50,972 nucleotides of DNA from a virus. Lineage: Duplodnaviria; Caudoviricetes. Under the pieces are notes generated by a model. It saw only the letters and a program-made list of their open reading frames with translations, was not told where the DNA came from and did no database searches. A program made the position numbers and the translations under genes. Where the stretch lies: the IMG/VR virus record IMGVR_UViG_3300026191_000002, positions 1 through 50,972 of that record. One strand, written 5' to 3'. This document shows, piece by piece, positions 1 to 50,972 of this stretch. Numbering within the stretch: the first letter of the stretch is position 1; each line of letters begins with the position of its first letter.

Positions 1-29
1 CGCAATGCACTTAGCTTGTTAATTGAATA

Positions 30-45
30 AGCCCCTTCGGGGGCT
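30..45 (+). promoter_or_regulatory. cUUCGg tetraloop hairpin immediately upstream of an RBS
   Basis: AGCCCC-TTCG-GGGGCT; related copies at 50416-50430 and inverted at 46617-46630. Confidence 0.6.
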
Positions 46-58
46 AAGGATAAAAACC

Positions 59-298
59 ATGAAAAATAAATTATCAGATTTAAACAACCATCTTTTTGCA
101 CAACTTGAACGCCTTGGTGATGAAGATATCAAGGGCGATGAATTAAAAGACGAAATTGAGCGCGGCAAGTCGATGGCAAGCGTTGCAAAAGAAATTGTTA
201 GCAATGCAAAGCTGGCGCTTGATGTTGCTGTTAAGTATGACGAGATGAGCCAGAACGCCAAGCAACACGTTGATGGTATGTTATTGGAGAACAGATAA
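59..298 (+). CDS. Conserved phage hypothetical protein (commonly paired with HNH gene)
   Basis: ATG at 59 after AAGGA; MKNKLSDLNNHLFAQLERL motif; stop overlaps the next start. Confidence 0.75.
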   Translation: MKNKLSDLNNHLFAQLERLGDEDIKGDELKDEIERGKSMASVAKEIVSNAKLALDVAVKYDEMSQNAKQHVDGMLLENR

Positions 299-1119
299 TG
301 TTTTCTTACTCAGCGGAACACATTGCTTTTCTTCGTGAGAATTACCCACGCATGACAAGGCCAGAACTCACTGAAGCTTTTAACCAGGCATTTGGTTTAG
401 ACAAGTCTGAGGGTGCCATTAAGAGCACTATCAAGGTGCATCAGATTAAAAGCGGCCGCACATCTGGTAAGCGCCCCGTATCGAGCGAAATCAAATCAAA
501 GCTTTTTAATAAAGGGCAAGTGAAGTTTATTAGCGAAAATTACAAACAAATGAGTCGTAAAGAGTTGCTATCGGCGCTTAACGATAAGTTTGGTCTTTCT
601 ATAACGCTTAGCCAATTAGTGTCTTTTGTTAAAAACCACAAAATAAACTCTGGGCGAAGCGGCTACTTCGTTAAGGGTCAGAAAAGCTGGAACAAAGGCA
701 CGAAAGGTGTTTTGAAAGCAAATTCAGGTTCTTTCAAAAAGGGCGAAAAGCCAGCTAATTATCACCCAGTTGGTCATGAACGGGTTGATTCAAAGGATGG
801 TTATATTCTTGTGAAAGTGGCTGACAAAAACCCTTGGAAATCTAGCAAGTCGGGATGGTACCGCCACAAGCATGTAGTCATTTGGGAGCAGCACAACGGG
901 CCCGTTCCTGAAGGAATGTGCATTAGGTTTAAAGATAACAATAAGCGCAACTTCGATATTAATAACTTGTTTTTAGTTAGTCGCGGTGAACACATAAGGC
1001 TCAACCAAATGGGTTATGGCGAACAGCCAGAAGAGTTAAAGCCAATTGTTATCAACATCGCAAAGCTAGACCAGGCAAGCTTCGACAAAATTAAGCAACT
1101 TAAGGAACAAGCAGCATGA
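298..1119 (+). CDS. HNH endonuclease-family protein with duplicated N-terminal HTH-like repeats
   Basis: WNKG..GSFKKG..PVGHER..DGYILVK..KHVVIWEQHNGPVPEG..FKDNNKRNFDINNL; two ~55-aa N-terminal repeats each ending SGR. Confidence 0.85.
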   Translation: MFSYSAEHIAFLRENYPRMTRPELTEAFNQAFGLDKSEGAIKSTIKVHQIKSGRTSGKRPVSSEIKSKLFNKGQVKFISENYKQMSRKELLSALNDKFGLSITLSQLVSFVKNHKINSGRSGYFVKGQKSWNKGTKGVLKANSGSFKKGEKPANYHPVGHERVDSKDGYILVKVADKNPWKSSKSGWYRHKHVVIWEQHNGPVPEGMCIRFKDNNKRNFDINNLFLVSRGEHIRLNQMGYGEQPEELKPIVINIAKLDQASFDKIKQLKEQAA

Positions 1120-1703
1120 ACAACATTATGTTAGACCTAGAAACAATGGGCAAAGGCTCAAACGCCGCTATCGTGTCAATCGGGGCGGTATTCTTCAACC
1201 CTCTTACTGGTGAGATAGGTGAGCAGTTTTATAAGCGCATTTGGTTAGAGAGCGCTGCCAAGTATGGCGAAATTGATGCGGGTACCGTTGCATGGTGGCT
1301 GAAGCAGAGCGATGAAGCACGCGCTGAGATTAATCACAATGATAGCGTTGGCTTAAGTGAAGCGGTACGCGGATTTAGCGAATTTGTTATAGGTACGGCC
1401 CAATGCTCTTTTGCTGATATTCGAGTATGGGGCAACGGTTGCACATTCGACAATGTAATCATTGCCAACGCATACAAGCAGCTGAAGCTTCAAAAGCCTT
1501 GGTCTTACGCTGGCGATATGGATGTACGAACCATTGTTGAGCTAGGCCGTAAGCTTCTTAATTTCGACCCTAAGAAAGATATGCCGTTTGAAGGTGAAAA
1601 GCATAACGCCCTAGCTGATGCCATTCACCAGGCTAAGTATGTTTCTGCTATTTATCAGAAGTTAGCTGAAGCCACTTATCGCGATGAGGTGAACGCAGCA
1701 TGA
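1116..1703 (+). CDS. DEDDh 3'-5' exonuclease/exoribonuclease (DUF5051-like)
   Basis: MLDLETMG, WGNGCTFD, DVRT and HNALADA motifs. Confidence 0.9.
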   Translation: MNNIMLDLETMGKGSNAAIVSIGAVFFNPLTGEIGEQFYKRIWLESAAKYGEIDAGTVAWWLKQSDEARAEINHNDSVGLSEAVRGFSEFVIGTAQCSFADIRVWGNGCTFDNVIIANAYKQLKLQKPWSYAGDMDVRTIVELGRKLLNFDPKKDMPFEGEKHNALADAIHQAKYVSAIYQKLAEATYRDEVNAA

Positions 1704-1891
1704 AGCGCCAGATATTCGTTAACGGAAAGCCCCACTACGCCAGCGCGCAGCTAGTGGGTAAAGTTCAAAGCATGGTTGAGCATAATTACACAACCATGCA
1801 GATAGCAGAGCAGATCAGCAGAACGCGAGGTTTTACCCAAAAACTGGTTATGTCGATTAAAGTTGAAGCGCAAATGGGGAGAGTGGCGTGA
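1700..1891 (+). CDS. Small HTH-like hypothetical protein; homolog of 50442-50630
   Basis: Coupled start/stop; same length and identical AQMGRVA end as 50442-50630. Confidence 0.75.
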   Translation: MKRQIFVNGKPHYASAQLVGKVQSMVEHNYTTMQIAEQISRTRGFTQKLVMSIKVEAQMGRVA

Positions 1892-1899
1892 GTGAATTA
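1871..1899 (+). repeat. Repeat D: 29-bp gene-junction repeat, second copy at 50610-50638
   Basis: CAAATGGGGAGAGTGGCGTGAGTGAATTA is identical at both sites. Confidence 0.95.
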
Positions 1900-2361
1900 G
1901 TAAAATGCGCAACGTGCAAAACTGAAAAGCCAGTCAGTGAAATGCAGACCTGCCTGCACGCTGGTTGGGAATATAGTGTTTGTGATATGCCCTGCATGAT
2001 TAAGTTTTATAAAGGGGAAATAAAGCCAGATATCGTTATCACGCCCGACTTAGAGGAAATGGTCAGGCTTGGAATGAACCCGAAAGAATACCACTTACAC
2101 AAGGAAAATTTAGAGTTAACTGAGCAACTAGCAAAAGCTAATGAGCGTGTGAAGGAGTTGGAGAAAGAAAGAGAAACAGGTTACGAGGTTTGGCAAGCCA
2201 ATTATCAGGCTCTAAAAGATTCAATGAGTTTAACTACTTGCTACGAGTGCGGCACACGAGTTTACGAACTATCACCGCGCAGCCGTTGCTGTATGTGCGA
2301 ATACGGTAGGGCGCAATTCAACGAGCGTGAGAACGAACAACTACGCAAGGAGCAAGAGTGA
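1888..2361 (+). CDS. Modular hypothetical protein (Cys-rich N module, EQLAKANERV linker, Cys-rich C module, EQLRKEQE tail)
   Basis: ORF coupled at both ends; contains repeats A and B. Confidence 0.75.
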   Translation: MSELVKCATCKTEKPVSEMQTCLHAGWEYSVCDMPCMIKFYKGEIKPDIVITPDLEEMVRLGMNPKEYHLHKENLELTEQLAKANERVKELEKERETGYEVWQANYQALKDSMSLTTCYECGTRVYELSPRSRCCMCEYGRAQFNERENEQLRKEQE

Positions 2362-2630
2362 TGGGCAAAGGCAATGAGAAAGAAAAGTTTTACTGCCCAT
2401 TTTGCGATTTGCCGCTAAACGGTAAACGCCATGAATATGAGAGTATGGCATTTGACTTGTACGCTTGTGAGTATGATGCATCTCGAAGCGAAAAGAGACC
2501 AATTTCTGAGTTAGAAAAGAACGAAAAAAATATAGCGGAAATGAAAAAAGAACGTAGCCGAATGTATAAGTTAATAAAGCAGCTCAAAGCAAGAAATGAA
2601 GAAATCGAAAAACTACGTGAGGAGCAATAG
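2358..2630 (+). CDS. Hypothetical protein (CPFC motif plus coiled coil)
   Basis: Starts in a repeat B copy and ends in a degenerate one. Confidence 0.7.
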   Translation: MMGKGNEKEKFYCPFCDLPLNGKRHEYESMAFDLYACEYDASRSEKRPISELEKNEKNIAEMKKERSRMYKLIKQLKARNEEIEKLREEQ

Positions 2631-3091
2631 TGATGACTTTGTGGTCAGACGGTAAAACAAGCGAAGAAATTCAAAAACTATCAGAAGTTGATGGTAACTC
2701 TGTCGCGTATAACCTGCACGAAGACTTGCTATGTGTAAAAGAAGATTTAGCAAAGGCTAATGAGCGTGTGAGGGAGTTGGAGCAAGCTAATTTGGAGCTA
2801 GCTGCTAACGTTGAAGCATGTTGTGAGCTAACCGATATGGATATGGGCGCAGCAATAGAAAGGCTTTTCGAGATTGACAATACAGAGTCAAAAGCACTGC
2901 TAAACAAATTCGCCATAGAGAAGAAGCAAGAGGCTATCTTAACAATCAAAGACAAGTGGATTAAAAAAGCGTCTGAAATGCCGCCACAGCTTGAATGCAG
3001 AAGCAAAGGCTATAGCTGTTATAACTGGGCGATGTTTTATGCAAGAGAGTTAACAGATGAAGCAGAACAACTACGCAAGGAGCAAGAGTGA
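2630..3091 (+). CDS. Modular hypothetical protein (repeats A, C and B)
   Basis: LAKANERV, LNKFAIEK and EQLRKEQE in one frame. Confidence 0.75.
   Translation: MMTLWSDGKTSEEIQKLSEVDGNSVAYNLHEDLLCVKEDLAKANERVRELEQANLELAANVEACCELTDMDMGAAIERLFEIDNTESKALLNKFAIEKKQEAILTIKDKWIKKASEMPPQLECRSKGYSCYNWAMFYARELTDEAEQLRKEQE
2899..2922 (+). repeat. Repeat C: 24 bp encoding LNKFAIEK, second copy at 3812-3835
   Basis: GCTAAACAAATTCGCCATAGAGAA is identical at both sites. Confidence 0.95.
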
Positions 3092-3282
3092 TGGGGTATT
3101 GTGCCGTTCCATACAAAGAATTACCAGATGTTTGCAGAACATGCAGATTCAGAGATTTTGATGCCGCAGATGAATACTCAAATTTTTGGCATTACTGCAC
3201 AAAGGGTTTATATATCCCAACAAAGAAAAACTCATGTAAAGTCAAAGATAAGCAACTACGCAAGGAGCAAAGCAATGATTGA
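3088..3282 (+). CDS. Small Cys-rich hypothetical protein
   Basis: Bounded by two repeat B copies; CxxC..C..C pattern. Confidence 0.7.
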   Translation: MMGYCAVPYKELPDVCRTCRFRDFDAADEYSNFWHYCTKGLYIPTKKNSCKVKDKQLRKEQSND

Positions 3283-3637
3283 GAAATTAGAATGCACTTG
3301 CATCGAAGCATACAAAACAAGAAAAATGCGTGACCCGAATTGTTGCGCTTGTTCGTGTGACCACAATGATTTAGTAGAGCAACTAGCAAAGGCTAATGAG
3401 CGTGTTGATGGCCTTGAAAAGGCACTGGCAAATTGCGCAGATGCTTTGTACGAAAGCAACATAAATCACAAAAAAGCTATTGATAAGATACAAGCAGAAT
3501 GCATTGATGTCTTATTTGATTTTGCTGCAAAAAGAGATGATTCAGGATTTGCTATAGCTCTGTATGAGCAGCCATATGAAATTCAGGATGCCATAAGGAC
3601 ATTCAAGCAACTAAGCAAGGATCAATCAAATGGGTAA
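3275..3637 (+). CDS. Modular hypothetical protein (Cys-rich N module, repeat A, C module)
   Basis: ATG at 3275 follows the AAGGAG of repeat B; preferred to the track start at 3101. Confidence 0.75.
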   Translation: MIEKLECTCIEAYKTRKMRDPNCCACSCDHNDLVEQLAKANERVDGLEKALANCADALYESNINHKKAIDKIQAECIDVLFDFAAKRDDSGFAIALYEQPYEIQDAIRTFKQLSKDQSNG

Positions 3638-3953
3638 CGGTGTAACAGTAAAAAACACAGCATCGGTAAGTCAGCGTGATGTTGTTGACTCACTAACAAA
3701 GCAACTAGCAAAGGCTAATGAGCGTGTTGCGCTACTTGAGCGAGTTGAAAAGATTTTTAATGAATCACCAGAACTAACCTTCGAAAACGTGAAGGTCATG
3801 TTCAATGATGAGCTAAACAAATTCGCCATAGAGAAACAACTAGAGACAGCGAAGAAGTGTGCTTTTGGTAGCACCAGCTGGGTTTTAGAGCATATAAAGT
3901 TTCTGGAAGAACAACTACGCAAGGAACAAGATCATGAAAAAACTAAAAGCTAA
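3630..3953 (+). CDS. Modular hypothetical protein (repeats A, C and B)
   Basis: KQLAKANERV, LNKFAIEK and EQLRKEQ in one frame. Confidence 0.75.
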   Translation: MGNGVTVKNTASVSQRDVVDSLTKQLAKANERVALLERVEKIFNESPELTFENVKVMFNDELNKFAIEKQLETAKKCAFGSTSWVLEHIKFLEEQLRKEQDHEKTKS

Positions 3954-4152
3954 ACAGCTAGGCCCGTGGTGTTCGTTCTGTGCACCTAAAACGACTAGAG
4001 CTGTTTATCGTGAAAATGGTTTTGCCGATAAGTTCGCTTGCTCTGAGCATAAGAGCGATTTAGCTCAACATGAGCGCCAGAAAGCCGAGCGAGAGGAACA
4101 TCTTACTGAAGCCGACTATCAGACTTGGATGAGGTTATGGGATTATGCTTAA
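3934..4152 (+). CDS. Small Zn-finger-like hypothetical protein
   Basis: CxxC...CxxH pattern; starts after repeat B. Confidence 0.7.
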   Translation: MKKLKAKQLGPWCSFCAPKTTRAVYRENGFADKFACSEHKSDLAQHERQKAEREEHLTEADYQTWMRLWDYA

Positions 4153-4420
4153 TCTGAAAGAAGGTGAGATTTATTACTCTATTGAAGACCTCAAAGGATA
4201 CGAGGTTGTAACGTATAGAAGTGGGTATTGGTACTTATGTTGCTTTAAGGTTACTTGTTCAGCAATAAAGCATATCTTTGATATGACTCCTCAAGAAGAA
4301 TTCTCTAAAAAGTTTTTTACTTCTCACTTAGATGCGATGGAGGCTAATTACAAGCGTCAAAAAAGCCAAGCATTAAAGGCATTAGAAGTGGTGAAGAAGC
4401 TACGCAAGGAGCAAGAGTGA
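4145..4420 (+). CDS. Hypothetical protein ending in repeat B
   Basis: Coupled ORF ending KLRKEQE. Confidence 0.7.
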   Translation: MLNLKEGEIYYSIEDLKGYEVVTYRSGYWYLCCFKVTCSAIKHIFDMTPQEEFSKKFFTSHLDAMEANYKRQKSQALKALEVVKKLRKEQE

Positions 4421-4701
4421 TGTTTAGTCAAATGGTCGATAGCTTGGTAAATAAGCTAAAAAGCGCTGGCTATAAGTCATCAGGTAGTTATACCGGTGAT
4501 TTGACAGTATTGAGCGGCTACAACAAAGACGAGATAGCTGCGGCTAGACAAGCAATAGCGGAGTGGTTACAAGACAACCACAACGACCTTGCAGTTGAGA
4601 ACGAAGCGCTAAAGCAAAAGCTTTTTATCTGTAATGAAATCATCAGCAAATCGAATTTTGCACCGATGACGGTGCCGCTAGTGGGGAAATCCAATGACTA
4701 A
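4417..4701 (+). CDS. Hypothetical protein
   Basis: Starts within repeat B; overlaps the next gene. Confidence 0.7.
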   Translation: MMFSQMVDSLVNKLKSAGYKSSGSYTGDLTVLSGYNKDEIAAARQAIAEWLQDNHNDLAVENEALKQKLFICNEIISKSNFAPMTVPLVGKSND

Positions 4702-5194
4702 ACGCAAAGCAAACACCCCAATCAAGCGCAAGCAGATGATTGCCCGTACTGCGCTTAAAAACCTTTGTATAGCTATGGTGCTAGGCGAAGCAAAGTATTG
4801 CACGGTAATGAATTACAAATCGTGCAATGAAGTTAAGGTTTCTCAGCAAGTCGCTGAACTTATCGCTGGCCTTCCGTGGAAATGGTATTTCGAGTGCTCA
4901 GTAGTATGTCGTGACCAAAACGGCAAAGAGTACATCGTTAGCGAAACGGTTCATTGTGAGTCAGCTTATCGCCAGTCTGACCCAAGACTTAACGACTTTC
5001 TAAACACGCACCACAAAGCGTTTTTAGCAAAGCAGAATAACCTACACGTTATTACGCTGGCATGGGTAGCCGTTCCCGCCATCGGTGACAAAGTAGATTT
5101 AGAAATTGAAACACTAGATAAGATTTACACCAAGCTAGGTGCGTTTGAATATCTATCTACGTGGGAAAATAACCAGTTGGAGGATGCGGCGTGA
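4694..5194 (+). CDS. Phage hypothetical protein
   Basis: 166-aa ORF coupled at both ends. Confidence 0.75.
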   Translation: MTKRKANTPIKRKQMIARTALKNLCIAMVLGEAKYCTVMNYKSCNEVKVSQQVAELIAGLPWKWYFECSVVCRDQNGKEYIVSETVHCESAYRQSDPRLNDFLNTHHKAFLAKQNNLHVITLAWVAVPAIGDKVDLEIETLDKIYTKLGAFEYLSTWENNQLEDAA

Positions 5195-5454
5195 GTGAGT
5201 CTGTTTTAGTTCGCCATCAAAGCTTCAAATGCCGCCATAACAGATACATAGTTGACCCAAGATTAAGTGTTGTTGAGTGCGGTATATGTGGCGAAAAACT
5301 TAATCCAATGTGGGTTTTAGAGCAACTTTGCGGTAGAGAAAATCGAGCGGCTGACAGGCTTGAATTCCTTAATAAGCAAGCAGAAAAAGCCATAAACAAA
5401 AATCGTTGCAAGTGTGAAAAGTGTGGCGAAATGACAAGAATTCAAAGGAGCTAA
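5191..5454 (+). CDS. Zn-ribbon hypothetical protein
   Basis: CxH..CGIC..CKCEKC motifs. Confidence 0.7.
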   Translation: MSESVLVRHQSFKCRHNRYIVDPRLSVVECGICGEKLNPMWVLEQLCGRENRAADRLEFLNKQAEKAINKNRCKCEKCGEMTRIQRS

Positions 5455-5457
5455 TCA

Positions 5458-5670
5458 ATGACTAACCAAGAGATCTTAGCTAATGGGCCTGAAGGCTGGA
5501 CTGGTATTTATATTTCAGATGGCTTCTACCGCTGGATTATGGAAGACGGTACTCACTCAAACCTCATCAGCAATGAAGCTTACTGCAACGCCCAAAGTCA
5601 CGAACGAAGCCGCGATGACATTGAGCGAATCGTCTATCTTGAAAGTGTATTGAAGGGGGAAGCAGCGTGA
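5458..5670 (+). CDS. Hypothetical protein
   Basis: AAGGAG RBS; ends EAA overlapping the next GTG. Confidence 0.7.
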   Translation: MTNQEILANGPEGWTGIYISDGFYRWIMEDGTHSNLISNEAYCNAQSHERSRDDIERIVYLESVLKGEAA

Positions 5671-5834
5671 AATTAAGCCACTTTAAGTCTATGTCAAAAC
5701 TTCGAGTGATCTTCTATCTCGTAGTTCTCATCATTTGCCTTGCTAGTTCCTATCACAGTATAAATGTGTACATTGAATGTGAAGGAGAAGTCCTACGAGG
5801 TATGTTCAAACTTGTGTGTGTTGAGGGTAATTAA
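5667..5834 (+). CDS. Small membrane protein (55 aa, not in ORF track)
   Basis: GTG overlaps the previous stop; hydrophobic VIFYLVVLIICLA stretch; fills the gap exactly. Confidence 0.6.
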   Translation: MKLSHFKSMSKLRVIFYLVVLIICLASSYHSINVYIECEGEVLRGMFKLVCVEGN

Positions 5835-6041
5835 GTGAATGACTTTCTTTCCGATCAAGAAATTGAAGAACTTACTGGCGCTAAACAAGTGAGTAAGCAA
5901 AAAGAGATCTTAACAAAGAATCGAATATACTTTGTTGAACGCACAGATGGAAAAATAAAAGTGTGCTGGCACCACGTTCACAACCCTATGGTTGATAAAC
6001 AGTCTGGTACAGATTCGCTAATTAATTGGGAAGCAGCATGA
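5835..6041 (+). CDS. Putative excisionase (DUF4224-like)
   Basis: FLSDQEIEELTG..Q...L....I.F..R.DG pattern; directly upstream of the integrase. Confidence 0.75.
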   Translation: MNDFLSDQEIEELTGAKQVSKQKEILTKNRIYFVERTDGKIKVCWHHVHNPMVDKQSGTDSLINWEAA

Positions 6042-7036
6042 CCAGAAGGAAAAGCCGTAAAGACGCATGGATGCCGCCGCGTGTATACAGAGGTAAATCA
6101 GCTTATGAGTATCACCCTAAAGGGGGTGGTGCTATTAGGCTTTGCAAACTCGATGCAAAGAACTGGGAGGTATTAAAAGCCCACGAAGATGCAGTTCAGG
6201 CGCTTGAAGCTAAAGAGAACCTTTCAGGTTTGGTAAGCGACTTTTTTGAAAGCGCTGATTTCTCTGATTTATCGAAAACTACGCAAGCTGATTACCGCAA
6301 GTATAGCCGTAAGGTTTTATCGGTATTTGGTAAAGTTCACCCCGATAACTTAGAGCCTCGTCACGTTCGCGCTTATATGGATAAGCGTGGTGCTAAATCG
6401 AAGACACAAGCCAACCGTGAAAAGGCTTTTCTTTCTCGTTGCTACCGTTGGGCTTACGAACGCGGCCTAGTTAAACAGAACCCATGCAAAGGCGTTAAAC
6501 AGTTTAAAGAAACTGCCAGAGATAGATACGTTGAAGACTGGGAATACAAAGCAGTATTTGAAAACGCCCCACCCCACGTGCAAGCAGCAATGGAGATAAG
6601 CTATTTGTGCGCGGCGCGTAAAGGTGATGTTCTATCAATGACGTGGGACCAAATACGCGATGAAGGTATTTTCATTCAGCAAGGCAAGACCAATGTAAAG
6701 CAAATTAAGGAATGGACCCCACGCCTTAGAAAAGCTATTGAGTTAGCCAAATCGCTGAGAACGGGAAATATTATTAGCCGCTGGGTTATCTGCCAGGCTA
6801 ACGGGAAGTGTTACACAGGTCGAGGTTTCGATCAGGGTTGGATGGATGCGCGTGAAGCAGCTCGAGCAAAAACCAACATGGCGTTAGATTTCACGTTCCA
6901 TGATTTGAAAGCGAAGTCTATCAGTGATTATGAAGGTAGCACGAAAGAGAAACAGATCTTCTCTGGCCATAAAACAGAGCGACAAGTTAATACTTACGAT
7001 AGGAAAGTGAAAGTTGTTCCTAGCCTAAAAAGGTGA
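6038..7036 (+). CDS. int: Tyrosine recombinase (phage integrase)
   Basis: AARKGD, QGKT, FHDLKAK, SGHK and C-terminal Tyr motifs; adjacent to attP; ATG at 6038 overlaps the upstream stop. Confidence 0.95.
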   Translation: MTRRKSRKDAWMPPRVYRGKSAYEYHPKGGGAIRLCKLDAKNWEVLKAHEDAVQALEAKENLSGLVSDFFESADFSDLSKTTQADYRKYSRKVLSVFGKVHPDNLEPRHVRAYMDKRGAKSKTQANREKAFLSRCYRWAYERGLVKQNPCKGVKQFKETARDRYVEDWEYKAVFENAPPHVQAAMEISYLCAARKGDVLSMTWDQIRDEGIFIQQGKTNVKQIKEWTPRLRKAIELAKSLRTGNIISRWVICQANGKCYTGRGFDQGWMDAREAARAKTNMALDFTFHDLKAKSISDYEGSTKEKQIFSGHKTERQVNTYDRKVKVVPSLKR

Positions 7037-7051
7037 TTATAGCAAAAAAGC

Positions 7052-7305
7052 GTTAGGAAAGTTGTTAGGAAAGGTTGGTCACAAAGAATTAAACGACTGA
7101 CCTTTAAAGTTTTAAAGCGTTGTTTTTAAAGGTTTTTTGATTGGTGCCCGGGGCCGGACTTGAACCGGCACGCTGTTACCAGCGAGGGATTTTAAATCCG
7201 TATGAACAGGCTAGTAAACACACAGGCTTGATAGGTACTGTTCCTAACAAAATTCATTGTTTAAGTGTTTGATTTGTCGTATTTGAGAGAGTTCTTGTTA
7301 GGAAA
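7052..7305. promoter_or_regulatory. Putative integrase arm-type sites (GTTAGGAA) and IHF site flanking the att core
   Basis: GTTAGGAAAG at 7052-7061 and 7064-7073, inverted copy at 7241-7250, direct copy at 7295-7305; AATCAAACACTTA on minus at 7262-7274 fits WATCAANNNNTTR. Confidence 0.7.
7142..7199 (-). other. attP core: 3' half of tRNA-Leu(TAA)
   Basis: Minus strand GGATTTAAAATCCCTCGCTGGTAACAGCGTGCCGGTTCAAGTCCGGCCCCGGGCACCA gives anticodon arm, long variable arm, T arm and CCA; no 5' half. Confidence 0.92.
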
Positions 7306-7329
7306 TAAAAGGCGTCCTTGCCCAAAGAT

Positions 7330-9930
7330 TTATGCGGCGTCTTCAACTCTATAGCTAAGCGGCTTATATCCAGATGTTGCGTTAGAAGCAACTACTAGTC
7401 CACGCGTATCAGAACCAACATAAAGCACAATCATGAACGTTGGCTGAATGCTATCCCTACCGCCTGTTGGTATATCCAAATCACCAAGGCGAGCAAGGAT
7501 CTTACTTCCATCAATTTTAATTGAGTCGCTATTCTCATTACTGATTTTTTTGCCATCTGCAATAACTTCGACCTTAGCAATTCCATTCTGGGTTAAATCC
7601 AAATAGCCACCAGCGGTTACAATGCCGGCAACAGAACTTGGCTTAAGTTGCATAACCTCTCTGTTTGATCGGCCTTTGTAAGCTACCAAGCTGCCCTGCG
7701 TCACCAACTCAAAGTCCAACGTTTCCATTGTGCTCAATATTTCATTTTCCTGTAATGCTGCAACTTCGACTAAAACTGTATCTGTAGATGTTGCACCTTC
7801 GCTATCCTGTGCTTGAACTCGAAACTCTAATGTTTGTGCAGTTAATGAACTAGGTGCCGTGAACTCTGGGGTAGCTGTGTTAGCAAATTCAAGAACTACT
7901 GCATCTGCTCCGTTATCAACCTGTTCCCAACCGAATTGAGAAATTGAACCATCTTCTGGGTCGGTGCTCATTGATGCATTTAATTGAACCCGAACACCAG
8001 CTGCAACTGATTGGTCGGGGCCAGCGTTTGCGACTGGGGGTTGGTTTGGACCTTGAACGGCGAAACTTTGCGTAATTCTAGGGCTAGAATCGTCTTCATC
8101 ACTGGTAACTAGTCCGATTTCATAGCTGCCCGCCACATCGATATTAATGTCGAAATTCTTAGCTGTAGGTTCAGCTATAGTAGCGTTTGAAGTTGCAGGT
8201 TTACTATCTATTGCCCATTGATACTGAATGTCACCCGCTTGACCAAAACCAATACCTTCAATAATGACGGTTATGGGGTCAGCAGCCTCGGCATTCTCTA
8301 TTTCAATGAACGGCACGTACTCACCGTTTAACATGCCGGAAGCATCAACAAATCCACGTTCGGTGTCTTTACTTAAGAGTGATACACGGTCCTCTGTTGG
8401 CATCCAGCGTAAACCGTAGCTTGTGGGTGCTTGGGCTGATTCGCCGTTAGTGTACGAGCCGCCATAACCGATACGGTCAAACGGGTAACTGGTGGTACTC
8501 TCCACACCACCTACTTTTTGAATAACGGTTAACTGTCTATCCAAATCGCTCGAGCTTTCAAAACTGGTGTAAACGACGTCTTGGGCGTCCAGCGCTGAAC
8601 CACGGATGTAGTCTTTGGCAAAACCTGCGTGCGGCTTCCAGTAGTCAAACGTAGTCAGTCGCGCATTTAACCAGGTTACATCCAACATTTTCATGTTGGT
8701 TGATACATCCGGCAAATAGAATCCCTCACGCTCACCAGCTGCTAATGTTAATTCCAAACCATTTGCAGTAAACGCAATAGAACCCTGTCCAGTCATTCGT
8801 TTTACATTAGCAGGCAAAGACGATGCGCCGATAAACGAAATATCCTCTCGTTCAGGGCATGGCGGGTCGAGCAGTGGAAGTGAACCGTCCACCAATTCAA
8901 ATTCCATCAGGCCAATAGCGCCAACCGCAGTAGTAGATGTTCCAGCACCTACAGCGCGGTAAACCTTAAACTTGCGCCCTTGATATTTAAGTGTATCTCT
9001 TAGTACGACTTGGTTAACTGCGTCTGGCCCTCCTTGAGCAGGCTCACCAGCGTAACTTAAACGCGTAAATCCATCGTCGGCAACTAGCACAGGAATAGAA
9101 AAGCGCGGCACGAGTTGCGCGCCCCCTTCGCCTTGCTCTCTTATTTCCGCTAGCGCCAATAGTGAACCATCGTCTTGCTTTACAAGGCTAGACGGGCTTA
9201 GGGTCATCACTAACTCTGGGTTGGTGTATCCAGATACGTTTTCAACTACGCGACCAACGTCTTTCTTCCATACCTGTAGCAATTCCCATTGATTGGTGAC
9301 AACGTCTGTGCCCCATAACGCTGAATAGTCACCTGCAATACTGTAACCGATGTATGTGTGAGGGTAATTGAGTTTACCGTCATTAACATCCCATTCGAAA
9401 TAGCCCGTGTGTCCGGTACCAGCACCGAAACGAGGATCATACGTCAGCACATAACCCTGTCTGGTGAAATTAATACCGTCAGATGATGTGGCTATTGCCG
9501 TTGTCTGCTCCCTAATATCACCACCGTCATAACTAGGGCCACTATTATTATGCGTTGTTAAATAGACCACACCGTCAATGACACGCGCGCACGGCGTTTC
9601 TGTCTGCGTTCCTGCTGAAACCGTATCGATATAAACGGGGTTACCACTGGGTTTGCTGGGCAAATAATCAAAATCACCATTGGCGATAGCCGTGTCGTAA
9701 TCCACCCAATTATTAGAATCTGTCGGATCACCTGAAACCAGCACCGCCCACGTACCACCACTGCCATTTACGTGGTCCGTGGAGAAATACAAAATCCAGT
9801 CATACGGTGCTTGCCAGCCTGTAATATTAGCCGTTGGGATAATCGTTGGTGAAAAGCATCCACGATTAGAGCCTTGACTTGCAGGGCGCTCAACGACAAT
9901 TCCCCTGTCTGTAAATTGATATTTAAGCAT
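7330..9930 (-). CDS. Tail-end protein: putative beta-propeller glycoside hydrolase, lectin-like and PKD/Ig domains
   Basis: LYFSTDH, QTETP and ATSSDGINFT (Asp-box-like) motifs; NQPPVANAGPDQSV PKD motif; ATG at 9930 with AAGGA (track start 9945). Confidence 0.65.
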   Translation of the reverse strand: MLKYQFTDRGIVVERPASQGSNRGCFSPTIIPTANITGWQAPYDWILYFSTDHVNGSGGTWAVLVSGDPTDSNNWVDYDTAIANGDFDYLPSKPSGNPVYIDTVSAGTQTETPCARVIDGVVYLTTHNNSGPSYDGGDIREQTTAIATSSDGINFTRQGYVLTYDPRFGAGTGHTGYFEWDVNDGKLNYPHTYIGYSIAGDYSALWGTDVVTNQWELLQVWKKDVGRVVENVSGYTNPELVMTLSPSSLVKQDDGSLLALAEIREQGEGGAQLVPRFSIPVLVADDGFTRLSYAGEPAQGGPDAVNQVVLRDTLKYQGRKFKVYRAVGAGTSTTAVGAIGLMEFELVDGSLPLLDPPCPEREDISFIGASSLPANVKRMTGQGSIAFTANGLELTLAAGEREGFYLPDVSTNMKMLDVTWLNARLTTFDYWKPHAGFAKDYIRGSALDAQDVVYTSFESSSDLDRQLTVIQKVGGVESTTSYPFDRIGYGGSYTNGESAQAPTSYGLRWMPTEDRVSLLSKDTERGFVDASGMLNGEYVPFIEIENAEAADPITVIIEGIGFGQAGDIQYQWAIDSKPATSNATIAEPTAKNFDINIDVAGSYEIGLVTSDEDDSSPRITQSFAVQGPNQPPVANAGPDQSVAAGVRVQLNASMSTDPEDGSISQFGWEQVDNGADAVVLEFANTATPEFTAPSSLTAQTLEFRVQAQDSEGATSTDTVLVEVAALQENEILSTMETLDFELVTQGSLVAYKGRSNREVMQLKPSSVAGIVTAGGYLDLTQNGIAKVEVIADGKKISNENSDSIKIDGSKILARLGDLDIPTGGRDSIQPTFMIVLYVGSDTRGLVVASNATSGYKPLSYRVEDAA

Positions 9931-11092
9931 TGTATTTTCCTTCACCGATAAACGTTACTGTTCGCCCTAGTTCAAACTCACCGCTGGTTCGAATTGCTGT
10001 AGTGGGTGTTTTGTTTGCAACAGCATTGCGTACACGTACAAACACTGAGCTGGTTGAAGCACCGTCAACTGTTAATTGAAATTCGTAGAGGCCGACTGCA
10101 TCAGCTGTGTAACTGGCATTCTGTTGAGTCGGATTAGTAATTGATGGGGATGAACCTACTGGCGCTTGAGCGATTGTCCAACTGTATGTGCTGCCACCTG
10201 TGGACGCAGCACCGGATAACGCGAACGATTGCCCTACGTATTGAACGGAATCGGTACCCGCGTTGGCAACCACACTGCCAGCCTCTACCGCTGTAATTGT
10301 CTGAGTTGCTGGGTCGCTATCCTCGGCACCATCATTGACAATCAGCGTTAATATATATTCCCCAGCAACGTCCATGGTAAACCTAGGGTTAACGGTATTA
10401 GCATCTAATAATGTAGCGCTAGAACCAGCTGGCACTTGCAGTGTTGATTGATAGGTTAACGTGTCATTATCTGCATCAGATGAATTACTAGCGTTGACTA
10501 CAAACTCATTACCTACCGTACCAGTCGTATTTGTGCCAAGTGCTGCGACAGGCTTGGTGTTCACTGAACCCGCCTGATTTTCAAATGTCACTGCACTCAT
10601 ACCGTAAAAACCCTGCGATAAATTTACAATCGCAGTGCCTACCGTCTGATTAAATGGTTCGTTTGACGTAGAATAAACCACGGCGGCATCAGCGTATGCA
10701 GTAATGCTAGAGCCAGAGGTCACAACGCGCAATGTCGCGGACGCACCAGAATTATGCGTACCGTCATAAAGTACTGTATTCGTGCCCGATACCCGTTTTA
10801 CTACTCGATAGACGCCTGTTGCTAGATCCCAAATTACACGCATGTAGTTGTCATCATTAACGCGCCGAAATTCGAACGAGAAATATTTCCCAGTCGCGTT
10901 AGTGTCGTCATGCCTGAATGAAATAGTCACATCATTGTCGGCGGTCGCATCAACCAATTCAATTTGCCCCGATGCACTATTTGCTATGTAAAGCCCATTA
11001 CCTTGAAACGTCCAGTTCCCACTTATTACACTTAATTCTGGTGGTATTTGACTACCACTCTGGAGTGCTAGATTTAAATTAACCGTAGCCAT
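9923..11092 (-). CDS. Virion-associated protein with lectin-like N domain and PKD/Ig repeats
   Basis: NTKPVA..SSDADNDTLTY..GEYILTLIVNDG and VANAGTD motifs. Confidence 0.75.
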   Translation of the reverse strand: MATVNLNLALQSGSQIPPELSVISGNWTFQGNGLYIANSASGQIELVDATADNDVTISFRHDDTNATGKYFSFEFRRVNDDNYMRVIWDLATGVYRVVKRVSGTNTVLYDGTHNSGASATLRVVTSGSSITAYADAAVVYSTSNEPFNQTVGTAIVNLSQGFYGMSAVTFENQAGSVNTKPVAALGTNTTGTVGNEFVVNASNSSDADNDTLTYQSTLQVPAGSSATLLDANTVNPRFTMDVAGEYILTLIVNDGAEDSDPATQTITAVEAGSVVANAGTDSVQYVGQSFALSGAASTGGSTYSWTIAQAPVGSSPSITNPTQQNASYTADAVGLYEFQLTVDGASTSSVFVRVRNAVANKTPTTAIRTSGEFELGRTVTFIGEGKYNA

Positions 11093-11103
11093 TAGTAATC
11101 TCT

Positions 11104-14022
11104 CTATACTGTAATTGAAATTGTGTTAGACCATGCGCCAATTAACGCACCGTTTAGGCAACGGCATCTGATCTTGTATGTGCCTGAAGAAAGTGAAACT
11201 GAACGTTTAAAGCAACCAACAACCCCAGGCAATCCAACATTAGGAACATCCAAAGTAGACCAGCTAGAACCACCATTGCTCGATACTTCAAACTCCATGT
11301 CGGTCATAGAGAACCTATTAAGATCGTCCAGTGTTGGGTAGGTTTTTAGAATTTCGATTGAATTGGAATGACCGCCAATCAAACCGTTAGAGGAATAATG
11401 AAACCCTGCACCTTTTTTCTGAGCGCTCATTTGTGGTTTGGTCACACAACGTTGACCGTCTGCGTAACAATTCCAAATTTCAAAGTACGCAGGGCTATGG
11501 GTAGGCGAGAACGTTTCTCTTGTACCTAACGTAGATATAAAAGCACTGTTATTAAGTAGCGCTGCCCCTCTGCGGTGTGTACGAACAATCTTGCAAGAAC
11601 CTTCAAGTGTGCTGTTGTTTATTTCGGTGACGCGCTTTAAATCAGTTATTGCATCAGTGGCGTTTTTACCGTCTAAGTTGTAGACATGGCATGTGTATAT
11701 TTCCCCCGCTTCACCCCAACTACCTACGCCCCAGTAAGGCGCATTAATAACGAGAATATCGCAGTTACCAAATTGGGAGTTGTAGTTACCGTAGTTGGAT
11801 TCAAGACCTAAATCAGCGGTGATATTTCCTAGCTGAGAAATCTTACAATAAGGGTTCTTGTATTCAGGAACTACTGCTGTTTGCCATGTTTCATTTGAAC
11901 CTGTGTAGCCACCTGTGAAATCCATCCCATCTACTTCAAGAGACTCAGCACCTTTCAGAGTAATGCCGTTACGTCTACCTTGAACAGACACGTTTTCAAA
12001 TAAGAAGTGTTTGTATGAGTCACTGCTGTAGGCTCTGTACCCATCTGCTGAGTTAGCGGCCATTTCTTGATTTTGCACATGAACATCAGCGGTGTAACGG
12101 TATTTAAGCCTATCTACTGGTTCAATCTTCCAACTTAAATCTACGTCTGAACCATTAACCGAACCTTCAAGCGTTGGTACTGCAGGAGTTTCCGTTCTTA
12201 ATAGCTTACGTACATAGATATTTTGAACGTTGCCTTTGTACCCCGAAGCCGTTATTTGAACTTGTGTAGCATTAGCTGGCGCACGTATTAACCATACTTC
12301 TGTGCCTTCAATGCTGTGGCTGTACTGGCCTGTTGCACTGCCTATTTTCGGTGTAACCGAACCACTTACCTTATCTACCAGCTTCAGTGATATTTGATAA
12401 ACTTCACCGGCTTCAAAGTTGTAGCTTGCACTTAATGGGTTACTTGTTCCTGCAGCATAATAGTTACCACCACTTTTAGACCAACCAGAACCGCTAAAAC
12501 CATCTGGCTGCACAACCTTAGCGCCTACTTCATCTGAGGCGTTAATAATGAACTTGTGCATATAAATAAGGTCTTCCGTTGAGTACCGGAAGTAATCTAT
12601 TGCCGTTTCACCTGGGTCTAAATGAAGCCATGCTTCTGCAGGCATGTAGCGAAGTGAGCCTTCTTCAGTAGGTAACACTCTTGCCCCGCTAGGTAGAGTA
12701 ACTACGCTTTGGAAAGGTCTTTCAGTACCTTGAACAGCAATAGCATTATCAAGTTGCGGAATGTGCATGTAAGGCAAAACAAGCGTCTTGTTGGCCTTAA
12801 CTTGTAATGTATCTACTGTAACTTCAGCCTTTTCCCCGCGCCAAGCTTCTCCCTCGTCCAGTTCAATAGTTTCGTTATAAAGAACATCGTTCACCATGAC
12901 GTTGTTTAAAACTACCGTGCAAGCGCCTTGGGCCGAGAGGAACGGGAGTGGTAGAAGTGCTTTGTAATCGCCACCATTAATAGTCACCGTGGCATTCGGG
13001 CCAATAACCACGACACCTAAACCCCCGACTTCATCTAGGTTACAGCCACAGTTATTAAGCTCACCGTCTTTGTGGAAGTAGTAACCAAAGCTATCCCCGT
13101 CTAACTGTCGCGTCCAAGAAACCATACAATCTCTTGCGGTAGAGACTTCAAGGAACTCGATACCCGCGCCATCATGGTCTGAGTTAAGACCTTTAACGTT
13201 TACTTCGCACCCAAACTTAAAACCGTTACCGCTAAAACCACTCGTAGACACATAGCGAACTACGGCTTCGCTACCAGCTTCAATCTCTAGCCCATGCAAA
13301 AGCGTGAAGTTTTCACTAAACAAGTGATTTTCATTAACTATCGTCCCCCCAATGACTTCCATATCCGAGTGGCCCGAACGGATTACGATACCGCAATCAC
13401 CTGTACCGGTAACATCAAAGTCTTGTGTCGATACGTTGCTTGAACCTAGGGGGATATCAAGCGCTTTAAATATCGTATTGATAAACGTGAGTTTACGTAA
13501 AATCCAGTCGAACATAGCGTGACCTTGCGTGTCGATAAGGCCAGCATTGCTCAAGACTGCGCCATGAACCTCACTACCTCTATTGTCAGAATTAAGTTTT
13601 ATAACAGGGTCGGAGTCTTTAACTTTTAAGCCGAAGAAACGATGATATCCAGCCCCAAGGATAATAAAGTCACCCGATACGTTCTGCATCCATGGGCTAT
13701 GGTTTTCTAGGTTCGTGTCTATCTCACGCTCACCAACTTGCAAACCAAAGTAGAACGAAAGTGGGTTACCGTTTTGTCCCTTCGTTAAATTCAAATTCCA
13801 AGGTAATGTTCTTGGAGTCCAATCTCTTACTTTGCTGGGGTGTGAGCCGATGTAAAAATTATCCCCTGGGTTTACGCGGTAATCGGGATCATCTTCTTCG
13901 CTACCGGTATAAACACGCTTATAAACACGCTCCAAGTCTTGCGCGGGGTTGCAATCAGCCCACTCTTCACCGTCAGTCCAGCCAGCATCATCGAGTAGGT
14001 TTACATCAAATAGTCTATTCAT
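11104..14022 (-). CDS. Putative beta-helix tailspike/depolymerase with FN3 domain
   Basis: G/N/D-rich coils typical of parallel beta-helices; C-terminal LSSGTYKIRCRCLN..GAWSNT FN3 signature; position after the tail tip. Confidence 0.6.
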   Translation of the reverse strand: MNRLFDVNLLDDAGWTDGEEWADCNPAQDLERVYKRVYTGSEEDDPDYRVNPGDNFYIGSHPSKVRDWTPRTLPWNLNLTKGQNGNPLSFYFGLQVGEREIDTNLENHSPWMQNVSGDFIILGAGYHRFFGLKVKDSDPVIKLNSDNRGSEVHGAVLSNAGLIDTQGHAMFDWILRKLTFINTIFKALDIPLGSSNVSTQDFDVTGTGDCGIVIRSGHSDMEVIGGTIVNENHLFSENFTLLHGLEIEAGSEAVVRYVSTSGFSGNGFKFGCEVNVKGLNSDHDGAGIEFLEVSTARDCMVSWTRQLDGDSFGYYFHKDGELNNCGCNLDEVGGLGVVVIGPNATVTINGGDYKALLPLPFLSAQGACTVVLNNVMVNDVLYNETIELDEGEAWRGEKAEVTVDTLQVKANKTLVLPYMHIPQLDNAIAVQGTERPFQSVVTLPSGARVLPTEEGSLRYMPAEAWLHLDPGETAIDYFRYSTEDLIYMHKFIINASDEVGAKVVQPDGFSGSGWSKSGGNYYAAGTSNPLSASYNFEAGEVYQISLKLVDKVSGSVTPKIGSATGQYSHSIEGTEVWLIRAPANATQVQITASGYKGNVQNIYVRKLLRTETPAVPTLEGSVNGSDVDLSWKIEPVDRLKYRYTADVHVQNQEMAANSADGYRAYSSDSYKHFLFENVSVQGRRNGITLKGAESLEVDGMDFTGGYTGSNETWQTAVVPEYKNPYCKISQLGNITADLGLESNYGNYNSQFGNCDILVINAPYWGVGSWGEAGEIYTCHVYNLDGKNATDAITDLKRVTEINNSTLEGSCKIVRTHRRGAALLNNSAFISTLGTRETFSPTHSPAYFEIWNCYADGQRCVTKPQMSAQKKGAGFHYSSNGLIGGHSNSIEILKTYPTLDDLNRFSMTDMEFEVSSNGGSSWSTLDVPNVGLPGVVGCFKRSVSLSSGTYKIRCRCLNGALIGAWSNTISITV

Positions 14023-15454
14023 AATGTGGGATTCTCATTTTTATTGACTCAACGGTAAGCGCTGCGGTAGTAGAAGAACCTGCTCGTTTGAAATAGATTC
14101 GTTCATCAGTAATGAATCGTGCAGGCCCTTGGTAATAAACTTTATTGGGATCTACATTTGATACCGTTAACGCCAGTGTTCCTGCGACATAAGAAACGTC
14201 TAACACCATTTCAAACTGAAAATCATCGTAACTATCGCCAAAGAAACGAAGTGCGTCTGTACTGCCTGTTGCTTCGGTTACCGTAAACACACGAGGGTTG
14301 TTAGCATCTTGCGCCCAACTAGCACCAATACTGTGTAAGTTTTCGGGAAACATATCTTCGCTGTACCAATAACCATCGGCCTTTTGGTAAAAGGTTCTAA
14401 AAGGTGAGCGTAGTGTCCCGAATGCCGTGTCAAACTTAGCATTGAGCGAACCTACGTCAGACTGGTTTACATCGAACTGATGCCACCCATTATCTAAAGC
14501 TATGTACTCAATAATTCCTTCAAAGTACTCGCTGTTGAACTCACCAATCTTATAAAGGTTCGTTACGCTTGTTTCGTACTCATGCCATTGGTGATTGGCT
14601 AATGTTGGGTTGTTGGGCAAGCCTAAACCGCCAGTTCCCATCGGGTAGACACGCATTTTGATATTGCCGGTGTACGAACTGTTATTATTAAAGCGCAGTA
14701 TCAAACCACGATAAAAAATTGGGAACGAACGACTAGCAATAGTCGTAGGTATGGTGAACCATCTATCGGTTAACGCTATATGAACTTCCCCACGCACGTC
14801 ATCAAACCGAATCATACGTTTATTGTTAGGTGATTCAGTTGGGCGTACTTCGGTGCTTTTTAAAGTAGGGTAATCAGTCAGTATTTGACTAATACTCGGT
14901 TCGCGTTTTAACGGTGGGCTCAGCGCCTGCGTTCTTTTGTTATCTGTGTCGATATCATCGGGCAGCTGCTCGACAGACACCTTGCCGCCAATTTCAGGGA
15001 AATTAGGGAAACGCTTTGCTGTCTCGGGGAGCACTTCATTTATATCACCCTGTACTTGCACCCAAGTGGGCCACTGTGTAGCTGTTGGTGGTGGGTCAAT
15101 AATTACAGACCAACTAATTTCACCGCCATTACCAGAGCCACCGCCGCCAGCGTTTTCTAAAAATGCCTGATACGCTGCGCGGTTATTCTCTAGTGCTTGT
15201 AGTAATGTTGAAACTGCACCAATCGGAACTACAGTAGCAGCAACATTGCTTAAGTCTCCCTGCGACCAGTTTTCACGCAGCGTGATAGTTCTTGCGGTAG
15301 TGTCGTGATCTTCAATGGTTGCGGGTAGCTTACCCGCTATAAATAACTGGCTACCTTTTATCAAACCAAAGAATGAGTCTGAGTTATTTACAGACACGAC
15401 TTGGCTAGCATCTGAAACGCTTATATCGTTCAGACTAAAAATAAATTTGCTCAT
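14015..15454 (-). CDS. Putative tail fibre/adaptor protein
   Basis: Gly linker followed by W..I..PP.TATQWPTW fibre-type repeats; follows the tail tip gene. Confidence 0.6.
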   Translation of the reverse strand: MSKFIFSLNDISVSDASQVVSVNNSDSFFGLIKGSQLFIAGKLPATIEDHDTTARTITLRENWSQGDLSNVAATVVPIGAVSTLLQALENNRAAYQAFLENAGGGGSGNGGEISWSVIIDPPPTATQWPTWVQVQGDINEVLPETAKRFPNFPEIGGKVSVEQLPDDIDTDNKRTQALSPPLKREPSISQILTDYPTLKSTEVRPTESPNNKRMIRFDDVRGEVHIALTDRWFTIPTTIASRSFPIFYRGLILRFNNNSSYTGNIKMRVYPMGTGGLGLPNNPTLANHQWHEYETSVTNLYKIGEFNSEYFEGIIEYIALDNGWHQFDVNQSDVGSLNAKFDTAFGTLRSPFRTFYQKADGYWYSEDMFPENLHSIGASWAQDANNPRVFTVTEATGSTDALRFFGDSYDDFQFEMVLDVSYVAGTLALTVSNVDPNKVYYQGPARFITDERIYFKRAGSSTTAALTVESIKMRIPHYE

Positions 15455-15456
15455 TA

Positions 15457-18400
15457 TTATTCTTCGGTAATTATCAGCGACAACTGCTGCATGTTAATGA
15501 ACTGCTGCAGGTGCCAACGTTGCTGGTTTGAAACTACGGCTCGATAGCTGAAGTTCTCTTGGCTGGGATTTGAGTCGGTAATAGTGAACGATGCATTCAT
15601 TCTCTCTGAAGTAACACAATGATCGAACTCACTGAAGTAATTTCGCGTGACTTCCGCAACGGCGTGTGATGTTTGAAGTGTAGTCCATGCACCGCCGCCT
15701 ATTTTTCGCTGTATTGTGATTGTGCAATCCGCATCGAACTGGACGTTGCTACATTGTCCATCCTCAGTAGAGTTACCCGCCCAGATGATTGAGTAAACGA
15801 TAACCTTAGATCCGCCAAAGGTACTAAACGGCCCTACTTCAACCTCTGGGTTCAAGTTTAGTGTAGTGCTGCGCGCGGCATTCTTGAATACACCAGCTGA
15901 TAAAGAGCCGCCAAAATAAGCATTTCCAGTAGTGTCTTTCCACTCTATAGCGTTAAGCTTTGTTAGGTCTGATAGTTTTGGTTCTCCATCGTTATCGAGT
16001 ATCTTTGGGCCGTACCAATACCAAAGGCTATCTGGCCCAAACCCATCAGCCAACTCAACTTTCATGAAGTTGGCGCCAATCATTTGAAACTCAGGTGAAA
16101 CCAGCTTGCCCCAGAACCGACCAGAACCGAAAAACTCTAATTCATTGGTGGCTGAGTTAACGCCTAAAACAACATACCCTTCTGAGTCTACCCAGTAGGT
16201 ATTTGTTGCAAGGAATATGATTTCAGATACGTCTTGGCTACCGCGAATAAATACGCCTGTCATTCGCCCGTTAGCATCAATAGCAAACTGTATTTCCCCT
16301 TGCACTTCGCCTAGCGCAGTTTCTAGCGCTTGGAAATAAGAGAAAACACTGACTTCTTGCCCTTCAAGATTATTTATTTTTACTTCTTCAAATGCTTGGG
16401 CAAACGCGGCACCTGGAACCCAGTCACCGTTATCATCTTCATAACCTATTTGCGCGTTTTTAAACTCAGATATTTGCGCTTGAACCGTCTGCTCACCTAC
16501 TTTTTGTTTAACGCCAATAATTTCTAGTGAGTTAACTTGATTGGCCTGCTCAACTTGGGTTACGTTGTAAACCAGTGTTTCGTATTCTTCGGCCAAATCA
16601 CCCGTTTGCTTTGACCAGTTTGAAATATCATCCACTACGCCGCTGATGGTATCACCCAAATTAGCGGGTAAACCTGGCAGCTGAACAGACTTAACAATGT
16701 CTTCCCATCTGGCTGATGTGCTTGTAGTAGTAGCAAGTACACTCGTCCATTCAGAATCGCCAAGCGGGTTATGTGAACACACCCATATTTTGTATTCTGT
16801 ATTCGGTGCTAACCCGGTAAACGTGTAAGTATGCGCTGGTCCACGGTGAGGAAGGGGTGGTTCTTCGTCTGTTACGTCATAGCTAATCGAGAATAAAAAC
16901 GCAGTGGATGAATCAGAACCAGCAAGATAAGGGATAACTTCAAGATCTAAATCATCAGCAATCACTTCAATGTTAGTCGGAATGCTTGGTTCTTGCATAA
17001 CAAGAGGGATTTCAGCCCAGCCCGAACGCTTACCTAAGCCGCTTAACGCGCGAACCTGAAAGCGATACTCACCTAAATCAAAGCCAGTAAGCTCAACTTC
17101 ATGCGTAGCAACACGCTCTGTTTGAACAATCACATCGCCTTTCAACACTCGATAATCAAAGCGCTGGGATTCTGATACCCAGCGAACACGCACCTGCACA
17201 AAGTTACTGTAAATGTGTTCGATATTAAGATCGGTTGGCGCATCAGGCTCTTTACTTGTGTAGGCGGTATCTGGCAGTTCTGGCTTGTTGCCTTCGCCAA
17301 AGAAGTCGTAAATATAAGGTTGGTGTTCACGAACGCTAAGCGTAACTTCTTCGCGGTTTTCTTCCTTCGACTCTATTCTGAATAATTTACCATCCCAAAA
17401 CGGTAGACCGCTCAGGTAAGTAACAGGAACAATGTCACCTACATCATAAATAGTGGCCCACTTGGGCAGAGTGATCTTAGTTCTTAATTGTTGGCGCGAT
17501 ACTTCAAGATAGGTTTTAGCAAATTCTAATGCTTCGTAGTAATTTCGACAGGTTTTTAAATCAACACTTTCTTCACGTATGAAGCCATTATCTTCTGCCA
17601 GTAACTGATCGAAAATATCACTATCAGGTTCAGGGTAAACCGCTTCTTGTTTGCTGCCATCGGCGGCGGGATCGTAGTAAGTGACGCTCACCCTGTTAAA
17701 TCGGTTGTTCTTGTTACCTTCTGTGATTTTACCCATCTGTAGAATATCTTCTTCAAGAATAGGTAAATCTACTGGCGTGCTGTCTTCTTCAATTAAAAGC
17801 TTTAGCTGCCCGTTGATAATAGGCAACCAGCCGCGCATTGGCTTAAGTAGCGTATTAACGTTTTCAAGGACGGTCGAACCTGTATCAAGCGCTATGTTGC
17901 AGCTGAACAAATCACGAAATTCGCCACTTTCTTTTTGTTCTTCAACATCGGAATTACAAAGTGCTTCAGCATAGGCAAAAGAATTGTAGTTTATATAAGA
18001 GGACGGTAACCCTTTTCCATAAATAGGGTTAGTTAAATAATCCAATAAAGCAGTTGCGGGGTTAGTGAACGTAGTGCCGGTTAAATCTGCAGTAAGATTT
18101 GGCTCTGAAGTTATAGCTGTTTCATCATCGTGATATTCAAGCCTAATGTATGAACATGCTTTACCCTCTAACTTATCGGCATCTCGCCACCCAGCCTTTG
18201 CTAATAAAGGATCATAGTAGTTCCCCATCCCGTTGGTGAAATTTCTAACGTATACCGCACGCTTATCACCCGCAAAGAAAGCATCATCATTTGAAGAATT
18301 GGGTATATCATCGATGTAAACTTCATCAATGCTTTCTACCGCTTCACTCCATACCACGATAATATGGAGCAAGTCATTTGGGTAATCATCATTGTCGTTA

Positions 18401-18588
18401 TCGTTCGTTTCTTTAAATACGATATGCCCAGCTTTCTTTTGTACTTTCCCGTATATTTTCGCAATACTTGCATCAGTTTCAGCGCTAGTTAGTTCAGCGC
18501 CTGGTGCCAATTGTTTTGGTGGGTCCGGCATCAGCCAGCCGAATATCGCTCCACCAAGAAACGAAACTGCATCGTCTAAAAAGCCCAT
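15457..18588 (-). CDS. Tail tip/central fibre protein (gpJ-like)
   Basis: 1043 aa; IYG, NPATALLDYLTNPIYGKG and RFNRVSVTY motifs, FN3 repeats, coiled coil. Confidence 0.85.
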   Translation of the reverse strand: MGFLDDAVSFLGGAIFGWLMPDPPKQLAPGAELTSAETDASIAKIYGKVQKKAGHIVFKETNDNDNDDYPNDLLHIIVVWSEAVESIDEVYIDDIPNSSNDDAFFAGDKRAVYVRNFTNGMGNYYDPLLAKAGWRDADKLEGKACSYIRLEYHDDETAITSEPNLTADLTGTTFTNPATALLDYLTNPIYGKGLPSSYINYNSFAYAEALCNSDVEEQKESGEFRDLFSCNIALDTGSTVLENVNTLLKPMRGWLPIINGQLKLLIEEDSTPVDLPILEEDILQMGKITEGNKNNRFNRVSVTYYDPAADGSKQEAVYPEPDSDIFDQLLAEDNGFIREESVDLKTCRNYYEALEFAKTYLEVSRQQLRTKITLPKWATIYDVGDIVPVTYLSGLPFWDGKLFRIESKEENREEVTLSVREHQPYIYDFFGEGNKPELPDTAYTSKEPDAPTDLNIEHIYSNFVQVRVRWVSESQRFDYRVLKGDVIVQTERVATHEVELTGFDLGEYRFQVRALSGLGKRSGWAEIPLVMQEPSIPTNIEVIADDLDLEVIPYLAGSDSSTAFLFSISYDVTDEEPPLPHRGPAHTYTFTGLAPNTEYKIWVCSHNPLGDSEWTSVLATTTSTSARWEDIVKSVQLPGLPANLGDTISGVVDDISNWSKQTGDLAEEYETLVYNVTQVEQANQVNSLEIIGVKQKVGEQTVQAQISEFKNAQIGYEDDNGDWVPGAAFAQAFEEVKINNLEGQEVSVFSYFQALETALGEVQGEIQFAIDANGRMTGVFIRGSQDVSEIIFLATNTYWVDSEGYVVLGVNSATNELEFFGSGRFWGKLVSPEFQMIGANFMKVELADGFGPDSLWYWYGPKILDNDGEPKLSDLTKLNAIEWKDTTGNAYFGGSLSAGVFKNAARSTTLNLNPEVEVGPFSTFGGSKVIVYSIIWAGNSTEDGQCSNVQFDADCTITIQRKIGGGAWTTLQTSHAVAEVTRNYFSEFDHCVTSERMNASFTITDSNPSQENFSYRAVVSNQQRWHLQQFINMQQLSLIITEE

Positions 18589-19215
18589 TTATGGCAACTC
18601 CGGATCAGGAAATTTTGAACGCGTTCTTGTTGTGTCGTAACCGTATGAAGCAGATGAAGGCGCTTTGCGGCCCCAGTAAATTTTGCGCTTAGCTTTTGCT
18701 ACATGGTCGAATGCGGTATCAGTTGGATAGTTGCGCTGCTGGCTCTTTGTGTTGGTTCTTGTGCCGGCTTCTTTATCGAAGTCAGCCCAAACTGATGAAA
18801 CGTTAGCGAGTATTTTTCTTTCTTCGGGGTCAAGCTCTCTTGAATCCAGCAAGCCTTCGAAGATGTTGTTCGTTAAAATAAGGCCTAAGTGGTCATAGTG
18901 TTGTTCATAGATAGTTGCTGAACCATTCATCCAGCCTTCGTTCAAGAAAAGCGGAACAAAGCTGTTCTCGTTCGCATCAATTTCAACACCTATATCGTTT
19001 GTCTTTGGCTCAGAAGTTGATTCAATATCATCAATACTTTCATCATCGATGTAGCCGGGGTAATAGGTAGCGCCAGCAAAATCAATCTCGGTATCTGCAT
19101 CAGTGATATAGGCCCATTCACCGTTGATTTGCATTTTCACCAGATAAATAGTTTTCCTCCCCGCGCGGTAGTTTTCTTTCAACCGTTGCAGGGTTATTGA
19201 ATCTAGTTGCTTCAT
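18589..19215 (-). CDS. Minor tail/hub protein (DUF2163/gpL-like)
   Basis: YITDAD..I.F.G.TY, IFEG and SQQRNYPTD..F......IYWG motifs; synteny. Confidence 0.7.
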   Translation of the reverse strand: MKQLDSITLQRLKENYRAGRKTIYLVKMQINGEWAYITDADTEIDFAGATYYPGYIDDESIDDIESTSEPKTNDIGVEIDANENSFVPLFLNEGWMNGSATIYEQHYDHLGLILTNNIFEGLLDSRELDPEERKILANVSSVWADFDKEAGTRTNTKSQQRNYPTDTAFDHVAKAKRKIYWGRKAPSSASYGYDTTRTRSKFPDPELP

Positions 19216-19799
19216 ATTTGTTCGATTAGCTCTACATAGTGAGAACCCCAGCGTGCTTTATCTGCTGTTGTTGCATCGCTATCGCGATCAGTCATTGAGA
19301 CCTGGAATTCGACGGCATCACCGTATTTAATGGTTGATGGTGAAATGTAATTTTGAATGAGAGGTTGGGTTAATTTGACCGTAACCCGCCCCGCTGCATC
19401 AGCGTTCGCATCGCTAAGTACGCGATAGGCTTTTTTGCTACCGTTGATTTGCAAGAAATCACCAGCAATTACTGCATCAATTTCGCTTGAGGGAACACCA
19501 CCAAGAACAATGGTGTCCGCACCTTTATTCGCGGCCTGATACAAATAAAGCCCTGTTTGGGCTTTATGTGAAATCATTGGATTAGGTAGTGCGAAAACTT
19601 CAAATTCGCCTTGGTAGCTATCAAGCATCGCATCGATGCGTGAGAACTCTCGATAAGGCTTTATTTGCGATTGAAGGCTAAACTGGTAGTAAGGCTCTTT
19701 ACCGCTTTTAGAGCGGTAACGTCTTAACCTAGCTTTTGGAATAATAGTGTGACTTATCAACTCGGCCTGAATTGATTCGAAATCATTAGTAGGAAACAT
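19212..19799 (-). CDS. Distal tail protein-like
   Basis: Immediately after the tape measure; AGDFLQI..K.Y.V motif. Confidence 0.65.
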   Translation of the reverse strand: MFPTNDFESIQAELISHTIIPKARLRRYRSKSGKEPYYQFSLQSQIKPYREFSRIDAMLDSYQGEFEVFALPNPMISHKAQTGLYLYQAANKGADTIVLGGVPSSEIDAVIAGDFLQINGSKKAYRVLSDANADAAGRVTVKLTQPLIQNYISPSTIKYGDAVEFQVSMTDRDSDATTADKARWGSHYVELIEQI

Positions 19800-21712
19800 T
19801 AACGCGGCCTTGAAAGTTCGGATTGAATTTTTCTCAAAAAGGCTTTGGGCAGTTTATTTACTTTCGCCAACATTTCTTCGGGCGATAAGTTGCCACCGTT
19901 TATAGTAATCGGCGCATTAATACTGGTTCCCTCACCTTGCCCGCGTGTTAAGTCGATAACCTTTTCGCGCGGGTGAAGCATGGCTAACTTACCACCCTTT
20001 CCATCCATACCACCGACACGAGCACCTGCGCCGGTAAAGCCGCCGCCGTCGTATGACGCTAGCGCGGCACTGGCAGTAAGGGCTGAAATTGATGCGGCGA
20101 TAGGTTGTGTAATAGATAGCGCAGTACCCATGGCAGCAGGAGCCATGGCTGGTCCAACAATAGGAATAGCGGCCGTACTTTGGAAGGCATTAAGACCCGC
20201 CATCAATGAAGACGCTTGAGCGTTCAAAGCAAGTCCGGCGGCACCGGCTACTGCGGCACTTTTGCCAACAAACATCTGAACAAGTTGATACGCTAACCAT
20301 TGTGCAGCCATTTGGCCTAAAGCATTGACCACACTTCTAGCCATTCCCTGCATGACGCCTTGGAAAGCATCACCCAAACTCTGAGAGTCAAATATTACAG
20401 ACTCTAACGCGTTCCCCATTTGCCCAGAGAAATTCTCAATTGTGCTAGCAGAAAGCTCATCAAAGTTTGTTAAATTTGATTCAGCTGCCTGAAGCCAATT
20501 ATCCCAAAATGTCGTACTTTCAACGAATAGATTATCGTAAGCAGCAAAACCCCTTTGTTCAAACTTTTCCCAGAATTGCAGATCATCATCTGTCATCTGG
20601 TTATCAAAATTGAACGCATTAGCATTCATTTCATCTATGTAATAAAGGCTATTTAAAAATGAGCTTTCTGCTTGCTCTATAGGTTTGGTGTCTATGTTCG
20701 TAACAGCCCCTTCAATTTTGAAGGGATTTTCAAGGCCAGCGAAGATATTGTCGGTTTCACCATAACCAAACTCAAAATCAATTGGTTCGCCTTTAATTTT
20801 TCTGGTTAGCTTATCGTACTGATTAGAAAGATATTCTGCACGCTGAGTTAGCCTATCCAACTCTTCAGTATCAATGTCGGCACCAACTATGTCCTTAAAA
20901 GCTATAAACGATAGTTTCGCCTCGGTTACGAACTTATCTATTTCAATAAAGTCGCGTTCAAAGCGTACAATTGAACCCTGGTAAAAATCATCAATTGCTT
21001 CAGCAATATCAGCTAGAGGCTCTACAAAAGAGGATGCCAAGCTAAACTTTAACTTCTGGCCTGCTGCCTCCAACCGTGCCATTTCATCAGAAAGTTCTTT
21101 TACTTTCGTTACATCTGTTTCTGATATAGCTAAGTTTAAATCTCGATACTCAGAAGCGAGAGAATTAATTGCCGCTCCATTGTCTTCAAGTGCCGGAATA
21201 AGTAGCGTGGCATCATTGGCAAGCGACTCCATGTAGAAGACTTGCTCTTTGGCTGAAACGTTCGCATCGTCCATTGCCTTCTTAACAGCAATAAGGACTT
21301 CGCTGCTTGAAAGGTTTTTCAATGCATCAGCGGTCAAACCGACCTTGGGTGCAACTTGCTCGAAGAAGTCCTTGAACGGGCCTGCACCTGTAGCTAGGAA
21401 ATCACCCAGCTTGTCTTGAACATCTTTCGAAATATCAGCGAACTTCTCTTGACTGATATTAAACTGGCCATAGGCGTAACTTAGCGCCTGAAACTCTTCA
21501 ACAGTAACGCCAGCAAGCTTGGCTTGGGCATCCAACTCTTTCGCTGAGTTAACTGCACTGCTTGCCATTACCGCAAAAGAAGCAGTAACACCAGCTACTG
21601 CAGCTGCAGTAGTAACTGCCTGCTTGGTTACCGTTCCTAGCTTGGAGTTGATCGCGGTGAAAGCCTGGGCGGTTTTATCCTGCGCTGAGATAATAAATTC
21701 GTATTTACTCAC
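19799..21712 (-). CDS. Tape measure protein
   Basis: ISAQDKT start, Ala-rich helical body, IPIVGPA and YDGGGFTG..GGMDGKGG..AMLHPRE motifs. Confidence 0.9.
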   Translation of the reverse strand: MSKYEFIISAQDKTAQAFTAINSKLGTVTKQAVTTAAAVAGVTASFAVMASSAVNSAKELDAQAKLAGVTVEEFQALSYAYGQFNISQEKFADISKDVQDKLGDFLATGAGPFKDFFEQVAPKVGLTADALKNLSSSEVLIAVKKAMDDANVSAKEQVFYMESLANDATLLIPALEDNGAAINSLASEYRDLNLAISETDVTKVKELSDEMARLEAAGQKLKFSLASSFVEPLADIAEAIDDFYQGSIVRFERDFIEIDKFVTEAKLSFIAFKDIVGADIDTEELDRLTQRAEYLSNQYDKLTRKIKGEPIDFEFGYGETDNIFAGLENPFKIEGAVTNIDTKPIEQAESSFLNSLYYIDEMNANAFNFDNQMTDDDLQFWEKFEQRGFAAYDNLFVESTTFWDNWLQAAESNLTNFDELSASTIENFSGQMGNALESVIFDSQSLGDAFQGVMQGMARSVVNALGQMAAQWLAYQLVQMFVGKSAAVAGAAGLALNAQASSLMAGLNAFQSTAAIPIVGPAMAPAAMGTALSITQPIAASISALTASAALASYDGGGFTGAGARVGGMDGKGGKLAMLHPREKVIDLTRGQGEGTSINAPITINGGNLSPEEMLAKVNKLPKAFLRKIQSELSRPR

Positions 21713-22016
21713 TATTCACCTGATTATCAATTATTCGCATGGCTTCAAGGTATTTGTGCGGCTGTTCGAGAACGCCACCAGACAGGCACAGTTGCCCCTG
21801 CTTGTAAAAGCCATAGAGATTTAAAAGGTTATTACTTTGCGGTGTTACTTGACCTAGAGGGCAAATGCGGGTTGATTCAATTTTGCCATCTATTTTTATA
21901 TCCCATTTATCGAAGGGTGCGGGGTTAGTTTCGTCGCAGTGCCTACCCCATGTGCAATTGTCGCAATTAAACGCATCACGTTTTTTTGCAACTTCTACTG
22001 CGATAATTAGTTTTTT
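21705..22016 (-). CDS. -1 frameshift extension of the tail chaperone (gpGT-like; not in ORF track)
   Basis: Slippery A AAA AAC at 22016-22010; the -1 frame is open for ~100 codons (KLIIAVEV...GGVLEQPHKYLEAMRII...) to TAA at 21705. Confidence 0.85.
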   Translation of the reverse strand, partial: KKLIIAVEVAKKRDAFNCDNCTWGRHCDETNPAPFDKWDIKIDGKIESTRICPLGQVTPQSNNLLNLYGFYKQGQLCLSGGVLEQPHKYLEAMRIIDNQVNSE

Positions 22017-22351
22017 CTTTCTAACTCTGCCAGCGCTGATTTGTTGTAAATTGCTTGCGCTACTTGAACGAGGTCTAACGCTGGGATTTTTGAAATCTGC
22101 GAGGCATCTTCTAAACCATAAGTAAGAAGTAACTTCACACCTACCGAATTCATTTTGTTAATACCATTTTTAACCTCGTAACCATCCATCATCACTTCCA
22201 TAAACTGAAGCGAATTAAGTGGCTTAATGCGGTAGCCTTTGGCGTTGTCTTTGAGTAAAGGCTTGTCGTCAGCGCCTTTAAGTAGTTCACCATCATCACT
22301 CTTTTGATAAGCGCTCAGTGGGTAGTGAGTTTCAACTGCTAGTGCTTGCAT
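22007..22351 (-). CDS. Tail assembly chaperone (gpG-like)
   Basis: Between tail tube and tape measure; ends on a slippery heptamer. Confidence 0.8.
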   Translation of the reverse strand: MQALAVETHYPLSAYQKSDDGELLKGADDKPLLKDNAKGYRIKPLNSLQFMEVMMDGYEVKNGINKMNSVGVKLLLTYGLEDASQISKIPALDLVQVAQAIYNKSALAELERKN

Positions 22352-22360
22352 GATAAATCC

Positions 22361-23278
22361 TTACTTAAACTCAATCGTGAATTCGTCATCACCCAGCGTT
22401 TCGTGCGCGCCGTAGGTTAAGTCATCAGTTCTTCGCTGATCACGCTCACCCGCTGAAATATCTCGAATACCCGCCTTCGCACTAACATTCCAAATGTTAC
22501 CCGCAACTTTGCCTACATCGCCGGTAGTCATATCCATAAGCTCACCGTTTTTAAACTTCGTTTCGAAGTCGATCACGGAAATCTTTTGTGCTTCTGGGTC
22601 AATCGAGCCGTTCGGGTCACGCTTTGATATTTCTACTTGCGCATAACCGTCTGCTTCACGGACATTGCCAGGTGTAGAAATCGTGTTACCGAATGCTAGA
22701 GAGAAAGAATTAATGATTGCGTCATAGCCACCGATAGAGAAAGGAACTTCAATAAATGGGCGTGGAACGGTTGCGTTGTATGCGAGCGATGGGAAGTTTT
22801 GGTCAACACGACCTGCATCCTTTCCAGTAAATTCAAACTGGATTGTGCCTAAACCGCCTGCTTCAGCGTTAATTGTTGCCGTACCTTTGGCGCCAATAAT
22901 TTTATTTAAACGGCCATCTTGGTAGTAGTAAATGGTGCAGGACTCATGGCCTTCAGATACTGGCTGATAGATAACACTCGCGCCGATAGTCTCAGACAAA
23001 CCACAACAGCGTAATGCTTGACCAATTTCAGGAGCAACGCCAGCAGTACCAGAACCCTTCAGTTCTGCGGTGAAAGTTAGCTTTTTAAGCGTCCCCGCAA
23101 AGATAGATTGTTCAGTTGAAATGGTAGGCTTAATAAGGGGGCGCTCAACCATTCGCAAACCTTCATTTGCGTAACTTAACTCTGAAACCAAAATGGCATC
23201 AGCTGATGGATCTGGCGCGGCTTCAACACCTTGGGTGGTTTCAATTTTTAAGGCAATGGCCTCTTTAGTAGTAAGCAT
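22361..23278 (-). CDS. Major tail tube protein
   Basis: KIETT.G, ELKGSGTAGVAP and beta-rich composition; synteny. Confidence 0.8.
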   Translation of the reverse strand: MLTTKEAIALKIETTQGVEAAPDPSADAILVSELSYANEGLRMVERPLIKPTISTEQSIFAGTLKKLTFTAELKGSGTAGVAPEIGQALRCCGLSETIGASVIYQPVSEGHESCTIYYYQDGRLNKIIGAKGTATINAEAGGLGTIQFEFTGKDAGRVDQNFPSLAYNATVPRPFIEVPFSIGGYDAIINSFSLAFGNTISTPGNVREADGYAQVEISKRDPNGSIDPEAQKISVIDFETKFKNGELMDMTTGDVGKVAGNIWNVSAKAGIRDISAGERDQRRTDDLTYGAHETLGDDEFTIEFK

Positions 23279-23280
23279 GC

Positions 23281-23361
23281 TCAGTCCTCTTTACTTTGCT
23301 TCTTTGGAGCCGGTGCCTTAGTGCTACCGCCTTTACGTGTTCTGAATTCGCGCTTTTTCAT
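23281..23361 (-). CDS. Small basic peptide (26 aa)
   Basis: MKKREFRTRKGGSTKAPAPKKQSKED with AGGTG RBS; abuts the tail tube start. Confidence 0.45.
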   Translation of the reverse strand: MKKREFRTRKGGSTKAPAPKKQSKED

Positions 23362-23373
23362 GTCTTCACCTAC

Positions 23374-23432
23374 AAAAAAACCCGCTCAGTGGCGGGTGAA
23401 TTACGGGCAATAAAAAACCCGCCGAAGCGGGT
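23374..23432 (-). terminator. Two tandem intrinsic terminators
   Basis: ACCCGC-TTCG-GCGGGT plus T run (23412-23432) and ACCCGC-N6-GCGGGT plus T run (23374-23397). Confidence 0.85.
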
Positions 23433-23437
23433 CTATA

Positions 23438-23788
23438 TTAATTTGTGCTGGCTACAGTCTCGGACGTTTGCCAATCCTTAACAACCCCAGTTTCGTCTAG
23501 GGTCACTATTAGATATTGAACGGTGCTAGTAGCACCACCTGTAAACAAACCAACAACCGGTATATAGGTAGATGCTTTCACATCGGTGTTAGCATAAGAG
23601 TAAGCAAGCATGCGCTCGCCCTCAGAATTGTTTGTTACAGTAATAGGCTTACCAAGAGCAGCTAATACCTCGCGCTCAGTAGTTTCGCCCTTTATAAAAT
23701 GATTAGCTTTTGCCGTATCTATTGGCTTTCCAACTGAATAACAGCCTGCCAATGCTATAGACAATAATAGTATTGATATAAATTTCAT
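23438..23788 (-). CDS. Moron lipoprotein, BamE/SmpA-like fold
   Basis: Signal peptide with LAGC lipobox; IKGETTEREVLAALGKP motif; own promoter and terminator. Confidence 0.8.
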   Translation of the reverse strand: MKFISILLLSIALAGCYSVGKPIDTAKANHFIKGETTEREVLAALGKPITVTNNSEGERMLAYSYANTDVKASTYIPVVGLFTGGATSTVQYLIVTLDETGVVKDWQTSETVASTN

Positions 23789-23819
23789 TAACCTTCTTCC
23801 CTGAATAAAGTGGAGTTTA

Positions 23820-23848
23820 AATATACGCCAATAATTAAGATGTTACAA
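23820..23848 (-). promoter_or_regulatory. sigma70 promoter of the lipoprotein moron
   Basis: TTGTAA-17 bp-TATATT. Confidence 0.6.
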
Positions 23849-24274
23849 ACTAGGGTCTGCAACACTGGTTCTGTATTTAACAAGCCATGCAACACTAGTC
23901 ACACTGTTGTATAAGTCAGAGTCATCGGAACGCTTTGGTTCCTGCTGACCAATGGGGTCGATTTCAGTAACGAAATCTAAACCAAGCGTATAATCTGCCA
24001 TTAGCGCTTTGTGAATTTCCTTTCTCACATTTTGCGATAACGCATCCACATCTTCATCGGTTGAACTGATCGTTATATCTGTATAGACAGTTAATTCCCA
24101 ATTGATAAACGCACTATTTTTACTAGCCACATCATCGGGGCCAATTAATACGCTTATCGATGGGTAATCATGAGAGTGGCGAGCTCCCCTTGTTATCTCT
24201 TTTACAGTGTCATTTGCTACCAGAGGTTCAAGTGACGAGATAATTGCATCACGGATAACAATAGTTTTATGCAC
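23843..24274 (-). CDS. Tail terminator protein (gpU-like)
   Basis: IRDAII, YPSISV and ALMADYTLG motifs; synteny. Confidence 0.65.
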   Translation of the reverse strand: MHKTIVIRDAIISSLEPLVANDTVKEITRGARHSHDYPSISVLIGPDDVASKNSAFINWELTVYTDITISSTDEDVDALSQNVRKEIHKALMADYTLGLDFVTEIDPIGQQEPKRSDDSDLYNSVTSVAWLVKYRTSVADPSL

Positions 24275-24551
24275 TCTTTAACTCCAAGTCCACTAACGGT
24301 TCATCAATATCCGGTATATAAGTGACAACGTAACTACGGTTACGAACCACAATAGCATCACCTTTTTTAAAGCGGACCATATCTTCTTTTTTAACAGAGA
24401 GCGTAGTCTTCCTAAAAAGACCCGCTTCTTCTTCGAATGTTTCATCATCAAAGATAGCCCTAACTTCGACGCCATTTATAAAAATTGGCTCACCGAAGTG
24501 TTCAAGGCACTCATCACCTAGCGAAGCTAGAGCCTCTTTGAAATTAAACAT
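24267..24551 (-). CDS. Head-tail joining protein (gpFII-like)
   Basis: FGEP..I.G.EVRAIFD..KGD.I.V...Y.V pattern; synteny. Confidence 0.7.
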   Translation of the reverse strand: MFNFKEALASLGDECLEHFGEPIFINGVEVRAIFDDETFEEEAGLFRKTTLSVKKEDMVRFKKGDAIVVRNRSYVVTYIPDIDEPLVDLELKSA

Positions 24552-24556
24552 CTAAA

Positions 24557-24811
24557 CTACTCTTCGCCGTCTTCTTCGCTGTTCGTAGACTCTTTACTAA
24601 CGGCCAAACCGTCTTCAATTAGTCCTTTCGCTACCGATTCAATAAGAGAGTGTGAGCCGGGCTTGAGAGGTTCTGCACCTGGTACAAACTGAACAGTTTT
24701 AGAAAGGTAAACTTCAACCTTATTTTCATTTGAAACTTTCGACTCTGCATTATCAGTATCTTTAGATGAAGCTGCATTTGCCGCTTTTTGCTTTGCTGTT
24801 TGAGCTGTCAT
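24557..24811 (-). CDS. Small head-associated protein (gpFI position)
   Basis: Directly downstream of the capsid gene; A..LI..GLA motif. Confidence 0.55.
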   Translation of the reverse strand: MTAQTAKQKAANAASSKDTDNAESKVSNENKVEVYLSKTVQFVPGAEPLKPGSHSLIESVAKGLIEDGLAVSKESTNSEEDGEE

Positions 24812-24850
24812 AAATAACCTTTAGGCGGGTTAAACCCGCCACATTGAAAA

Positions 24851-25882
24851 TTAAAGGACTGTTACATCAACAAACGCGTTTGGATCAGGCGTAACCATTA
24901 GGGGCGCTGATTGCGTCATGATGTACTCTACCGATGGATCTTCTTGCATCCAGTTTTTCGGATAGCGAGAAGCTGAAACAATGCCTTCGTCGTTAGCGCG
25001 AACATCTTGGATTGCGCCATAGCAGCGAATACCCTCATAAGATGAGTTACCCAAAAGAATTTTACCTACTGGCATATAGTATTCTTTGTTGCCCGTTTCA
25101 GCATCGATGTACTGGCCTGTGTAAACCCAAATCGCCACATCACCAAAGTAACCTTTAAAGCTAACTGCCATACCAAGGTCTTTAGTTGCCGTTTCCATTT
25201 CTGAAGAACTGCCACGGCGAGTGTCTAAGTTGTCTTTTACAGACTTGAACGAGTAGAACTTAGCCCAAGCCGTTTTGCCCATAACGATGGTATTAATGTT
25301 GCCCGTAGCATTTTCTGCCCAGTTGGTAATGTCATCGGTTGGATCGTAAGTTTCAGGGTCTACTACATCCCATTTAGCGCCCGCTGCTAGAGTGATGCTG
25401 TTTTCAGGATTCCGGCCAAAATCAACTACTTGCTTTTCGTAGTCTTCACCGTCAACGGTAACAGAACCAGTAAGCACGGCTTGTGCCGCCATCCACTCTT
25501 CACGAGCGGTAATTGCTTTATCTTGGCGTTCAAGCAACTCTACAACGGTTGCTTGTCTTCGCTGCGCAGGCGTTAGTTCACCCAAATAAGATTCGCCAGG
25601 GCGGCGTTTCAGGTTATTCGAAGGTTTCACTGCATGCTTTGGTTTAACATAAGCAGGCGTGAATTTTTTAAGTTCTCCACCTTTTTCTTTGTGCACCTTG
25701 CCAGCAATCATAGGTGATACGAACGGCGCCATAACTACATCGTCATGGATTTTATCAAAGTGGATGCTTTCATCTGGCGAAGTTACAACGCTGCCGAAAA
25801 ACAGACGTAGAAAGAACGGGTCAAATTTGCCCATTGTAGAAACAATTGAAAGCATTGTGCTAGTTGCTAGAGGGGTAAACAT
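24851..25882 (-). CDS. Major capsid protein (lambda gpE family)
   Basis: MAPFVSP, FTPAYVKPKH, RRPGE, REEWMAAQA and MTQSAPL motifs. Confidence 0.95.
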   Translation of the reverse strand: MFTPLATSTMLSIVSTMGKFDPFFLRLFFGSVVTSPDESIHFDKIHDDVVMAPFVSPMIAGKVHKEKGGELKKFTPAYVKPKHAVKPSNNLKRRPGESYLGELTPAQRRQATVVELLERQDKAITAREEWMAAQAVLTGSVTVDGEDYEKQVVDFGRNPENSITLAAGAKWDVVDPETYDPTDDITNWAENATGNINTIVMGKTAWAKFYSFKSVKDNLDTRRGSSSEMETATKDLGMAVSFKGYFGDVAIWVYTGQYIDAETGNKEYYMPVGKILLGNSSYEGIRCYGAIQDVRANDEGIVSASRYPKNWMQEDPSVEYIMTQSAPLMVTPDPNAFVDVTVL

Positions 25883-25894
25883 TGTGCGCGCTCC

Positions 25895-26254
25895 TTATAA
25901 AACGGCTGATTGTTTTTGTAGGCTGATTGGTGTGCCTACAAAAGCAGTTAATTTTTTAGTGGCATCAAAGTTTGCATGCCAGTTCAATTGCTCAGGGTCG
26001 AACGTTCCCGACTTAATTACCTGCGATTGTGTGTCACCAGCTGACGCATCAACAGCTTGTGCAGTAAGGTAAACCGCTGTTTGGCTACCGTTAGTCGCTG
26101 AAGGGTTACATTCAACGAACTTACCAGTAGCGGTAACTTGACCAAGCGGGGTATTTGCTGGCAGGTTCTGACCAGACGCGATAGTTACGCTAGTAGTAGC
26201 GATTTCATCACTGCCAGAGACAGGATGATCATAGTTGTAAGATTCAGTAGTCAT
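25895..26254 (-). CDS. Head decoration protein (gpD-like)
   Basis: TIASGQNL..TPLG..GSQTAV..SGTF...L.W; between protease and capsid. Confidence 0.85.
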   Translation of the reverse strand: MTTESYNYDHPVSGSDEIATTSVTIASGQNLPANTPLGQVTATGKFVECNPSATNGSQTAVYLTAQAVDASAGDTQSQVIKSGTFDPEQLNWHANFDATKKLTAFVGTPISLQKQSAVL

Positions 26255-26638
26255 TTACTTTGCTCCGGTAGCAGTTTTGTAAGATTGAACGAACTGTTCT
26301 GCCTCTGAAGGTTCAGAGTCTTCAGCAACAGTCGCGATATTTGGTTGCTCAGTATTTGCCATCGCAACATCAAGCGCATTACCCTGTTGAGCGCTAGCTG
26401 ATTGTTGTGGGGCCTTAGCTAAAACACCCAGCGCTTGCTCTACTGACATATCAGTGTCAAAAGCCAAGTGGTGGGCTAAGTCTTTTCGACCTTCTGCAGC
26501 TTCAGCCGTGATAATGGCTTTACAACGTGCTTGATGGTCTACCGTATTTTCAGTTGTAGCGGTAGCTGGCGTAGCAGCTTGGGCTTCTTCACCGGCAGTT
26601 ACCGACTCAGTTGCCACCGAAGTAGATTGTTCACTCAT
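26255..26638 (-). CDS. Nested in-frame scaffolding protein (Nu3-like)
   Basis: Internal ATG (MSEQSTSV) preceded by GGAG at 7 nt; Ala-rich EAAEGRKDLA..LA segment. Confidence 0.65.
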   Translation of the reverse strand: MSEQSTSVATESVTAGEEAQAATPATATTENTVDHQARCKAIITAEAAEGRKDLAHHLAFDTDMSVEQALGVLAKAPQQSASAQQGNALDVAMANTEQPNIATVAEDSEPSEAEQFVQSYKTATGAK

Positions 26639-27541
26639 TGTGACGCTCCGTAGTGTTGAACTGTCCGGTGAGGACAGATGTTGTTTAAAATGTGAAATGA
26701 TGTTGTGCGAGTTAACCAACTCATCAGCTAGGCCTGCATCTACAGCTGCTTGCCCGGTATATGTCTGCGCTTCTGTTTCAAGAACGGTTTCAATAGGTAA
26801 ACCAATGTTCGTTGCTACCTTTTCGGCAAACTGTTGGCGCAATTCATCGCACTGGGTTTTGAAATCTTCATAAACGGATTCGGGCAGGTTTTTATAAGGA
26901 TTGCCATCAACCTTGTGAGAACCGGAATAGATTAGCGTGACCGCTAAGCCTGATTCAGCAAGCATTTCTTCATAGCTGGCATGTATCTGAACAACACCAA
27001 CCGAACCACTAATGGCTGTTTGTGTTGTTAAACGTTTGTCTGCAACGCTGGCAATACACATAGCGCCACTACAAGCCATATCGTCATAAATTGCCCAAAC
27101 AGGTTTATCACCTTTGTTTTGTGCAATGTGGTCAGTAGCGTCAAAGCAACCTGCAACTGTTCCGCCCGGCGAATTAATGGCAAGCAATATGCCCTCTACA
27201 TCAGGGTCGGCGTTTGCGGCATCAAACATGCCAACAATAACGTTGTAGCCGGTAGCCCATGAACTTGAATAGCTAAGCTTATGAACTAGTGTTCCCATCA
27301 CGGGGATAATGGCTATGCCATCAATAAAGTGGAAAGGCTTTGAGTCGTAGTTTCGGCCGCTCATACCATACCCCAAAGACGCGGTGCTTATGCGCGGCTT
27401 TTCGGTAGCATCAACAGCACCTTGATCATCAGTGATTGAAAAACCACCTTTCTGAAGGCGAGACAGAGAGCCAACAAGGTTTCTAGCTGACTTAGCATTC
27501 ATAGCCAAAAACTGATTGGCGAGTTGTTCTAACATAGGCAT
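26255..27541 (-). CDS. S49 head maturation protease (gpC-like)
   Basis: INSPGG, MACSGA, GSVGV and HKVDGNPY motifs. Confidence 0.92.
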   Translation of the reverse strand: MPMLEQLANQFLAMNAKSARNLVGSLSRLQKGGFSITDDQGAVDATEKPRISTASLGYGMSGRNYDSKPFHFIDGIAIIPVMGTLVHKLSYSSSWATGYNVIVGMFDAANADPDVEGILLAINSPGGTVAGCFDATDHIAQNKGDKPVWAIYDDMACSGAMCIASVADKRLTTQTAISGSVGVVQIHASYEEMLAESGLAVTLIYSGSHKVDGNPYKNLPESVYEDFKTQCDELRQQFAEKVATNIGLPIETVLETEAQTYTGQAAVDAGLADELVNSHNIISHFKQHLSSPDSSTLRSVTMSEQSTSVATESVTAGEEAQAATPATATTENTVDHQARCKAIITAEAAEGRKDLAHHLAFDTDMSVEQALGVLAKAPQQSASAQQGNALDVAMANTEQPNIATVAEDSEPSEAEQFVQSYKTATGAK

Positions 27542-27552
27542 AAAAAAACCGC

Positions 27553-29145
27553 TTACGCGGCCTCTCCTTCTGATTCATTGCTGGCGAACTGGTTAACTTG
27601 AACCCAGCTAGGCGGGGGTAAACCCGCCGCTTTTCGCTCTTCGGTTTCACGAATTTGTTGGCTGAATATCTCTTGGTAATCCTCACCCATTGTTGCCAAC
27701 TCTTTTTCGTAAGTAGAAAGGCCAGATTCGATTCTTAGAACCGCTTCTTTAACTTCTTTCAGACCATCTATTGCTAGTCGGCCAGAACCAATCCACTCAG
27801 CGTTACACCATGCTGCTTTACGTTCATAGAAGTTGTACTTAGCTTTTCGCGGCAAGGTGATAATATTTCGGCTTACTGCTTCTTCTAGCCATAAAGCAAA
27901 AACGCGGGATGCGAAGCTAGAGGCGATTACTTTTCTGCGACCCATGAAATAGCGCCAGCTTTCCATCATCGATGCCCGGGCGCTTGAGTAATTTACTTTT
28001 GAGTAATCTCGCGCTAATTGCTCATAACTTACGCCCATACCTGCAGCGGTATATCGAAGTATTGACGCTTCTAAGTCTGCAAAACCATTATCTGCATGAC
28101 CCGGTGTTTTTAAGTTAAGTGATTCGCCAGGGAACAGGTGCGGAATTTTAGCGCCATTCATTTTAACGTTAGCGCCTTGGTGATACTGGCCAGTCATTGC
28201 CATCATGGCAGATAACCCTTTTATTGCAGGGTTATCATTACCCTGCCCTGCGCCTAGTATCATTTGATTCGCAGTTTCTGAATCAAGGTCCGACTCAATT
28301 ACAGCGGCATACATTGCGTTAATGATGGCGTTTTGAAGCTTTGTTAATTGCAGCTTATCAATCATGAAAAGCTGTTCCATAACAGAAAGGAACTGGTTTG
28401 CCCCTCGCGTTTGCCCATCTTCACGCGGTTCAAATACATGAATAAACTGCTGGCGACCCCAGCGGGTTTCTCTAGGAACACGGGTCCATTCGCCATAACC
28501 ATAGCCGTTTAACGATGCACCCATGCCATAACGAGGGTTAAGAACATGGTAAGCAACTGCGCTGCTATGGCGGTCTTGTTCTACACCACCACGCAAAAAC
28601 TGGTTATCTGCCACACCATTTGGGTTTGAAACACGTTTGGGTGAAACCATCTTAATAGCAGTTTTAAACAAAGAACCAGGGCGGCGGATCCATTCAGCTG
28701 CAGCCATCGCTTCGCCTAGATTAACGTGGGTTGCAACAACTTCACGAACCATCATGGTGAATGTGCGCTTACGCTCTGCATCCAAGTAACAACCTACGTT
28801 ATCTTCAGCATGCTCTTTAAATGCAGCTTCTACATCTACGGCTAAAGCGCGGGCGTCTGCTTCCTGAATGCCAAGTGTTCTCCATTGTGGCTTATAGCTT
28901 AAGCGAAATAGCGAACCCACCACGTTATCAACGTGCATTTGCACAGCACCATTTGCAAAGCCGTGGTTCTTAACAAGATCATCGGCGCGCGCGTTACCCA
29001 TTTGGAGGTTGGGCAATAAAGCGGCATCGGCTGATTGAAGCGTGGGGTTCCAGTCTGTTAACTGACCACCAAAACCATGAGCGGCGCCCTTGTAAGATTC
29101 GGTCATTGGTTGACCTTTGTGATCTAATATTTGAACATTTTTCAT
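27553..29145 (-). CDS. Portal protein (lambda family)
   Basis: ARADDLVKN, GQTRGAN, DYSKVNYSSARAS and IDGLKE motifs. Confidence 0.95.
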   Translation of the reverse strand: MKNVQILDHKGQPMTESYKGAAHGFGGQLTDWNPTLQSADAALLPNLQMGNARADDLVKNHGFANGAVQMHVDNVVGSLFRLSYKPQWRTLGIQEADARALAVDVEAAFKEHAEDNVGCYLDAERKRTFTMMVREVVATHVNLGEAMAAAEWIRRPGSLFKTAIKMVSPKRVSNPNGVADNQFLRGGVEQDRHSSAVAYHVLNPRYGMGASLNGYGYGEWTRVPRETRWGRQQFIHVFEPREDGQTRGANQFLSVMEQLFMIDKLQLTKLQNAIINAMYAAVIESDLDSETANQMILGAGQGNDNPAIKGLSAMMAMTGQYHQGANVKMNGAKIPHLFPGESLNLKTPGHADNGFADLEASILRYTAAGMGVSYEQLARDYSKVNYSSARASMMESWRYFMGRRKVIASSFASRVFALWLEEAVSRNIITLPRKAKYNFYERKAAWCNAEWIGSGRLAIDGLKEVKEAVLRIESGLSTYEKELATMGEDYQEIFSQQIRETEERKAAGLPPPSWVQVNQFASNESEGEAA

Positions 29146-29357
29146 TAGAATCTAAAACCTACTGGGGCGCGGCGGCGGTGATTACCGTTAACCTTTAATT
29201 CCAGCTCTGCTATATAAGCATTGAGCTCATAAAGGTTGGCACTGGTATACTCAACTGACATGCCGCCCTTGTTAATTTTTACAACTCGCGCGCCCGTTAC
29301 AAGTTTATGCTTTGCCAACTGCGCTTCTTCAAGCTGTTTTACTTCATTAGCTGCCAT
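29145..29357 (-). CDS. Head-tail adaptor gpW
   Basis: AKHKLVTG..V....G.SVEYT.AN..EL.AYIAELE..RRAP pattern. Confidence 0.85.
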   Translation of the reverse strand: MAANEVKQLEEAQLAKHKLVTGARVVKINKGGMSVEYTSANLYELNAYIAELELKVNGNHRRRAPVGFRF

Positions 29358-31302
29358 TAAGTAGTTTTCCTAAATCTGCCATGCTGCTGGAGCTTGATTC
29401 TTCTGGCTGGGCTTCAGCTGGTATCGCTGCAAGGGAATCCAAATCAAGGGCTAAATATTGCTGTGCTACCCGTAGCGCGGCTAAATTATAAACTTCACAA
29501 TCTAGCTTTTCGTTTCTCACACCATCTGGGCAGTGCCACTTATAACTTTTCTGGCCGTTAACAAAAAACGGCTTTTTGTACTCAGCCAGTAACTGCTTGA
29601 AGAAAGAAAGGTTGCACCACTCTTTCATTGGGAAATGAATGCACCCTGGCTTTCTTAAGCCGGGTTCAGCGGGAACAATTCCCAATCTTTCCGATATTAT
29701 GTCTTTGGCGTTATCGGTACCTACCATAACCAAGTAGACACCGTGAGAATTTTTCTTCTTAGGCTTCGTCGCTATTGGCTTGCCATATTGGCTTGCACCC
29801 TTGCAAGGGAACAAGCGCATTACACCGAAGCGTTTGGTGAACTTGTAAACCTCATCGGTATAGTGACCGCCTGAGTCAAAGCAACCGATTGCCCAGTTCA
29901 TCACTTGGCCATTAGCTTTTTTGTATTGCTTGCGTAGCGGCTTTTCTAGTTGGTCCCAGAAAAGTGGTACGGATGGGTCGCCGTGAACCTCAAAAGCATC
30001 TATAACAAAGCTTTCTTCACCGGCTGTCCAACCTTTGACAACGAACTCTGCCCAGTGGTCTTGCATGTCACCACCTACCGTGATGAATACAACGTCATCA
30101 GGAACTTCAGCGCGGTAGTCTTCCCGCCTAGCAAACAAATGTTCAGGCTCTGTTTTTGAGCGCTCTACTTCTTCAAAAGCCTCGCCAAGCGTTGTATTGA
30201 TGAAGGACTTAAGCTTCATCTGACTACCTTGAGCCTTATACCATTCGGTGACAATTCTCGACCAAGGTGAAAAGTTTGAGTAAAGCGAATTTATATACCA
30301 GGTAACTGATTCTGGTGTGGGCGCTATACTCTTTGTTTCTGGAAAACCTTCAGCGTGATAGAACGTAATGCTGTCATAGGTTGCTAAGCCTTCGTTGCTG
30401 AGCCAATAGCCTTTGTGATCAGCCTCAATAAAATCTGAATATGAAAATGTTTCACTGCAGGCAATACAGCGATACTTTGCTGTTCGAGCTCGTTCTGAAC
30501 CTTCAAGTTCGCTATTCCATTCCAGCCCGTACTTACTGTCTTTACCACCAAAGATTAACGTCTGATGGGTACCGCAGTGTGGGCAAGGTATGTAGCGTTT
30601 GAAATATTGTTCTGACTCTTCGGCGGCCTCTGTGATTTGGCACTCGCCTTTTATCGTGGGCGTAGAACCCCTTATTGATTTACCGAAAGCTGAACCTTCC
30701 AAGCGTTTATCGCCAAGGAAAGTAGCTGAACCTTCGCCTTCAATATCTCTATCGAATTTTGAAAGCTCATCATATATCGATAGATCTAGGGATTTCTCAC
30801 GATAGTTTTTAGCCGCCTTACCACCCATCAAGAACAATTCACGGCGGTTAGTAAACGCCTTATTCTCAATGGTGTTCTGCTTACTCTTTTTGTTTAAGTA
30901 AGGAAATATTGCGCGCAATGGCCCAACATCGCGTAGCATAGGATCGATGTGCTTTTTACTAAACCCATCACGGGCACCATCGTCTGGCTGCCAAACACCT
31001 ATGTTTCTTTTTTTGTGCTCAATGAAGTAACCAATAGCCGCACAAATCAGTTTGGTGTAACCAACCCGCGCCGACTTTAACCAGTTAACCTCTTTAATAT
31101 CGTCGTTGCACATTGAGTTCAGAATTGCTATCTGACTCGGTGCTGTCTTCCATGGACCCTCAATGTAAGAGGATTCAGGTGACATATAAAAATGTTTATC
31201 GGCCCATTCAACACCAGTGAGTGGTGGCGAACGGTAAAGAACTCTCGCACCCTCTTGCAGCGCTTTCTTAAACTTTCGCCTCTGCCTGAGTGATAACGTC
31301 AT
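29347..31302 (-). CDS. Terminase large subunit (GpA family)
   Basis: KSARVGYTK Walker A, YDELSKF, GSTPT, PCPHCG, DSGG and RNEKLDC motifs. Confidence 0.97.
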   Translation of the reverse strand: MTLSLRQRRKFKKALQEGARVLYRSPPLTGVEWADKHFYMSPESSYIEGPWKTAPSQIAILNSMCNDDIKEVNWLKSARVGYTKLICAAIGYFIEHKKRNIGVWQPDDGARDGFSKKHIDPMLRDVGPLRAIFPYLNKKSKQNTIENKAFTNRRELFLMGGKAAKNYREKSLDLSIYDELSKFDRDIEGEGSATFLGDKRLEGSAFGKSIRGSTPTIKGECQITEAAEESEQYFKRYIPCPHCGTHQTLIFGGKDSKYGLEWNSELEGSERARTAKYRCIACSETFSYSDFIEADHKGYWLSNEGLATYDSITFYHAEGFPETKSIAPTPESVTWYINSLYSNFSPWSRIVTEWYKAQGSQMKLKSFINTTLGEAFEEVERSKTEPEHLFARREDYRAEVPDDVVFITVGGDMQDHWAEFVVKGWTAGEESFVIDAFEVHGDPSVPLFWDQLEKPLRKQYKKANGQVMNWAIGCFDSGGHYTDEVYKFTKRFGVMRLFPCKGASQYGKPIATKPKKKNSHGVYLVMVGTDNAKDIISERLGIVPAEPGLRKPGCIHFPMKEWCNLSFFKQLLAEYKKPFFVNGQKSYKWHCPDGVRNEKLDCEVYNLAALRVAQQYLALDLDSLAAIPAEAQPEESSSSSMADLGKLLNGS

Positions 31303-31783
31303 CGATTATATCGTCCAAGTAATCATCAAGATTCGACGCCTCGTTTTGATGCTTGATGGTTTCGGACTTTATGAAGTCGATAATCCTCTGCTCTATTTCT
31401 GGGTGTCGTCTTTTGATATTTGGTGCTAGTGAATCTAGCGTTGCGCCAACTTGGGCTAATATTTTTGCTAGAACATCTCGCGCAGCTTCTACAGGAATTG
31501 CGCGTCCTTCCAAAATTTCGTTCTTGATCTGCTGGGTGATTCGTTGCTGTTGAGTGAGCATTGCACGCTCAAGTTCGAGATCTATTGTTTCGCCACCAAG
31601 GTTAACTCGGTTGTTGTTTTTCTTGAGTTCGTTTTCAATGCGATTTTCAACCACATCCTGAACCCTAAAAAACGTCTGTCTGCCAACTTTCTTGTGAGGC
31701 TTCACGCCCCATTTATCAAAGGCCTGAGTAGAAATGCCTAATGACTCGGCCATGTTCTTTTTGTTGAGTAAATGCGAGTCCAT
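31268..31783 (-). CDS. Terminase small subunit (Nu1-like)
   Basis: LNKKNMAESLGISTQAFDKW wHTH plus coiled coil; next to cos. Confidence 0.9.
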   Translation of the reverse strand: MDSHLLNKKNMAESLGISTQAFDKWGVKPHKKVGRQTFFRVQDVVENRIENELKKNNNRVNLGGETIDLELERAMLTQQQRITQQIKNEILEGRAIPVEAARDVLAKILAQVGATLDSLAPNIKRRHPEIEQRIIDFIKSETIKHQNEASNLDDYLDDIIDDVITQAEAKV

Positions 31784-31843
31784 GGTTTGTGCTTTTTCAG
31801 TGACGCTTTAGGCGATAACTAAACAACCTAGAGCGAAAATGAG

Positions 31844-31907
31844 TCATAAATAGCGAAAGTTTGCGCTGCTGCGTACCCGTAACAAAAAAAGATGCTGGAA
31901 AGTACCT
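31844..31907 (-). other. Lambda-like cos site (cosQ, cosN, I2)
   Basis: Minus strand AGGTACTTTCC-N13-GTTACG-GGTACGCAGCAG-CGCAAACTTTCGCTATTTATGA aligns without gaps to lambda cos as recalled. Confidence 0.85.
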
Positions 31908-31992
31908 TTTTTTATTGACATTTCTATCGTCCTCGATTTTTTTTGGCACGGTCTTTGTCGTGCTTTCGCCGATTACACAAGTAGTGTAAGGA

Positions 31993-32640
31993 TTAGCGCG
32001 GCTGCACTTTGTTTTTAGTTGCCAGTCTTATCTGGTTGCGCACGGCATCAGCCATGTTCTTTTTAAACCTAACGTCTGCCATGCTTTTAAGCTTGGCTTG
32101 CATTGGTTTTAATTTGAATTCGACTCTGATTGATGGGCCAGTGATTGACTTAAGTGGGGTCTGACTGCTGCCCTTGCGAGCGAACACCAGGTACTTACCT
32201 GAGCCCCTACCTTTACCAATGAATGTTCCATCGTATGTTTTGCTTTTACCCCATGCTCTAGCCTTTACACCTTTGGCTCGATACTTACCTTTTCGACCAC
32301 TCTTTAATGTCTTGCGGTGGTTAAAGTGGTTAGGCTTACGCAATGTTGGAGATACAAAACTGATAAGGTTTGATGCTCTACCTTCTGACGAATCGACGGT
32401 AGCAAACTGCTTGTTACGTGTAGCTTTGAACTTAAAGTTATCTGATGGACCAGATATCTTAGCGCGTACTTCTTTCTGCTGAATGCCGGTCTTCTTGCTG
32501 ACTTCACGAACCGCGTCGGTCTTAGTGCCTCGGCCAGTTCGGTTTAGTGCTTGAACCGTTGCCTTTGGTACAGCTGATTGCTTGATAGCCTGTAGGTCTT
32601 TGGTTAGTGCCGCAATGTCATTCTTGAAACTGATTTGCAT
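31993..32640 (-). CDS. Minor tail protein Z-like
   Basis: PKAT..ALNRT, very basic body, TFI...VF.R...P...GPS motif. Confidence 0.7.
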   Translation of the reverse strand: MQISFKNDIAALTKDLQAIKQSAVPKATVQALNRTGRGTKTDAVREVSKKTGIQQKEVRAKISGPSDNFKFKATRNKQFATVDSSEGRASNLISFVSPTLRKPNHFNHRKTLKSGRKGKYRAKGVKARAWGKSKTYDGTFIGKGRGSGKYLVFARKGSSQTPLKSITGPSIRVEFKLKPMQAKLKSMADVRFKKNMADAVRNQIRLATKNKVQPR

Positions 32641-32647
32641 GCGATAA

Positions 32648-33058
32648 CTACTCAGGCAATCTCGTTGTTAAATTGTAGAGGGATTCTGGCGTATGCTTAT
32701 GAGCAAAGAAGTCAGGCACATAGTTCGCGGCGTGGGCTACCAGCTCAGAACAAAACCAGCTATTAGGGCAATGCTCAAAACTCCTGAACAATATCCCTTT
32801 TATTCCTTTGTTATCGAATGGCTTTCCAATTAGCTTGCGTGCTTTTTCTATATCACCAGGCAAGTATCGATATTCAGTAATGTCGTACCGCCCAAGGAAA
32901 TCTAATAGGTTATTACGCTGAACGCCATAACCGCCACGCGCTTCAATCACATGGCAATCATCATTATCTAGTATTGCAACGTGAGACCATTTTGAGCCGG
33001 TGATAAACCTTATAGTTCGTGACATCCAACTGCGATTTGCGGCGAATATCACAATCAT
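32648..33058 (-). CDS. Permuted NlpC/P60 papain-like enzyme (YiiX/YebB-like)
   Basis: S..IR..T.S.WSHVAI, VIEA, IGKPFD and WFCSEL; His precedes Cys. Confidence 0.85.
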   Translation of the reverse strand: MIVIFAANRSWMSRTIRFITGSKWSHVAILDNDDCHVIEARGGYGVQRNNLLDFLGRYDITEYRYLPGDIEKARKLIGKPFDNKGIKGILFRSFEHCPNSWFCSELVAHAANYVPDFFAHKHTPESLYNLTTRLPE

Positions 33059-33061
33059 GGT

Positions 33062-33367
33062 TCATGTCTCGTTTGGTTGATCTCTTTCGGCCATATACTT
33101 CATGTGCCGTTCGTGAGCGCGTTGATCTTCTCTACGCTTAAAATAGATATTTACTGCTAAACCAATAAATCCAATCATCAAACCAAACAATGCTACGATA
33201 TGCTCAAACGTTAACGCGCCCCATAACGCAGTAAATGCGCTTGCGGTATAAGTTGTTATCGAAGCTTTATCTGCCATGTCTTGATTGAATTCTTGTTGGT
33301 AATGGGTGTTCATGCTGTTGTTCTCCAATACAGGTTCAACAACATGGTTATTCAAATGGTGTTCCAT
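33062..33367 (-). CDS. Putative holin (HP1-like)
   Basis: TM segment followed by VNIYFKRREDQR; true start may be the internal MADKAS. Confidence 0.7.
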   Translation of the reverse strand: MEHHLNNHVVEPVLENNSMNTHYQQEFNQDMADKASITTYTASAFTALWGALTFEHIVALFGLMIGFIGLAVNIYFKRREDQRAHERHMKYMAERDQPNET

Positions 33368-33373
33368 TTTGTA

Positions 33374-33901
33374 TTAGATGCTAGTCTGCTTTTTCGCAGA
33401 AAATGCTAATAAATTACGCTTACCGATTTCCCTTAGCCCTGCATAAGTAAAGGGTAAAGTAAGGAATGCACCCAATATCATAAGATCTGGCGTGTCAGTG
33501 ATAAACGCATAACAAATACCAGCAAGCAAAGAGGCTGTTGCGTGAAAAGGCCTTACGTATTTAACGCCACCTTCTGCATTATCACCGTTACGAATAGTTT
33601 GCTGTGTCTCTGAATGGCTACGCTGTTTATCTTGAAGTTCTAGCGCCATTACTGATTCAAGGTGGCGATTCACTTCAGCTTCTCGCGCCGCGGCTATTTC
33701 TTCAAGCCTCACCATTGCATTGGGGTTACTTTTCAGTGTCACTAACGCTTGTTCTGGGTCTGTCGTTCCCGTTGCCTGAGCAACCATTGAAGCACCTGCA
33801 CTGACCGCGCCCACTACGTTGCCCGTTAAAAGCGAACCAACGAGACCAGCAACGCCTGTTTTATTTTCTTTAAGAAAACTTCCTACGTCTGACCAATTCA
33901 T
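33374..33901 (-). CDS. Holin-like membrane protein (GTA 3TM holin-like)
   Basis: Hydrophobic N terminus, coiled coil, VRP and two C-terminal TMs ending Y.G.R..GK. Confidence 0.6.
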   Translation of the reverse strand: MNWSDVGSFLKENKTGVAGLVGSLLTGNVVGAVSAGASMVAQATGTTDPEQALVTLKSNPNAMVRLEEIAAAREAEVNRHLESVMALELQDKQRSHSETQQTIRNGDNAEGGVKYVRPFHATASLLAGICYAFITDTPDLMILGAFLTLPFTYAGLREIGKRNLLAFSAKKQTSI

Positions 33902-33910
33902 TATCTCAAC

Positions 33911-34339
33911 CTATGGCTTGTACAATTCAAAGTGTGGCAGGTCGCGGAAACGCTCATCACGGCTTCTACCGTCCATATCCCAATCACCACCCCATCGAAG
34001 TAGGTGCGTGATCTTGCCCTCTTTGTATAACTGGCGAGCAATACACATGACATGACCTGCAAATACAGCAAAAGCCAGTTCGTCTTTCCAGTCTGTGTTG
34101 CTTAACTCTACGAAATAAGGGCCAGCGTCAACTGCGAGTGAAGGGATTTTGTTGTGTTTGGAGTGAGGCCACTTTAATTGGCTGAGGCCATCGGCAAATG
34201 CTTTGTTCTGATCTTCTTTACCACGGTGACCGCAAAAGATAGACGCATTAATGAACTTCTTCACTTCGTCAAATATCGTTTGAATATCAACATGGCACGT
34301 ATCAAGACGCGCTTGTGAAGTTTTGCCGTAGGGGAACAT
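33911..34339 (-). CDS. Endolysin, M15 family peptidase
   Basis: GHR..Q, SKH...AVD, RWGGDW and DLPHFEL motifs. Confidence 0.9.
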   Translation of the reverse strand: MFPYGKTSQARLDTCHVDIQTIFDEVKKFINASIFCGHRGKEDQNKAFADGLSQLKWPHSKHNKIPSLAVDAGPYFVELSNTDWKDELAFAVFAGHVMCIARQLYKEGKITHLLRWGGDWDMDGRSRDERFRDLPHFELYKP

Positions 34340-34352
34340 AAATTTCAGCCAT

Positions 34353-34384
34353 AAAAAAAGCCCCGACTGGTTAGGTCAGGGCTT
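34353..34384 (-). terminator. tR'-like terminator before the lysis genes
   Basis: AAGCCCTGAC-N7-GTCGGGGC-TTTTTTT. Confidence 0.85.
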
Positions 34385-34411
34385 CAAGTGAAATAGTGCT
34401 AGTATGGAGAT

Positions 34412-34440
34412 ATATTAAGCAAAGCTCGTCAGTGAGTCAA
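34412..34440 (-). promoter_or_regulatory. Late promoter (pR'-like)
   Basis: TTGACT-17 bp-TAATAT just upstream of the terminator. Confidence 0.7.
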
Positions 34441-34484
34441 CTACTGTTTGAAGTCATATAGAAACCCTACTACCGCGACAATTA

Positions 34485-34826
34485 TCAAGCCTTCTGCAGT
34501 TCTTGATTTCTAGTTATTCTCGAAAGAATACAGTTATTAAATTCCTCTTGACTCATAAGAAGCATCCGTGGCGCAGGCGCATTCATTGCTTTATCTATCG
34601 CCTTTTCAGTTTCCGCTTGCTTTAGTCTTACGTAATACTCTACTGCTTTTTCAAGAAACTGTGTGTAATTGTCGCACGACTCTGCTGAGCGCCTAACTAG
34701 GCTGTAGAATATCGCGTCATTTCGGTACGCTTCAAACAAGTATTCAGGGAGCTTTGATACTAACTCACCTAACGCGCTATTCTGCCTTATTGCTCTACCT
34801 TGGGTGATTACCTTGCGCTTACTCAT
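34485..34826 (-). CDS. Hypothetical protein
   Basis: Coupled ORF with GAGG RBS. Confidence 0.7.
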   Translation of the reverse strand: MSKRKVITQGRAIRQNSALGELVSKLPEYLFEAYRNDAIFYSLVRRSAESCDNYTQFLEKAVEYYVRLKQAETEKAIDKAMNAPAPRMLLMSQEEFNNCILSRITRNQELQKA

Positions 34827-35056
34827 AACTTCCTCAATCCCAACACATCAAATACTTCATTATCTATCACTACACTGACACGCCACAAATTGTCAAACGG
34901 CGATAATACGTACCACCGTTTATCATATTTGTAGTAGTTATCGAATTTATCGATGTGAGTCGCGCCCATCTTGATAGGACTATTGTAATAACGCTTAACC
35001 GCTTCATCAATAGCCTGGCGAATGTCGTTACCTGCTAGTTCGCTATTCATAAACAA
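34823..35056 (-). CDS. Hypothetical protein
   Basis: GATH..YYK..W motif; GGAG RBS. Confidence 0.65.
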   Translation of the reverse strand: MFMNSELAGNDIRQAIDEAVKRYYNSPIKMGATHIDKFDNYYKYDKRWYVLSPFDNLWRVSVVIDNEVFDVLGLRKL

Positions 35057-35175
35057 TTTAACTCCAAATCAATGTAAAAATTGAAAGTCCTAGCGAAGCA
35101 ATGCTTATTACAATTGCCAGATTAAGAAGTCGCCCAGTTTTGCGAGACTCCCTTACAAACTCTTTAAGTTCCTGC

Positions 35176-35364
35176 TCATTCATCCTGCTCACCTGCTCTC
35201 TCATTCCAAGCCTTAACAAGTTGCTCTTTATCTCTATGCGGTGACATTAATACAGGGCATCTAGTACAGCTAATCATGCTTCTTTGCAGGCCTTGAACAA
35301 TGCCCGTTTCCATACTTGCATCACTGCCGCAGAACGGGCAAGGTTTTAGTTTCTGCTCACTCAT
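35176..35364 (-). CDS. Lar-like restriction alleviation family protein
   Basis: LKPCPFCG..C..C..AWN.R pattern. Confidence 0.8.
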   Translation of the reverse strand: MSEQKLKPCPFCGSDASMETGIVQGLQRSMISCTRCPVLMSPHRDKEQLVKAWNERAGEQDE

Positions 35365-35909
35365 GCCGCTTCATCCTCTCTCATAGTTGCTCTAACGTGG
35401 CTTATCGCCTCGCTATTCCACAAGTAAAGTTGCTCTAGCACTTGGCTGTAAGCCTCAGATATTTTCACAGGAAGCTTGTTTCCCTTAATGCCTAGCCGCT
35501 TACAAAGCTGAACTTTGCTTGTTGGTTTAATCTCTTGCTCGCCGGTCTTGCGGTTTAGTCGCATAATTGGTGATTTTATTTCGATGATGGCGCAGTTAAT
35601 CATGCGTAACAAGCAAGTGTTACTAACCTCTAGCTCAGCTTTTAGCATAACGTTCAATAACCCAGCTTTAACGCGCACTCTTGCGCTGCTGTCATCGGCG
35701 TAGAGCAATCTAGCCAAGTAGTAAGCATGTGTATCTAGCTTTAGTTGCGTTTCAGGGTTTCGCATTGCCAGTGCGCCAGCCACTTCGTTTACATCAGGCG
35801 CGGTACCACCGAAGCCCATTCCGTCAATCTGTTTTGACTTTGTAGTCATTCTTGCTAGTTCTCTGATTGGGTGTGCCATTGTTGTATTTACCTTTAGCGC
35901 ACGGCTCAT
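35361..35909 (-). CDS. Putative late antiterminator (Q-like)
   Basis: After ninG and before the pR'/tR'-like pair; G.GGT.P...EVAGAL N motif and C-terminal HTH-like segment. Confidence 0.5.
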   Translation of the reverse strand: MSRALKVNTTMAHPIRELARMTTKSKQIDGMGFGGTAPDVNEVAGALAMRNPETQLKLDTHAYYLARLLYADDSSARVRVKAGLLNVMLKAELEVSNTCLLRMINCAIIEIKSPIMRLNRKTGEQEIKPTSKVQLCKRLGIKGNKLPVKISEAYSQVLEQLYLWNSEAISHVRATMREDEAA

Positions 35910-36475
35910 GCCGCTTTTTGTTTCTGCATTTCGCGTACACGCTTGCGATAATGCGCCTTAATGTCTTGTATTTGTTCTATGGTGTAGTTTTTAGGCTCGT
36001 GTGGACCTTCTAGCTTATCTACTCGCTCCTGCCCTATTCTCTTGACCAGGTTTATTCGGTAGCTAATTAGGTTTCCTGAAAGGTGCTGATTGCAGGGAAC
36101 GCACTGACGATGGCAATTATCTTCATCAAATCTCAGTTCGGGCGCACTTCCTACGCTTCGGTAGTGCCCCGCATCGTACTTGCCAGTGTGATACCTACCG
36201 CAACTGATACACGGCTCTTGCGCATCCCTTTCACGAATGTAGGCGTTGAACGATGCTTGCGCCTCCCGCAAATGAGCACCTTTAGTTTTGAGTCTTTCTT
36301 TTTTTGCCTTAAGTCGTTTCGATTCAATTTGCTTACCCTTTTTAGCTAGTTTAGAAACGTTAGCTGCCGCCCACTCTGCAAAACAGTTCTGGTCACAGAA
36401 GGCTTTTAGCTGCCTTAGTAGCATATCACTCTGCAGGCCCTTCTTTTTGCAGTGCGAGCAACGTCTATTCTTCAT
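35906..36475 (-). CDS. ninG: NinG/Rap-family recombination endonuclease
   Basis: AQ..FN.YIRERD...CISCG, DAGHYRSVG and NCHRQC..CN..LSGN motifs; start at MKNRRC. Confidence 0.9.
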   Translation of the reverse strand: MKNRRCSHCKKKGLQSDMLLRQLKAFCDQNCFAEWAAANVSKLAKKGKQIESKRLKAKKERLKTKGAHLREAQASFNAYIRERDAQEPCISCGRYHTGKYDAGHYRSVGSAPELRFDEDNCHRQCVPCNQHLSGNLISYRINLVKRIGQERVDKLEGPHEPKNYTIEQIQDIKAHYRKRVREMQKQKAA

Positions 36476-36839
36476 TAACCCATTCCCTTTGATACATTTT
36501 CTGATACCAATCTCTCGGCATTGGTATTGGACGCAGGTAGGAAAAAGAGCCAAGAAAAGAGCAACAGTTGCCACAATCACAAGGGTTTGCAGGGTTAAAA
36601 TTCTTATTGCACGTTGGATAACGCCTAATCTCACCTGGCTCAATTTTTAAGTCGGAAAAAACGCCAGTGTGAACCATCCAAGGGTGATACTGCTCCACTG
36701 GCTCTTCTCTCACCACTACACGTTTTACGTTAGTGAAATCCCACCCCCATAAATGCGCAAGCGACCTTGCCTCTGAAACCTTCTTCAAGCTCCCATCTAG
36801 CATGCGTACATAACAAACCGTTCTTGTTGGTGTAATCAC
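36465..36839 (-). CDS. Hypothetical protein
   Basis: Coupled ORF in the nin region. Confidence 0.65.
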   Translation of the reverse strand: MITPTRTVCYVRMLDGSLKKVSEARSLAHLWGWDFTNVKRVVVREEPVEQYHPWMVHTGVFSDLKIEPGEIRRYPTCNKNFNPANPCDCGNCCSFLGSFSYLRPIPMPRDWYQKMYQREWVNEE

Positions 36840-37282
36840 TGCTTTGCTCCCATATTCTCTTTACAAGGCCACGGCACAAAGACGCCAAGTTTTTCAACCA
36901 ATGTTTTATTTAAAATGTCGTAGATAGCTGGATAGTCAGTGCTACTTGCGCGTGTGGTTGACTTCTCACCCATGTACGCTTCTTGAACCGGTTTCCATAA
37001 ATGCTGCTTAACCGCTTCCATGGTCCACGGTATTTCTTGGCGCTTGCTCAACTGAAGCACTTGCCTTACGTCCATACCCTTGTCATTGAGCGCGTGAGAC
37101 ACCTGAGTTAGCCACACATGAAGTGCATTATTCTGTAACTGGCTTCTTTGCTTCTCTGTTGTGGTCTGCATCATTAGCCATTTGTTTTGATGCCACTTCT
37201 CACGCAATTCTTGTATGGCTGCATCTAGTGACTGTTGACTATTGATAACGCGGAATTGACCTTTCACTATGCCACCTCGCAT
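36836..37282 (-). CDS. NinB-like protein
   Basis: QRS..QN.ALH.WL motif, STT motif and V.WP end. Confidence 0.65.
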   Translation of the reverse strand: MRGGIVKGQFRVINSQQSLDAAIQELREKWHQNKWLMMQTTTEKQRSQLQNNALHVWLTQVSHALNDKGMDVRQVLQLSKRQEIPWTMEAVKQHLWKPVQEAYMGEKSTTRASSTDYPAIYDILNKTLVEKLGVFVPWPCKENMGAKQ

Positions 37283-37851
37283 CTTTTATAAGCCCGACCC
37301 CATTGGTCGCCCATTGCATCAGCAATACCTTGATATGTTGCGCTTCTTAGCTTCCCCCTGTCTTTGCTTGGTGGCATCTTATGAATTCTGTTTTCGCGAC
37401 CTTCAACAATTTCTGTGGACTCTAAAAGCGGCAAGCCTTTTAGCCATAAACATGTAGCTTTAGTTTCACCATGCCCAAACTGCCAAGGTTGAATAATCTG
37501 GTCTGGCTTTCTGTAAAGCGTTGACATAATACAAACGGGGTTTTCTATCGCGGTCATTGGAATGTGCTTAGAGCGCCTAACCAGCTTCATAAAAAAACTT
37601 GCGCCTGCGTATTGCCTACCATCCATCTTTTTTGCGGCAAAATGCCTAGACCCGCTGACACTAAGATGAGTGCAAGGTGGGTGCGCCACCATCAAATCGA
37701 ATGGGTAATCGATAATATCGAAAACGCTACCTTCATAATGCGGCCCAGGCGCTTCAGTAGGAAGCAGGTCGCAACTTATAGCCTCATGACCTTTAGCAAT
37801 GAAAGCATCTCTTACAACTCCACTGTATTCACAAGCAACTAAAACTTTCAC
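37267..37851 (-). CDS. Putative DNA cytosine methyltransferase-like protein
   Basis: KVLVACEYSG, SCDL, HPPCT and IENP motifs; GTG start at 37851. Confidence 0.7.
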   Translation of the reverse strand: MKVLVACEYSGVVRDAFIAKGHEAISCDLLPTEAPGPHYEGSVFDIIDYPFDLMVAHPPCTHLSVSGSRHFAAKKMDGRQYAGASFFMKLVRRSKHIPMTAIENPVCIMSTLYRKPDQIIQPWQFGHGETKATCLWLKGLPLLESTEIVEGRENRIHKMPPSKDRGKLRSATYQGIADAMGDQWGRAYKRCEVA

Positions 37852-38024
37852 GCCTCTAACTCCTTCCAAATCTGGTTAAAGTGGTCCTGGTCATTCAATG
37901 CTAAAGCGCTAAAGTCCTTTTTCTTTTCAATGGCACGAAGAGTATCGCCTCTGCGCTTTACTTTAGGGTGAGCGGTTTCTCTTGCCAGGGTGCTTTCGCG
38001 GTGTTCTTTTTGAATGGGGGTCAT
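37848..38024 (-). CDS. Small hypothetical protein (58 aa, not in track)
   Basis: MTPIQKEHRE...WKELEA; 4-bp overlaps at both ends. Confidence 0.6.
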   Translation of the reverse strand: MTPIQKEHRESTLARETAHPKVKRRGDTLRAIEKKKDFSALALNDQDHFNQIWKELEA

Positions 38025-38605
38025 GCCACTACTCCTAACTCTAATTGGCGCTTAAATGGAATTGAGATAGAGTTTTCAACTTGATTACCAAACACATCCC
38101 ATCCGGGCGTTTGCTTTCTTGCAAACATTTCTAGGCGAGGAACGTCACCACATAGCTTTTCAATGGCTTCTCTAAATGCCTGCGGTTTTTCTGAATGTTC
38201 ACCAACTTTGGCGCGGATGCGTGAACGAACTGAACGGTCTTTGATGATGTTGCCAGTTTTGCCGCGTACCGCGACTAGTGCCGATTCAGTTGAAGCGCGA
38301 GTGATACTGCCCATGCCAAAAAAGTCTTTGCCGTGCTTGGTTTCTTTATCCCAAACAAAGCCGTTCATGTTAACAACGCGGAAACCCCAAGCCTCTGCAA
38401 GTTCAATGGCTTCTTTTGGCATAGCACCCACGTACCACATGACTAGCAAGCAATCGTCTTGGCATATTGCTGGAATATCCCACTGCTTCATGCTTTCTAC
38501 GTCCATTACGTCATACTTTTGCGCTGCGCCCGATTTCATAGAGCCGCCTGTTTTCTTGCTGTTGAATGACCAAGGCGGGTCAGAATACAAAACTTTGTAA
38601 TTCAT
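38021..38605 (-). CDS. MT-A70 family adenine methyltransferase
   Basis: DPPW, AWGF, HSEKP and RLEMFAR..GWDVFGNQ motifs. Confidence 0.92.
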   Translation of the reverse strand: MNYKVLYSDPPWSFNSKKTGGSMKSGAAQKYDVMDVESMKQWDIPAICQDDCLLVMWYVGAMPKEAIELAEAWGFRVVNMNGFVWDKETKHGKDFFGMGSITRASTESALVAVRGKTGNIIKDRSVRSRIRAKVGEHSEKPQAFREAIEKLCGDVPRLEMFARKQTPGWDVFGNQVENSISIPFKRQLELGVVA

Positions 38606-38886
38606 GCTGCACCACCTAAAATACTGATTGACTCCAAACCAAACGGTAAACCTCTGGCCTTGCGCGACTTCGCAATATCTACCGGTGTGTAGTCGCGAAT
38701 GAAACTGGCGCGGTAACGAATGGTTTTGCCGTGCTCATTGTGGTCAGCTTCATAGGTAACACCGTTCTTGTTCTGCAAACTCTTCAATGTGTTACTTGGT
38801 CTGCTATCGCCAAGGTGTTCAGCTAGTTCTTTAGTGGTTCGCCACTCGCCATTACTGAAAGCGATTGCTTTTTCTATGTTGTTCAT
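38602..38886 (-). CDS. wHTH-like hypothetical protein
   Basis: TTKELAEHLG motif; coupled ORF. Confidence 0.65.
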   Translation of the reverse strand: MNNIEKAIAFSNGEWRTTKELAEHLGDSRPSNTLKSLQNKNGVTYEADHNEHGKTIRYRASFIRDYTPVDIAKSRKARGLPFGLESISILGGAA

Positions 38887-39134
38887 GCTGCATTCCTTTC
38901 GCGAATAGCCATAAAGCTTTTGAAAACGTTGGTGCGGCGATAGCTAGCCATTTTGGGGCAATACTCTATGTAGCCTTTTCGCTTCAGTGCCAGTAAGTGA
39001 CCTGAAACACTGTTAGGATTTACCCCAAAATGCTCAGCGATAACTTCAAACGTAGGAAAGTTGTCATTTACCTCAATGAATTTGTGGATAAAATCCATGT
39101 AGCTGATTTGCTTATCTGTTAGAACTGGATTCAT
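38883..39134 (-). CDS. LexA-type DNA-binding domain protein (no peptidase domain)
   Basis: LTDKQ...DFI..FI.....PT...IA.HFG...SV..HL.AL.RKGYI pattern. Confidence 0.8.
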   Translation of the reverse strand: MNPVLTDKQISYMDFIHKFIEVNDNFPTFEVIAEHFGVNPNSVSGHLLALKRKGYIEYCPKMASYRRTNVFKSFMAIRERNAA

Positions 39135-39862
39135 GCGGCCTCTCCCACTTCAAATTTTTGCCCTGAATTTCTCCACACTGCCTCTTTTGATTTGTAGCCA
39201 GTTCTACGACCACGAGAACTGACAACTTCGCAAAGGTCTTCAAATGGAAGCCAAGAAGCACCAGAATTTTCACAAACATCAACTTGCCCGTTTCTGCTTC
39301 TGCACCAGATTGCTAGATGCTCATAGTTAATTTTACTAAACGGGTATCTGGAACCAGCCTTATTGTTATATGGCGGGTCTATGTGCCAATGCGCGTTATA
39401 GTTAGGTATGTTTTCATACGAAGATTGTTGAATTTCCCACTGAGAAATTAACGGTTTTTGTTCGCAGACTCTGGCCTTAACTGCATCACCCCAAACACGA
39501 CAATCTTTTGAGTCGTTATATTTGAAGTACCATGGGGATATTTTACTTGTTGGTTCACTGCGACCTTTCGCAACCCAAAACTTGCAAAGCAGCTGCTGAC
39601 CTATTTCAAGCGCCTCAATTTCATCCTCACTCTTAAAGGTTGATGGAATAGCCATGATATCCTTGCAGCTCGAGTTAATGAGAAAATCCCAAAGCAGGCA
39701 TATGTTTTCAGAAACATCATAAAGTTTTGCTTTTTTGACGTTCCAGCGGGTCGAGTAGCAGGCAGAACCAGCGAAAGGCTCAATTACTAATTCACTCCGA
39801 GGGGCCCCCAAGTGTTTAGCTACTTGGTACTTTGCGCCGTAATAAGAGAAAAATGGCTTCAT
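39131..39862 (-). CDS. D12/Dam-like DNA adenine methyltransferase
   Basis: FSYYGAK, EPFAGSA and DPPY motifs. Confidence 0.8.
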   Translation of the reverse strand: MKPFFSYYGAKYQVAKHLGAPRSELVIEPFAGSACYSTRWNVKKAKLYDVSENICLLWDFLINSSCKDIMAIPSTFKSEDEIEALEIGQQLLCKFWVAKGRSEPTSKISPWYFKYNDSKDCRVWGDAVKARVCEQKPLISQWEIQQSSYENIPNYNAHWHIDPPYNNKAGSRYPFSKINYEHLAIWCRSRNGQVDVCENSGASWLPFEDLCEVVSSRGRRTGYKSKEAVWRNSGQKFEVGEAA

Positions 39863-40443
39863 GCCTGCTTCCTCGCTCTAAAATCTTCTAGCCCTTTTTC
39901 AAGGTTTGCGAATGCTGATGCCTTCTCAGCCTTGCTGCGCTGAATGTCTTCAATGCCGGCAATATGGTTTGGCAATGCTTCAAGCGGTGACTTTTCAAAA
40001 TCTACGTAGGTGGAAACGAACTGCTTTTGTAGAAAATCAAGTTGCTGTGTCGTTTTCCCGCAGATAAACGGCCATCCACCCAGGGCGCTTATCGTTGCCG
40101 TGGTGAGTGGGTCTTTAAATGTTGGCGTTCGATAGGCGCCGCAACTCGTAATGGCTTTAGTCACGTTCAGCCATTGCATTTCAGCTTTGGTTTTAAGGTT
40201 TTCGAGTTGCTCTTTTTCACCACAAGCAAGAAACCTGATTACATCGGCTGGCTTTGGTTGGAATTGGCCGCGTTCAGGGTCAGAAATATGCTTCGTTAGC
40301 GCACGGCATACATCTGCAATGTCGTAAGGTTTAAGCGTTGCCCACCAAATATCCATGAGTTGTTCAGATACTTGCTTGACGCTGTAAATTTCAAAGGTGC
40401 CGTGAATAGCACTGGCGAAACGTGAACGGTCTTCAGTCTGCAT
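39859..40443 (-). CDS. Replication accessory protein (DUF6475-like, gpP position)
   Basis: H...P.RGQF.PKPAD and F.DP.....I..LGGW motifs; follows the initiator. Confidence 0.7.
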   Translation of the reverse strand: MQTEDRSRFASAIHGTFEIYSVKQVSEQLMDIWWATLKPYDIADVCRALTKHISDPERGQFQPKPADVIRFLACGEKEQLENLKTKAEMQWLNVTKAITSCGAYRTPTFKDPLTTATISALGGWPFICGKTTQQLDFLQKQFVSTYVDFEKSPLEALPNHIAGIEDIQRSKAEKASAFANLEKGLEDFRARKQA

Positions 40444-40446
40444 GTG

Positions 40447-41187
40447 CTACTCCTTGTTTGCCCAGTTAGACATGACGCGCATGTTTTCTTCGCGTATGCG
40501 TTCTTGGTGGCTTTGGAAGGTGCGGTTAGGTTGCGCATTGGTTTTAGGGTGAACCGATTGCCAGCCATTCATGATGGCTTCGTTGATTAGCTCTTGTGGA
40601 GAATGACCGTCAAAGCGAAGACCGCTTAGTTTTGCAACTAGCAACTCAACTGCGTGAGTAGTCATTGGCTTTTTGATTTTTTTTCTGTAGCTAACGAAAG
40701 CATTCAGGCTTTCAAGAGAAATAATCTTTTCGCGCTTTATTGTTTCAATGACAGATTCAGTAATGACAGGTTCTATACTGACAGATTCGGGTGCAGATTT
40801 TTCACTAGGGGTTAGTGCAGATTTTTCACTAGGGGTTAGTGCAGATTTTTCACTAGGGGGTGGTGCAGATTTTTCACCATCTGGTGAATTGTTTTCACTA
40901 GGTAGGGGTGCAGATTTTTCACCACCAAGCGTCAAGTAGTAAACGTTGCTTGAATTGCCTTTTGGCCCCTTTCTTTCTTCCTTGCGAACCAGTCCTTTCT
41001 TGATAAGTTTATCAATATGGTTGATAGCACTACGGCGAGATATTTCGCAGACTTCAGCTATATTATCATAGCTTGGCCAGCACTCACCTTTGTCGTTTGC
41101 ATTGTCAGCAAGTTTAAGCAGAACCATTTTAGTAGTTGGGCTTCCAGCTTTAACCTGCATAGCTGAAAACATCATTTTAATGCTCAT
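40447..41187 (-). CDS. Replication initiator (gpO-like, N-terminal HTH)
   Basis: KMVLLKLADNAND.G.CWPS...IA..CEISRR motif; internal iterons; C-terminal NGWQS. Confidence 0.9.
   Translation of the reverse strand: MSIKMMFSAMQVKAGSPTTKMVLLKLADNANDKGECWPSYDNIAEVCEISRRSAINHIDKLIKKGLVRKEERKGPKGNSSNVYYLTLGGEKSAPLPSENNSPDGEKSAPPPSEKSALTPSEKSALTPSEKSAPESVSIEPVITESVIETIKREKIISLESLNAFVSYRKKIKKPMTTHAVELLVAKLSGLRFDGHSPQELINEAIMNGWQSVHPKTNAQPNRTFQSHQERIREENMRVMSNWANKE
40749..40922. repeat. Iterons (replication origin within the initiator gene)
   Basis: GTGCAGATTTTTCAC at 40791, 40815, 40839, 40863 and 40908, degenerate copy at 40884; three TGACAG at 15-bp period (40749, 40764, 40779). Confidence 0.88.
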
Positions 41188-41207
41188 GTGCCCTCCTAAA
41201 ACCTGGC

Positions 41208-41297
41208 TTGCTATATTTTTTGTATTCGCTCATAATTACTCCGAACTTAGTTGTTCTAAACCCCGCATTTGCTTTCCACGGCTAGCGGGGTTTTTTT
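41208..41297 (+). ncRNA. Putative OOP-like antisense small RNA unit (promoter plus terminator)
   Basis: TTGCTA-17 bp-CATAAT (41208-41236) then AAACCCCGC..GCGGGG-T7 (41258-41297). Confidence 0.6.
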
Positions 41298-41299
41298 AT

Positions 41300-42020
41300 T
41301 GGTGTAACAGACCTCCCAGCCTGCTTGGTCGGGGTTAACGTGATTAGCGCTTCACGCTTGACCGACTAGGTAGGATCAACACTTACGGCGCTACCTCGTT
41401 CCTCCGTAAGCATCAGACCGATATACTGCGTCACCCAGTTAAAGCGCGGCCGCAAATGTGCAACCCTTACGCTTTGATGTGCAGATCTCTGCTACGGCTT
41501 TACCGCCCCAGCATTTGGGCAAAGCAACTGCACTCAAAACGCCCTACACTTTCGCAGTAGGCGCGGCCATGGTCGTCACCTTGGCGCCAACTCGGATGAA
41601 TAAGCCCTATTGCTTACCGTTACCGATACTAGAAAGCGTTGCCGGTGCCTCGTCTTATCCGAACGTTCTCTGGCCCATGGCTTTGTCGGTTAATTCCGTG
41701 GGGTTTATAGTGGGCACCCTCATTCGCCCACAGCCAGCAGCAATAACGCTTTGATGAATGACTGACCGATACCACACTGACCAAGCTCATTACCCGTTAG
41801 GGCGCTTCTTGCGTTACATCCCTAGCAGTCATTCTCAAAACGCCTTGTCTCTCCAAGTGTCACCTTTGTCTTTCGCCGCTAGCTAAGGTCGCTAACCATG
41901 TCCGAGTAGCCCAACACTCTTATGACTTCTGCTTCGTTTATCTGAATGTCCTCGCAATACGGAAGAGGATTGCTCAGGCGGTACATTCAGGACGTTTAAA
42001 GCGCAACATCAAACGCTTAC
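41300..42020 (-). ncRNA. Putative structured non-coding RNA block
   Basis: No convincing ORF; many inverted repeats; two units with identical 11-nt flanks. Confidence 0.5.
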
Positions 42021-42022
42021 TG

Positions 42023-42196
42023 CTAAATTGATTTAATAAATGCACCTAGCCAAAAACTAACAGATGCGTAATAGGCTAAAGCTGCCAACTCAACCGCTAA
42101 TACAATAACGGCCACTCGAAACTGCCAGTCGGTTTTAAACTGGTGTGCGAAGCTGCGAAAATGACGTTTACAAAACCACGCAAATTCCGAACGCAT
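42023..42196 (-). CDS. Small membrane protein (57 aa, not in track)
   Basis: MRSEFAWF...VAVIVLAVELAALAYY; GGAG RBS and TAATG coupling. Confidence 0.55.
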   Translation of the reverse strand: MRSEFAWFCKRHFRSFAHQFKTDWQFRVAVIVLAVELAALAYYASVSFWLGAFIKSI

Positions 42197-42244
42197 TACG
42201 CTGCTCTCCGCGTTGGTGTAAAAGCTGGTTTTGGCTGTGTGCGC

Positions 42245-42415
42245 TTAGGGTTTATTGGAACTACTTTGCTCATGACCTTTATCCTGTTCATTCTGAGTTG
42301 GAAAAATAATACTCATGTTGCTTTCGTGAGTTTCGAAAACAGCATCCTCAACTAAGGTGATTGGAGTGCCATTAATCTTCACCATCTCACCCGCTTTTAA
42401 AGTAAACTGCTTCAT
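42245..42415 (-). CDS. Small hypothetical protein (56 aa, not in track)
   Basis: MKQFTLKAGEMVKING...; GAGG RBS. Confidence 0.55.
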   Translation of the reverse strand: MKQFTLKAGEMVKINGTPITLVEDAVFETHESNMSIIFPTQNEQDKGHEQSSSNKP

Positions 42416-42493
42416 TAGCACCCCTCTCTTGTTGCGTTAAATACAAAAACTAAATCAACGATTGTCAGCACTAAATAGGAAGTCAGCGCGAAC

Positions 42494-42850
42494 ATGAAAA
42501 TTGAACTATCAGAAGCGAAAGCAATTATCATCAGCATGATGAGCAGATTTAACGGGCCAGCTAGGCGCATACACTTTCGGCTAGTGCGTAATGATGAGTA
42601 CTTTGCGGCAGCGGCTTTAAAAAAATGGCCCATACTTCTTGGTATGCCTGTCGCAATTTTTGCAGCGCTTTTACAAGTCAAGAAAGTTGATAGTGAGATT
42701 TTTAATTTCATATCACTCCTATTACCCATAGTTCCTATTGCATACTTTTTGATGGACTCGCATTTCGAAGCTAAGCAAGTAAAGAGGCGAATAGAATTAA
42801 AAGCCAAACGACTGCAAGACATTGCGCTTTTAAAAAATCGGCAAGCTTGA
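42494..42850 (+). CDS. Two-TM membrane protein opposite to the early operon (moron-like)
   Basis: 118 aa with two hydrophobic helices and a basic tail. Confidence 0.6.
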   Translation: MKIELSEAKAIIISMMSRFNGPARRIHFRLVRNDEYFAAAALKKWPILLGMPVAIFAALLQVKKVDSEIFNFISLLLPIVPIAYFLMDSHFEAKQVKRRIELKAKRLQDIALLKNRQA

Positions 42851-42876
42851 ATTACTTTGCTCATGCTGCTTGCTCC

Positions 42877-43074
42877 TTACTTATTAGGGACTTTTGAGTC
42901 CCTCAAAATCTTTGTTAGTGCCATTGTTGATGGGCAAATGTCGGTTAATACAGATCCAAGACCTTCAAGCATTGCTCGTTGCGCTGCTTCCTCAAGACTT
43001 ACGCCAAGCTCGTCTGCATGTTTTTGTAGTAGTTCTAATTCTTCGTTACTGAGCTCTATTTTTTCTTCGGTCAT
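42877..43074 (-). CDS. Small ribbon-helix-helix-like protein
   Basis: IELSNEELELLQKHADELGVSLEE pattern. Confidence 0.65.
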   Translation of the reverse strand: MTEEKIELSNEELELLQKHADELGVSLEEAAQRAMLEGLGSVLTDICPSTMALTKILRDSKVPNK

Positions 43075-43130
43075 TATTGAGGGCCTTAAAAAGTCTTAGA
43101 TGAACCCTCTTCGGGTTCTTCGTTAATGCT

Positions 43131-43319
43131 TTAAGCTGCTGTACGCTCTTTACTTCCAAACGAAACAGACTCTTTTAGGCCACGCATGAAAATGTCACGA
43201 ACAATTACCGCTTTTTGTCCGCCAGTGTTTTTTACCAGCGCTTCAAGCAAGTCATTAACGTCATCATCTAAACGAACTTTGACTTCGTTCTTTTTGATTT
43301 TCCTAGGATCCGCATACAT
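43131..43319 (-). CDS. Small regulator in the cII position (RHH-like)
   Basis: MYADP..IKKNEVKVRLDD..GGQKAVIVR; GGAG RBS before ATG at 43319. Confidence 0.7.
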   Translation of the reverse strand: MYADPRKIKKNEVKVRLDDDVNDLLEALVKNTGGQKAVIVRDIFMRGLKESVSFGSKERTAA

Positions 43320-43335
43320 GGCTCTTATCTCCGTG

Positions 43336-43521
43336 TTAACTGGCTTTTTTAAGTTCTGGCTCTTCAGCTTTAAGCTTGCCGTTTGTGATCCGCTCAAGCT
43401 GATAAGCTCTCAGTAAAGGAATGTTTTCTTTCCATTCACTAACAGATGGCGCTTTTATTGATAGAGCATCGGCTACTGCTTTCACGCTTCCAAAATGCTC
43501 TATAACCTCGCTCTTTTTCAA
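43336..43521 (-). CDS. cro: Cro-like repressor
   Basis: MKKSEVIEHFGS..AVA.AL.I...SVSEW...IP..RAYQLE.IT.G.LK; divergent from cI. Confidence 0.9.
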   Translation of the reverse strand: MKKSEVIEHFGSVKAVADALSIKAPSVSEWKENIPLLRAYQLERITNGKLKAEEPELKKAS

Positions 43522-43522
43522 A

Positions 43523-43600
43523 AGGAACTCCTATTTTTAGTAGGTTTTCCAAAAGTATTAATCAAAGGAGTTCCTATGTCAAGTAATGTTAGGATTTCCT
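43523..43600. promoter_or_regulatory. oR/pR: four AGG-N4-CC(T/A) operators and the cro promoter
   Basis: Sites at 43523-43532, 43542-43551, 43566-43575 and 43591-43600; minus-strand TTGACA (43582-43577)-17 bp-AATACT. Confidence 0.8.
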
Positions 43601-43621
43601 AAATTATTTTATGGAACCTTT

Positions 43622-44320
43622 ATGAGTAACTTTGGTGATAACTTGAGACGCGTAAGAAGTGCGCTTAGGCTTTCTCAGTCAGCGTTTGGAAAAAAGGTGG
43701 GCGTGAGTGGGCCAACGATCTCAGATTGGGAAAATGATGTTCAAAAGCCTAGAGGGAGTAATCTTCTAAGCTTATTAAGTCAATTTCCTGAACTTTCGAA
43801 AGATTTTCCTGAGTATAATAAGATATCCAAGATAAACAGTGATAGCGCCAAATACATTGGCCATGTTGACGCTTGGGATAGCAATACAGAACTAGACGAG
43901 GATGAAGTAGAAGTGCCGTTTTTCATGGATGTAGAACTAGCAGCGGGTGTAGGTGGTGAATTAGCACTAGAGATCCAAGGGCCTAAATTAAGATTTTCAA
44001 AGTCAACATTAAGGCGTTGTGGGGTTCAAGCTGAAGCAGCAGCTTGCGTCAAAGTTTCAGGCAATAGTATGGAGCCAAGACTGTTTGACGGTGATGTGGT
44101 TGGTGTAAATACTTTAGATAAGAAAATTATAGATGGTAATACTTACGCAATAAATCACGATGGTCTTTTACGGGTCAAGCGTCTTTATAGAATGCCAGGT
44201 GGGGGAGTCAGAGTTAATTCAATGAACGGGCAAGAGTACCCAGATGAACATTACACAGAGCAAGAGGCCAAAAGCATCAACATTGTTGGAAAGGTCTTTT
44301 GGCACAGTTCAATATGGTAG
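43622..44320 (+). CDS. cI: CI-like repressor (HTH plus S24 peptidase)
   Basis: SQ..F...VGVS..TISDWE HTH; LAAG cleavage site; GNSMEP and VKRL catalytic motifs. Confidence 0.95.
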   Translation: MSNFGDNLRRVRSALRLSQSAFGKKVGVSGPTISDWENDVQKPRGSNLLSLLSQFPELSKDFPEYNKISKINSDSAKYIGHVDAWDSNTELDEDEVEVPFFMDVELAAGVGGELALEIQGPKLRFSKSTLRRCGVQAEAAACVKVSGNSMEPRLFDGDVVGVNTLDKKIIDGNTYAINHDGLLRVKRLYRMPGGGVRVNSMNGQEYPDEHYTEQEAKSINIVGKVFWHSSIW

Positions 44321-44323
44321 CTT

Positions 44324-44722
44324 TTAAACAGATATAACCTCAGAGTAAAGCACTACCAATGCAATCAATGATGTGAACAAAAAGAATTGATAACCTAACC
44401 TGCTTTTCCAAACTCCATTCTGCAAACCATAAAGCTCAAGATAGGAAGCATTTGCTGATACCTTTTCAAATTGATGTAGTTTTGGTGGATATTTTTTATA
44501 AGCAACGAAAGCAGTAGCCCAAAATGGATAGCCAACGTTTAGCTGAATTTTGTAACAAATCCACCAAAACAAAAACACAAAAATTGCTATCGATAGCAAC
44601 CAACCAAATACACTTCCCTTTTGTAAAAAAATAAAATTACTGCTCAGTGTGAATAGAACGCTTAAAGCGTAACCCATTCCTAAAATCTTAACTATGGCGA
44701 AAGCCACTTCTAACCAAGTCAT
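44324..44722 (-). CDS. Multi-TM membrane protein convergent with cI
   Basis: Three to four hydrophobic helices; AT-rich; lies between cI and oL. Confidence 0.7.
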   Translation of the reverse strand: MTWLEVAFAIVKILGMGYALSVLFTLSSNFIFLQKGSVFGWLLSIAIFVFLFWWICYKIQLNVGYPFWATAFVAYKKYPPKLHQFEKVSANASYLELYGLQNGVWKSRLGYQFFLFTSLIALVVLYSEVISV

Positions 44723-44771
44723 ACAACTTAATTCCTTTTAATTAAAAATAAATATTCACATATTTTAAAAA

Positions 44772-44816
44772 AGGTTTTCCTATTTATTTGACACTTTTAA
44801 TAGGATATCCTATTAT
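44772..44816 (+). promoter_or_regulatory. oL/pL: promoter with two operators
   Basis: TTGACA (44788)-17 bp-TATTAT (44811); AGGTTTTCCT at 44772 and the perfect palindrome AATAGGATATCCTATT at 44799-44814. Confidence 0.88.
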
Positions 44817-44875
44817 CTGTTTGTGAGTAGATTTTAGCGCCACTGAACAGGCGCAATTAACTAAAGGTGTCACCA

Positions 44876-45586
44876 ATGACCAACATCATTCCTTTCAAAT
44901 TCAAATCAGCACCAATTCGTGTTGTTGAGCGAGATGGTATTCCTATGTTTGTTGCAAAAGATGTTGCAAGCCTTCTTGGTTATTCAAACATTAATGACGC
45001 TATAAAGCGCCATTGCGAGGGGGTCGTGAAACACGACCTCCCTTCTTCGAGCGGAACCCAGTCGTTTTCTCTAATTCCAGAATTTGACGTTTATGCTTTA
45101 ATTTTGAGATCGAAACTCCCAGAAGCTAAAAAGTTTAGACGATGGGTTTGCGAAGAAGTGCTTCCATCTATTCGCAAAACAGGCTCTTACACTGCTAATC
45201 AGCCAGTAGTTCCCCAGACACTGCCCGAAGCACTTCGTTTGGCTGCCGACCTTGCTGAAAAACTAGAAGATGCCAAGCCGAAAATAGCGTTCGCTGATGC
45301 GGTTAACGATTCAATTAACTGCGTAACCTTTCAAGACTTTGCCAAAGCGGTAGGCACTGGCCAAAACAGATTATTTAAAACATTGCGCGACCACGGCTTT
45401 CTCCAAGTTCGTGACGGGCAGCGCAACAAGCCTTATCAGCAATTTGTGGATAACGGCTTGTTCAAGCTTGTTCAAGGGACTTATAAAGACCGCAAAAGTG
45501 GCGAAGTGCAAACTTACTTCAGAACAGTTATTACCCCAAAAGGGCAAATGTATTTTCAAAATAAGTTTTTCAACAAAGCAGCTTAA
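44876..45586 (+). CDS. ant: Antirepressor (BRO-N plus KilAC/ANT domains)
   Basis: FVAKDVA..LGY, WVCEEVLPSIRKTGSY, PQTLPEALRLAADLAE, GQNRLF and TPKGQ motifs. Confidence 0.92.
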   Translation: MTNIIPFKFKSAPIRVVERDGIPMFVAKDVASLLGYSNINDAIKRHCEGVVKHDLPSSSGTQSFSLIPEFDVYALILRSKLPEAKKFRRWVCEEVLPSIRKTGSYTANQPVVPQTLPEALRLAADLAEKLEDAKPKIAFADAVNDSINCVTFQDFAKAVGTGQNRLFKTLRDHGFLQVRDGQRNKPYQQFVDNGLFKLVQGTYKDRKSGEVQTYFRTVITPKGQMYFQNKFFNKAA

Positions 45587-45597
45587 GGATAAAAAAC

Positions 45598-45981
45598 ATG
45601 ACCTACTGCCACGTATCAAATCAAATCGCGCAACATGCGAACCAGCCTGAAGTAAATGGCTTTGCTGATTTAAGCGAATGGGAACAAGAAACTATTGTTT
45701 CTACTTTGTCTGATGCTGTTTTATTCGATGAAGTTTCACTTACATGGGCTGACTACCCTCACACCGTTAACCTTGAATTTGCAATGCAAAGCCTTTTAGA
45801 AGAAGCCGAGTTTATTGAAGAATTGGCAGCCGCAGTGCTTAACACTAATGCCGCCAAAACGCTTTTAGTCAATCAGCGCCAAGCTGAAACCAAAGGCCTA
45901 ATTAAACACGCGCTTGATACCACGAATAACCCGCCAGAAGGTTATTCATTCGGCGAACTACTAATGGGTAAAGCAGCATGA
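45598..45981 (+). CDS. Acidic hypothetical protein
   Basis: AAGGA RBS; coupled to the next gene. Confidence 0.7.
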   Translation: MTYCHVSNQIAQHANQPEVNGFADLSEWEQETIVSTLSDAVLFDEVSLTWADYPHTVNLEFAMQSLLEEAEFIEELAAAVLNTNAAKTLLVNQRQAETKGLIKHALDTTNNPPEGYSFGELLMGKAA

Positions 45982-46406
45982 ACCTTACCCAACGTGAACA
46001 GCAGGTTTATGACCTGATGATAACAGGTGCTAGCCAGCGCACTATCGCCAAAATAATCGGCTTTTCAGTGCGTAGCGTTAAGCAGCACAGCGCACATATT
46101 TTCAAAAAGCTTGATGTTCATTCAACGCGTGAAGTTGTGGCAAAGCACTACATTGGCATGGGTCACGCGAATGAGAACGGAATGCCAGGCGCTGAATTGC
46201 TTTCTAAAGCTGAACGCCGCGTTTACGACCAACTTATTACTGGTGTAAGTCGCAAGCAGATTGCAGCAAAGATTTTCTTATCTGAACACACTGTTCGCTT
46301 TCACCTGAGAGTTATCAGTCAAAAACTAGGCACCAACTCAATGCTTGAAATAGTCATTAAGCACTACACAAGCGGTCACAACACTGAAATGAAGGAAGCA
46401 GCATGA
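45978..46406 (+). CDS. Tandem double LuxR/GerE-type HTH protein
   Basis: LTQREQQVYDL..IA......VK.H...IFKKL and LSKAERRVYD..IA..IFLSEHTV.FHL..I..KLG. Confidence 0.85.
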   Translation: MNLTQREQQVYDLMITGASQRTIAKIIGFSVRSVKQHSAHIFKKLDVHSTREVVAKHYIGMGHANENGMPGAELLSKAERRVYDQLITGVSRKQIAAKIFLSEHTVRFHLRVISQKLGTNSMLEIVIKHYTSGHNTEMKEAA

Positions 46407-46510
46407 ACACGTTTTTATTAGCAATTGGATTGTTTGTTTTGATGGGCGCTTTTGCGTTCTTAGTTGGCGCTTTCATTCGCACTGGCCAAGGCGAGCGTGA
46501 CGAAGAATGA
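46403..46510 (+). CDS. Single-TM peptide (35 aa, not in track)
   Basis: MNTFLLAIGLFVLMGAFAFLVGAFIRTGQGERDEE; ATGA coupling. Confidence 0.6.
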   Translation: MNTFLLAIGLFVLMGAFAFLVGAFIRTGQGERDEE

Positions 46511-46611
46511 ACACGATATTCACGCTAATTTCGATAGCACTAGTGTCACTCTTCTTTATCGCTGTTATCTCAACGGTAGAAGCAATAAAGAGTATCGATT
46601 TTAAGAAGTAA
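46507..46611 (+). CDS. Single-TM peptide (34 aa, not in track)
   Basis: MNTIFTLISIALVSLFFIAVISTVEAIKSIDFKK; ATGA coupling. Confidence 0.55.
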   Translation: MNTIFTLISIALVSLFFIAVISTVEAIKSIDFKK

Positions 46612-46692
46612 ACCGCGCCCCCGAAGGGGCACAAACCACGGCTGCGAAGTTTTGGACAGACAGAGCAGCCATAGCAACGAGGATGATAAACG

Positions 46693-46995
46693 ATGGAAAT
46701 CCGAACCACAAACACTAAAGGCTTATTTTGCCTTCAATGGCGTGATAGTGGCGTAAATGGCAGTGAGCATTTTACTCGCCTAGAAACTATCACCAATTCA
46801 CGTGACACCGATGTAACGCTATGTCGTGAAGGTGTACCTGGCACAACGCTAAACATCGATTCTGATGCCGTAGACGCGTTTTTTGAAATGGCTAACAACG
46901 TCGATGTGCCTATTGATGTAATCAACCCTTTTCCAGCAACTGAAACAGTTACATCGTCTGCCAAGGATGGCAAACCTATAGAGGACGCAGCGTGA
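46693..46995 (+). CDS. Hypothetical protein
   Basis: GAGG RBS; ends EDAA. Confidence 0.7.
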   Translation: MEIRTTNTKGLFCLQWRDSGVNGSEHFTRLETITNSRDTDVTLCREGVPGTTLNIDSDAVDAFFEMANNVDVPIDVINPFPATETVTSSAKDGKPIEDAA

Positions 46996-47153
46996 TTTTC
47001 GTTACTTACAAAGAGTATCACAAGGCGCTTGCAGAAAAGCGTATGTGGAAAGCATTGGGGCTTCACGCAATGGTTGTTAACCGTCCTAACGGTTGGAAAG
47101 TGAAAGTAATCGGTTTAGTTAAAAATATCAAAGGAGTAAGCAATCATGGATAA
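46992..47153 (+). CDS. Small basic hypothetical protein (53 aa, not in track)
   Basis: GTG coupled to the previous stop; fills the gap to recT. Confidence 0.55.
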   Translation: MIFVTYKEYHKALAEKRMWKALGLHAMVVNRPNGWKVKVIGLVKNIKGVSNHG

Positions 47154-48060
47154 CCAACAACTAGCGCCAATTGAAATGTTTCGCCGCGACCTGCAAAAAG
47201 AAGGTTCGCGTTTGAAAGCCAGTTTGCCAGCACACTTACCATTAGAGCGCTTCCAGCGTGCCGCAATGATAGCGGTTGAAAACAACATGGAATTACTAGC
47301 TTGCGACCCTCAAAGCCTAATGACTTCTTTAAGCCGCTGTGCGCAAGACGGTCTTGTACCTGATAACCGCGAAGCAGCCATGGTTATATTTAACACCAAG
47401 AGCGGAAACAACTGGGTAAAGAAAGCTCAGTATATGCCTATGGTCGATGGTGTTCTAAAACGCGCTCGCCAGTCTGGTGAAATATCCACAATTACGGCAC
47501 GCGCAGTTTACGAGAACGACCAATTTGATTACTGGATTGATGAAGACGGTGAACACGTTCAATTCAGACCTAACCTACATGGCGACCGCGGCAGTTTTAA
47601 ACTTGTTTTTGCTATGGCTAAAACCAAGTCGGGCGAGTTGATTGTTGAACCTATGTCAAAAGACGAGGTTGAAAAGGTTCGCATGTCTTCAAAGAACCCC
47701 GACAAAGGGCCATGGAAAGACTGGTATGAGCGCATGGCATGTAAATCTGTATTGCACCGTCTATCACGCCGACTACCTAACAGTAGTGAGATTATGGAAA
47801 TGCTAAAGCATGACCATGAGGGCTACACCTTTTCAAATACTCGTGAAGAAAAGCCTATCAATGAAGCGCCAGTGATAAACGAAAAGCCTGTTTACACGCA
47901 GGAAATGTTTAACGGCGAAGCCAACAAGTGGGCTAACGCAGTAAGCGCAGGGAAAATCACGCCTGAAGCGATTATTACCAAGCTATCGGCATCTTATGAA
48001 GTTCCTTCAAAAGTCCGTGAGCAGATTGAAACCATTGTAGACGTAGCAGAGGAAGCGTAA
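47146..48060 (+). CDS. recT: RecT-family single-strand annealing protein
   Basis: LPAHL..ERF.R, CAQDGL.PD.REA, VYENDQF and GPW..WY..MA.KSVL.RL..RLP motifs. Confidence 0.92.
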   Translation: MDNQQLAPIEMFRRDLQKEGSRLKASLPAHLPLERFQRAAMIAVENNMELLACDPQSLMTSLSRCAQDGLVPDNREAAMVIFNTKSGNNWVKKAQYMPMVDGVLKRARQSGEISTITARAVYENDQFDYWIDEDGEHVQFRPNLHGDRGSFKLVFAMAKTKSGELIVEPMSKDEVEKVRMSSKNPDKGPWKDWYERMACKSVLHRLSRRLPNSSEIMEMLKHDHEGYTFSNTREEKPINEAPVINEKPVYTQEMFNGEANKWANAVSAGKITPEAIITKLSASYEVPSKVREQIETIVDVAEEA

Positions 48061-48062
48061 CC

Positions 48063-49757
48063 ATGAAGCATATTAACGTTACCCAAGGAAGCGAAGCTTG
48101 GCTAAAACTTCGTAAAGATTTTTTCACCGCATCAGAAGCCCCAATGATGATGGGTGATCACAAAAACATTAGTCGCAACCAATTGCTAGATGCAAAGAAA
48201 GGCTGGACCACGATTGTAGACGAGTATCTACAAAAGCTTTTTGATAAAGGTCATGCAACTGAAGAAGCGGCTCGCCCTCTTGCTGCCGCCGATGTAGGTG
48301 AAGATTTATTCCCTGTTACCGGCTCACTAGAGGTTGAAGGCTTATCGCTACTTGCCAGCTTTGACGGTTTAACCATGTTTGATGATGTGTGTTTTGAGCA
48401 TAAGCTTTTCAACAAAACGCTTGCTGAGAACGTGCTTAATAACGTGCTAGAGCCTCACTACTATTGGCAGTTAGAGCAGCAACTATTAGTGTCTGGTGCG
48501 GATAAGTGCTACTTCGTTACCAGTGATGGCACGAAAGACAACTGGCAAGCAATGTATTACGTGTCAGTTCCTGAAAGACGCGAAGCGCTTATTAAAGGCT
48601 GGAAGCAATTCGCCATTGACTTAGAAAACCATGAGCCCCAGGCAAAAGTTGAGAAAACCGTTACCTCTGGTCCAGTACGCGAACTGCCATCCATCAACTA
48701 CAAAATGAATGGCTTAGCACTAGAGTCAAACCTAGAAGCGTACAAGCAAGCAGCAACTGACCTTGTGGCGCTATCTGAAAAGCCTCTTGAATCAGATCAA
48801 GACTTTGCCGATGCAGAAGCGCGTCAAAAGGTTTTCACCAAAGCAGAGAAGGACATTAAAAACGCATGTGATCGCGTTATGGGCGAGATTGATTCAATCG
48901 ATAACTTTGTAAAAGACATGCGCTTTATCTCTGAACAGATTCGCCAAGCGCGACTAGCTGAAGGTAAGCAAATCAAAGCGCGTAAAGAAGAATTGCGCGA
49001 AGAGATTCTTAACAAGGCTAATCAAGAAGCTTCAAAGGCGCTTAACGAGGCGATGGCAAAAGTTAACGCCAAACTGCCCAACATAGACTTTGACCCTTTC
49101 ACGGCCATGAAAGGCAAGCGCACTATTGAGTCACTTCAAGACGCGGCTGACACCGAAGTCGCAAAAGCAAAAATTCAAATCAATGAGTTCGTTGAAGTAG
49201 CACAAGCCAACATGCTTGTTATTGCCGATAACCGCGAGTTCGATTTCCTCTTTAACGACTGGGCCCAAATTGCTTTCAAAGCAACTGAGGATTTCAAGAC
49301 GTTGGTAACGGCTCGCATTGCAACTTACCAGGCTGAACAAAAAGCCAAAGAAGATGCAGAACGTGAACGCATTCGTCAAGAAGAGCAAGCGAAGCTGCAA
49401 CGTGAAGCTGAAGCGAAAGCGCGAGCAGAAGAGCAAGCCAAGCGTGATGCGGAAGAGAAAGCCCGTTTTGATGCTGAGTCAGAAAGCAACAAGCAGTACA
49501 TGGCAGCAACAAACCAGTTAGCACAGGAAGCAACCACCAATGAGCCAAAAGAAGAAGTTCAGCCAGAACCGCAAACGAAGCCAGCGCCTAGCGTGGTTCG
49601 ACAAGAACAAGCACCAACGCGCCAATACTCAGTAATGGAGCTTAACGCTATGGATCAGCTAGCCAAGCTAGTTGAAGAAGCCAACAAGACTTACGCAAAT
49701 GACCTACGCCAGTTCGTTGAATCGGTTAAGGCTAACAACTTGAAGAAGGTGGCGTGA
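48063..49757 (+). CDS. YqaJ/lambda-exonuclease-family nuclease with long coiled-coil C terminus
   Basis: QGSEAWL..R...TASEA, GH..E, ASFDG, FEHK and YYWQLEQQL motifs. Confidence 0.9.
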   Translation: MKHINVTQGSEAWLKLRKDFFTASEAPMMMGDHKNISRNQLLDAKKGWTTIVDEYLQKLFDKGHATEEAARPLAAADVGEDLFPVTGSLEVEGLSLLASFDGLTMFDDVCFEHKLFNKTLAENVLNNVLEPHYYWQLEQQLLVSGADKCYFVTSDGTKDNWQAMYYVSVPERREALIKGWKQFAIDLENHEPQAKVEKTVTSGPVRELPSINYKMNGLALESNLEAYKQAATDLVALSEKPLESDQDFADAEARQKVFTKAEKDIKNACDRVMGEIDSIDNFVKDMRFISEQIRQARLAEGKQIKARKEELREEILNKANQEASKALNEAMAKVNAKLPNIDFDPFTAMKGKRTIESLQDAADTEVAKAKIQINEFVEVAQANMLVIADNREFDFLFNDWAQIAFKATEDFKTLVTARIATYQAEQKAKEDAERERIRQEEQAKLQREAEAKARAEEQAKRDAEEKARFDAESESNKQYMAATNQLAQEATTNEPKEEVQPEPQTKPAPSVVRQEQAPTRQYSVMELNAMDQLAKLVEEANKTYANDLRQFVESVKANNLKKVA

Positions 49758-49981
49758 TGTTTTTAATCGAATATGGCAAAGGTCATTTTATTAACGCAGA
49801 CATTATTACTTCGGTCCATATCGACAAAAAAGGAGTGCGTTTCTACGTTGTGAACGACTATGAAAGTGAATTTAACGTAGAAGAGGGTTACGAGAATACG
49901 TTTTGCAACAACCTTCAGGCGATAAATCAGAACATTACGAACATCGAGTCTGAGCTAAGAGGTATCAGAAATGGCAATTAA
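49754..49981 (+). CDS. Hypothetical protein
   Basis: Coupled ORF; FINAD.I motif. Confidence 0.7.
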   Translation: MMFLIEYGKGHFINADIITSVHIDKKGVRFYVVNDYESEFNVEEGYENTFCNNLQAINQNITNIESELRGIRNGN

Positions 49982-50360
49982 CACTCACGGCCAGCGCATT
50001 CAGTTTGGCAAGCATAAGGGCGAGTTGTTCACTCGCCTGCCGGTAAGTTACTTTAAATGGATGGTTAATGAAAACGCACCACAAGCTGATATCGCCAAGG
50101 CAGAATTTGAACGCCGTGGCGATACCATGCCAGAAGTTGAGCTATCAGGCCATGCAATTGATAACGCGTCCATTCGGGTTAGAAAGATATGGCATGAAAC
50201 CAAGAATGAGAATGAGGGAATTTACTCTTGGCTTCAACGCATGACCAAAGAATCGCTAGAAGCAAACAACGTTCATAACGGCAAATACAAGCATAAAGGC
50301 ATGAAGCTAGTTATTGAGCAAGGTGAAGAGTTTCCTGTTCTAAAAACAATTATGCGATAG
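49971..50360 (+). CDS. Hypothetical protein with FGKHKG (DUF3820-like) motif
   Basis: IQFGKHKGE....P.SY.KWM. Confidence 0.75.
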   Translation: MAINTHGQRIQFGKHKGELFTRLPVSYFKWMVNENAPQADIAKAEFERRGDTMPEVELSGHAIDNASIRVRKIWHETKNENEGIYSWLQRMTKESLEANNVHNGKYKHKGMKLVIEQGEEFPVLKTIMR

Positions 50361-50441
50361 AGGCGGCTTAGGCCACCTCTGTAACTTTTCTTACTAAAAG
50401 GTAAAGAATATTACACCCCTTCGGGGGCTAAAGGGAAACCC

Positions 50442-50630
50442 ATGACTACAATCATAATAAACAACAAGCCAATACGCATTCATGCCACTGTGGTAGCACG
50501 TGTTCAGAATCTACTAGAAGCGGGTGAAAGTATTGAAACGGTGCGCCAGAAAACAGGGCTTTCAAAAGGTCGCGCATCGGCATTAATCGACACTATTCAA
50601 GGTCAAGCACAAATGGGGAGAGTGGCGTGA
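50442..50630 (+). CDS. Small HTH-like hypothetical protein; homolog of 1700-1891
   Basis: Ends AQMGRVA within repeat D. Confidence 0.75.
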   Translation: MTTIIINNKPIRIHATVVARVQNLLEAGESIETVRQKTGLSKGRASALIDTIQGQAQMGRVA

Positions 50631-50972
50631 GTGAATTACAAGACATGCTTCGCGTACAAGCTAGGCTCCACAGAAAGCAAGGTGCTAATGCCTTGGGTGA
50701 TTTGTTCCAATCTGCCGCTCTGGAAATTGAGATATTAACGGAACGCCTAGAAAACCCGCAAGGATTGCAGGAATTGATTTGCGTTGAGCAAATGAAAGAA
50801 ATTTCTTTGCCTGAAATACATCGAGCAAATCAAAAGCTTCACGAACAACTAGCAAAGGCTAATGAGCGTGTTGATGGCCTTGAAAAGGCACTGGCAAATT
50901 GCGCAGATGCTTTGTACGAAAGCAACATAAATCACAAAAAAGCTATTGATAAGATACAAGCAGAATGCATTG
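50627..50972 (+). CDS. Modular protein truncated by the window end (new N module, repeat A, same C module as 3275-3637)
   Basis: GTG at 50627, MSELQDMLRVQ...HEQLAKANERVDGLEKAL... open to the end. Confidence 0.8.
   Translation, partial: MSELQDMLRVQARLHRKQGANALGDLFQSAALEIEILTERLENPQGLQELICVEQMKEISLPEIHRANQKLHEQLAKANERVDGLEKALANCADALYESNINHKKAIDKIQAECI
50846..50972 (+). repeat. 127-bp end identical to internal 3380-3506
   Basis: Base-by-base identity starting at CAACTAGC of repeat A; the preceding base differs. Confidence 0.97.

Follow-up and report, generated by a model that had tools for sequence, protein, structure and literature searches.

Comparison with described modular systems

Boundary sequences of lambdoid phages are short conserved stretches of DNA at gene ends, between unrelated modules, and homologous recombination there has been proposed to yield viable mosaics, for which the accessible text of PMC3029335 cites the modular theory (Susskind & Botstein 1978) and HK620 (Clark et al. 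2001). The window analysed here, a 50,972-nt stretch of virus DNA, contains an array of small genes in which short conserved DNA likewise separates unrelated flanks and in which the breakpoints of mosaics coincide with the conserved stretches, which we call islands A, B, C and D. Islands B and D are gene-end joints, as are the lambdoid ones in that account, whereas A and C sit inside genes, so that two of the four joints are intragenic and in frame. The array further differs from the lambdoid case, as presented there, in its fixed order A-C-B, in its dozens of module families, and in being found in phages of unrelated types that share a host genus.

PeSL cassettes of T4-type phages (Arbiol et al. 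2010, PMC2839356) are similar, as far as the available part of that paper describes them, in that plastic regions contain small orphan genes between repeated motifs and recombination deletes, inserts and replaces genes and supplies expression signals. In the same account a PeSL is an intergenic promoter plus stem-loop terminator of about 100 bp, whereas the islands are coding or ribosome-binding-site stretches of about 22 nt. Membership of the PeSL class was rejected because the islands carry neither a sigma-70-like promoter nor a terminator and show no folding signal.

Motifs of T-even phage tail fibres were reportedly treated by Tetart et al. in 1998. In the gp38 adhesins and tail-fibre motifs of T-even phages (Trojet et al. 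2011, PMC3157838, accessible portion), conserved motifs alternate with hypervariable segments in one reading frame and recombination swaps the segments, as appears to be the case within the array genes. The gp38 proteins are, however, described there as virion host-recognition proteins with glycine-rich structural motifs, whereas the array encodes small early helical proteins, and the DNA of its motifs is conserved as well.

The array occupies the place that the exo-xis accessory genes have in lambdoid phages, between recombination and integration genes, and it resembles Ead/Ea22, which are early accessory genes between recombination (exo) and integration genes; Ea22 is itself mosaic: its N end varies, it has a coiled coil, and its C-terminal domains are unrelated. 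The gene order of the window gives the array this location, and the array genes are presumably expressed early. The Ead/Ea22 family (PF13935) was rejected as an assignment, since none of the 10 array proteins matches that Pfam model at E≤0.1, and the Atlas score of 0.78 to Ead/Ea22 is a lead only.

Integrons are built of attC sites, which are imperfect palindromes, an adjacent IntI integrase and attI. The description of the array in the initial annotation as integron-like stands as an analogy of outcome, in that integron arrays also have one orientation, unrelated small genes and short repeated joints, but the array has none of the features of an integron. Its joints are part of coding sequence, there are no attC-like palindromes or hairpin signals at the islands, and no IntI-type system was recognised, the integrase of Table 1 matching general phage integrase models; an integron was therefore rejected. 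A shufflon was also rejected, because every island copy is on one strand, and not inverted, in 45/45 sources.

Organization of the array

The array genes are built of interchangeable pieces separated by the four islands. The region 1871-4422 is continuous in the record, and the claim of the initial annotation that it is a repeat-linked array was borne out, with seven copies of B, five of A and two of C on the + strand where that annotation had placed them; with two copies of D, these are the islands of the window, against a chance expectation of 0. The approximately nine short genes first proposed are g1-g9, within 1888-4701, and the richness in Cys noted there for several payloads is evident from the counts per gene (Table 1).

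Table 1. Coordinates of array genes, islands and flanking genes in the window
Feature	Position	Strand	Length (aa)	Cys	Islands and remarks
HNH endonuclease	298..1119
g0	1700..1891	+	63		Conserved, precedes array; last bases plus g1 GTG start form island D (1871-1896)
g1	1888..2361	+	157	10	N module, A (2125-2150), C module with CYEC..CCMC, B (2338-2355; full joint to 2363)
g2	2361..2630	+	89	3	Whole-gene cassette between two B joints; own B (2610-2627) most diverged of the 7 copies
g3	2633..3091	+	152	5	Full A-C-B layout: A 2744-2769, C 2899-2922, B 3068-3085
g4	3091..3282	+	63	5	Whole-gene cassette; terminal B 3253-3270
g5	3275..3637	+	120	8	N module MIEKLECTC.., A 3380-3405, C module, B 3608-3625
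g6	3630..3953	+	107	1	A 3702-3727, C 3812-3835, B 3912-3929
g7	3934..4152	+	72	3	Terminal island absent; phrog_9585 match, function unknown
g8	4145..4420	+	91	3	Terminal B 4397-4414; full joint to 4422
g9	4420..4701	+	93	1	First gene past last B copy; terminal island absent
Tyrosine integrase	6026..7036	+			PF00589, E 9.6e-09; end of same-strand early gene block
RecT-family single-strand annealing protein	47146..48060	+			PF03837, E 2e-39; phrog_148
RecE/YqaJ-like recombination exonuclease	48063..49757	+			PF09588, E 1.4e-08; phrog_7655, E 1.8e-150
g0'	50442..50630	+			Second diverged copy of array-leading gene; ends in D (50610-50635)
First array gene of second variant	50627..50972	+			Cut by contig end; N module VSELQDML.., A 50846-50871, then 101 nt identical to g5 post-A module

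Island B was located with its 18-nt core, CAACTACGCAAGGAGCAA, at up to 3 mismatches, and the full 26-nt pattern has 3 matches against 0.00 expected. All seven B copies said to lie at gene ends with a Shine-Dalgarno sequence and a stop/start overlap were found: an open reading frame has its 3' end at every copy, with the tail reading ..QLRKEQ.., and AAGGAG lies inside every copy, 5-8 nt ahead of the ATG or GTG of the next gene, for which B doubles as ribosome-binding site and overlapping stop/start. Island A (26 nt) has 5 matches, where 100 shuffles predict 0.00. The annotated in-frame, mid-gene reading of A as QLAKANERV was recovered in the four array copies and in that at 50846, except that the copy at 2744, which has 3 mismatches, reads DLAKANERV. 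The two mid-gene copies of C (24 nt) are identical, as originally reported, and C encodes LNKFAIEK, while B encodes the tail ..EQLRKEQE of the upstream protein. The common core proposed for A and B is reflected in consensus sequences that agree at 18/30 ungapped positions, including GAACAACTA and AAGG. Island D spans the end of the 63-aa gene and the GTG at which the first array gene starts. The conserved cores span about 22 nt at a consensus of ≥0.9 and have sharp edges, with flanks at the background level of 0.3-0.6, and both the order A, C, B and the reading frame are constant in this family of small helical proteins.

The region is best read as an array of accessory early genes in a temperate phage of the marine bacterium Alteromonas, flanked by recT-recE and the integrase gene, with the order recT, recE, a 129-aa gene, g0', array, int. 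Among relatives with flanks reaching that far, RecT homologues occur in 8 loci and RecE homologues in 13, and homologues of g0, which matched no Pfam or PHROG family, are found ahead of arrays in 10-11 loci. Positions 1-7400 show no excess of promoters or terminators (4 promoter-like and 2 terminator-like sites versus 12.2 and 7.8 expected), and no island copy in that scan coincides with such a site. Rfam gave 0 matches in the window, the folding of RNA in six island contexts was no better than that of shuffles (z -1.73 to +1.04), and none of the 10 context proteins scanned matched reverse transcriptase models of the kind found in diversity-generating retroelements.

Neither Pfam nor PHROGs provided a named function for the array genes, and the best Atlas matches of their proteins are unnamed viral clusters at 0.87-0.88, which are leads only. 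The payload proteins are helical and often have Cys-rich N modules. For example, AlphaFold2 predicts four helices (pLDDT 83.2) for the part of g6 from A to the end, and a fold search with the AlphaFold2 model against the PDB returned 0 matches at E≤0.001. At E≤0.001, a profile of the A-to-B part matches 296 representative proteins, towards their C-termini.

The window ends in 127 nt (50846-50972) that repeat 3380-3506 exactly, though the 10 nt before each stretch differ. This indicates that the assembled contig combines two variants, joined at a copy of A; the meeting point of these co-occurring variants is at 3380, within g5. A co-occurring variant without 53-1114, the stretch holding the HNH gene, was also found.

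Conservation of the islands at the DNA level

The initial annotation had proposed selection on the DNA sequence itself, and the free synonymous variation that it named as a refutation was not seen in relatives. In alignment cells that keep the residue, the consensus codon is used in 208/231 cases for A, 268/279 for B and 166/177 for C, compared with 82.6, 117.1 and 64.8 expected, figures to be read in the light of the retrieval of most loci by exact A or B patterns and of partial controls, namely cross-ascertainment, island C, which never served as a DNA seed, and three peptide-seeded loci. Loci retrieved by degenerate peptide patterns have the identical codon preference. In an unbiased count of 14-mers in 45 loci, B was present in 38 loci, A in 36 and C in 25, with the next word in 11. 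For each of 49 A copies (49/49), the frame encoding the motif is open, and in an alignment of 18 sequences the mean column identity is 31%, conservation being confined to the three islands.

Reassortment of modules in relatives

Relatives support the proposal of frame-preserving joints, with whole genes exchanged from B to B and parts of genes at A or C, the evidence for swaps being comparative throughout. When modules were tabulated on either side of the island copies, gene order was not fixed, and mosaic breakpoints fell on the repeats as the proposal anticipates: 281 of 482 unique homology ends lie in island zones, which make up 15.7% of array positions, and 201 lie outside them. Recurrent module families have at least two partners in 14/14 and 18/18 cases at A, 6/6 and 8/8 at C, and 18/19 and 18/19 at B. 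The 59 copies of A include 38 pairs with a common left module, 23 with a common right module and 0 with both, the corresponding values for C being 17, 10 and 0 and for B 28, 37 and 1, although these copies are related by descent and the counts do not represent independent events. Mismatches within the islands are fewer in the half adjoining the common module than in the other half, which fits exchange at or within the homology.

The modules of the window illustrate the same pattern. Database homologues of g1 (n=41) match its N half only (26) or its C half only (15), and in 0 cases both; the N homology stops at residues 77-79, and the motif begins at residue 80. The A-to-B part of g1 has 87% identity to Alteromonas phages AD45-P3 and AD45-P4. 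The A-to-C module of g3 reappears in two loci (L037 and L047) with different pre-A and post-C modules, the post-C module of g6 follows other A-to-C modules in L024 and L047, and in phages P24 and PB15, as well as in L007 and L022, different post-A modules follow the N module of g5. For the second variant, L019 has a different module after A behind the VSELQDML.. N module, whose junction with the g5 post-A module is also present in contigs of sequencing runs X1 and X14. Identity reaches 95% or more in 62/128 cases of same-family modules from different contexts, suggesting that the exchanges are recent. Cultured Alteromonas phages of unrelated types have the same islands and the same swaps; indeed, swaps at A were found in isolates P24, PB15 and AD45-P3 and in a 103,910-bp contig (putative AD45-P1).

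Contigs of other samples join or leave the window sequence at islands, with a junction 1899->3380 and loose ends at 2338, 2356, 2627, 3730 and 3807; the comparison runs consist of contigs, and uncovered parts in X3, X5 and X14 are not evidence of absence. Apparent island-to-island joints in this comparison were not counted as deletions because their sides are shorter than 30 letters and their middle is unknown, and they most likely come from other family members that match the islands alone. An A1-profile scan of genome contigs gave 147 peptide-pattern stretches, of which 1, on a 27,754-bp MAG contig, was confirmed. In the literature as far as its main texts were accessible, the AD45 paper included, we found no description of these islands in Alteromonas phages.

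Mechanism and alternative explanations

We consider it probable, at roughly 70%, that the islands act as homologous-recombination joints between swappable modules and represent a very regular instance of a boundary sequence, a reading built on sequence comparisons. In a cell shared by two phages, or by a phage and a prophage, like islands would be paired by homologous recombination, most likely by the phage's own RecT/RecE annealing system or otherwise by host RecA. A single exchange would swap everything on one side of an island, two exchanges at neighbouring islands would replace one module of 50-300 nt or a whole gene, and exchange between different copies in one array would delete, duplicate or fuse genes. 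Because the frame and the translation signals lie within the islands, every product would again be an intact, translated gene. Modules with intact islands would spread to new genomes and those with decayed islands would not, and such spread, together with repeated conversion, would hold the islands identical at synonymous sites. The phage annealase may be dispensable, as island-bearing phages include lytic types. One consideration is length: the minimal homology for Red- and RecA-dependent recombination is about 30 bp according to the available part of PMC2327257, and the conserved cores, at some 22 nt, do not exceed this minimum, suggesting that efficiency would be low unless semi-conserved flanks help.

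It is unlikely that the islands are instead kept for another function of the DNA or RNA, such as translation initiation or coupling in the case of B and a regulator, small RNA or nuclease site in the case of A and C, with recombination as a by-product. B does hold AAGGAG, correctly spaced from the next gene's start codon, which it also contains, and this translational role would explain part of its conservation without recombination; moreover, any conserved stretch would attract homologous exchange, whatever conserves it. The conservation of B nevertheless runs 12 nt upstream of AAGGAG, through GAACAACTACGC, while A and C are mid-gene and without a used start codon, and the Rfam, folding, promoter and terminator searches yielded no signal at the islands, nor is there a known candidate for a binding factor. 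We regard as very improbable the movement of cassettes by a dedicated site-specific system, integron- or shufflon-like, with an unrecognised recombinase or nuclease. The array has a cassette-like appearance in its single orientation, short repeated joints and unrelated payloads, and a tyrosine integrase and an HNH endonuclease are encoded nearby, but the four island sequences are mutually unrelated, lack an inverted-repeat or hairpin architecture and occur in phages of unrelated types, a co-occurring variant is without the stretch containing the HNH gene, and the bias of mismatches away from the common module also speaks against such a system.

An ordinary protein family, in which A, C and B would be motifs of a diverging domain and DNA identity would reflect recent descent, has a slighter chance still. 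The breadth of the A-to-B profile matches and the coherent helical domain of the predicted model are what such a family would give; the stretches between the motifs, however, do not align, the synonymous sites of the motifs are at about 90-96% consensus, adjacent modules are unlinked, and near-identical modules stand in different contexts. Least probable of all is that shuffling is mimicked by assembly chimeras, that is, by metagenome mis-joins at short repeats. The window contig itself runs through two variants that meet at a repeat, and many of the loci and proteins are metagenomic, but clonally sequenced cultured phages have the same module swaps at A, an alternative junction lies within a single contig of run X14, a run that bears an organism name, and most final assemblies use k-mers longer than the repeats.

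A broader and more tentative possibility, which we hold at somewhat worse than even odds, is that the islands support a combinatorial library extending across the host genus. Unrelated families of Alteromonas phages would have A, C and B as common in-frame adaptors, maintained because annealase-type recombination copies modules with intact flanks, and N domains, coils, tails and whole genes would be reassorted almost freely. This would be a natural counterpart of short-arm recombineering, probably serving an arms race with host defences.

Implications

Whether phage mosaics arise through conserved linkers or through random illegitimate joining followed by selection has been debated since the modular theory, and the usual objection to linkers, as given in the accessible text of PMC3029335, is that they cannot be found at most boundaries. 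Here the linkers are obvious, short, in frame and reused repeatedly, and a number of island-bearing phages have been cultured, which makes the question directly testable by crosses. The locus is an unusually clean case of a long-proposed route to phage genome mosaics, in which the shuffling of protein domains is visible at a resolution of 50-300 nt, and, with the 296 clusters found with the A-to-B profile, it suggests that early phage proteins include a large unstudied pool.

Results

The genome and the surroundings of the array

The window is the complete record of its genome, a single contig of 50,972 bases, and its nearest named relatives are the Alteromonas phages P24, AD45-P3 and AD45-P4. 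Its genes, listed in the table with other features, are those of a temperate phage. The genes recT and recE adjoin the array both in the window and in those relatives with long enough flanks (RecT in 8 loci, RecE in 13). Between recE and g0', the second diverged copy of the gene that precedes the array, is a 129-aa protein that weakly matches QSregVF_b, a quorum-sensing-regulated virulence factor (E 1.4e-05), and which has no homologue in the fetched loci. Directly upstream of g0' is the GC-rich hairpin word CCCCTTCGGGGG, the fourth most widely shared 14-mer (11 of 45 loci). It may serve to terminate or process a transcript before the array begins.

Features of the window
Feature	Position	Strand	Location
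91-aa ORF	23..298		
HNH endonuclease	298..1119	+	left end
3'-5' exonuclease		+	left end
Small-gene array (g1-g9)	1888..4701	+	left end
Tyrosine integrase	6026..7036	+	left end
Structural-size genes		-	between left and right ends
CI-like repressor	43586..	+	right end
Anti-repressor		+	right end
RecT	47146..48060	+	right end
RecE/YqaJ-like exonuclease	48063..49757	+	right end
129-aa protein	49971-50360		
Hairpin word	50410-50432		
Island A	2125, 2744, 3380, 3702, 50846		
Island B (18-nt core)	2338, 2610, 3068, 3253, 3608, 3912, 4397		
Island C	2899, 3812		
Island D	1871, 50610		

Islands in the window

The repeats that the initial annotation had described were all recovered in place. With up to three mismatches, the 26-nt pattern of A matches five times and that of B three times, each against 0.00 expected from shuffles, and the 18-nt B core finds seven copies at the same tolerance. 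The two copies of C are identical, and a fourth island, D, comprises the end of a 63-aa gene and the GTG codon with which the array's first gene starts. B forms the 3' end of an ORF in every case, with protein tails ending in QLRKEQE and with AAGGAG within it, a few bases upstream of the start codon of the next gene. The bodies of g1-g9 are mutually unrelated; four to five of the nine encode at least five cysteines, in line with the earlier remark that several payloads are Cys-rich. None of the nine matched a Pfam family or a PHROG with a known function, and neither promoter-like nor terminator-like sites are enriched in positions 1-7400.

Conservation of the islands as DNA

Position profiles of the distinct copies (59 of A, 88 of B and 36 of C) give island cores of about 22 nt at a consensus of at least 90%, with flanks at background. 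To lessen the bias from exact-pattern seeding, the codon test took the copies of each island from loci fetched via another seed, which for A meant only loci fetched by B or peptide patterns, for B only those fetched by A or peptides, and for C all loci, since C had never served as a DNA seed. When only residue-keeping cells are counted and the expectation is drawn from local codon usage, the consensus codon occupies 208 of 231 cells in A (82.6 expected), 268 of 279 in B (117.1 expected) and 166 of 177 in C (64.8 expected), with copies that are non-independent events, though in unrelated contexts. The proposed conservation of synonymous positions amid unrelated flanks is thus borne out for all three islands, and three contigs gained solely by a degenerate peptide scan carry the same island codons.

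Relatives carrying the islands

When the viral contig collection was scanned with exact patterns, A turned up in 28 stretches and B in 27. Among the GenBank phage matches listed for the 41-nt A context or the 37-nt B context, those at E<=1e-3 are all Alteromonas phages (P24, PB15, XX1924, ZP6, AD45-P1 to P4, PT11-V19, PT11-V22 and R22Y), which differ widely in genome size and type, and all others listed are at E>=0.5. The islands occur in direct orientation only, and the most frequent layout is a single ORF in which a variable N module precedes A, B comes last, and variable segments separate A from C and C from B. Conservation in 18 aligned A-to-B parts is confined to the three islands, and a profile built from them matched 296 representative proteins among 1.84 billion at E<=0.001, near the C-terminal end and behind N extensions of varying length. 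In ZP6 (38 kb, genus Mareflavirus), at 2309-2530, a small hypothetical gene closes with a perfect 30-nt copy of B that also provides the start region for a superfamily II helicase gene, so that the B joint is used before a core replication gene as well.

Exchange of modules at the islands

All-against-all blastn of the non-redundant loci (four near-duplicates dropped) gave 396 matches that span 60 nt or more at no less than 75% identity, and 281 of the 482 unique match ends within array spans fall in island zones, which make up 15.7% of positions; mosaic breakpoints do, as the initial annotation had anticipated, fall on the repeats. When the arrays were cut at the islands, the resulting pieces fell into 152 clusters, of which 61 recur. 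Of the recurrent families, 14/14 and 18/18 at A, 6/6 and 8/8 at C, and 18/19 and 18/19 at B are joined to two or more different partners, which upholds the idea that whole genes (at B) or N and C modules (at A or C) can be swapped. Pairs of copies that have the left, the right or both modules in common number 38, 23 and 0 for A, 17, 10 and 0 for C, and 28, 37 and 1 for B. Exchange at the islands is recent: of the 128 modules that belong to one family but stand in different contexts, 62 reach 95% identity or more, and some are 100% identical over 48-136 nt although the neighbours on either side differ.

Protein homologues of g1 break at the same joint. Among its 41 homologues in a large protein collection, 26 match the N half only, 15 the C half only and none both; the N homology stops at residue 77-79 in all 26, the A motif starting at residue 80, and 21 distinct post-A modules are represented. 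P24, PB15 and the window carry three different post-A modules behind the N module beginning MIEKLECTC, and the N module beginning MSNAxIPDQLHH is followed by different ones in AD45-P3 and a further contig. Homology ends, module partners, protein homologues, cultured phages and public-run contigs are five kinds of evidence that agree.

Two probable variants in public-run contigs

Contigs of public runs were compared over window 1-7100. One contig of run X1, which may be the source sample, and one of X14, a run from another study with an organism label attached, link 1899 to 3380 through 207 letters of other sequence, which is the arrangement at the right end of the window. There the last 127 nt (50846-50972) are identical to 3380-3506, and the 10 nt preceding them differ. 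In run X3, a 33-kb contig agrees with 1-2364 at every position and stops at a B copy, and the first 548 letters of a 3,516-nt contig fit 3066-3613, the other ~2,970 being unplaced on 1-7100. Loose contig ends lie at B copies (2338, 2356 and 2627), directly after an A copy (3730) and directly before a C copy (3807).

The simplest reading is that two co-occurring phage variants, whose sequences coincide starting with the A copy at 3380, were written as one path, and the record looks like such an assembly path, a ~47.5-kb loop plus a 3.4-kb tail, rather than one molecule. In the other variant, recT-recE-g0' is followed by a gene with an N module joined at A to the C module of g5. Contig depths in X1 are 8.8-13.2 over 23-3409, 49.8-51.3 over 3380-6933 and 42.4 at the alternative junction; such depths are crude, so that the contrast is only a hint that the array stretch under study is part of the rarer variant. 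This variant may have an ssb-type left arm, as against recT-recE in the commoner one (window 1-22; P24 5414-6022). An X1 contig joins 52 to 1115 with three other letters between, indicating a co-occurring variant without 53-1114, the segment that holds the 91-aa ORF and almost the entire HNH endonuclease gene; presence or absence of this segment is the pattern expected for a free-standing homing endonuclease.

Discussion

Sequence comparison shows the islands to be ordered, in-frame elements, conserved as DNA, at which the exchange points lie. Like islands would pair by homologous recombination during co-infection or superinfection of lysogens, executed by the phage annealase/exonuclease pair or host RecA. 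A single exchange would swap arms, a double exchange would replace a module or gene, and unequal exchange would alter array length and make fusions. Island identity would be kept because exchange homogenises islands and a module whose islands have decayed no longer spreads. For Red- and RecA-dependent recombination, ~30 bp is given as the minimal homology (PMC2327257), and the cores are at or below this length, which weakens the argument for homologous recombination unless semi-conserved flanking bases help.

The payload is likely to act in early host takeover, decision modulation or counter-defence. The A-to-end part of g6 is predicted to form four helices (pLDDT 83.2, pTM 0.67), with no match to solved structures at E<=0.001, and Atlas matches of the payload are to unnamed viral clusters only. 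Ea22 of the lambdoid exo-xis region is described as mosaic around a coiled coil (PMC10834534); none of the array genes matched the Ead_Ea22 model.

A literature search covering main texts found no description of these islands. That short conserved DNA guides homologous exchange between phage modules is an old idea, set out as boundary sequences (PMC3029335), and the PeSL cassettes of T4-type phages (PMC2839356) and gp38, with conserved motifs between hypervariable segments (PMC3157838), are related cases. The island array is set apart from these by its regularity, by three ordered in-frame islands plus a gene-end joint with a ribosome-binding site, by linkage that is almost wholly lost across ~22 nt, and by the presence of the same islands in phages that are of unrelated types but infect one host genus. 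Recombination at short phage boundary sequences had thus already been proposed, and what appears to be new is its regular, in-frame, ordered form in Alteromonas phages.

Follow-up and report, generated by a model that had tools for sequence, protein, structure and literature searches.

It is already known that hairpins of early phage transcripts can be recognised as double-stranded RNA. The T7 early sites and the lambda N-leader and sib sites are RNase III processing hairpins in early polycistronic transcripts, which the host enzyme recognises as double-stranded RNA, needing little sequence. Other structured elements have comparable layouts. Lambda nut, HK022 put and Bacillus EAR are processive antitermination RNAs, found in an early operon or upstream of terminators. 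Y RNAs and YrlA combine a conserved closing stem that has a bulged nucleotide with a variable second module. Integron attC sites, too, are imperfect hairpins, whose ends are conserved, whose centre of 50-140 nt is highly variable and which carry an extrahelical base; they act in single-stranded DNA with the IntI integrase, and they flank genes. PeSL "mobile regulatory cassettes" are promoter-plus-stem-loop units that flank genes at T4-type mosaic junctions. rRNA operons are described as pairing a boxB/boxA/boxC antitermination leader with leader-trailer helices cut by RNase III (PMC10250234), and DicF is described as a small RNA cut out of the dicBF operon of the Qin prophage (bioRxiv 10.1101/2023.04.14.536235).

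The 50,972-nt stretch analysed here (the window, meaning that whole stretch) is the record of a 96%-complete virus genome with a lambdoid gene layout. It is a P24-like Alteromonas prophage, and the phages that carry the element described below form a group of temperate marine Alteromonas phages. Four genes frame the locus.

43586-44320, plus strand: cI-like repressor gene, consistent with the lambdoid layout.
43336-43521, minus strand: cro-like gene, behind a strong promoter-like site and followed by several small genes.
42023-42196, minus strand: 57-aa ORF with a hydrophobic C-terminus; a context gene upstream, whose stop abuts the leader.
40447-41187, minus strand: O-like replication initiator gene (PHROG replication initiation O-like, E 1e-38); context, outside the RNA element.

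Past the O-like gene come a loader and methyltransferases and then NinB and NinG, while Ant, RecT and RecE genes lie on the other side of the locus. The 57-aa ORF has tblastn matches in 38 of the 63 other stretches that carry the element. The last small early gene is separated from the O-like gene by an ORF-poor gap of ~800 nt (~41226-42031) with no credible ORF and a G+C content of ~0.54, compared to ~0.40-0.43 in its surroundings. The element occupies this gap, and two cassettes with one common closing helix sit within it.

41845-42028, minus strand: conserved structured leader, ~185 nt (23 distinct leaders aligned).
42000-42017, minus strand: leader P1 hairpin, invariant, then the boxA-like GCGCUUUAAAC at 41994-42004.
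41942-41991, minus strand: leader P2 domain, from the leader alignment.
~41877-41897, minus strand: leader hairpin with a GACCU-type loop, from the leader alignment.
41844-41864, minus strand: invariant GGUGACACUUGGAGAGACAAG, abutting the first cassette.
41746-41844, minus strand: slot 1 cassette, interior type 0, 99 nt (MFE -38.0 kcal/mol, z -4.28).
41544-41745, minus strand: spacer S1, from alignment with four other loci (L008, L010, L007 and L018) and blastn segments.
41469-41543, minus strand: slot 2 cassette, interior type 1, 75 nt (MFE -33.5 kcal/mol, z -4.07).
41301-41468, minus strand: tail past the last cassette, with a hairpin at 41448-41465, then GCGCUUUAA at 41439-41447 and more conserved sequence.
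41258-41293, no strand assigned: conserved G+C-rich terminator-like hairpin that ends the element in all loci reaching that far.

The analysis shows that the cassettes are autonomous structured-RNA modules on the transcribed strand, built on one irregular clamp helix and exchanged between phages. The first-pass annotation had described identical flanks around a 75-nt and a 99-nt unit, and this description holds. The flank 11-mers, ACGCTTTGATG at 41469-41479 and 41746-41756 and CTCAAAACGCC at 41533-41543 and 41834-41844, each have exactly two matches in the 50,972 bases with both strands scanned; dinucleotide shuffles predict 0.04 and 0.08 matches, and two were reached in none of 100 shuffles. 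On the minus strand the flanks of both units pair as had been proposed, in a closing helix of 5' GGCGUUUUGAG and 3' CAUCAAAGCGU with two G-U pairs and a bulged A. The differing inner stems (TGCAG/CTGCA and AATGACTG/CAGTCATT) also pair, as claimed, and prolong the closing helix. The type 0 cassette continues into an 8-bp type-specific stem and a branched apical domain, and the type 1 cassette into a 5-7-bp type-specific stem, a three-way junction and a conserved GGUAAA loop. Folding of both strands, which the annotation had suggested as a check, gave -22.6 and -25.8 kcal/mol for the plus strands of the 75- and 99-nt units, ~11-12 kcal/mol less stable than the minus-strand folds in both cases. 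None of 200 shuffles folds as stably as either cassette. An alternative pairing, of the last cassette's 3' flank with the downstream GCGCUUU, appears in the whole-region MFE structure; locally it is ~9 kcal/mol worse, and it was set aside.

Two further claims about the layout fared less well. A hairpin near 41993-42017 had been related to the cassettes. Its sequence is present, but the pairing proposed for it is broken in P24-type leaders, and it belongs to the separate conserved leader, so that there is no third cassette. The pairing that the 23 aligned leaders do keep is AGCGU/GCGCU, with four of its five pairs invariant in all 23; the outermost A-U is present in 21, with gaps in the other two. 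The word "array" also overstates the arrangement, which consists of one or two units separated by a ~200-nt conserved spacer or by genes, with no tandem repeat.

Several other identities for the cassettes were considered. Neither is followed by a U run, and a terminator scan of 41100-43700 finds none, so the cassettes do not have the form of intrinsic terminators, which combine a G+C-rich hairpin with a U tract on the transcribed strand. In P24 the 99-nt cassette is covered by an annotated hypothetical protein of 112 aa, but this open frame is not conserved. It spans 53 aa in the window and ends differently in other loci, and it has no match in PHROG or Pfam; the protein-coding reading was therefore rejected. 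Searches of the rest of the window for complementarity to the cassettes found no stretch of at least 12 nt and two of 11 nt, as chance predicts. This lack of an antisense match of at least 12 nt in the rest of the phage counts against the small-RNA reading proposed below.

Searches for known RNA families were equally negative. At the gathering score, Rfam gives no match in the window, and across 14 loci covering all 15 interior types it gives only four ordinary tRNAs elsewhere in the loci; permissive Rfam searches return chance-level matches only, and ARAGORN reports no match within the cassettes. No description of the element was found in Rfam 15 or in the literature on Alteromonas phage P24, on prophage small RNAs and RNase III, and on lambdoid boxA and processing stems. 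Among 50,697 phage records, only P24 matches. The suggestion of an undescribed family is thus upheld.

These negative results bear on one specific explanation, in which the cassettes are Y-RNA-like, with the bulged stem binding Ro60/Rsr, the variable module acting as effector and one type resembling tRNA as YrlA does. The conserved bulged closing stem with a variable far end does parallel Y RNAs, and type 14 (L063:1751-1836) contains GGUUCGAUUCC together with a 4-bp stem and an 8-nt GG loop, pieces that resemble T and D arms. However, neither Y RNA nor YrlA nor tRNA is matched by Rfam in the cassettes, and ARAGORN does not call a tRNA there. The TROVE domain (PF05731) was found in none of the three element-carrying host genomes and not in the one phage record searched, while control genomes gave matches. 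We regard a Ro-type role as unlikely in the extreme.

P24 shares with the window a 250-nt core that includes the 99-nt unit and is 100% identical, whereas the flanking sequence is ~60-85% identical and the leaders only ~70%. A scan of viral contigs for paired flanks detected 13 loci. Applied to 185,579 species, each represented by one genome, the same scan detected paired flanks in five contigs, with ~2 expected by chance. Three of the five are real and lie in Alteromonadales prophage regions (Alteromonas sp. IB21, a Thalassotalea MAG and a gammaproteobacterial MAG); the other two, from Bacteroidota, lack an inner stem and were dropped as chance matches. Relaxing the scan of viral contigs gave 31 loci, of which 18 were new. 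Three of these (L024, L030 and L032) share the leader and terminator and are real, and the remaining 15, which do not share them, were dropped as unrelated. Every real locus has the ~185-nt conserved leader upstream and the conserved hairpin downstream. Scanning for the leader's invariant 21-mer gave 25 viral and 34 metagenome stretches. Altogether the carriers are 64 sources including the window, a set that is not de-duplicated, as some contigs occur in two collections. Two of the sources are CRISPR arrays: in two metagenome contigs, a 32-nt CRISPR spacer is identical to the leader end plus the cassette 5' flank. The family seems to be confined to Alteromonas-group temperate phages and prophages. 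Mimicry of a host element was rejected: outside the prophage of Alteromonas sp. IB21, the flank 11-mers occur once and four times, similar to reversed-pattern controls (once and twice).

The order of parts is leader, one or two cassettes, spacers or inserted genes, a short hairpin with GCGCUUU, and the terminal hairpin. On the 3' side of the terminal hairpin is the ribosome-binding site of the replication module, whose type varies among loci. The smallest elements are ~400 nt long and have a single cassette (L012, L030), and some loci carry an additional short or degenerate cassette beyond the one or two detected. The terminal anchor is present in 56 sources, in which a strict detector finds one cassette in 31, two in 20 and none in five; in those five, cassettes are present with mutated or degenerate flanks. 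The census comprises 35 distinct cassette sequences of 73-135 nt, in 15 interior types (clusters at 70% identity). Types 2 and 4 have a common architecture, as do types 7 and 13, leaving ~13 unrelated interiors. Across the family the flanks hardly vary, being (G)GCGUUUUGAG on the 5' side and CAUCAAAGCGU on the 3' side. Exceptions concern the bulged A, which type 2 lacks and for which types 9 and 10 have G or U, and a CACG start, with which the outermost G-U becomes A-U. The claim of a conserved closing stem around unrelated interiors is therefore borne out across the whole census.

Cassettes behave as exchangeable units. In five aligned loci (the window, L008, L010, L007 and L018), the spacer and tail are near-identical, while slot 1 holds types 0, 2, 0, 11 and 1 and slot 2 holds types 1, 3, 2, 1 and 13, respectively. 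Types 1 and 2 are each seen in either slot. Spacer S1, which has a GAAA-loop hairpin just ahead of slot 2, is nearly unchanged between differing cassette types, and the mosaic breakpoints, taken as the borders of blastn segments, coincide with the shared flanks. Genes have been inserted between leader and cassettes in many loci, for example a signal-peptide protein and a ~65-aa protein.

This mosaicism could be accommodated by an explanation that invokes no dedicated factor. Stable folds would protect the untranslated stretch and the neighbouring mRNAs from Rho and exonucleases, and the identical flanks would persist only as short homologies for module exchange by a phage RecET-type system. 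The phage encodes RecT- and RecE-like proteins, the flanks fall at the breakpoints, the sense RNA of the gap is rich in G and poor in C, and the inserted genes just described also fit. However, eleven bases are very short for homologous exchange. Furthermore, recombination alone leaves unexplained why nearly every copy retains the imperfections of the helix, a bulge on one strand and two G-U pairs, and it does not account for the compensatory changes and conserved loops of the interiors. We consider this explanation distinctly unlikely.

The cassettes are strand-specific in every case. The gene-sense (minus) strand folds better in all 35 distinct cassettes, by 12.2 kcal/mol on average and by at least 3.5, and 16% of pairs in this set are G-U. 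For the whole region, the minus strand folds at -275 kcal/mol (z -2.85) and the plus strand at -240 (z -1.54). When one representative of each type is compared at the eight inner positions, 7.6 of 8 are paired with their own half compared to 4.5 of 8 across types, and the inner eight pairs include 13 G-U against 2 C/A appositions. Covariation in homologs, which the first-pass annotation had named as a check, was found in type 1, in types 2 and 4 together, and in the leader. In type 1 (six variants from 12 loci), both sides change in 6 of 28 pairs, and pairing holds in 98.2% of cells, compared to 38-49% when partners are slid; in types 2 and 4, 7 of 33 pairs change on both sides and 99.0% of cells are paired, compared to 36-49%. 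Type 0, with four variants over 20 loci, shows compensatory changes in its inner stem. The 23 distinct leaders have 11 of 33 pairs changing on both sides and 98.7% of cells paired, compared to 28-44% when slid, and none of 500 shuffles reaches any of five measures. These controls leave relatedness in and the structures were predicted on the same alignments, so the covariation is support rather than proof.

Contigs from RNA libraries agree with transcription of the region. All four metatranscriptome runs, from four studies, have contigs on parts of 41470-42024, although DNA may be present in the libraries. None of the four has a contig on the replication gene at 40588-41175, and uncovered parts cannot be read as expression levels. 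Adapter-bearing contig ends at 42014, 41992, 41888, 41848, 41727, 41698 and 41607 are likewise not readable as RNA ends. Together, the G-U asymmetry, the covariation and these contigs support the earlier suggestion of an element that acts at the RNA level.

The same observations weigh on the idea that the hairpins act in single-stranded DNA, as lagging-strand priming or assembly sites or as attC-like recombination sites. Their location directly upstream of the replication genes would suit such a role, and strand-specific imperfect hairpins with an extrahelical base, a variable centre and cassette exchange match the outline of integron attC sites. However, the strand favoured is, without exception, the one transcribed in the operon, G-U pairs are frequent, a GAAA-loop hairpin and a covarying leader accompany the cassettes, and RNA-library contigs cover the region. 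Cassette type varies independently of the type of replication initiator encoded downstream, the cassettes do not flank gene cassettes, and the flanks, judged by eye, depart from the attC core-site consensus. The only integrase (6026-7036) matches general phage integrase families and lies 35 kb away. A role in single-stranded DNA is, in our view, very unlikely.

What, then, does the common helix do? The shared closing helix is ~11 bp and extends to ~20 bp with the type-specific stem. Tentatively, we propose that the cassettes are autonomous structured-RNA modules in which this ~20-bp shared helix is a common recognition and processing site, with host RNase III as the likeliest enzyme. The stretch belongs to the rightward (cro-side) early operon, untranslated and directly upstream of the replication genes. 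RNase III would separate the cassettes from the flanking mRNA, so that they are released or presented as small structured RNAs, and the leader would sustain RNA polymerase elongation through an untranslated stretch with terminators. The identical flanks would also allow cassettes to be swapped between phages by recombination, and the variable interiors may represent accessory "RNA morons" that serve as decoys or regulators. RNase III (PF14622) is encoded once in each of the three element-carrying host genomes and not in the phage. Its substrates have ~20 bp or more of mostly continuous double-stranded RNA, and the basal helix of the 35 distinct cassettes has a median of 20 pairs (range 12-27).

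Some observations count against processing. A single 338-nt RNA-library contig covers 41698-42014 and bridges the whole 99-nt cassette uncut, although contigs cannot show RNA ends. The bulged A, as described above, is missing in type 2 and replaced in types 9 and 10. Furthermore, the closing helix itself shows no covariation and near-strict sequence conservation over 15 interior types. Since RNase III needs little sequence, a strict, non-covarying closing helix points to a sequence-specific partner or to homogenisation by recombination, and the conservation pattern suggests that either of these suits the helix better than RNase III processing does.

An irregular helix that is invariant and does not covary is the signature of sequence-specific recognition. 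The closing helix could thus be bound by a sequence-specific RNA-binding protein instead of being cleaved; this binding site would be shown one or more times per transcript, with interiors that only hold the helix. The protein could come from the host or be an early product of the phage, for example a translational repressor or an N-like antiterminator. Beyond the near-constancy of the helix sequence, its two G-U pairs and its bulge around 15 unrelated interiors, the element is located where lambdoid phages have a nut site and first terminator, and two small early proteins (43131-43397 and 42877-43074) are 92-100% identical in ~20 loci in which cI and cro are only ~60% identical. However, these two proteins look, by eye, like DNA-binding ribbon-helix-helix proteins, and no RNA-binding protein was identified among the phage genes. 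Searched with a covariance model of the leader's 5' half, the other early operon yields no further copy. The interiors are conserved and covary, which would be needless for a mere holder. On balance, a binding site without cleavage seems unlikely.

Returning to RNase III processing, the same helix could also have a second use. It is possible, though doubtful, that the cassettes constitute an RNA-gene exchange system in which the universal clamp helix is both the processing signal and the recombination joint. Phages would then trade small structured RNAs, for example decoys or mimics directed against host defence or RNA-processing proteins; one cassette type is tRNA-like. Such a system, headed by its own read-through leader, would parallel protein "morons" or integron cassettes at the level of RNA.

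The leader begins at the stop codon of the upstream ORF or, in P24-type loci, a few bases past a sense-orientation intrinsic terminator. In relatives (L018, L004), sense-orientation intrinsic terminators also lie between the leader and the replication genes, inside the variable stretch. Transcription must therefore have some means of reading through, and the leader, as the obvious candidate, probably keeps RNA polymerase elongating through the long untranslated, terminator-containing stretch. The imperfect fit of its boxA-like motif counts against this part of the proposal. The gamma-proteobacterial boxA consensus is given as GYTCTTTAANA (PMC5725501), and the leader motif (GCGCTTTAAAC, 41994-42004) and the tail motif (GCGCTTTAACT) each agree with it at only 8 of 10 specified positions. 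The leader motif varies in three leaders (L009, L018 and L041), and other loci retain only GCGCTTT of the tail copy. We therefore do not assign either as a Nus-factor boxA site. The leader motif resembles a 12-mer of the host, GCTCTTTAACAA (GCUCUUUAACAA), which is present there in two exact copies, each behind a hairpin. Motif searches allowing up to 3 mismatches, and a covariance model built from the leader's 5' half and run with filters off, found no second copy of the leader in the window. A lambda-type nut or HK022-type put arrangement, in which both early operons have related copies, was rejected on this ground.

The terminal hairpin is followed by only UUU on the minus strand and by a run of seven T on the plus strand. 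On the plus strand, a promoter-like site at 41208-41236 faces this hairpin and T run (41258-41300). The pair would yield an oop-like antisense RNA of ~60 nt over the ribosome-binding region of the replication gene.

The noncoding RNAs of phages have been little mapped, and those known are mostly single conserved genes. In the present case a whole clade of temperate marine phages maintains an untranslated locus dedicated to such RNAs. Unrelated structured RNAs that are plugged into one standard helix and exchanged form the pattern expected of arms-race accessory functions. If the helix is a processing signal, it would amount to a portable "socket" of natural origin, through which small RNAs of any kind could be released from an operon. 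The family would then also supply 13 or more uncharacterised RNA folds, and their targets could point to new phage-host interactions. The leader is in addition a candidate for a new RNA element of terminator read-through. The system can be tested, as the isolated phage P24, which grows on Alteromonas macleodii, has the 99-nt cassette unchanged.

Compared to known systems, what appears to be new is a combination of features: a single clamp helix is universal, the structured interiors are many and unrelated, and they are exchanged between slots as well as between genomes. Like the T7 and lambda RNase III sites, the cassettes are irregular hairpins of about two turns between early-operon genes, with sequence shared among sites. 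Unlike them, they have a nearly invariant lower helix and apical parts of 50-110 nt that are independently structured, mutually unrelated and swapped. The leader, rather than the cassettes, is comparable to nut, put and EAR, being a structured RNA upstream of terminators and replication genes with a hairpin beside a boxA-like motif; it shares no Rfam or sequence similarity with them, and its antitermination function is a prediction only. As in Y RNA and YrlA, one cassette type has T-loop-like and D-arm-like pieces, but no Ro/Rsr gene is found in the phage or the three host genomes, and Rfam gives no match. The attC sites share with the cassettes an imperfect hairpin, conserved ends, a variable centre, strand specificity and exchange. 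They differ in that here the transcribed strand is favoured, the "cassette" is the hairpin itself and the ends are off the attC core consensus. Similar to PeSLs, short conserved stem-loop sequences mark where the shuffled modules of a hyperplastic early region meet, whereas the conserved sequences here are the two halves of one helix around a variable RNA. The processing that we propose can be likened to the excision of DicF from a prophage operon and to the processing stems of rRNA, as far as the cited accounts describe them. DicF, in the account cited, is one conserved base-pairing sRNA without a clamp helix or interchangeable interiors, and it has no sequence similarity to the cassettes. 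The rRNA operons resemble the phage element in having a long untranslated structured RNA, a hairpin followed by a boxA-like motif, and closing helices that bracket the products. They differ in that the phage boxA-like motif fits at 8 of 10 positions and the cassette products are predicted to be small and variable.

Two metagenome contigs, L052 and L066, carry CRISPR arrays with a 29-nt repeat (GTGTTCCCCGTGCCCACGGGGATGAACCG), and one spacer in these arrays matches the window exactly:

L052:10243-10274 and L066:810-841, 32-nt spacer, identical to window 41864-41833, minus strand

The matched stretch comprises the invariant end of the leader, the conserved structured RNA preceding the cassettes, and the cassette 5' flank. 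Because the spacer is identical to both, we infer that the conserved leader-cassette junction is targeted by hosts. The adjacent spacer is similar to a phage methyltransferase gene.

The minus-strand hexamer GGUGAC lies in the leader at window 41864 (GGUGACACUUGG) and recurs in the stretch between the two cassettes at ~41575 (AAGGUGACGACC) and in the tail beyond the last cassette at ~41432 (UGGGUGACGCAG). CGGUAA-like loops are found in cassette types 0, 1, 5 and 12, with two more between the cassettes. These hexamers and loops could be shared contact motifs.

At the last cassette (window 41441-41479, minus strand), AAAGCGU in the 3' flank and a GCGCUUU lying 21 nt downstream of it are complementary, with a small hairpin between them. 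This alternative pairing appears in the whole-region MFE structure, but on the local scale the closed cassette is more stable by ~9 kcal/mol; the arrangement is a possible switch.

Cassette type 14 contains pieces resembling tRNA arms, and an annotated reading frame in Alteromonas phage P24 (L002) begins inside the 99-nt cassette:

L063:1751-1836, plus strand, cassette type 14, with T-loop-like GGUUCGAUUCC
L002:3103-3441, CDS QIV64695.1, hypothetical protein of 112 aa, start inside the 99-nt cassette
41629-41790, minus strand, counterpart frame in the window

Type 14 also has a D-arm-like GUUC-AUUCGGUG-GAAC, and ARAGORN and Rfam returned no tRNA, tmRNA or Y-RNA match for it. The frame of QIV64695.1 shrinks to 53 aa in the window, its end point shifts in other loci, and searches of PHROG and Pfam gave no match for it; it is probably not a gene.

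A moron of ~110 aa is inserted directly 3' of the leader's invariant 21-mer, before the first cassette, in L013, L018, L039-L042, L044 and L049. Its N-terminus is signal-peptide-like (MRKILVIGAAIGLA...), and a sense-orientation intrinsic terminator follows it.

The flanking region holds three further features:

within 41208-41300, plus strand, promoter-like site TTGCTA-17-CATAAT, overlapping the O-like gene start codon
43131-43397, minus strand, small early protein
42877-43074, minus strand, small early protein

The promoter-like site points towards the conserved hairpin (41258-41293), and on the plus strand a run of seven T comes after that hairpin. Site and hairpin in combination could produce an oop-like antisense RNA of ~60 nt over the ribosome-binding region. 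P24 also retains the -10 and -35 elements, despite its different downstream gene.

Both small early proteins, which by eye look like ribbon-helix-helix proteins, are 92-100% identical in ~20 loci, whereas cI and cro there reach only ~60%. PSEKSA-type tandem repeats, seen in translation, lie midway through the O-like replication initiator (window 40748-40939). The iterons of lambda-type origins sit inside the initiator gene, in its mid-region, and the PSEKSA-type repeats occupy the same place.

Follow-up and report, generated by a model that had tools for sequence, protein, structure and literature searches.

Whether phages exchange the modules of their genomes at "linker sequences" or by illegitimate recombination has long been debated in the study of modular evolution, and 20-50 nt of homology are enough for recombination by the Red and RecET systems. 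The promoter-early stem-loop (PeSL) cassettes of T4-type phages are reportedly the subject of a 2014 study by Comeau et al. On the assembly side, the end-to-start k-mer overlap that circular genomes leave in de Bruijn contigs is used to call viral contigs circular. A graph path that runs from a tip into a cycle and halts at the first revisited vertex ends with an overlap of exactly k bases, and this overlap begins at the first base common to tip and cycle.

For temperate phages, De Paepe 2014 (PMC3945230) describes how Rad52-like recombinases (Red-beta, RecT and Erf) recombine short, diverged sequences far better than RecA, with Orf and Rap assisting, and how temperate-phage mosaics often retain traces of flanking homology. 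PeSL cassettes of T4-type phages are described by Arbiol et al. 2010 (PMC2839356).

Here we present an analysis of one IMG/VR record (IMGVR_UViG_3300026191_000002:1-50972), which derives from a temperate Alteromonas phage of the lambda-like type; its whole 50,972-nt stretch is referred to as the window. In our reading, to which we assign a probability of roughly 78%, the record is a graph path that joins the arm of one variant, B, to the circle of another, A, the two being mosaic relatives whose crossover at a short repeat, repeat A, was probably made by short-homology recombination. The record would not correspond to one molecule: the path through the de Bruijn assembly graph would enter on a 3,379-bp arm of the minor variant B, present at about one quarter of the depth, circle once through the 47,466 bp that make up the entire genome of A, the dominant variant, and halt at the first 127-mer already used. 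A and B would be mosaic relatives that occur side by side, both belonging with a lambda-like temperate Alteromonas phage, with a common part of about 3380-6930 (small early genes and the integrase) and with their divergence immediately left of the 22-28-nt in-frame repeat A (QLAKANERV).

Like the end-to-start k-mer overlaps of circular contigs, the overlap seen here equals the largest k (127 in the JGI workflow), adds no real DNA and closes a circle. Unlike them, the end matches an internal position, 3380, and a 3.4-kb tip from a second variant comes first, giving a "lollipop" path, so that end-to-start checks label the record linear. With the lambdoid mosaics of relaxed recombination, as portrayed in PMC3945230, the phage shares a temperate lambda-like lifestyle, a Rad52-like RecT, an exonuclease and Rap, as well as highly similar segments bounded by short homology and intragenic exchange on a scale of about 100 bp. 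It differs in that, as judged by sequence, a single 22-28-nt patch with near-invariant synonymous sites serves again and again, in at least 40 contexts, to join protein modules in frame. The PeSL cassettes are alike in placing short conserved repeats among variable small early genes, where genes are inserted, deleted and replaced; they are, however, intergenic promoter-plus-terminator units of virulent myoviruses, whereas repeat A is coding and in frame and a second repeat, D4, consists of a stop codon, ribosome-binding site and start codon. Identity with PeSL was rejected: 5 promoter-like and 12 terminator-like sites were found in 1-6100 and 46000-50972, none of them at the copies of repeat A or D4.

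Of the named relatives, P24 (MK241539.2), a temperate phage of Alteromonas macleodii, stands closest, and the window has short patches only in common with it. P24 has the same early layout (single-strand binding and recombination genes, small genes, integrase) and carries a MIEKLECTC-type N module before repeat A; three short stretches within 1-3405, about 6% of a 7,300-nt query, match it at 96.5%. Its C module after repeat A differs (right cluster R01), and the remaining genome is largely different. Modular shuffling at short conserved sequences is already known; in the present case it runs via an in-frame coding linker amid small genes with conserved stop, ribosome-binding and start boundaries. 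Such linkers were not described for Alteromonas phages in the literature searched, subscription journals and supplements lying outside its scope.

The terminal 127 nt and the two alleles

The last 127 nt of the window are identical to 3380-3506 at 127 of 127 positions. Leftward, the identity extends by 0 nt, base 3379 being G and base 50845 A, and it opens with the first base of the 26-mer CAACTAGCAAAGGCTAATGAGCGTGT, which is repeat A. The features at this junction are:

3380-3405, plus strand: repeat A at the branch point, a 26-mer coding QLAKANERV, with the same 26-mer at 50846-50871; 3380 is also the first base of the depth-51 contig described below, and 3409 the last base of the arm contig
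3275-3637, plus strand: open reading frame of allele 1 (variant B), 120 aa, with N module MIEKLECTC..., repeat A and C module DGLEKALANC...
50627-50972, plus strand: open reading frame of the 5' part of allele 2 (variant A), with N module MSELQDMLR..., repeat A and the start of the C module
50846-50972, plus strand: terminal copy of 3380-3506, 127/127 identical, a graph overlap that adds no extra phage DNA

The initial annotation had claimed that the identity begins at repeat A and that one C module is fused in frame to two unrelated N modules, and both statements proved exact. The translations read MIEKLECTC...EQLAKANERVDGLEKALANC and MSELQDMLR...EQLAKANERVDGLEKALANC; repeat A begins 105 nt into the first frame (3380-3275) and 219 nt into the second (50846-50627), and on the circle the gene of allele 2 runs on at 3507-3637 to a total of 158 aa. 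Blastn and tblastx comparison of the arm with the loop returned short repeats and a 63-aa gene only, with no similarity between the two N modules.

An exact repeat of 127 nt cannot arise by chance. That 127 is an assembler k, as had also been stated, agrees with the JGI metagenome workflow, which runs metaSPAdes at k = 33, 55, 77, 99 and 127, the last being the largest; the value is workflow-wide, not specific to this record. The terminal copy and its sharp left edge match the behaviour of a path running from a tip into a cycle, so the record would be made up of an arm, one genome and a 127-nt overlap, the repeat itself being an ordinary assembly feature. A direct terminal repeat (DTR) was considered and rejected, since the end repeats the internal stretch 3380-3506, not 1-127. 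IMG/VR classes the 50,972-bp record as linear and CheckV puts its completeness at 96%, values that do not by themselves suggest surplus DNA. The public record would be about 3.5 kb too long (3,379 + 127 bases), would mix two variants and would hide a closed circular genome. A search for contigs whose end equals an internal k-mer would rescue tip-plus-cycle contigs of this kind and flag strain mixtures.

Read depth, closure of the circle and the slot of the arm

The two parts of the window joined at 3380 have the following contents, those of the arm being given first:

1-3379, plus strand: alternative arm of the minor variant B, with early accessory genes and the N module of 3275-3637, assigned from depth and synteny
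23-298: arm gene, phrog_2044
298-1119: arm gene, HNH endonuclease
1116-1703: arm gene, Rv2179c-like 3'-5' exonuclease
1700-1891: arm gene of 63 aa
1888-2361, 2358-2630, 2630-3091 and 3088-3282: small genes of the arm
3380-50845, no strand: circle, the full genome of variant A (dominant), which is a temperate siphovirus of the lambda-like type, assigned from its gene set, closure contigs and the sizes of relatives
6026-7036, plus strand: tyrosine integrase, preceded by a DUF4224 gene at 5835-6041
7142-7199, minus strand: attP core, formed by the 58 nt at the 3' end of a tRNA-Leu(UAA) gene, from the tRNA junctions of relatives
35906-36643, minus strand: NinG/Rap junction-specific endonuclease (phrog_171, E 1.9e-79)
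47146-48060, plus strand: RecT-family single-strand annealing protein (Pfam PF03837, E 2e-39)
48063-49757, plus strand: YqaJ-domain (RecE-like) exonuclease of 564 aa (Pfam PF09588, E 1.4e-8)

The circle measures 47,466 bp (50845-3380+1), the figure given in the initial annotation, and it carries a full lambdoid set: integrase, attP, tail genes, tape measure, major head protein, protease, portal, both terminase subunits, NinG/Rap, an O-like initiator with iterons inside, a CI-like repressor, Ant, and the adjoining recT and YqaJ-exonuclease genes. IMG/VR contigs of the same phage group are 46.7-47.8 kb long, and the circular isolate P24 has 46,945 bp.

A window-wide scan found no complete tRNA, the attP having a tRNA fragment only. 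In two relatives (L024, L026) the high-scoring segment pair (HSP) stops at window position 7199 within a complete tRNA-Leu(taa), which is followed by tRNA-Cys and tRNA-Gly, and one contig of the source run likewise departs from the window at 7199. The fragmentary tRNA, together with the end of the relatives' similarity at 7199, argues that the window has an attP, a phage-phage junction, and not the end of a prophage.

When window positions 1-7300 were compared with sequencing runs, two of the 24 runs listed (X1, X2) held 0.99 of the sampled words and are possible sources, and 16 of the 24 held 0.47-0.52; 14 of these 16 are left out of the evidence, as such a share does not say which half of 1-7300 is present. 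Contigs of four runs (X1, X2, X9 and X15), all assembled at k=31, were then compared with window 1-9000. X1 and X2 are near-duplicates and are counted once; possibly they are the very reads behind the window and so are non-independent for the arm junction. Contigs from this pair cover the arm with 0 differences at 23-1144 (depth 9.3), 1779-2364 (8.8), 2336-3094 (13) and 3066-3409 (12.1), the last of them passing the junction by 30 nt only, under the 31-nt bridging rule. The next contig opens exactly at 3380 (3380-5969) with a depth of 51.3, and is followed by 5940-6933 at 49.8 and 7170-8112 at 36.1. These depths are per-contig k-mer means to which other strains may contribute. Read depth had been proposed as the check on the arm, and in the probable source run it separates 1-3379, at 8.8-13, from the 51.3 found from 3380 on. 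The step from 9-13 to 51 points to a branch at 3380, where a minor variant merges with a major one. Depths of about 36-39 for A and about 12-13 for B agree with these values, the figure of about 38 for A before 3380 coming from subtraction only, and the minor variant seems to have only about 3380-6930 in common with A.

Contigs from two other studies close the circle. One of 1,833 nt (X9) and one of 47,462 nt (X15) match 1856-1899 with 4 differences, as 50595-50638 would, and continue with 207 letters (50639-50845 is also 207 nt, compared by number only) and then with 3380 onward, without the arm. In X9 the 30 letters ahead of the match equal window 50565-50594 exactly, and in X15 the closure lies well inside the contig. 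The circle closure is real and exists without the arm.

Between the arm and 3380-50845 almost no similarity was detected by blastn and tblastx; the exceptions are short repeats and the 63-aa gene, which shares 35% amino-acid identity with 50442-50630. Relatives were collected by way of the RecE-like protein (16 loci) and the arm exonuclease (80 kept of 308). Their common order is RecT, RecE, a variable block, a 62/63-aa gene, variable small genes, the equivalent of window 4400-5198, and the integrase. In five of them or pairs of them (L009, L011/L020, L013/L014, L019, L022), RecE leads to the 62-aa gene (window 50416-50635), then to small genes and to window 4400-5198, and L009 continues to the integrase (window 5835-7022). 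Homologues of arm genes follow immediately after the RecE-like gene in L016 and L023. In no case among the 16 relatives collected with the RecE-like protein do the arm block and 49760-50845 occur in series. Arm genes and 49760-50845 both follow RecE in relatives, which indicates that they are alternatives for one slot, not neighbours. In a source-run contig, the 30 letters before arm position 14 are absent from the 118 loci, and from the window at up to 3 mismatches.

These observations bear on a single real genome exceeding 51 kb in which the C module is duplicated. One phage would then contain both the arm and 49760-50845, and the contig would break off where a repeat of at least 127 nt occurs for the second time. 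The assembly does contain both junctions, five copies of repeat A and paralogous small genes are already found in the window, and a CheckV completeness of 96% would put the expected length a little over 50,972. Such a genome is nevertheless hard to reconcile with an arm at one quarter of the depth of the common segment, with the use of the same slot after RecE and the want of any RecE relative with both blocks in series, with two runs that close the circle without the arm, and with a circle that alone is gene-complete and sized like its relatives; we consider it extremely improbable.

The initial annotation had inferred a 47,466-bp circle with an alternative arm, which is borne out by the break in depth at 3380, the arm-free closure in two other studies and the synteny of relatives. 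It left two origins for this arrangement, co-existing variants or tandem prophages. In the latter, B and A would lie head to tail in one host chromosome with an attP-like junction, and the contig would end at the repeat. The layout of arm, common integrase segment, intact attP at 7142-7199 and remainder is what such an array would give; the contig departing at 7199 runs into host tRNA sequence in the source run, relatives integrate at tRNA-Leu, and B at about 12 with A at about 38 is compatible with B molecules linked to A. The depths stand at 12 : 51 : 36, however, not 1 : 2 : 1, so extra copies of A alone would be required; among the k=31 contigs, no contig or joint connects host DNA to either end, and A occurs without the arm in the runs of two other studies. 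The depths alone are not decisive. The array explains nothing beyond co-occurrence, can be dispensed with and lacks specific support; we regard it as very unlikely and favour co-existing variants. The branch point would then be a natural marker of recombination in progress, with two phages in one sample that differ left of a 26-nt sequence.

Exchange at repeat A and at other short elements

Repeat A recurs in the window, where its 22-nt core (family D3) has five copies, at 2129, 2748, 3384, 3706 and 50850, and two further boundary repeats lie among the same small genes. Besides the copies at the alleles, these elements are:

2129-2150, plus strand: repeat A core within gene 1888-2361, with the AAA variant of the Lys codon (family D3)
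2748-2769, plus strand: repeat A core within gene 2630-3091; HSPs to L016 and L008 begin exactly at 2748
3702-3729, plus strand: repeat A copy within gene 3630-3953, 28 nt identical to 50846-50873
2335-2365, plus strand: gene-boundary repeat of family D4, composed of ...EQLRKEQE and a stop codon, an AAGGAG ribosome-binding site and an overlapping start codon
2607-2637, 3065-3095, ~3253-3277, 3909-3939 and 4394-4424: further copies of D4
1856-1899, plus strand: boundary repeat D5, the end of the 62/63-aa gene over the next gene's start MSEL...; second copy at 50595-50638, 40/44 identical

The source-run contig with the copy at 3702-3729 leaves the window at 3730 for a different C flank. A search for the core that tolerated as many as 2 mismatches and covered the window, P24 and 114 IMG/VR loci (L008-L118 minus the window's own pieces) returned 48 hits in 40 distinct contexts. 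Grouped at 85% identity over the proximal 60 nt, the flanks fall into 28 left and 34 right clusters, and every recurring cluster (9 of 9 left, 5 of 5 right) has a different partner each time. The MIEKLECTC module is found with three C modules (in P24, L115 and the window), and the MSELQD module also with three (in L013/L014, L113 and the window). Sixteen loci had been fetched by the exact repeat, which biases the sample to the repeat itself, not to flank combinations; these flank statistics, like those of HSP ends given below, draw on related, non-independent contigs. The module exchange at repeat A that the initial annotation had seen in the window thus extends to relatives, in which every recurring flank changes partner.

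A separate subset was made up of the 97 sources not fetched by nucleotide pattern (96 loci and the window), 11 of which hold 17 contexts coding LAKANERV exactly. Among the 136 pairs of these contexts, 0 are alike on both flanks, 5 are alike on exactly one (3 left, 2 right), 3 combine an unlike left with an intermediate right flank, and 128 are unlike on both sides (<50% identical). A codon-degenerate scan for QLAKANERV over all of IMG/VR, with 10 positions free, returned 21 matches in 20 contigs; compared with the 26-mer, 16 are identical, 4 have a single changed base and 1 has two. The background frequency of the codons concerned is 0.20-0.43 in the genome. A single nucleotide version amid unalignable flanks fits spread and re-use by recombination, and fits an old protein motif less well; the near-invariant codons could also mark a DNA- or RNA-level function of repeat A. 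These comparisons support repeat A as a putative recurrent crossover point in this phage group, at which N and C modules of small early proteins would be recombined.

The joint may have another basis: repeat A could be kept only as a functional protein motif in a helix, with in-frame products of illegitimate recombination being selected. The repeat is always in frame, a long helix is predicted for it (a poor model, pLDDT 57), and the residues that follow (x-E-L-E) are semi-conserved at the protein level. One locus, L120, is a counter-example in which the same C module is joined to a third N module without repeat A, its homology beginning at window 3413, and the exchange there is thus not tied to the repeat. 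Set against this are the 16 of 21 IMG/VR occurrences that are nucleotide-identical, none being more than 2 nt off with 10 positions free; the flanks, which cannot be aligned (128 of the 136 pairs); and breakpoints that also fall at non-coding and gene-boundary repeats (D4, D5). Selection on the protein motif alone therefore appears unlikely to us.

Searches with the C-module protein yielded 2 confirmed hits out of 176 pattern matches in metagenome_contigs, L120 and L119 (a contig beginning at window 3412), and 0 out of 98 in genome_contigs. An exact 50-mer made of repeat A and the first 24 nt of the C module was found in neither collection, from which the window's own record is possibly excluded. 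The arm junction could be an artefact of chimeric reads or of a false graph join, no phage having MIEKLECTC... fused to DGLEKALANC...; the pairing of left cluster L01 with right cluster R33 occurs in the window only, the 50-mer is absent from two other collections, and the runs that hold the combination are possibly the source itself. Repeat A is, however, at 26-28 nt shorter than both k (31 and 127), a length the graph cannot jump, and a 128-mer and a 31-mer spanning the junction must therefore be in the reads. The junction contig has a depth of 12.1, equal to that of the arm at 8.8-13, which implies that all arm flow enters 3380. In P24 and L115 this N module likewise stands before repeat A, followed there by other C modules, and such fusions are normal in the group. 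We give an artefact at this junction next to no credence.

Under the favoured reading of two co-existing mosaic variants, short-homology recombination is the likely mechanism, homology-driven exchange and its enzymes being inferred. The exchange would proceed by homologous recombination on very short homology, in co-infections or phage-prophage encounters, with RecT, the YqaJ-exonuclease and Rap, all encoded by the phage itself, as its probable enzymes. In-frame products may persist since the joint would sit in a common segment predicted to be helical.

Other short elements coincide with breakpoints as well. D4 is found in 55 distinct contexts in the window and loci, and many HSPs to relatives terminate at D5. 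Repeat A, D4, D5 and a hairpin, taken together as short conserved elements, cover 12% of the small-gene region, and 30 of 68 distinct BLAST HSP ends in that region lie within 8 nt of one of them (binomial p 6e-11, the events being non-independent). A bolder proposal is that repeat A, D4 (EQLRKEQE-stop/AAGGAG/start) and D5 (MGRVA-stop/GTGAGTGAATTA) form a built-in linker system for shuffling by RecT, YqaJ and Rap, which we put forward tentatively and with considerable doubt. If it were true, these DNA elements would be maintained for the shuffling that they permit, of whole small genes and, at repeat A, of protein halves in frame. The outcome would be a natural form of "exon-shuffling", acting throughout the population, by which early proteins of host takeover or anti-defence are diversified. 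With cultivable Alteromonas macleodii and P24, defined short homologies and the phage RecT, exonuclease and Rap, the debate between linkers and illegitimate recombination could be addressed by experiment.

The small modular proteins

Pfam returned nothing above threshold for the modular small proteins, and PHROGs placed them in families of unknown function only (phrog_35568, phrog_19342). Among the 10 arm and junction proteins scanned, none matched Ead/Ea22-like (PF13935) at E <= 0.01; ESM Atlas gave no named family, an Ead/Ea22-like cluster scoring 0.82, under the lead threshold. A single-sequence AlphaFold model of the product of 3275-3637 is helical, with pLDDT 57.3 and pTM 0.34, values too poor for a fold search. 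At the nucleotide level, repeat A resembles D4 (GAACAACTA..AAGG..GAG), and for this reason it may be a former gene boundary that has lost its stop codon.

Short repeats at gene boundaries

The boundary repeat D4, which recurs along the arm (minor variant B) and into the loop (the circle of dominant variant A), takes in the C-terminal coding sequence ...EQLRKEQE with its stop codon, as well as the ribosome-binding site AAGGAG and a start codon that overlaps. At no more than one mismatch, the window and the contigs of relatives together give 55 distinct contexts for the 16-nt core of D4, with unrelated genes on either side. Repeat A, the in-frame coding repeat that joins N and C modules, and D4 look alike (GAACAACTA..AAGG..GAG). 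Two other junctions, D5 and a 16-nt hairpin motif, mark the start or end point of many blocks of similarity to relatives, and the two copies of D5 are identical at 40 of 44 positions.

Short conserved junctions in the window
2335-2365, 2607-2637, 3065-3095, ~3253-3277, 3909-3939 and 4394-4424: gene-boundary repeat D4, CAACTACGCAAGGAGCAAGAGTGATG
1856-1899 and 50595-50638: D5 boundary, where the next start, GTGAGTGAATTA, overlaps the end of a 62/63-aa gene (..AQMGRVA stop)
32-47 (arm) and 50416-50431 (loop): 16-nt hairpin motif, CCCCTTCGGGGGCTAA, ahead of a gene in each

Module mosaics in relatives and in the arm

The C module (DGLEKALANC...) is also encoded, at 81% amino-acid identity to that of the window, by a 45,106-nt metagenome contig (L120, 5860-6216). 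There it is preceded by a third kind of N module, MSFNDDMKNIDFEG..., at a junction without repeat A, and homology to the window begins at window position 3413. Separately, one relative (L016, 8983-10737) is itself a fine-scale mosaic, in which an arm-type exonuclease and 63-aa gene precede ~100 nt from the start of the loop-type MSELQD gene; repeat A comes next and leads into the C part of the 153-aa gene of the arm (96.5% against window 2748-3093).

Within the arm, a contig of the source run, the probable read set behind the window, connects window positions 52 and 1115 through 3 intervening letters (depth 10.2; the shorter side of this joint is just 30 nt), bypassing ORF 23-298 and the HNH endonuclease gene (298-1119). 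Both are included in a second source-run contig (depth 9.3), and the HNH gene block (window 53-1114) looks like a presence/absence polymorphism inside the minor variant.

attP, the tail region and a probable replication origin

The attP core (7142-7199) consists of 58 nt from the 3' end of tRNA-Leu(UAA), and a tRNA-Leu/tRNA-Cys/tRNA-Gly cluster adjoins related prophages (L024, 13458-13778; L026, 14645-14957). One source-run contig departs from the window at 7199, and the sequence past this point is presumably the remainder of the host tRNA. Neither of two large tail-region proteins had a PHROG match at 1e-5.

Features of the tail and replication regions
7330-9945, minus strand: large tail-region protein, 871 aa, with a K319L-like PKD domain
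11104-14022, minus strand: large tail-region protein, 972 aa
40447-41187, minus strand: ORF, O-like replication initiator gene
40791-40922, inside this ORF: tandem 24-nt unit, GTGCAGATTTTTCACTAGGGGTTA, four to five copies

Because the phage of X15, a run from another study, diverges from the window exactly at 7307 and beyond, the data suggest a variable host-recognition module adjacent to attP. The tandem copies inside the initiator gene are probably an iteron origin, in the same position as the origin of lambda.
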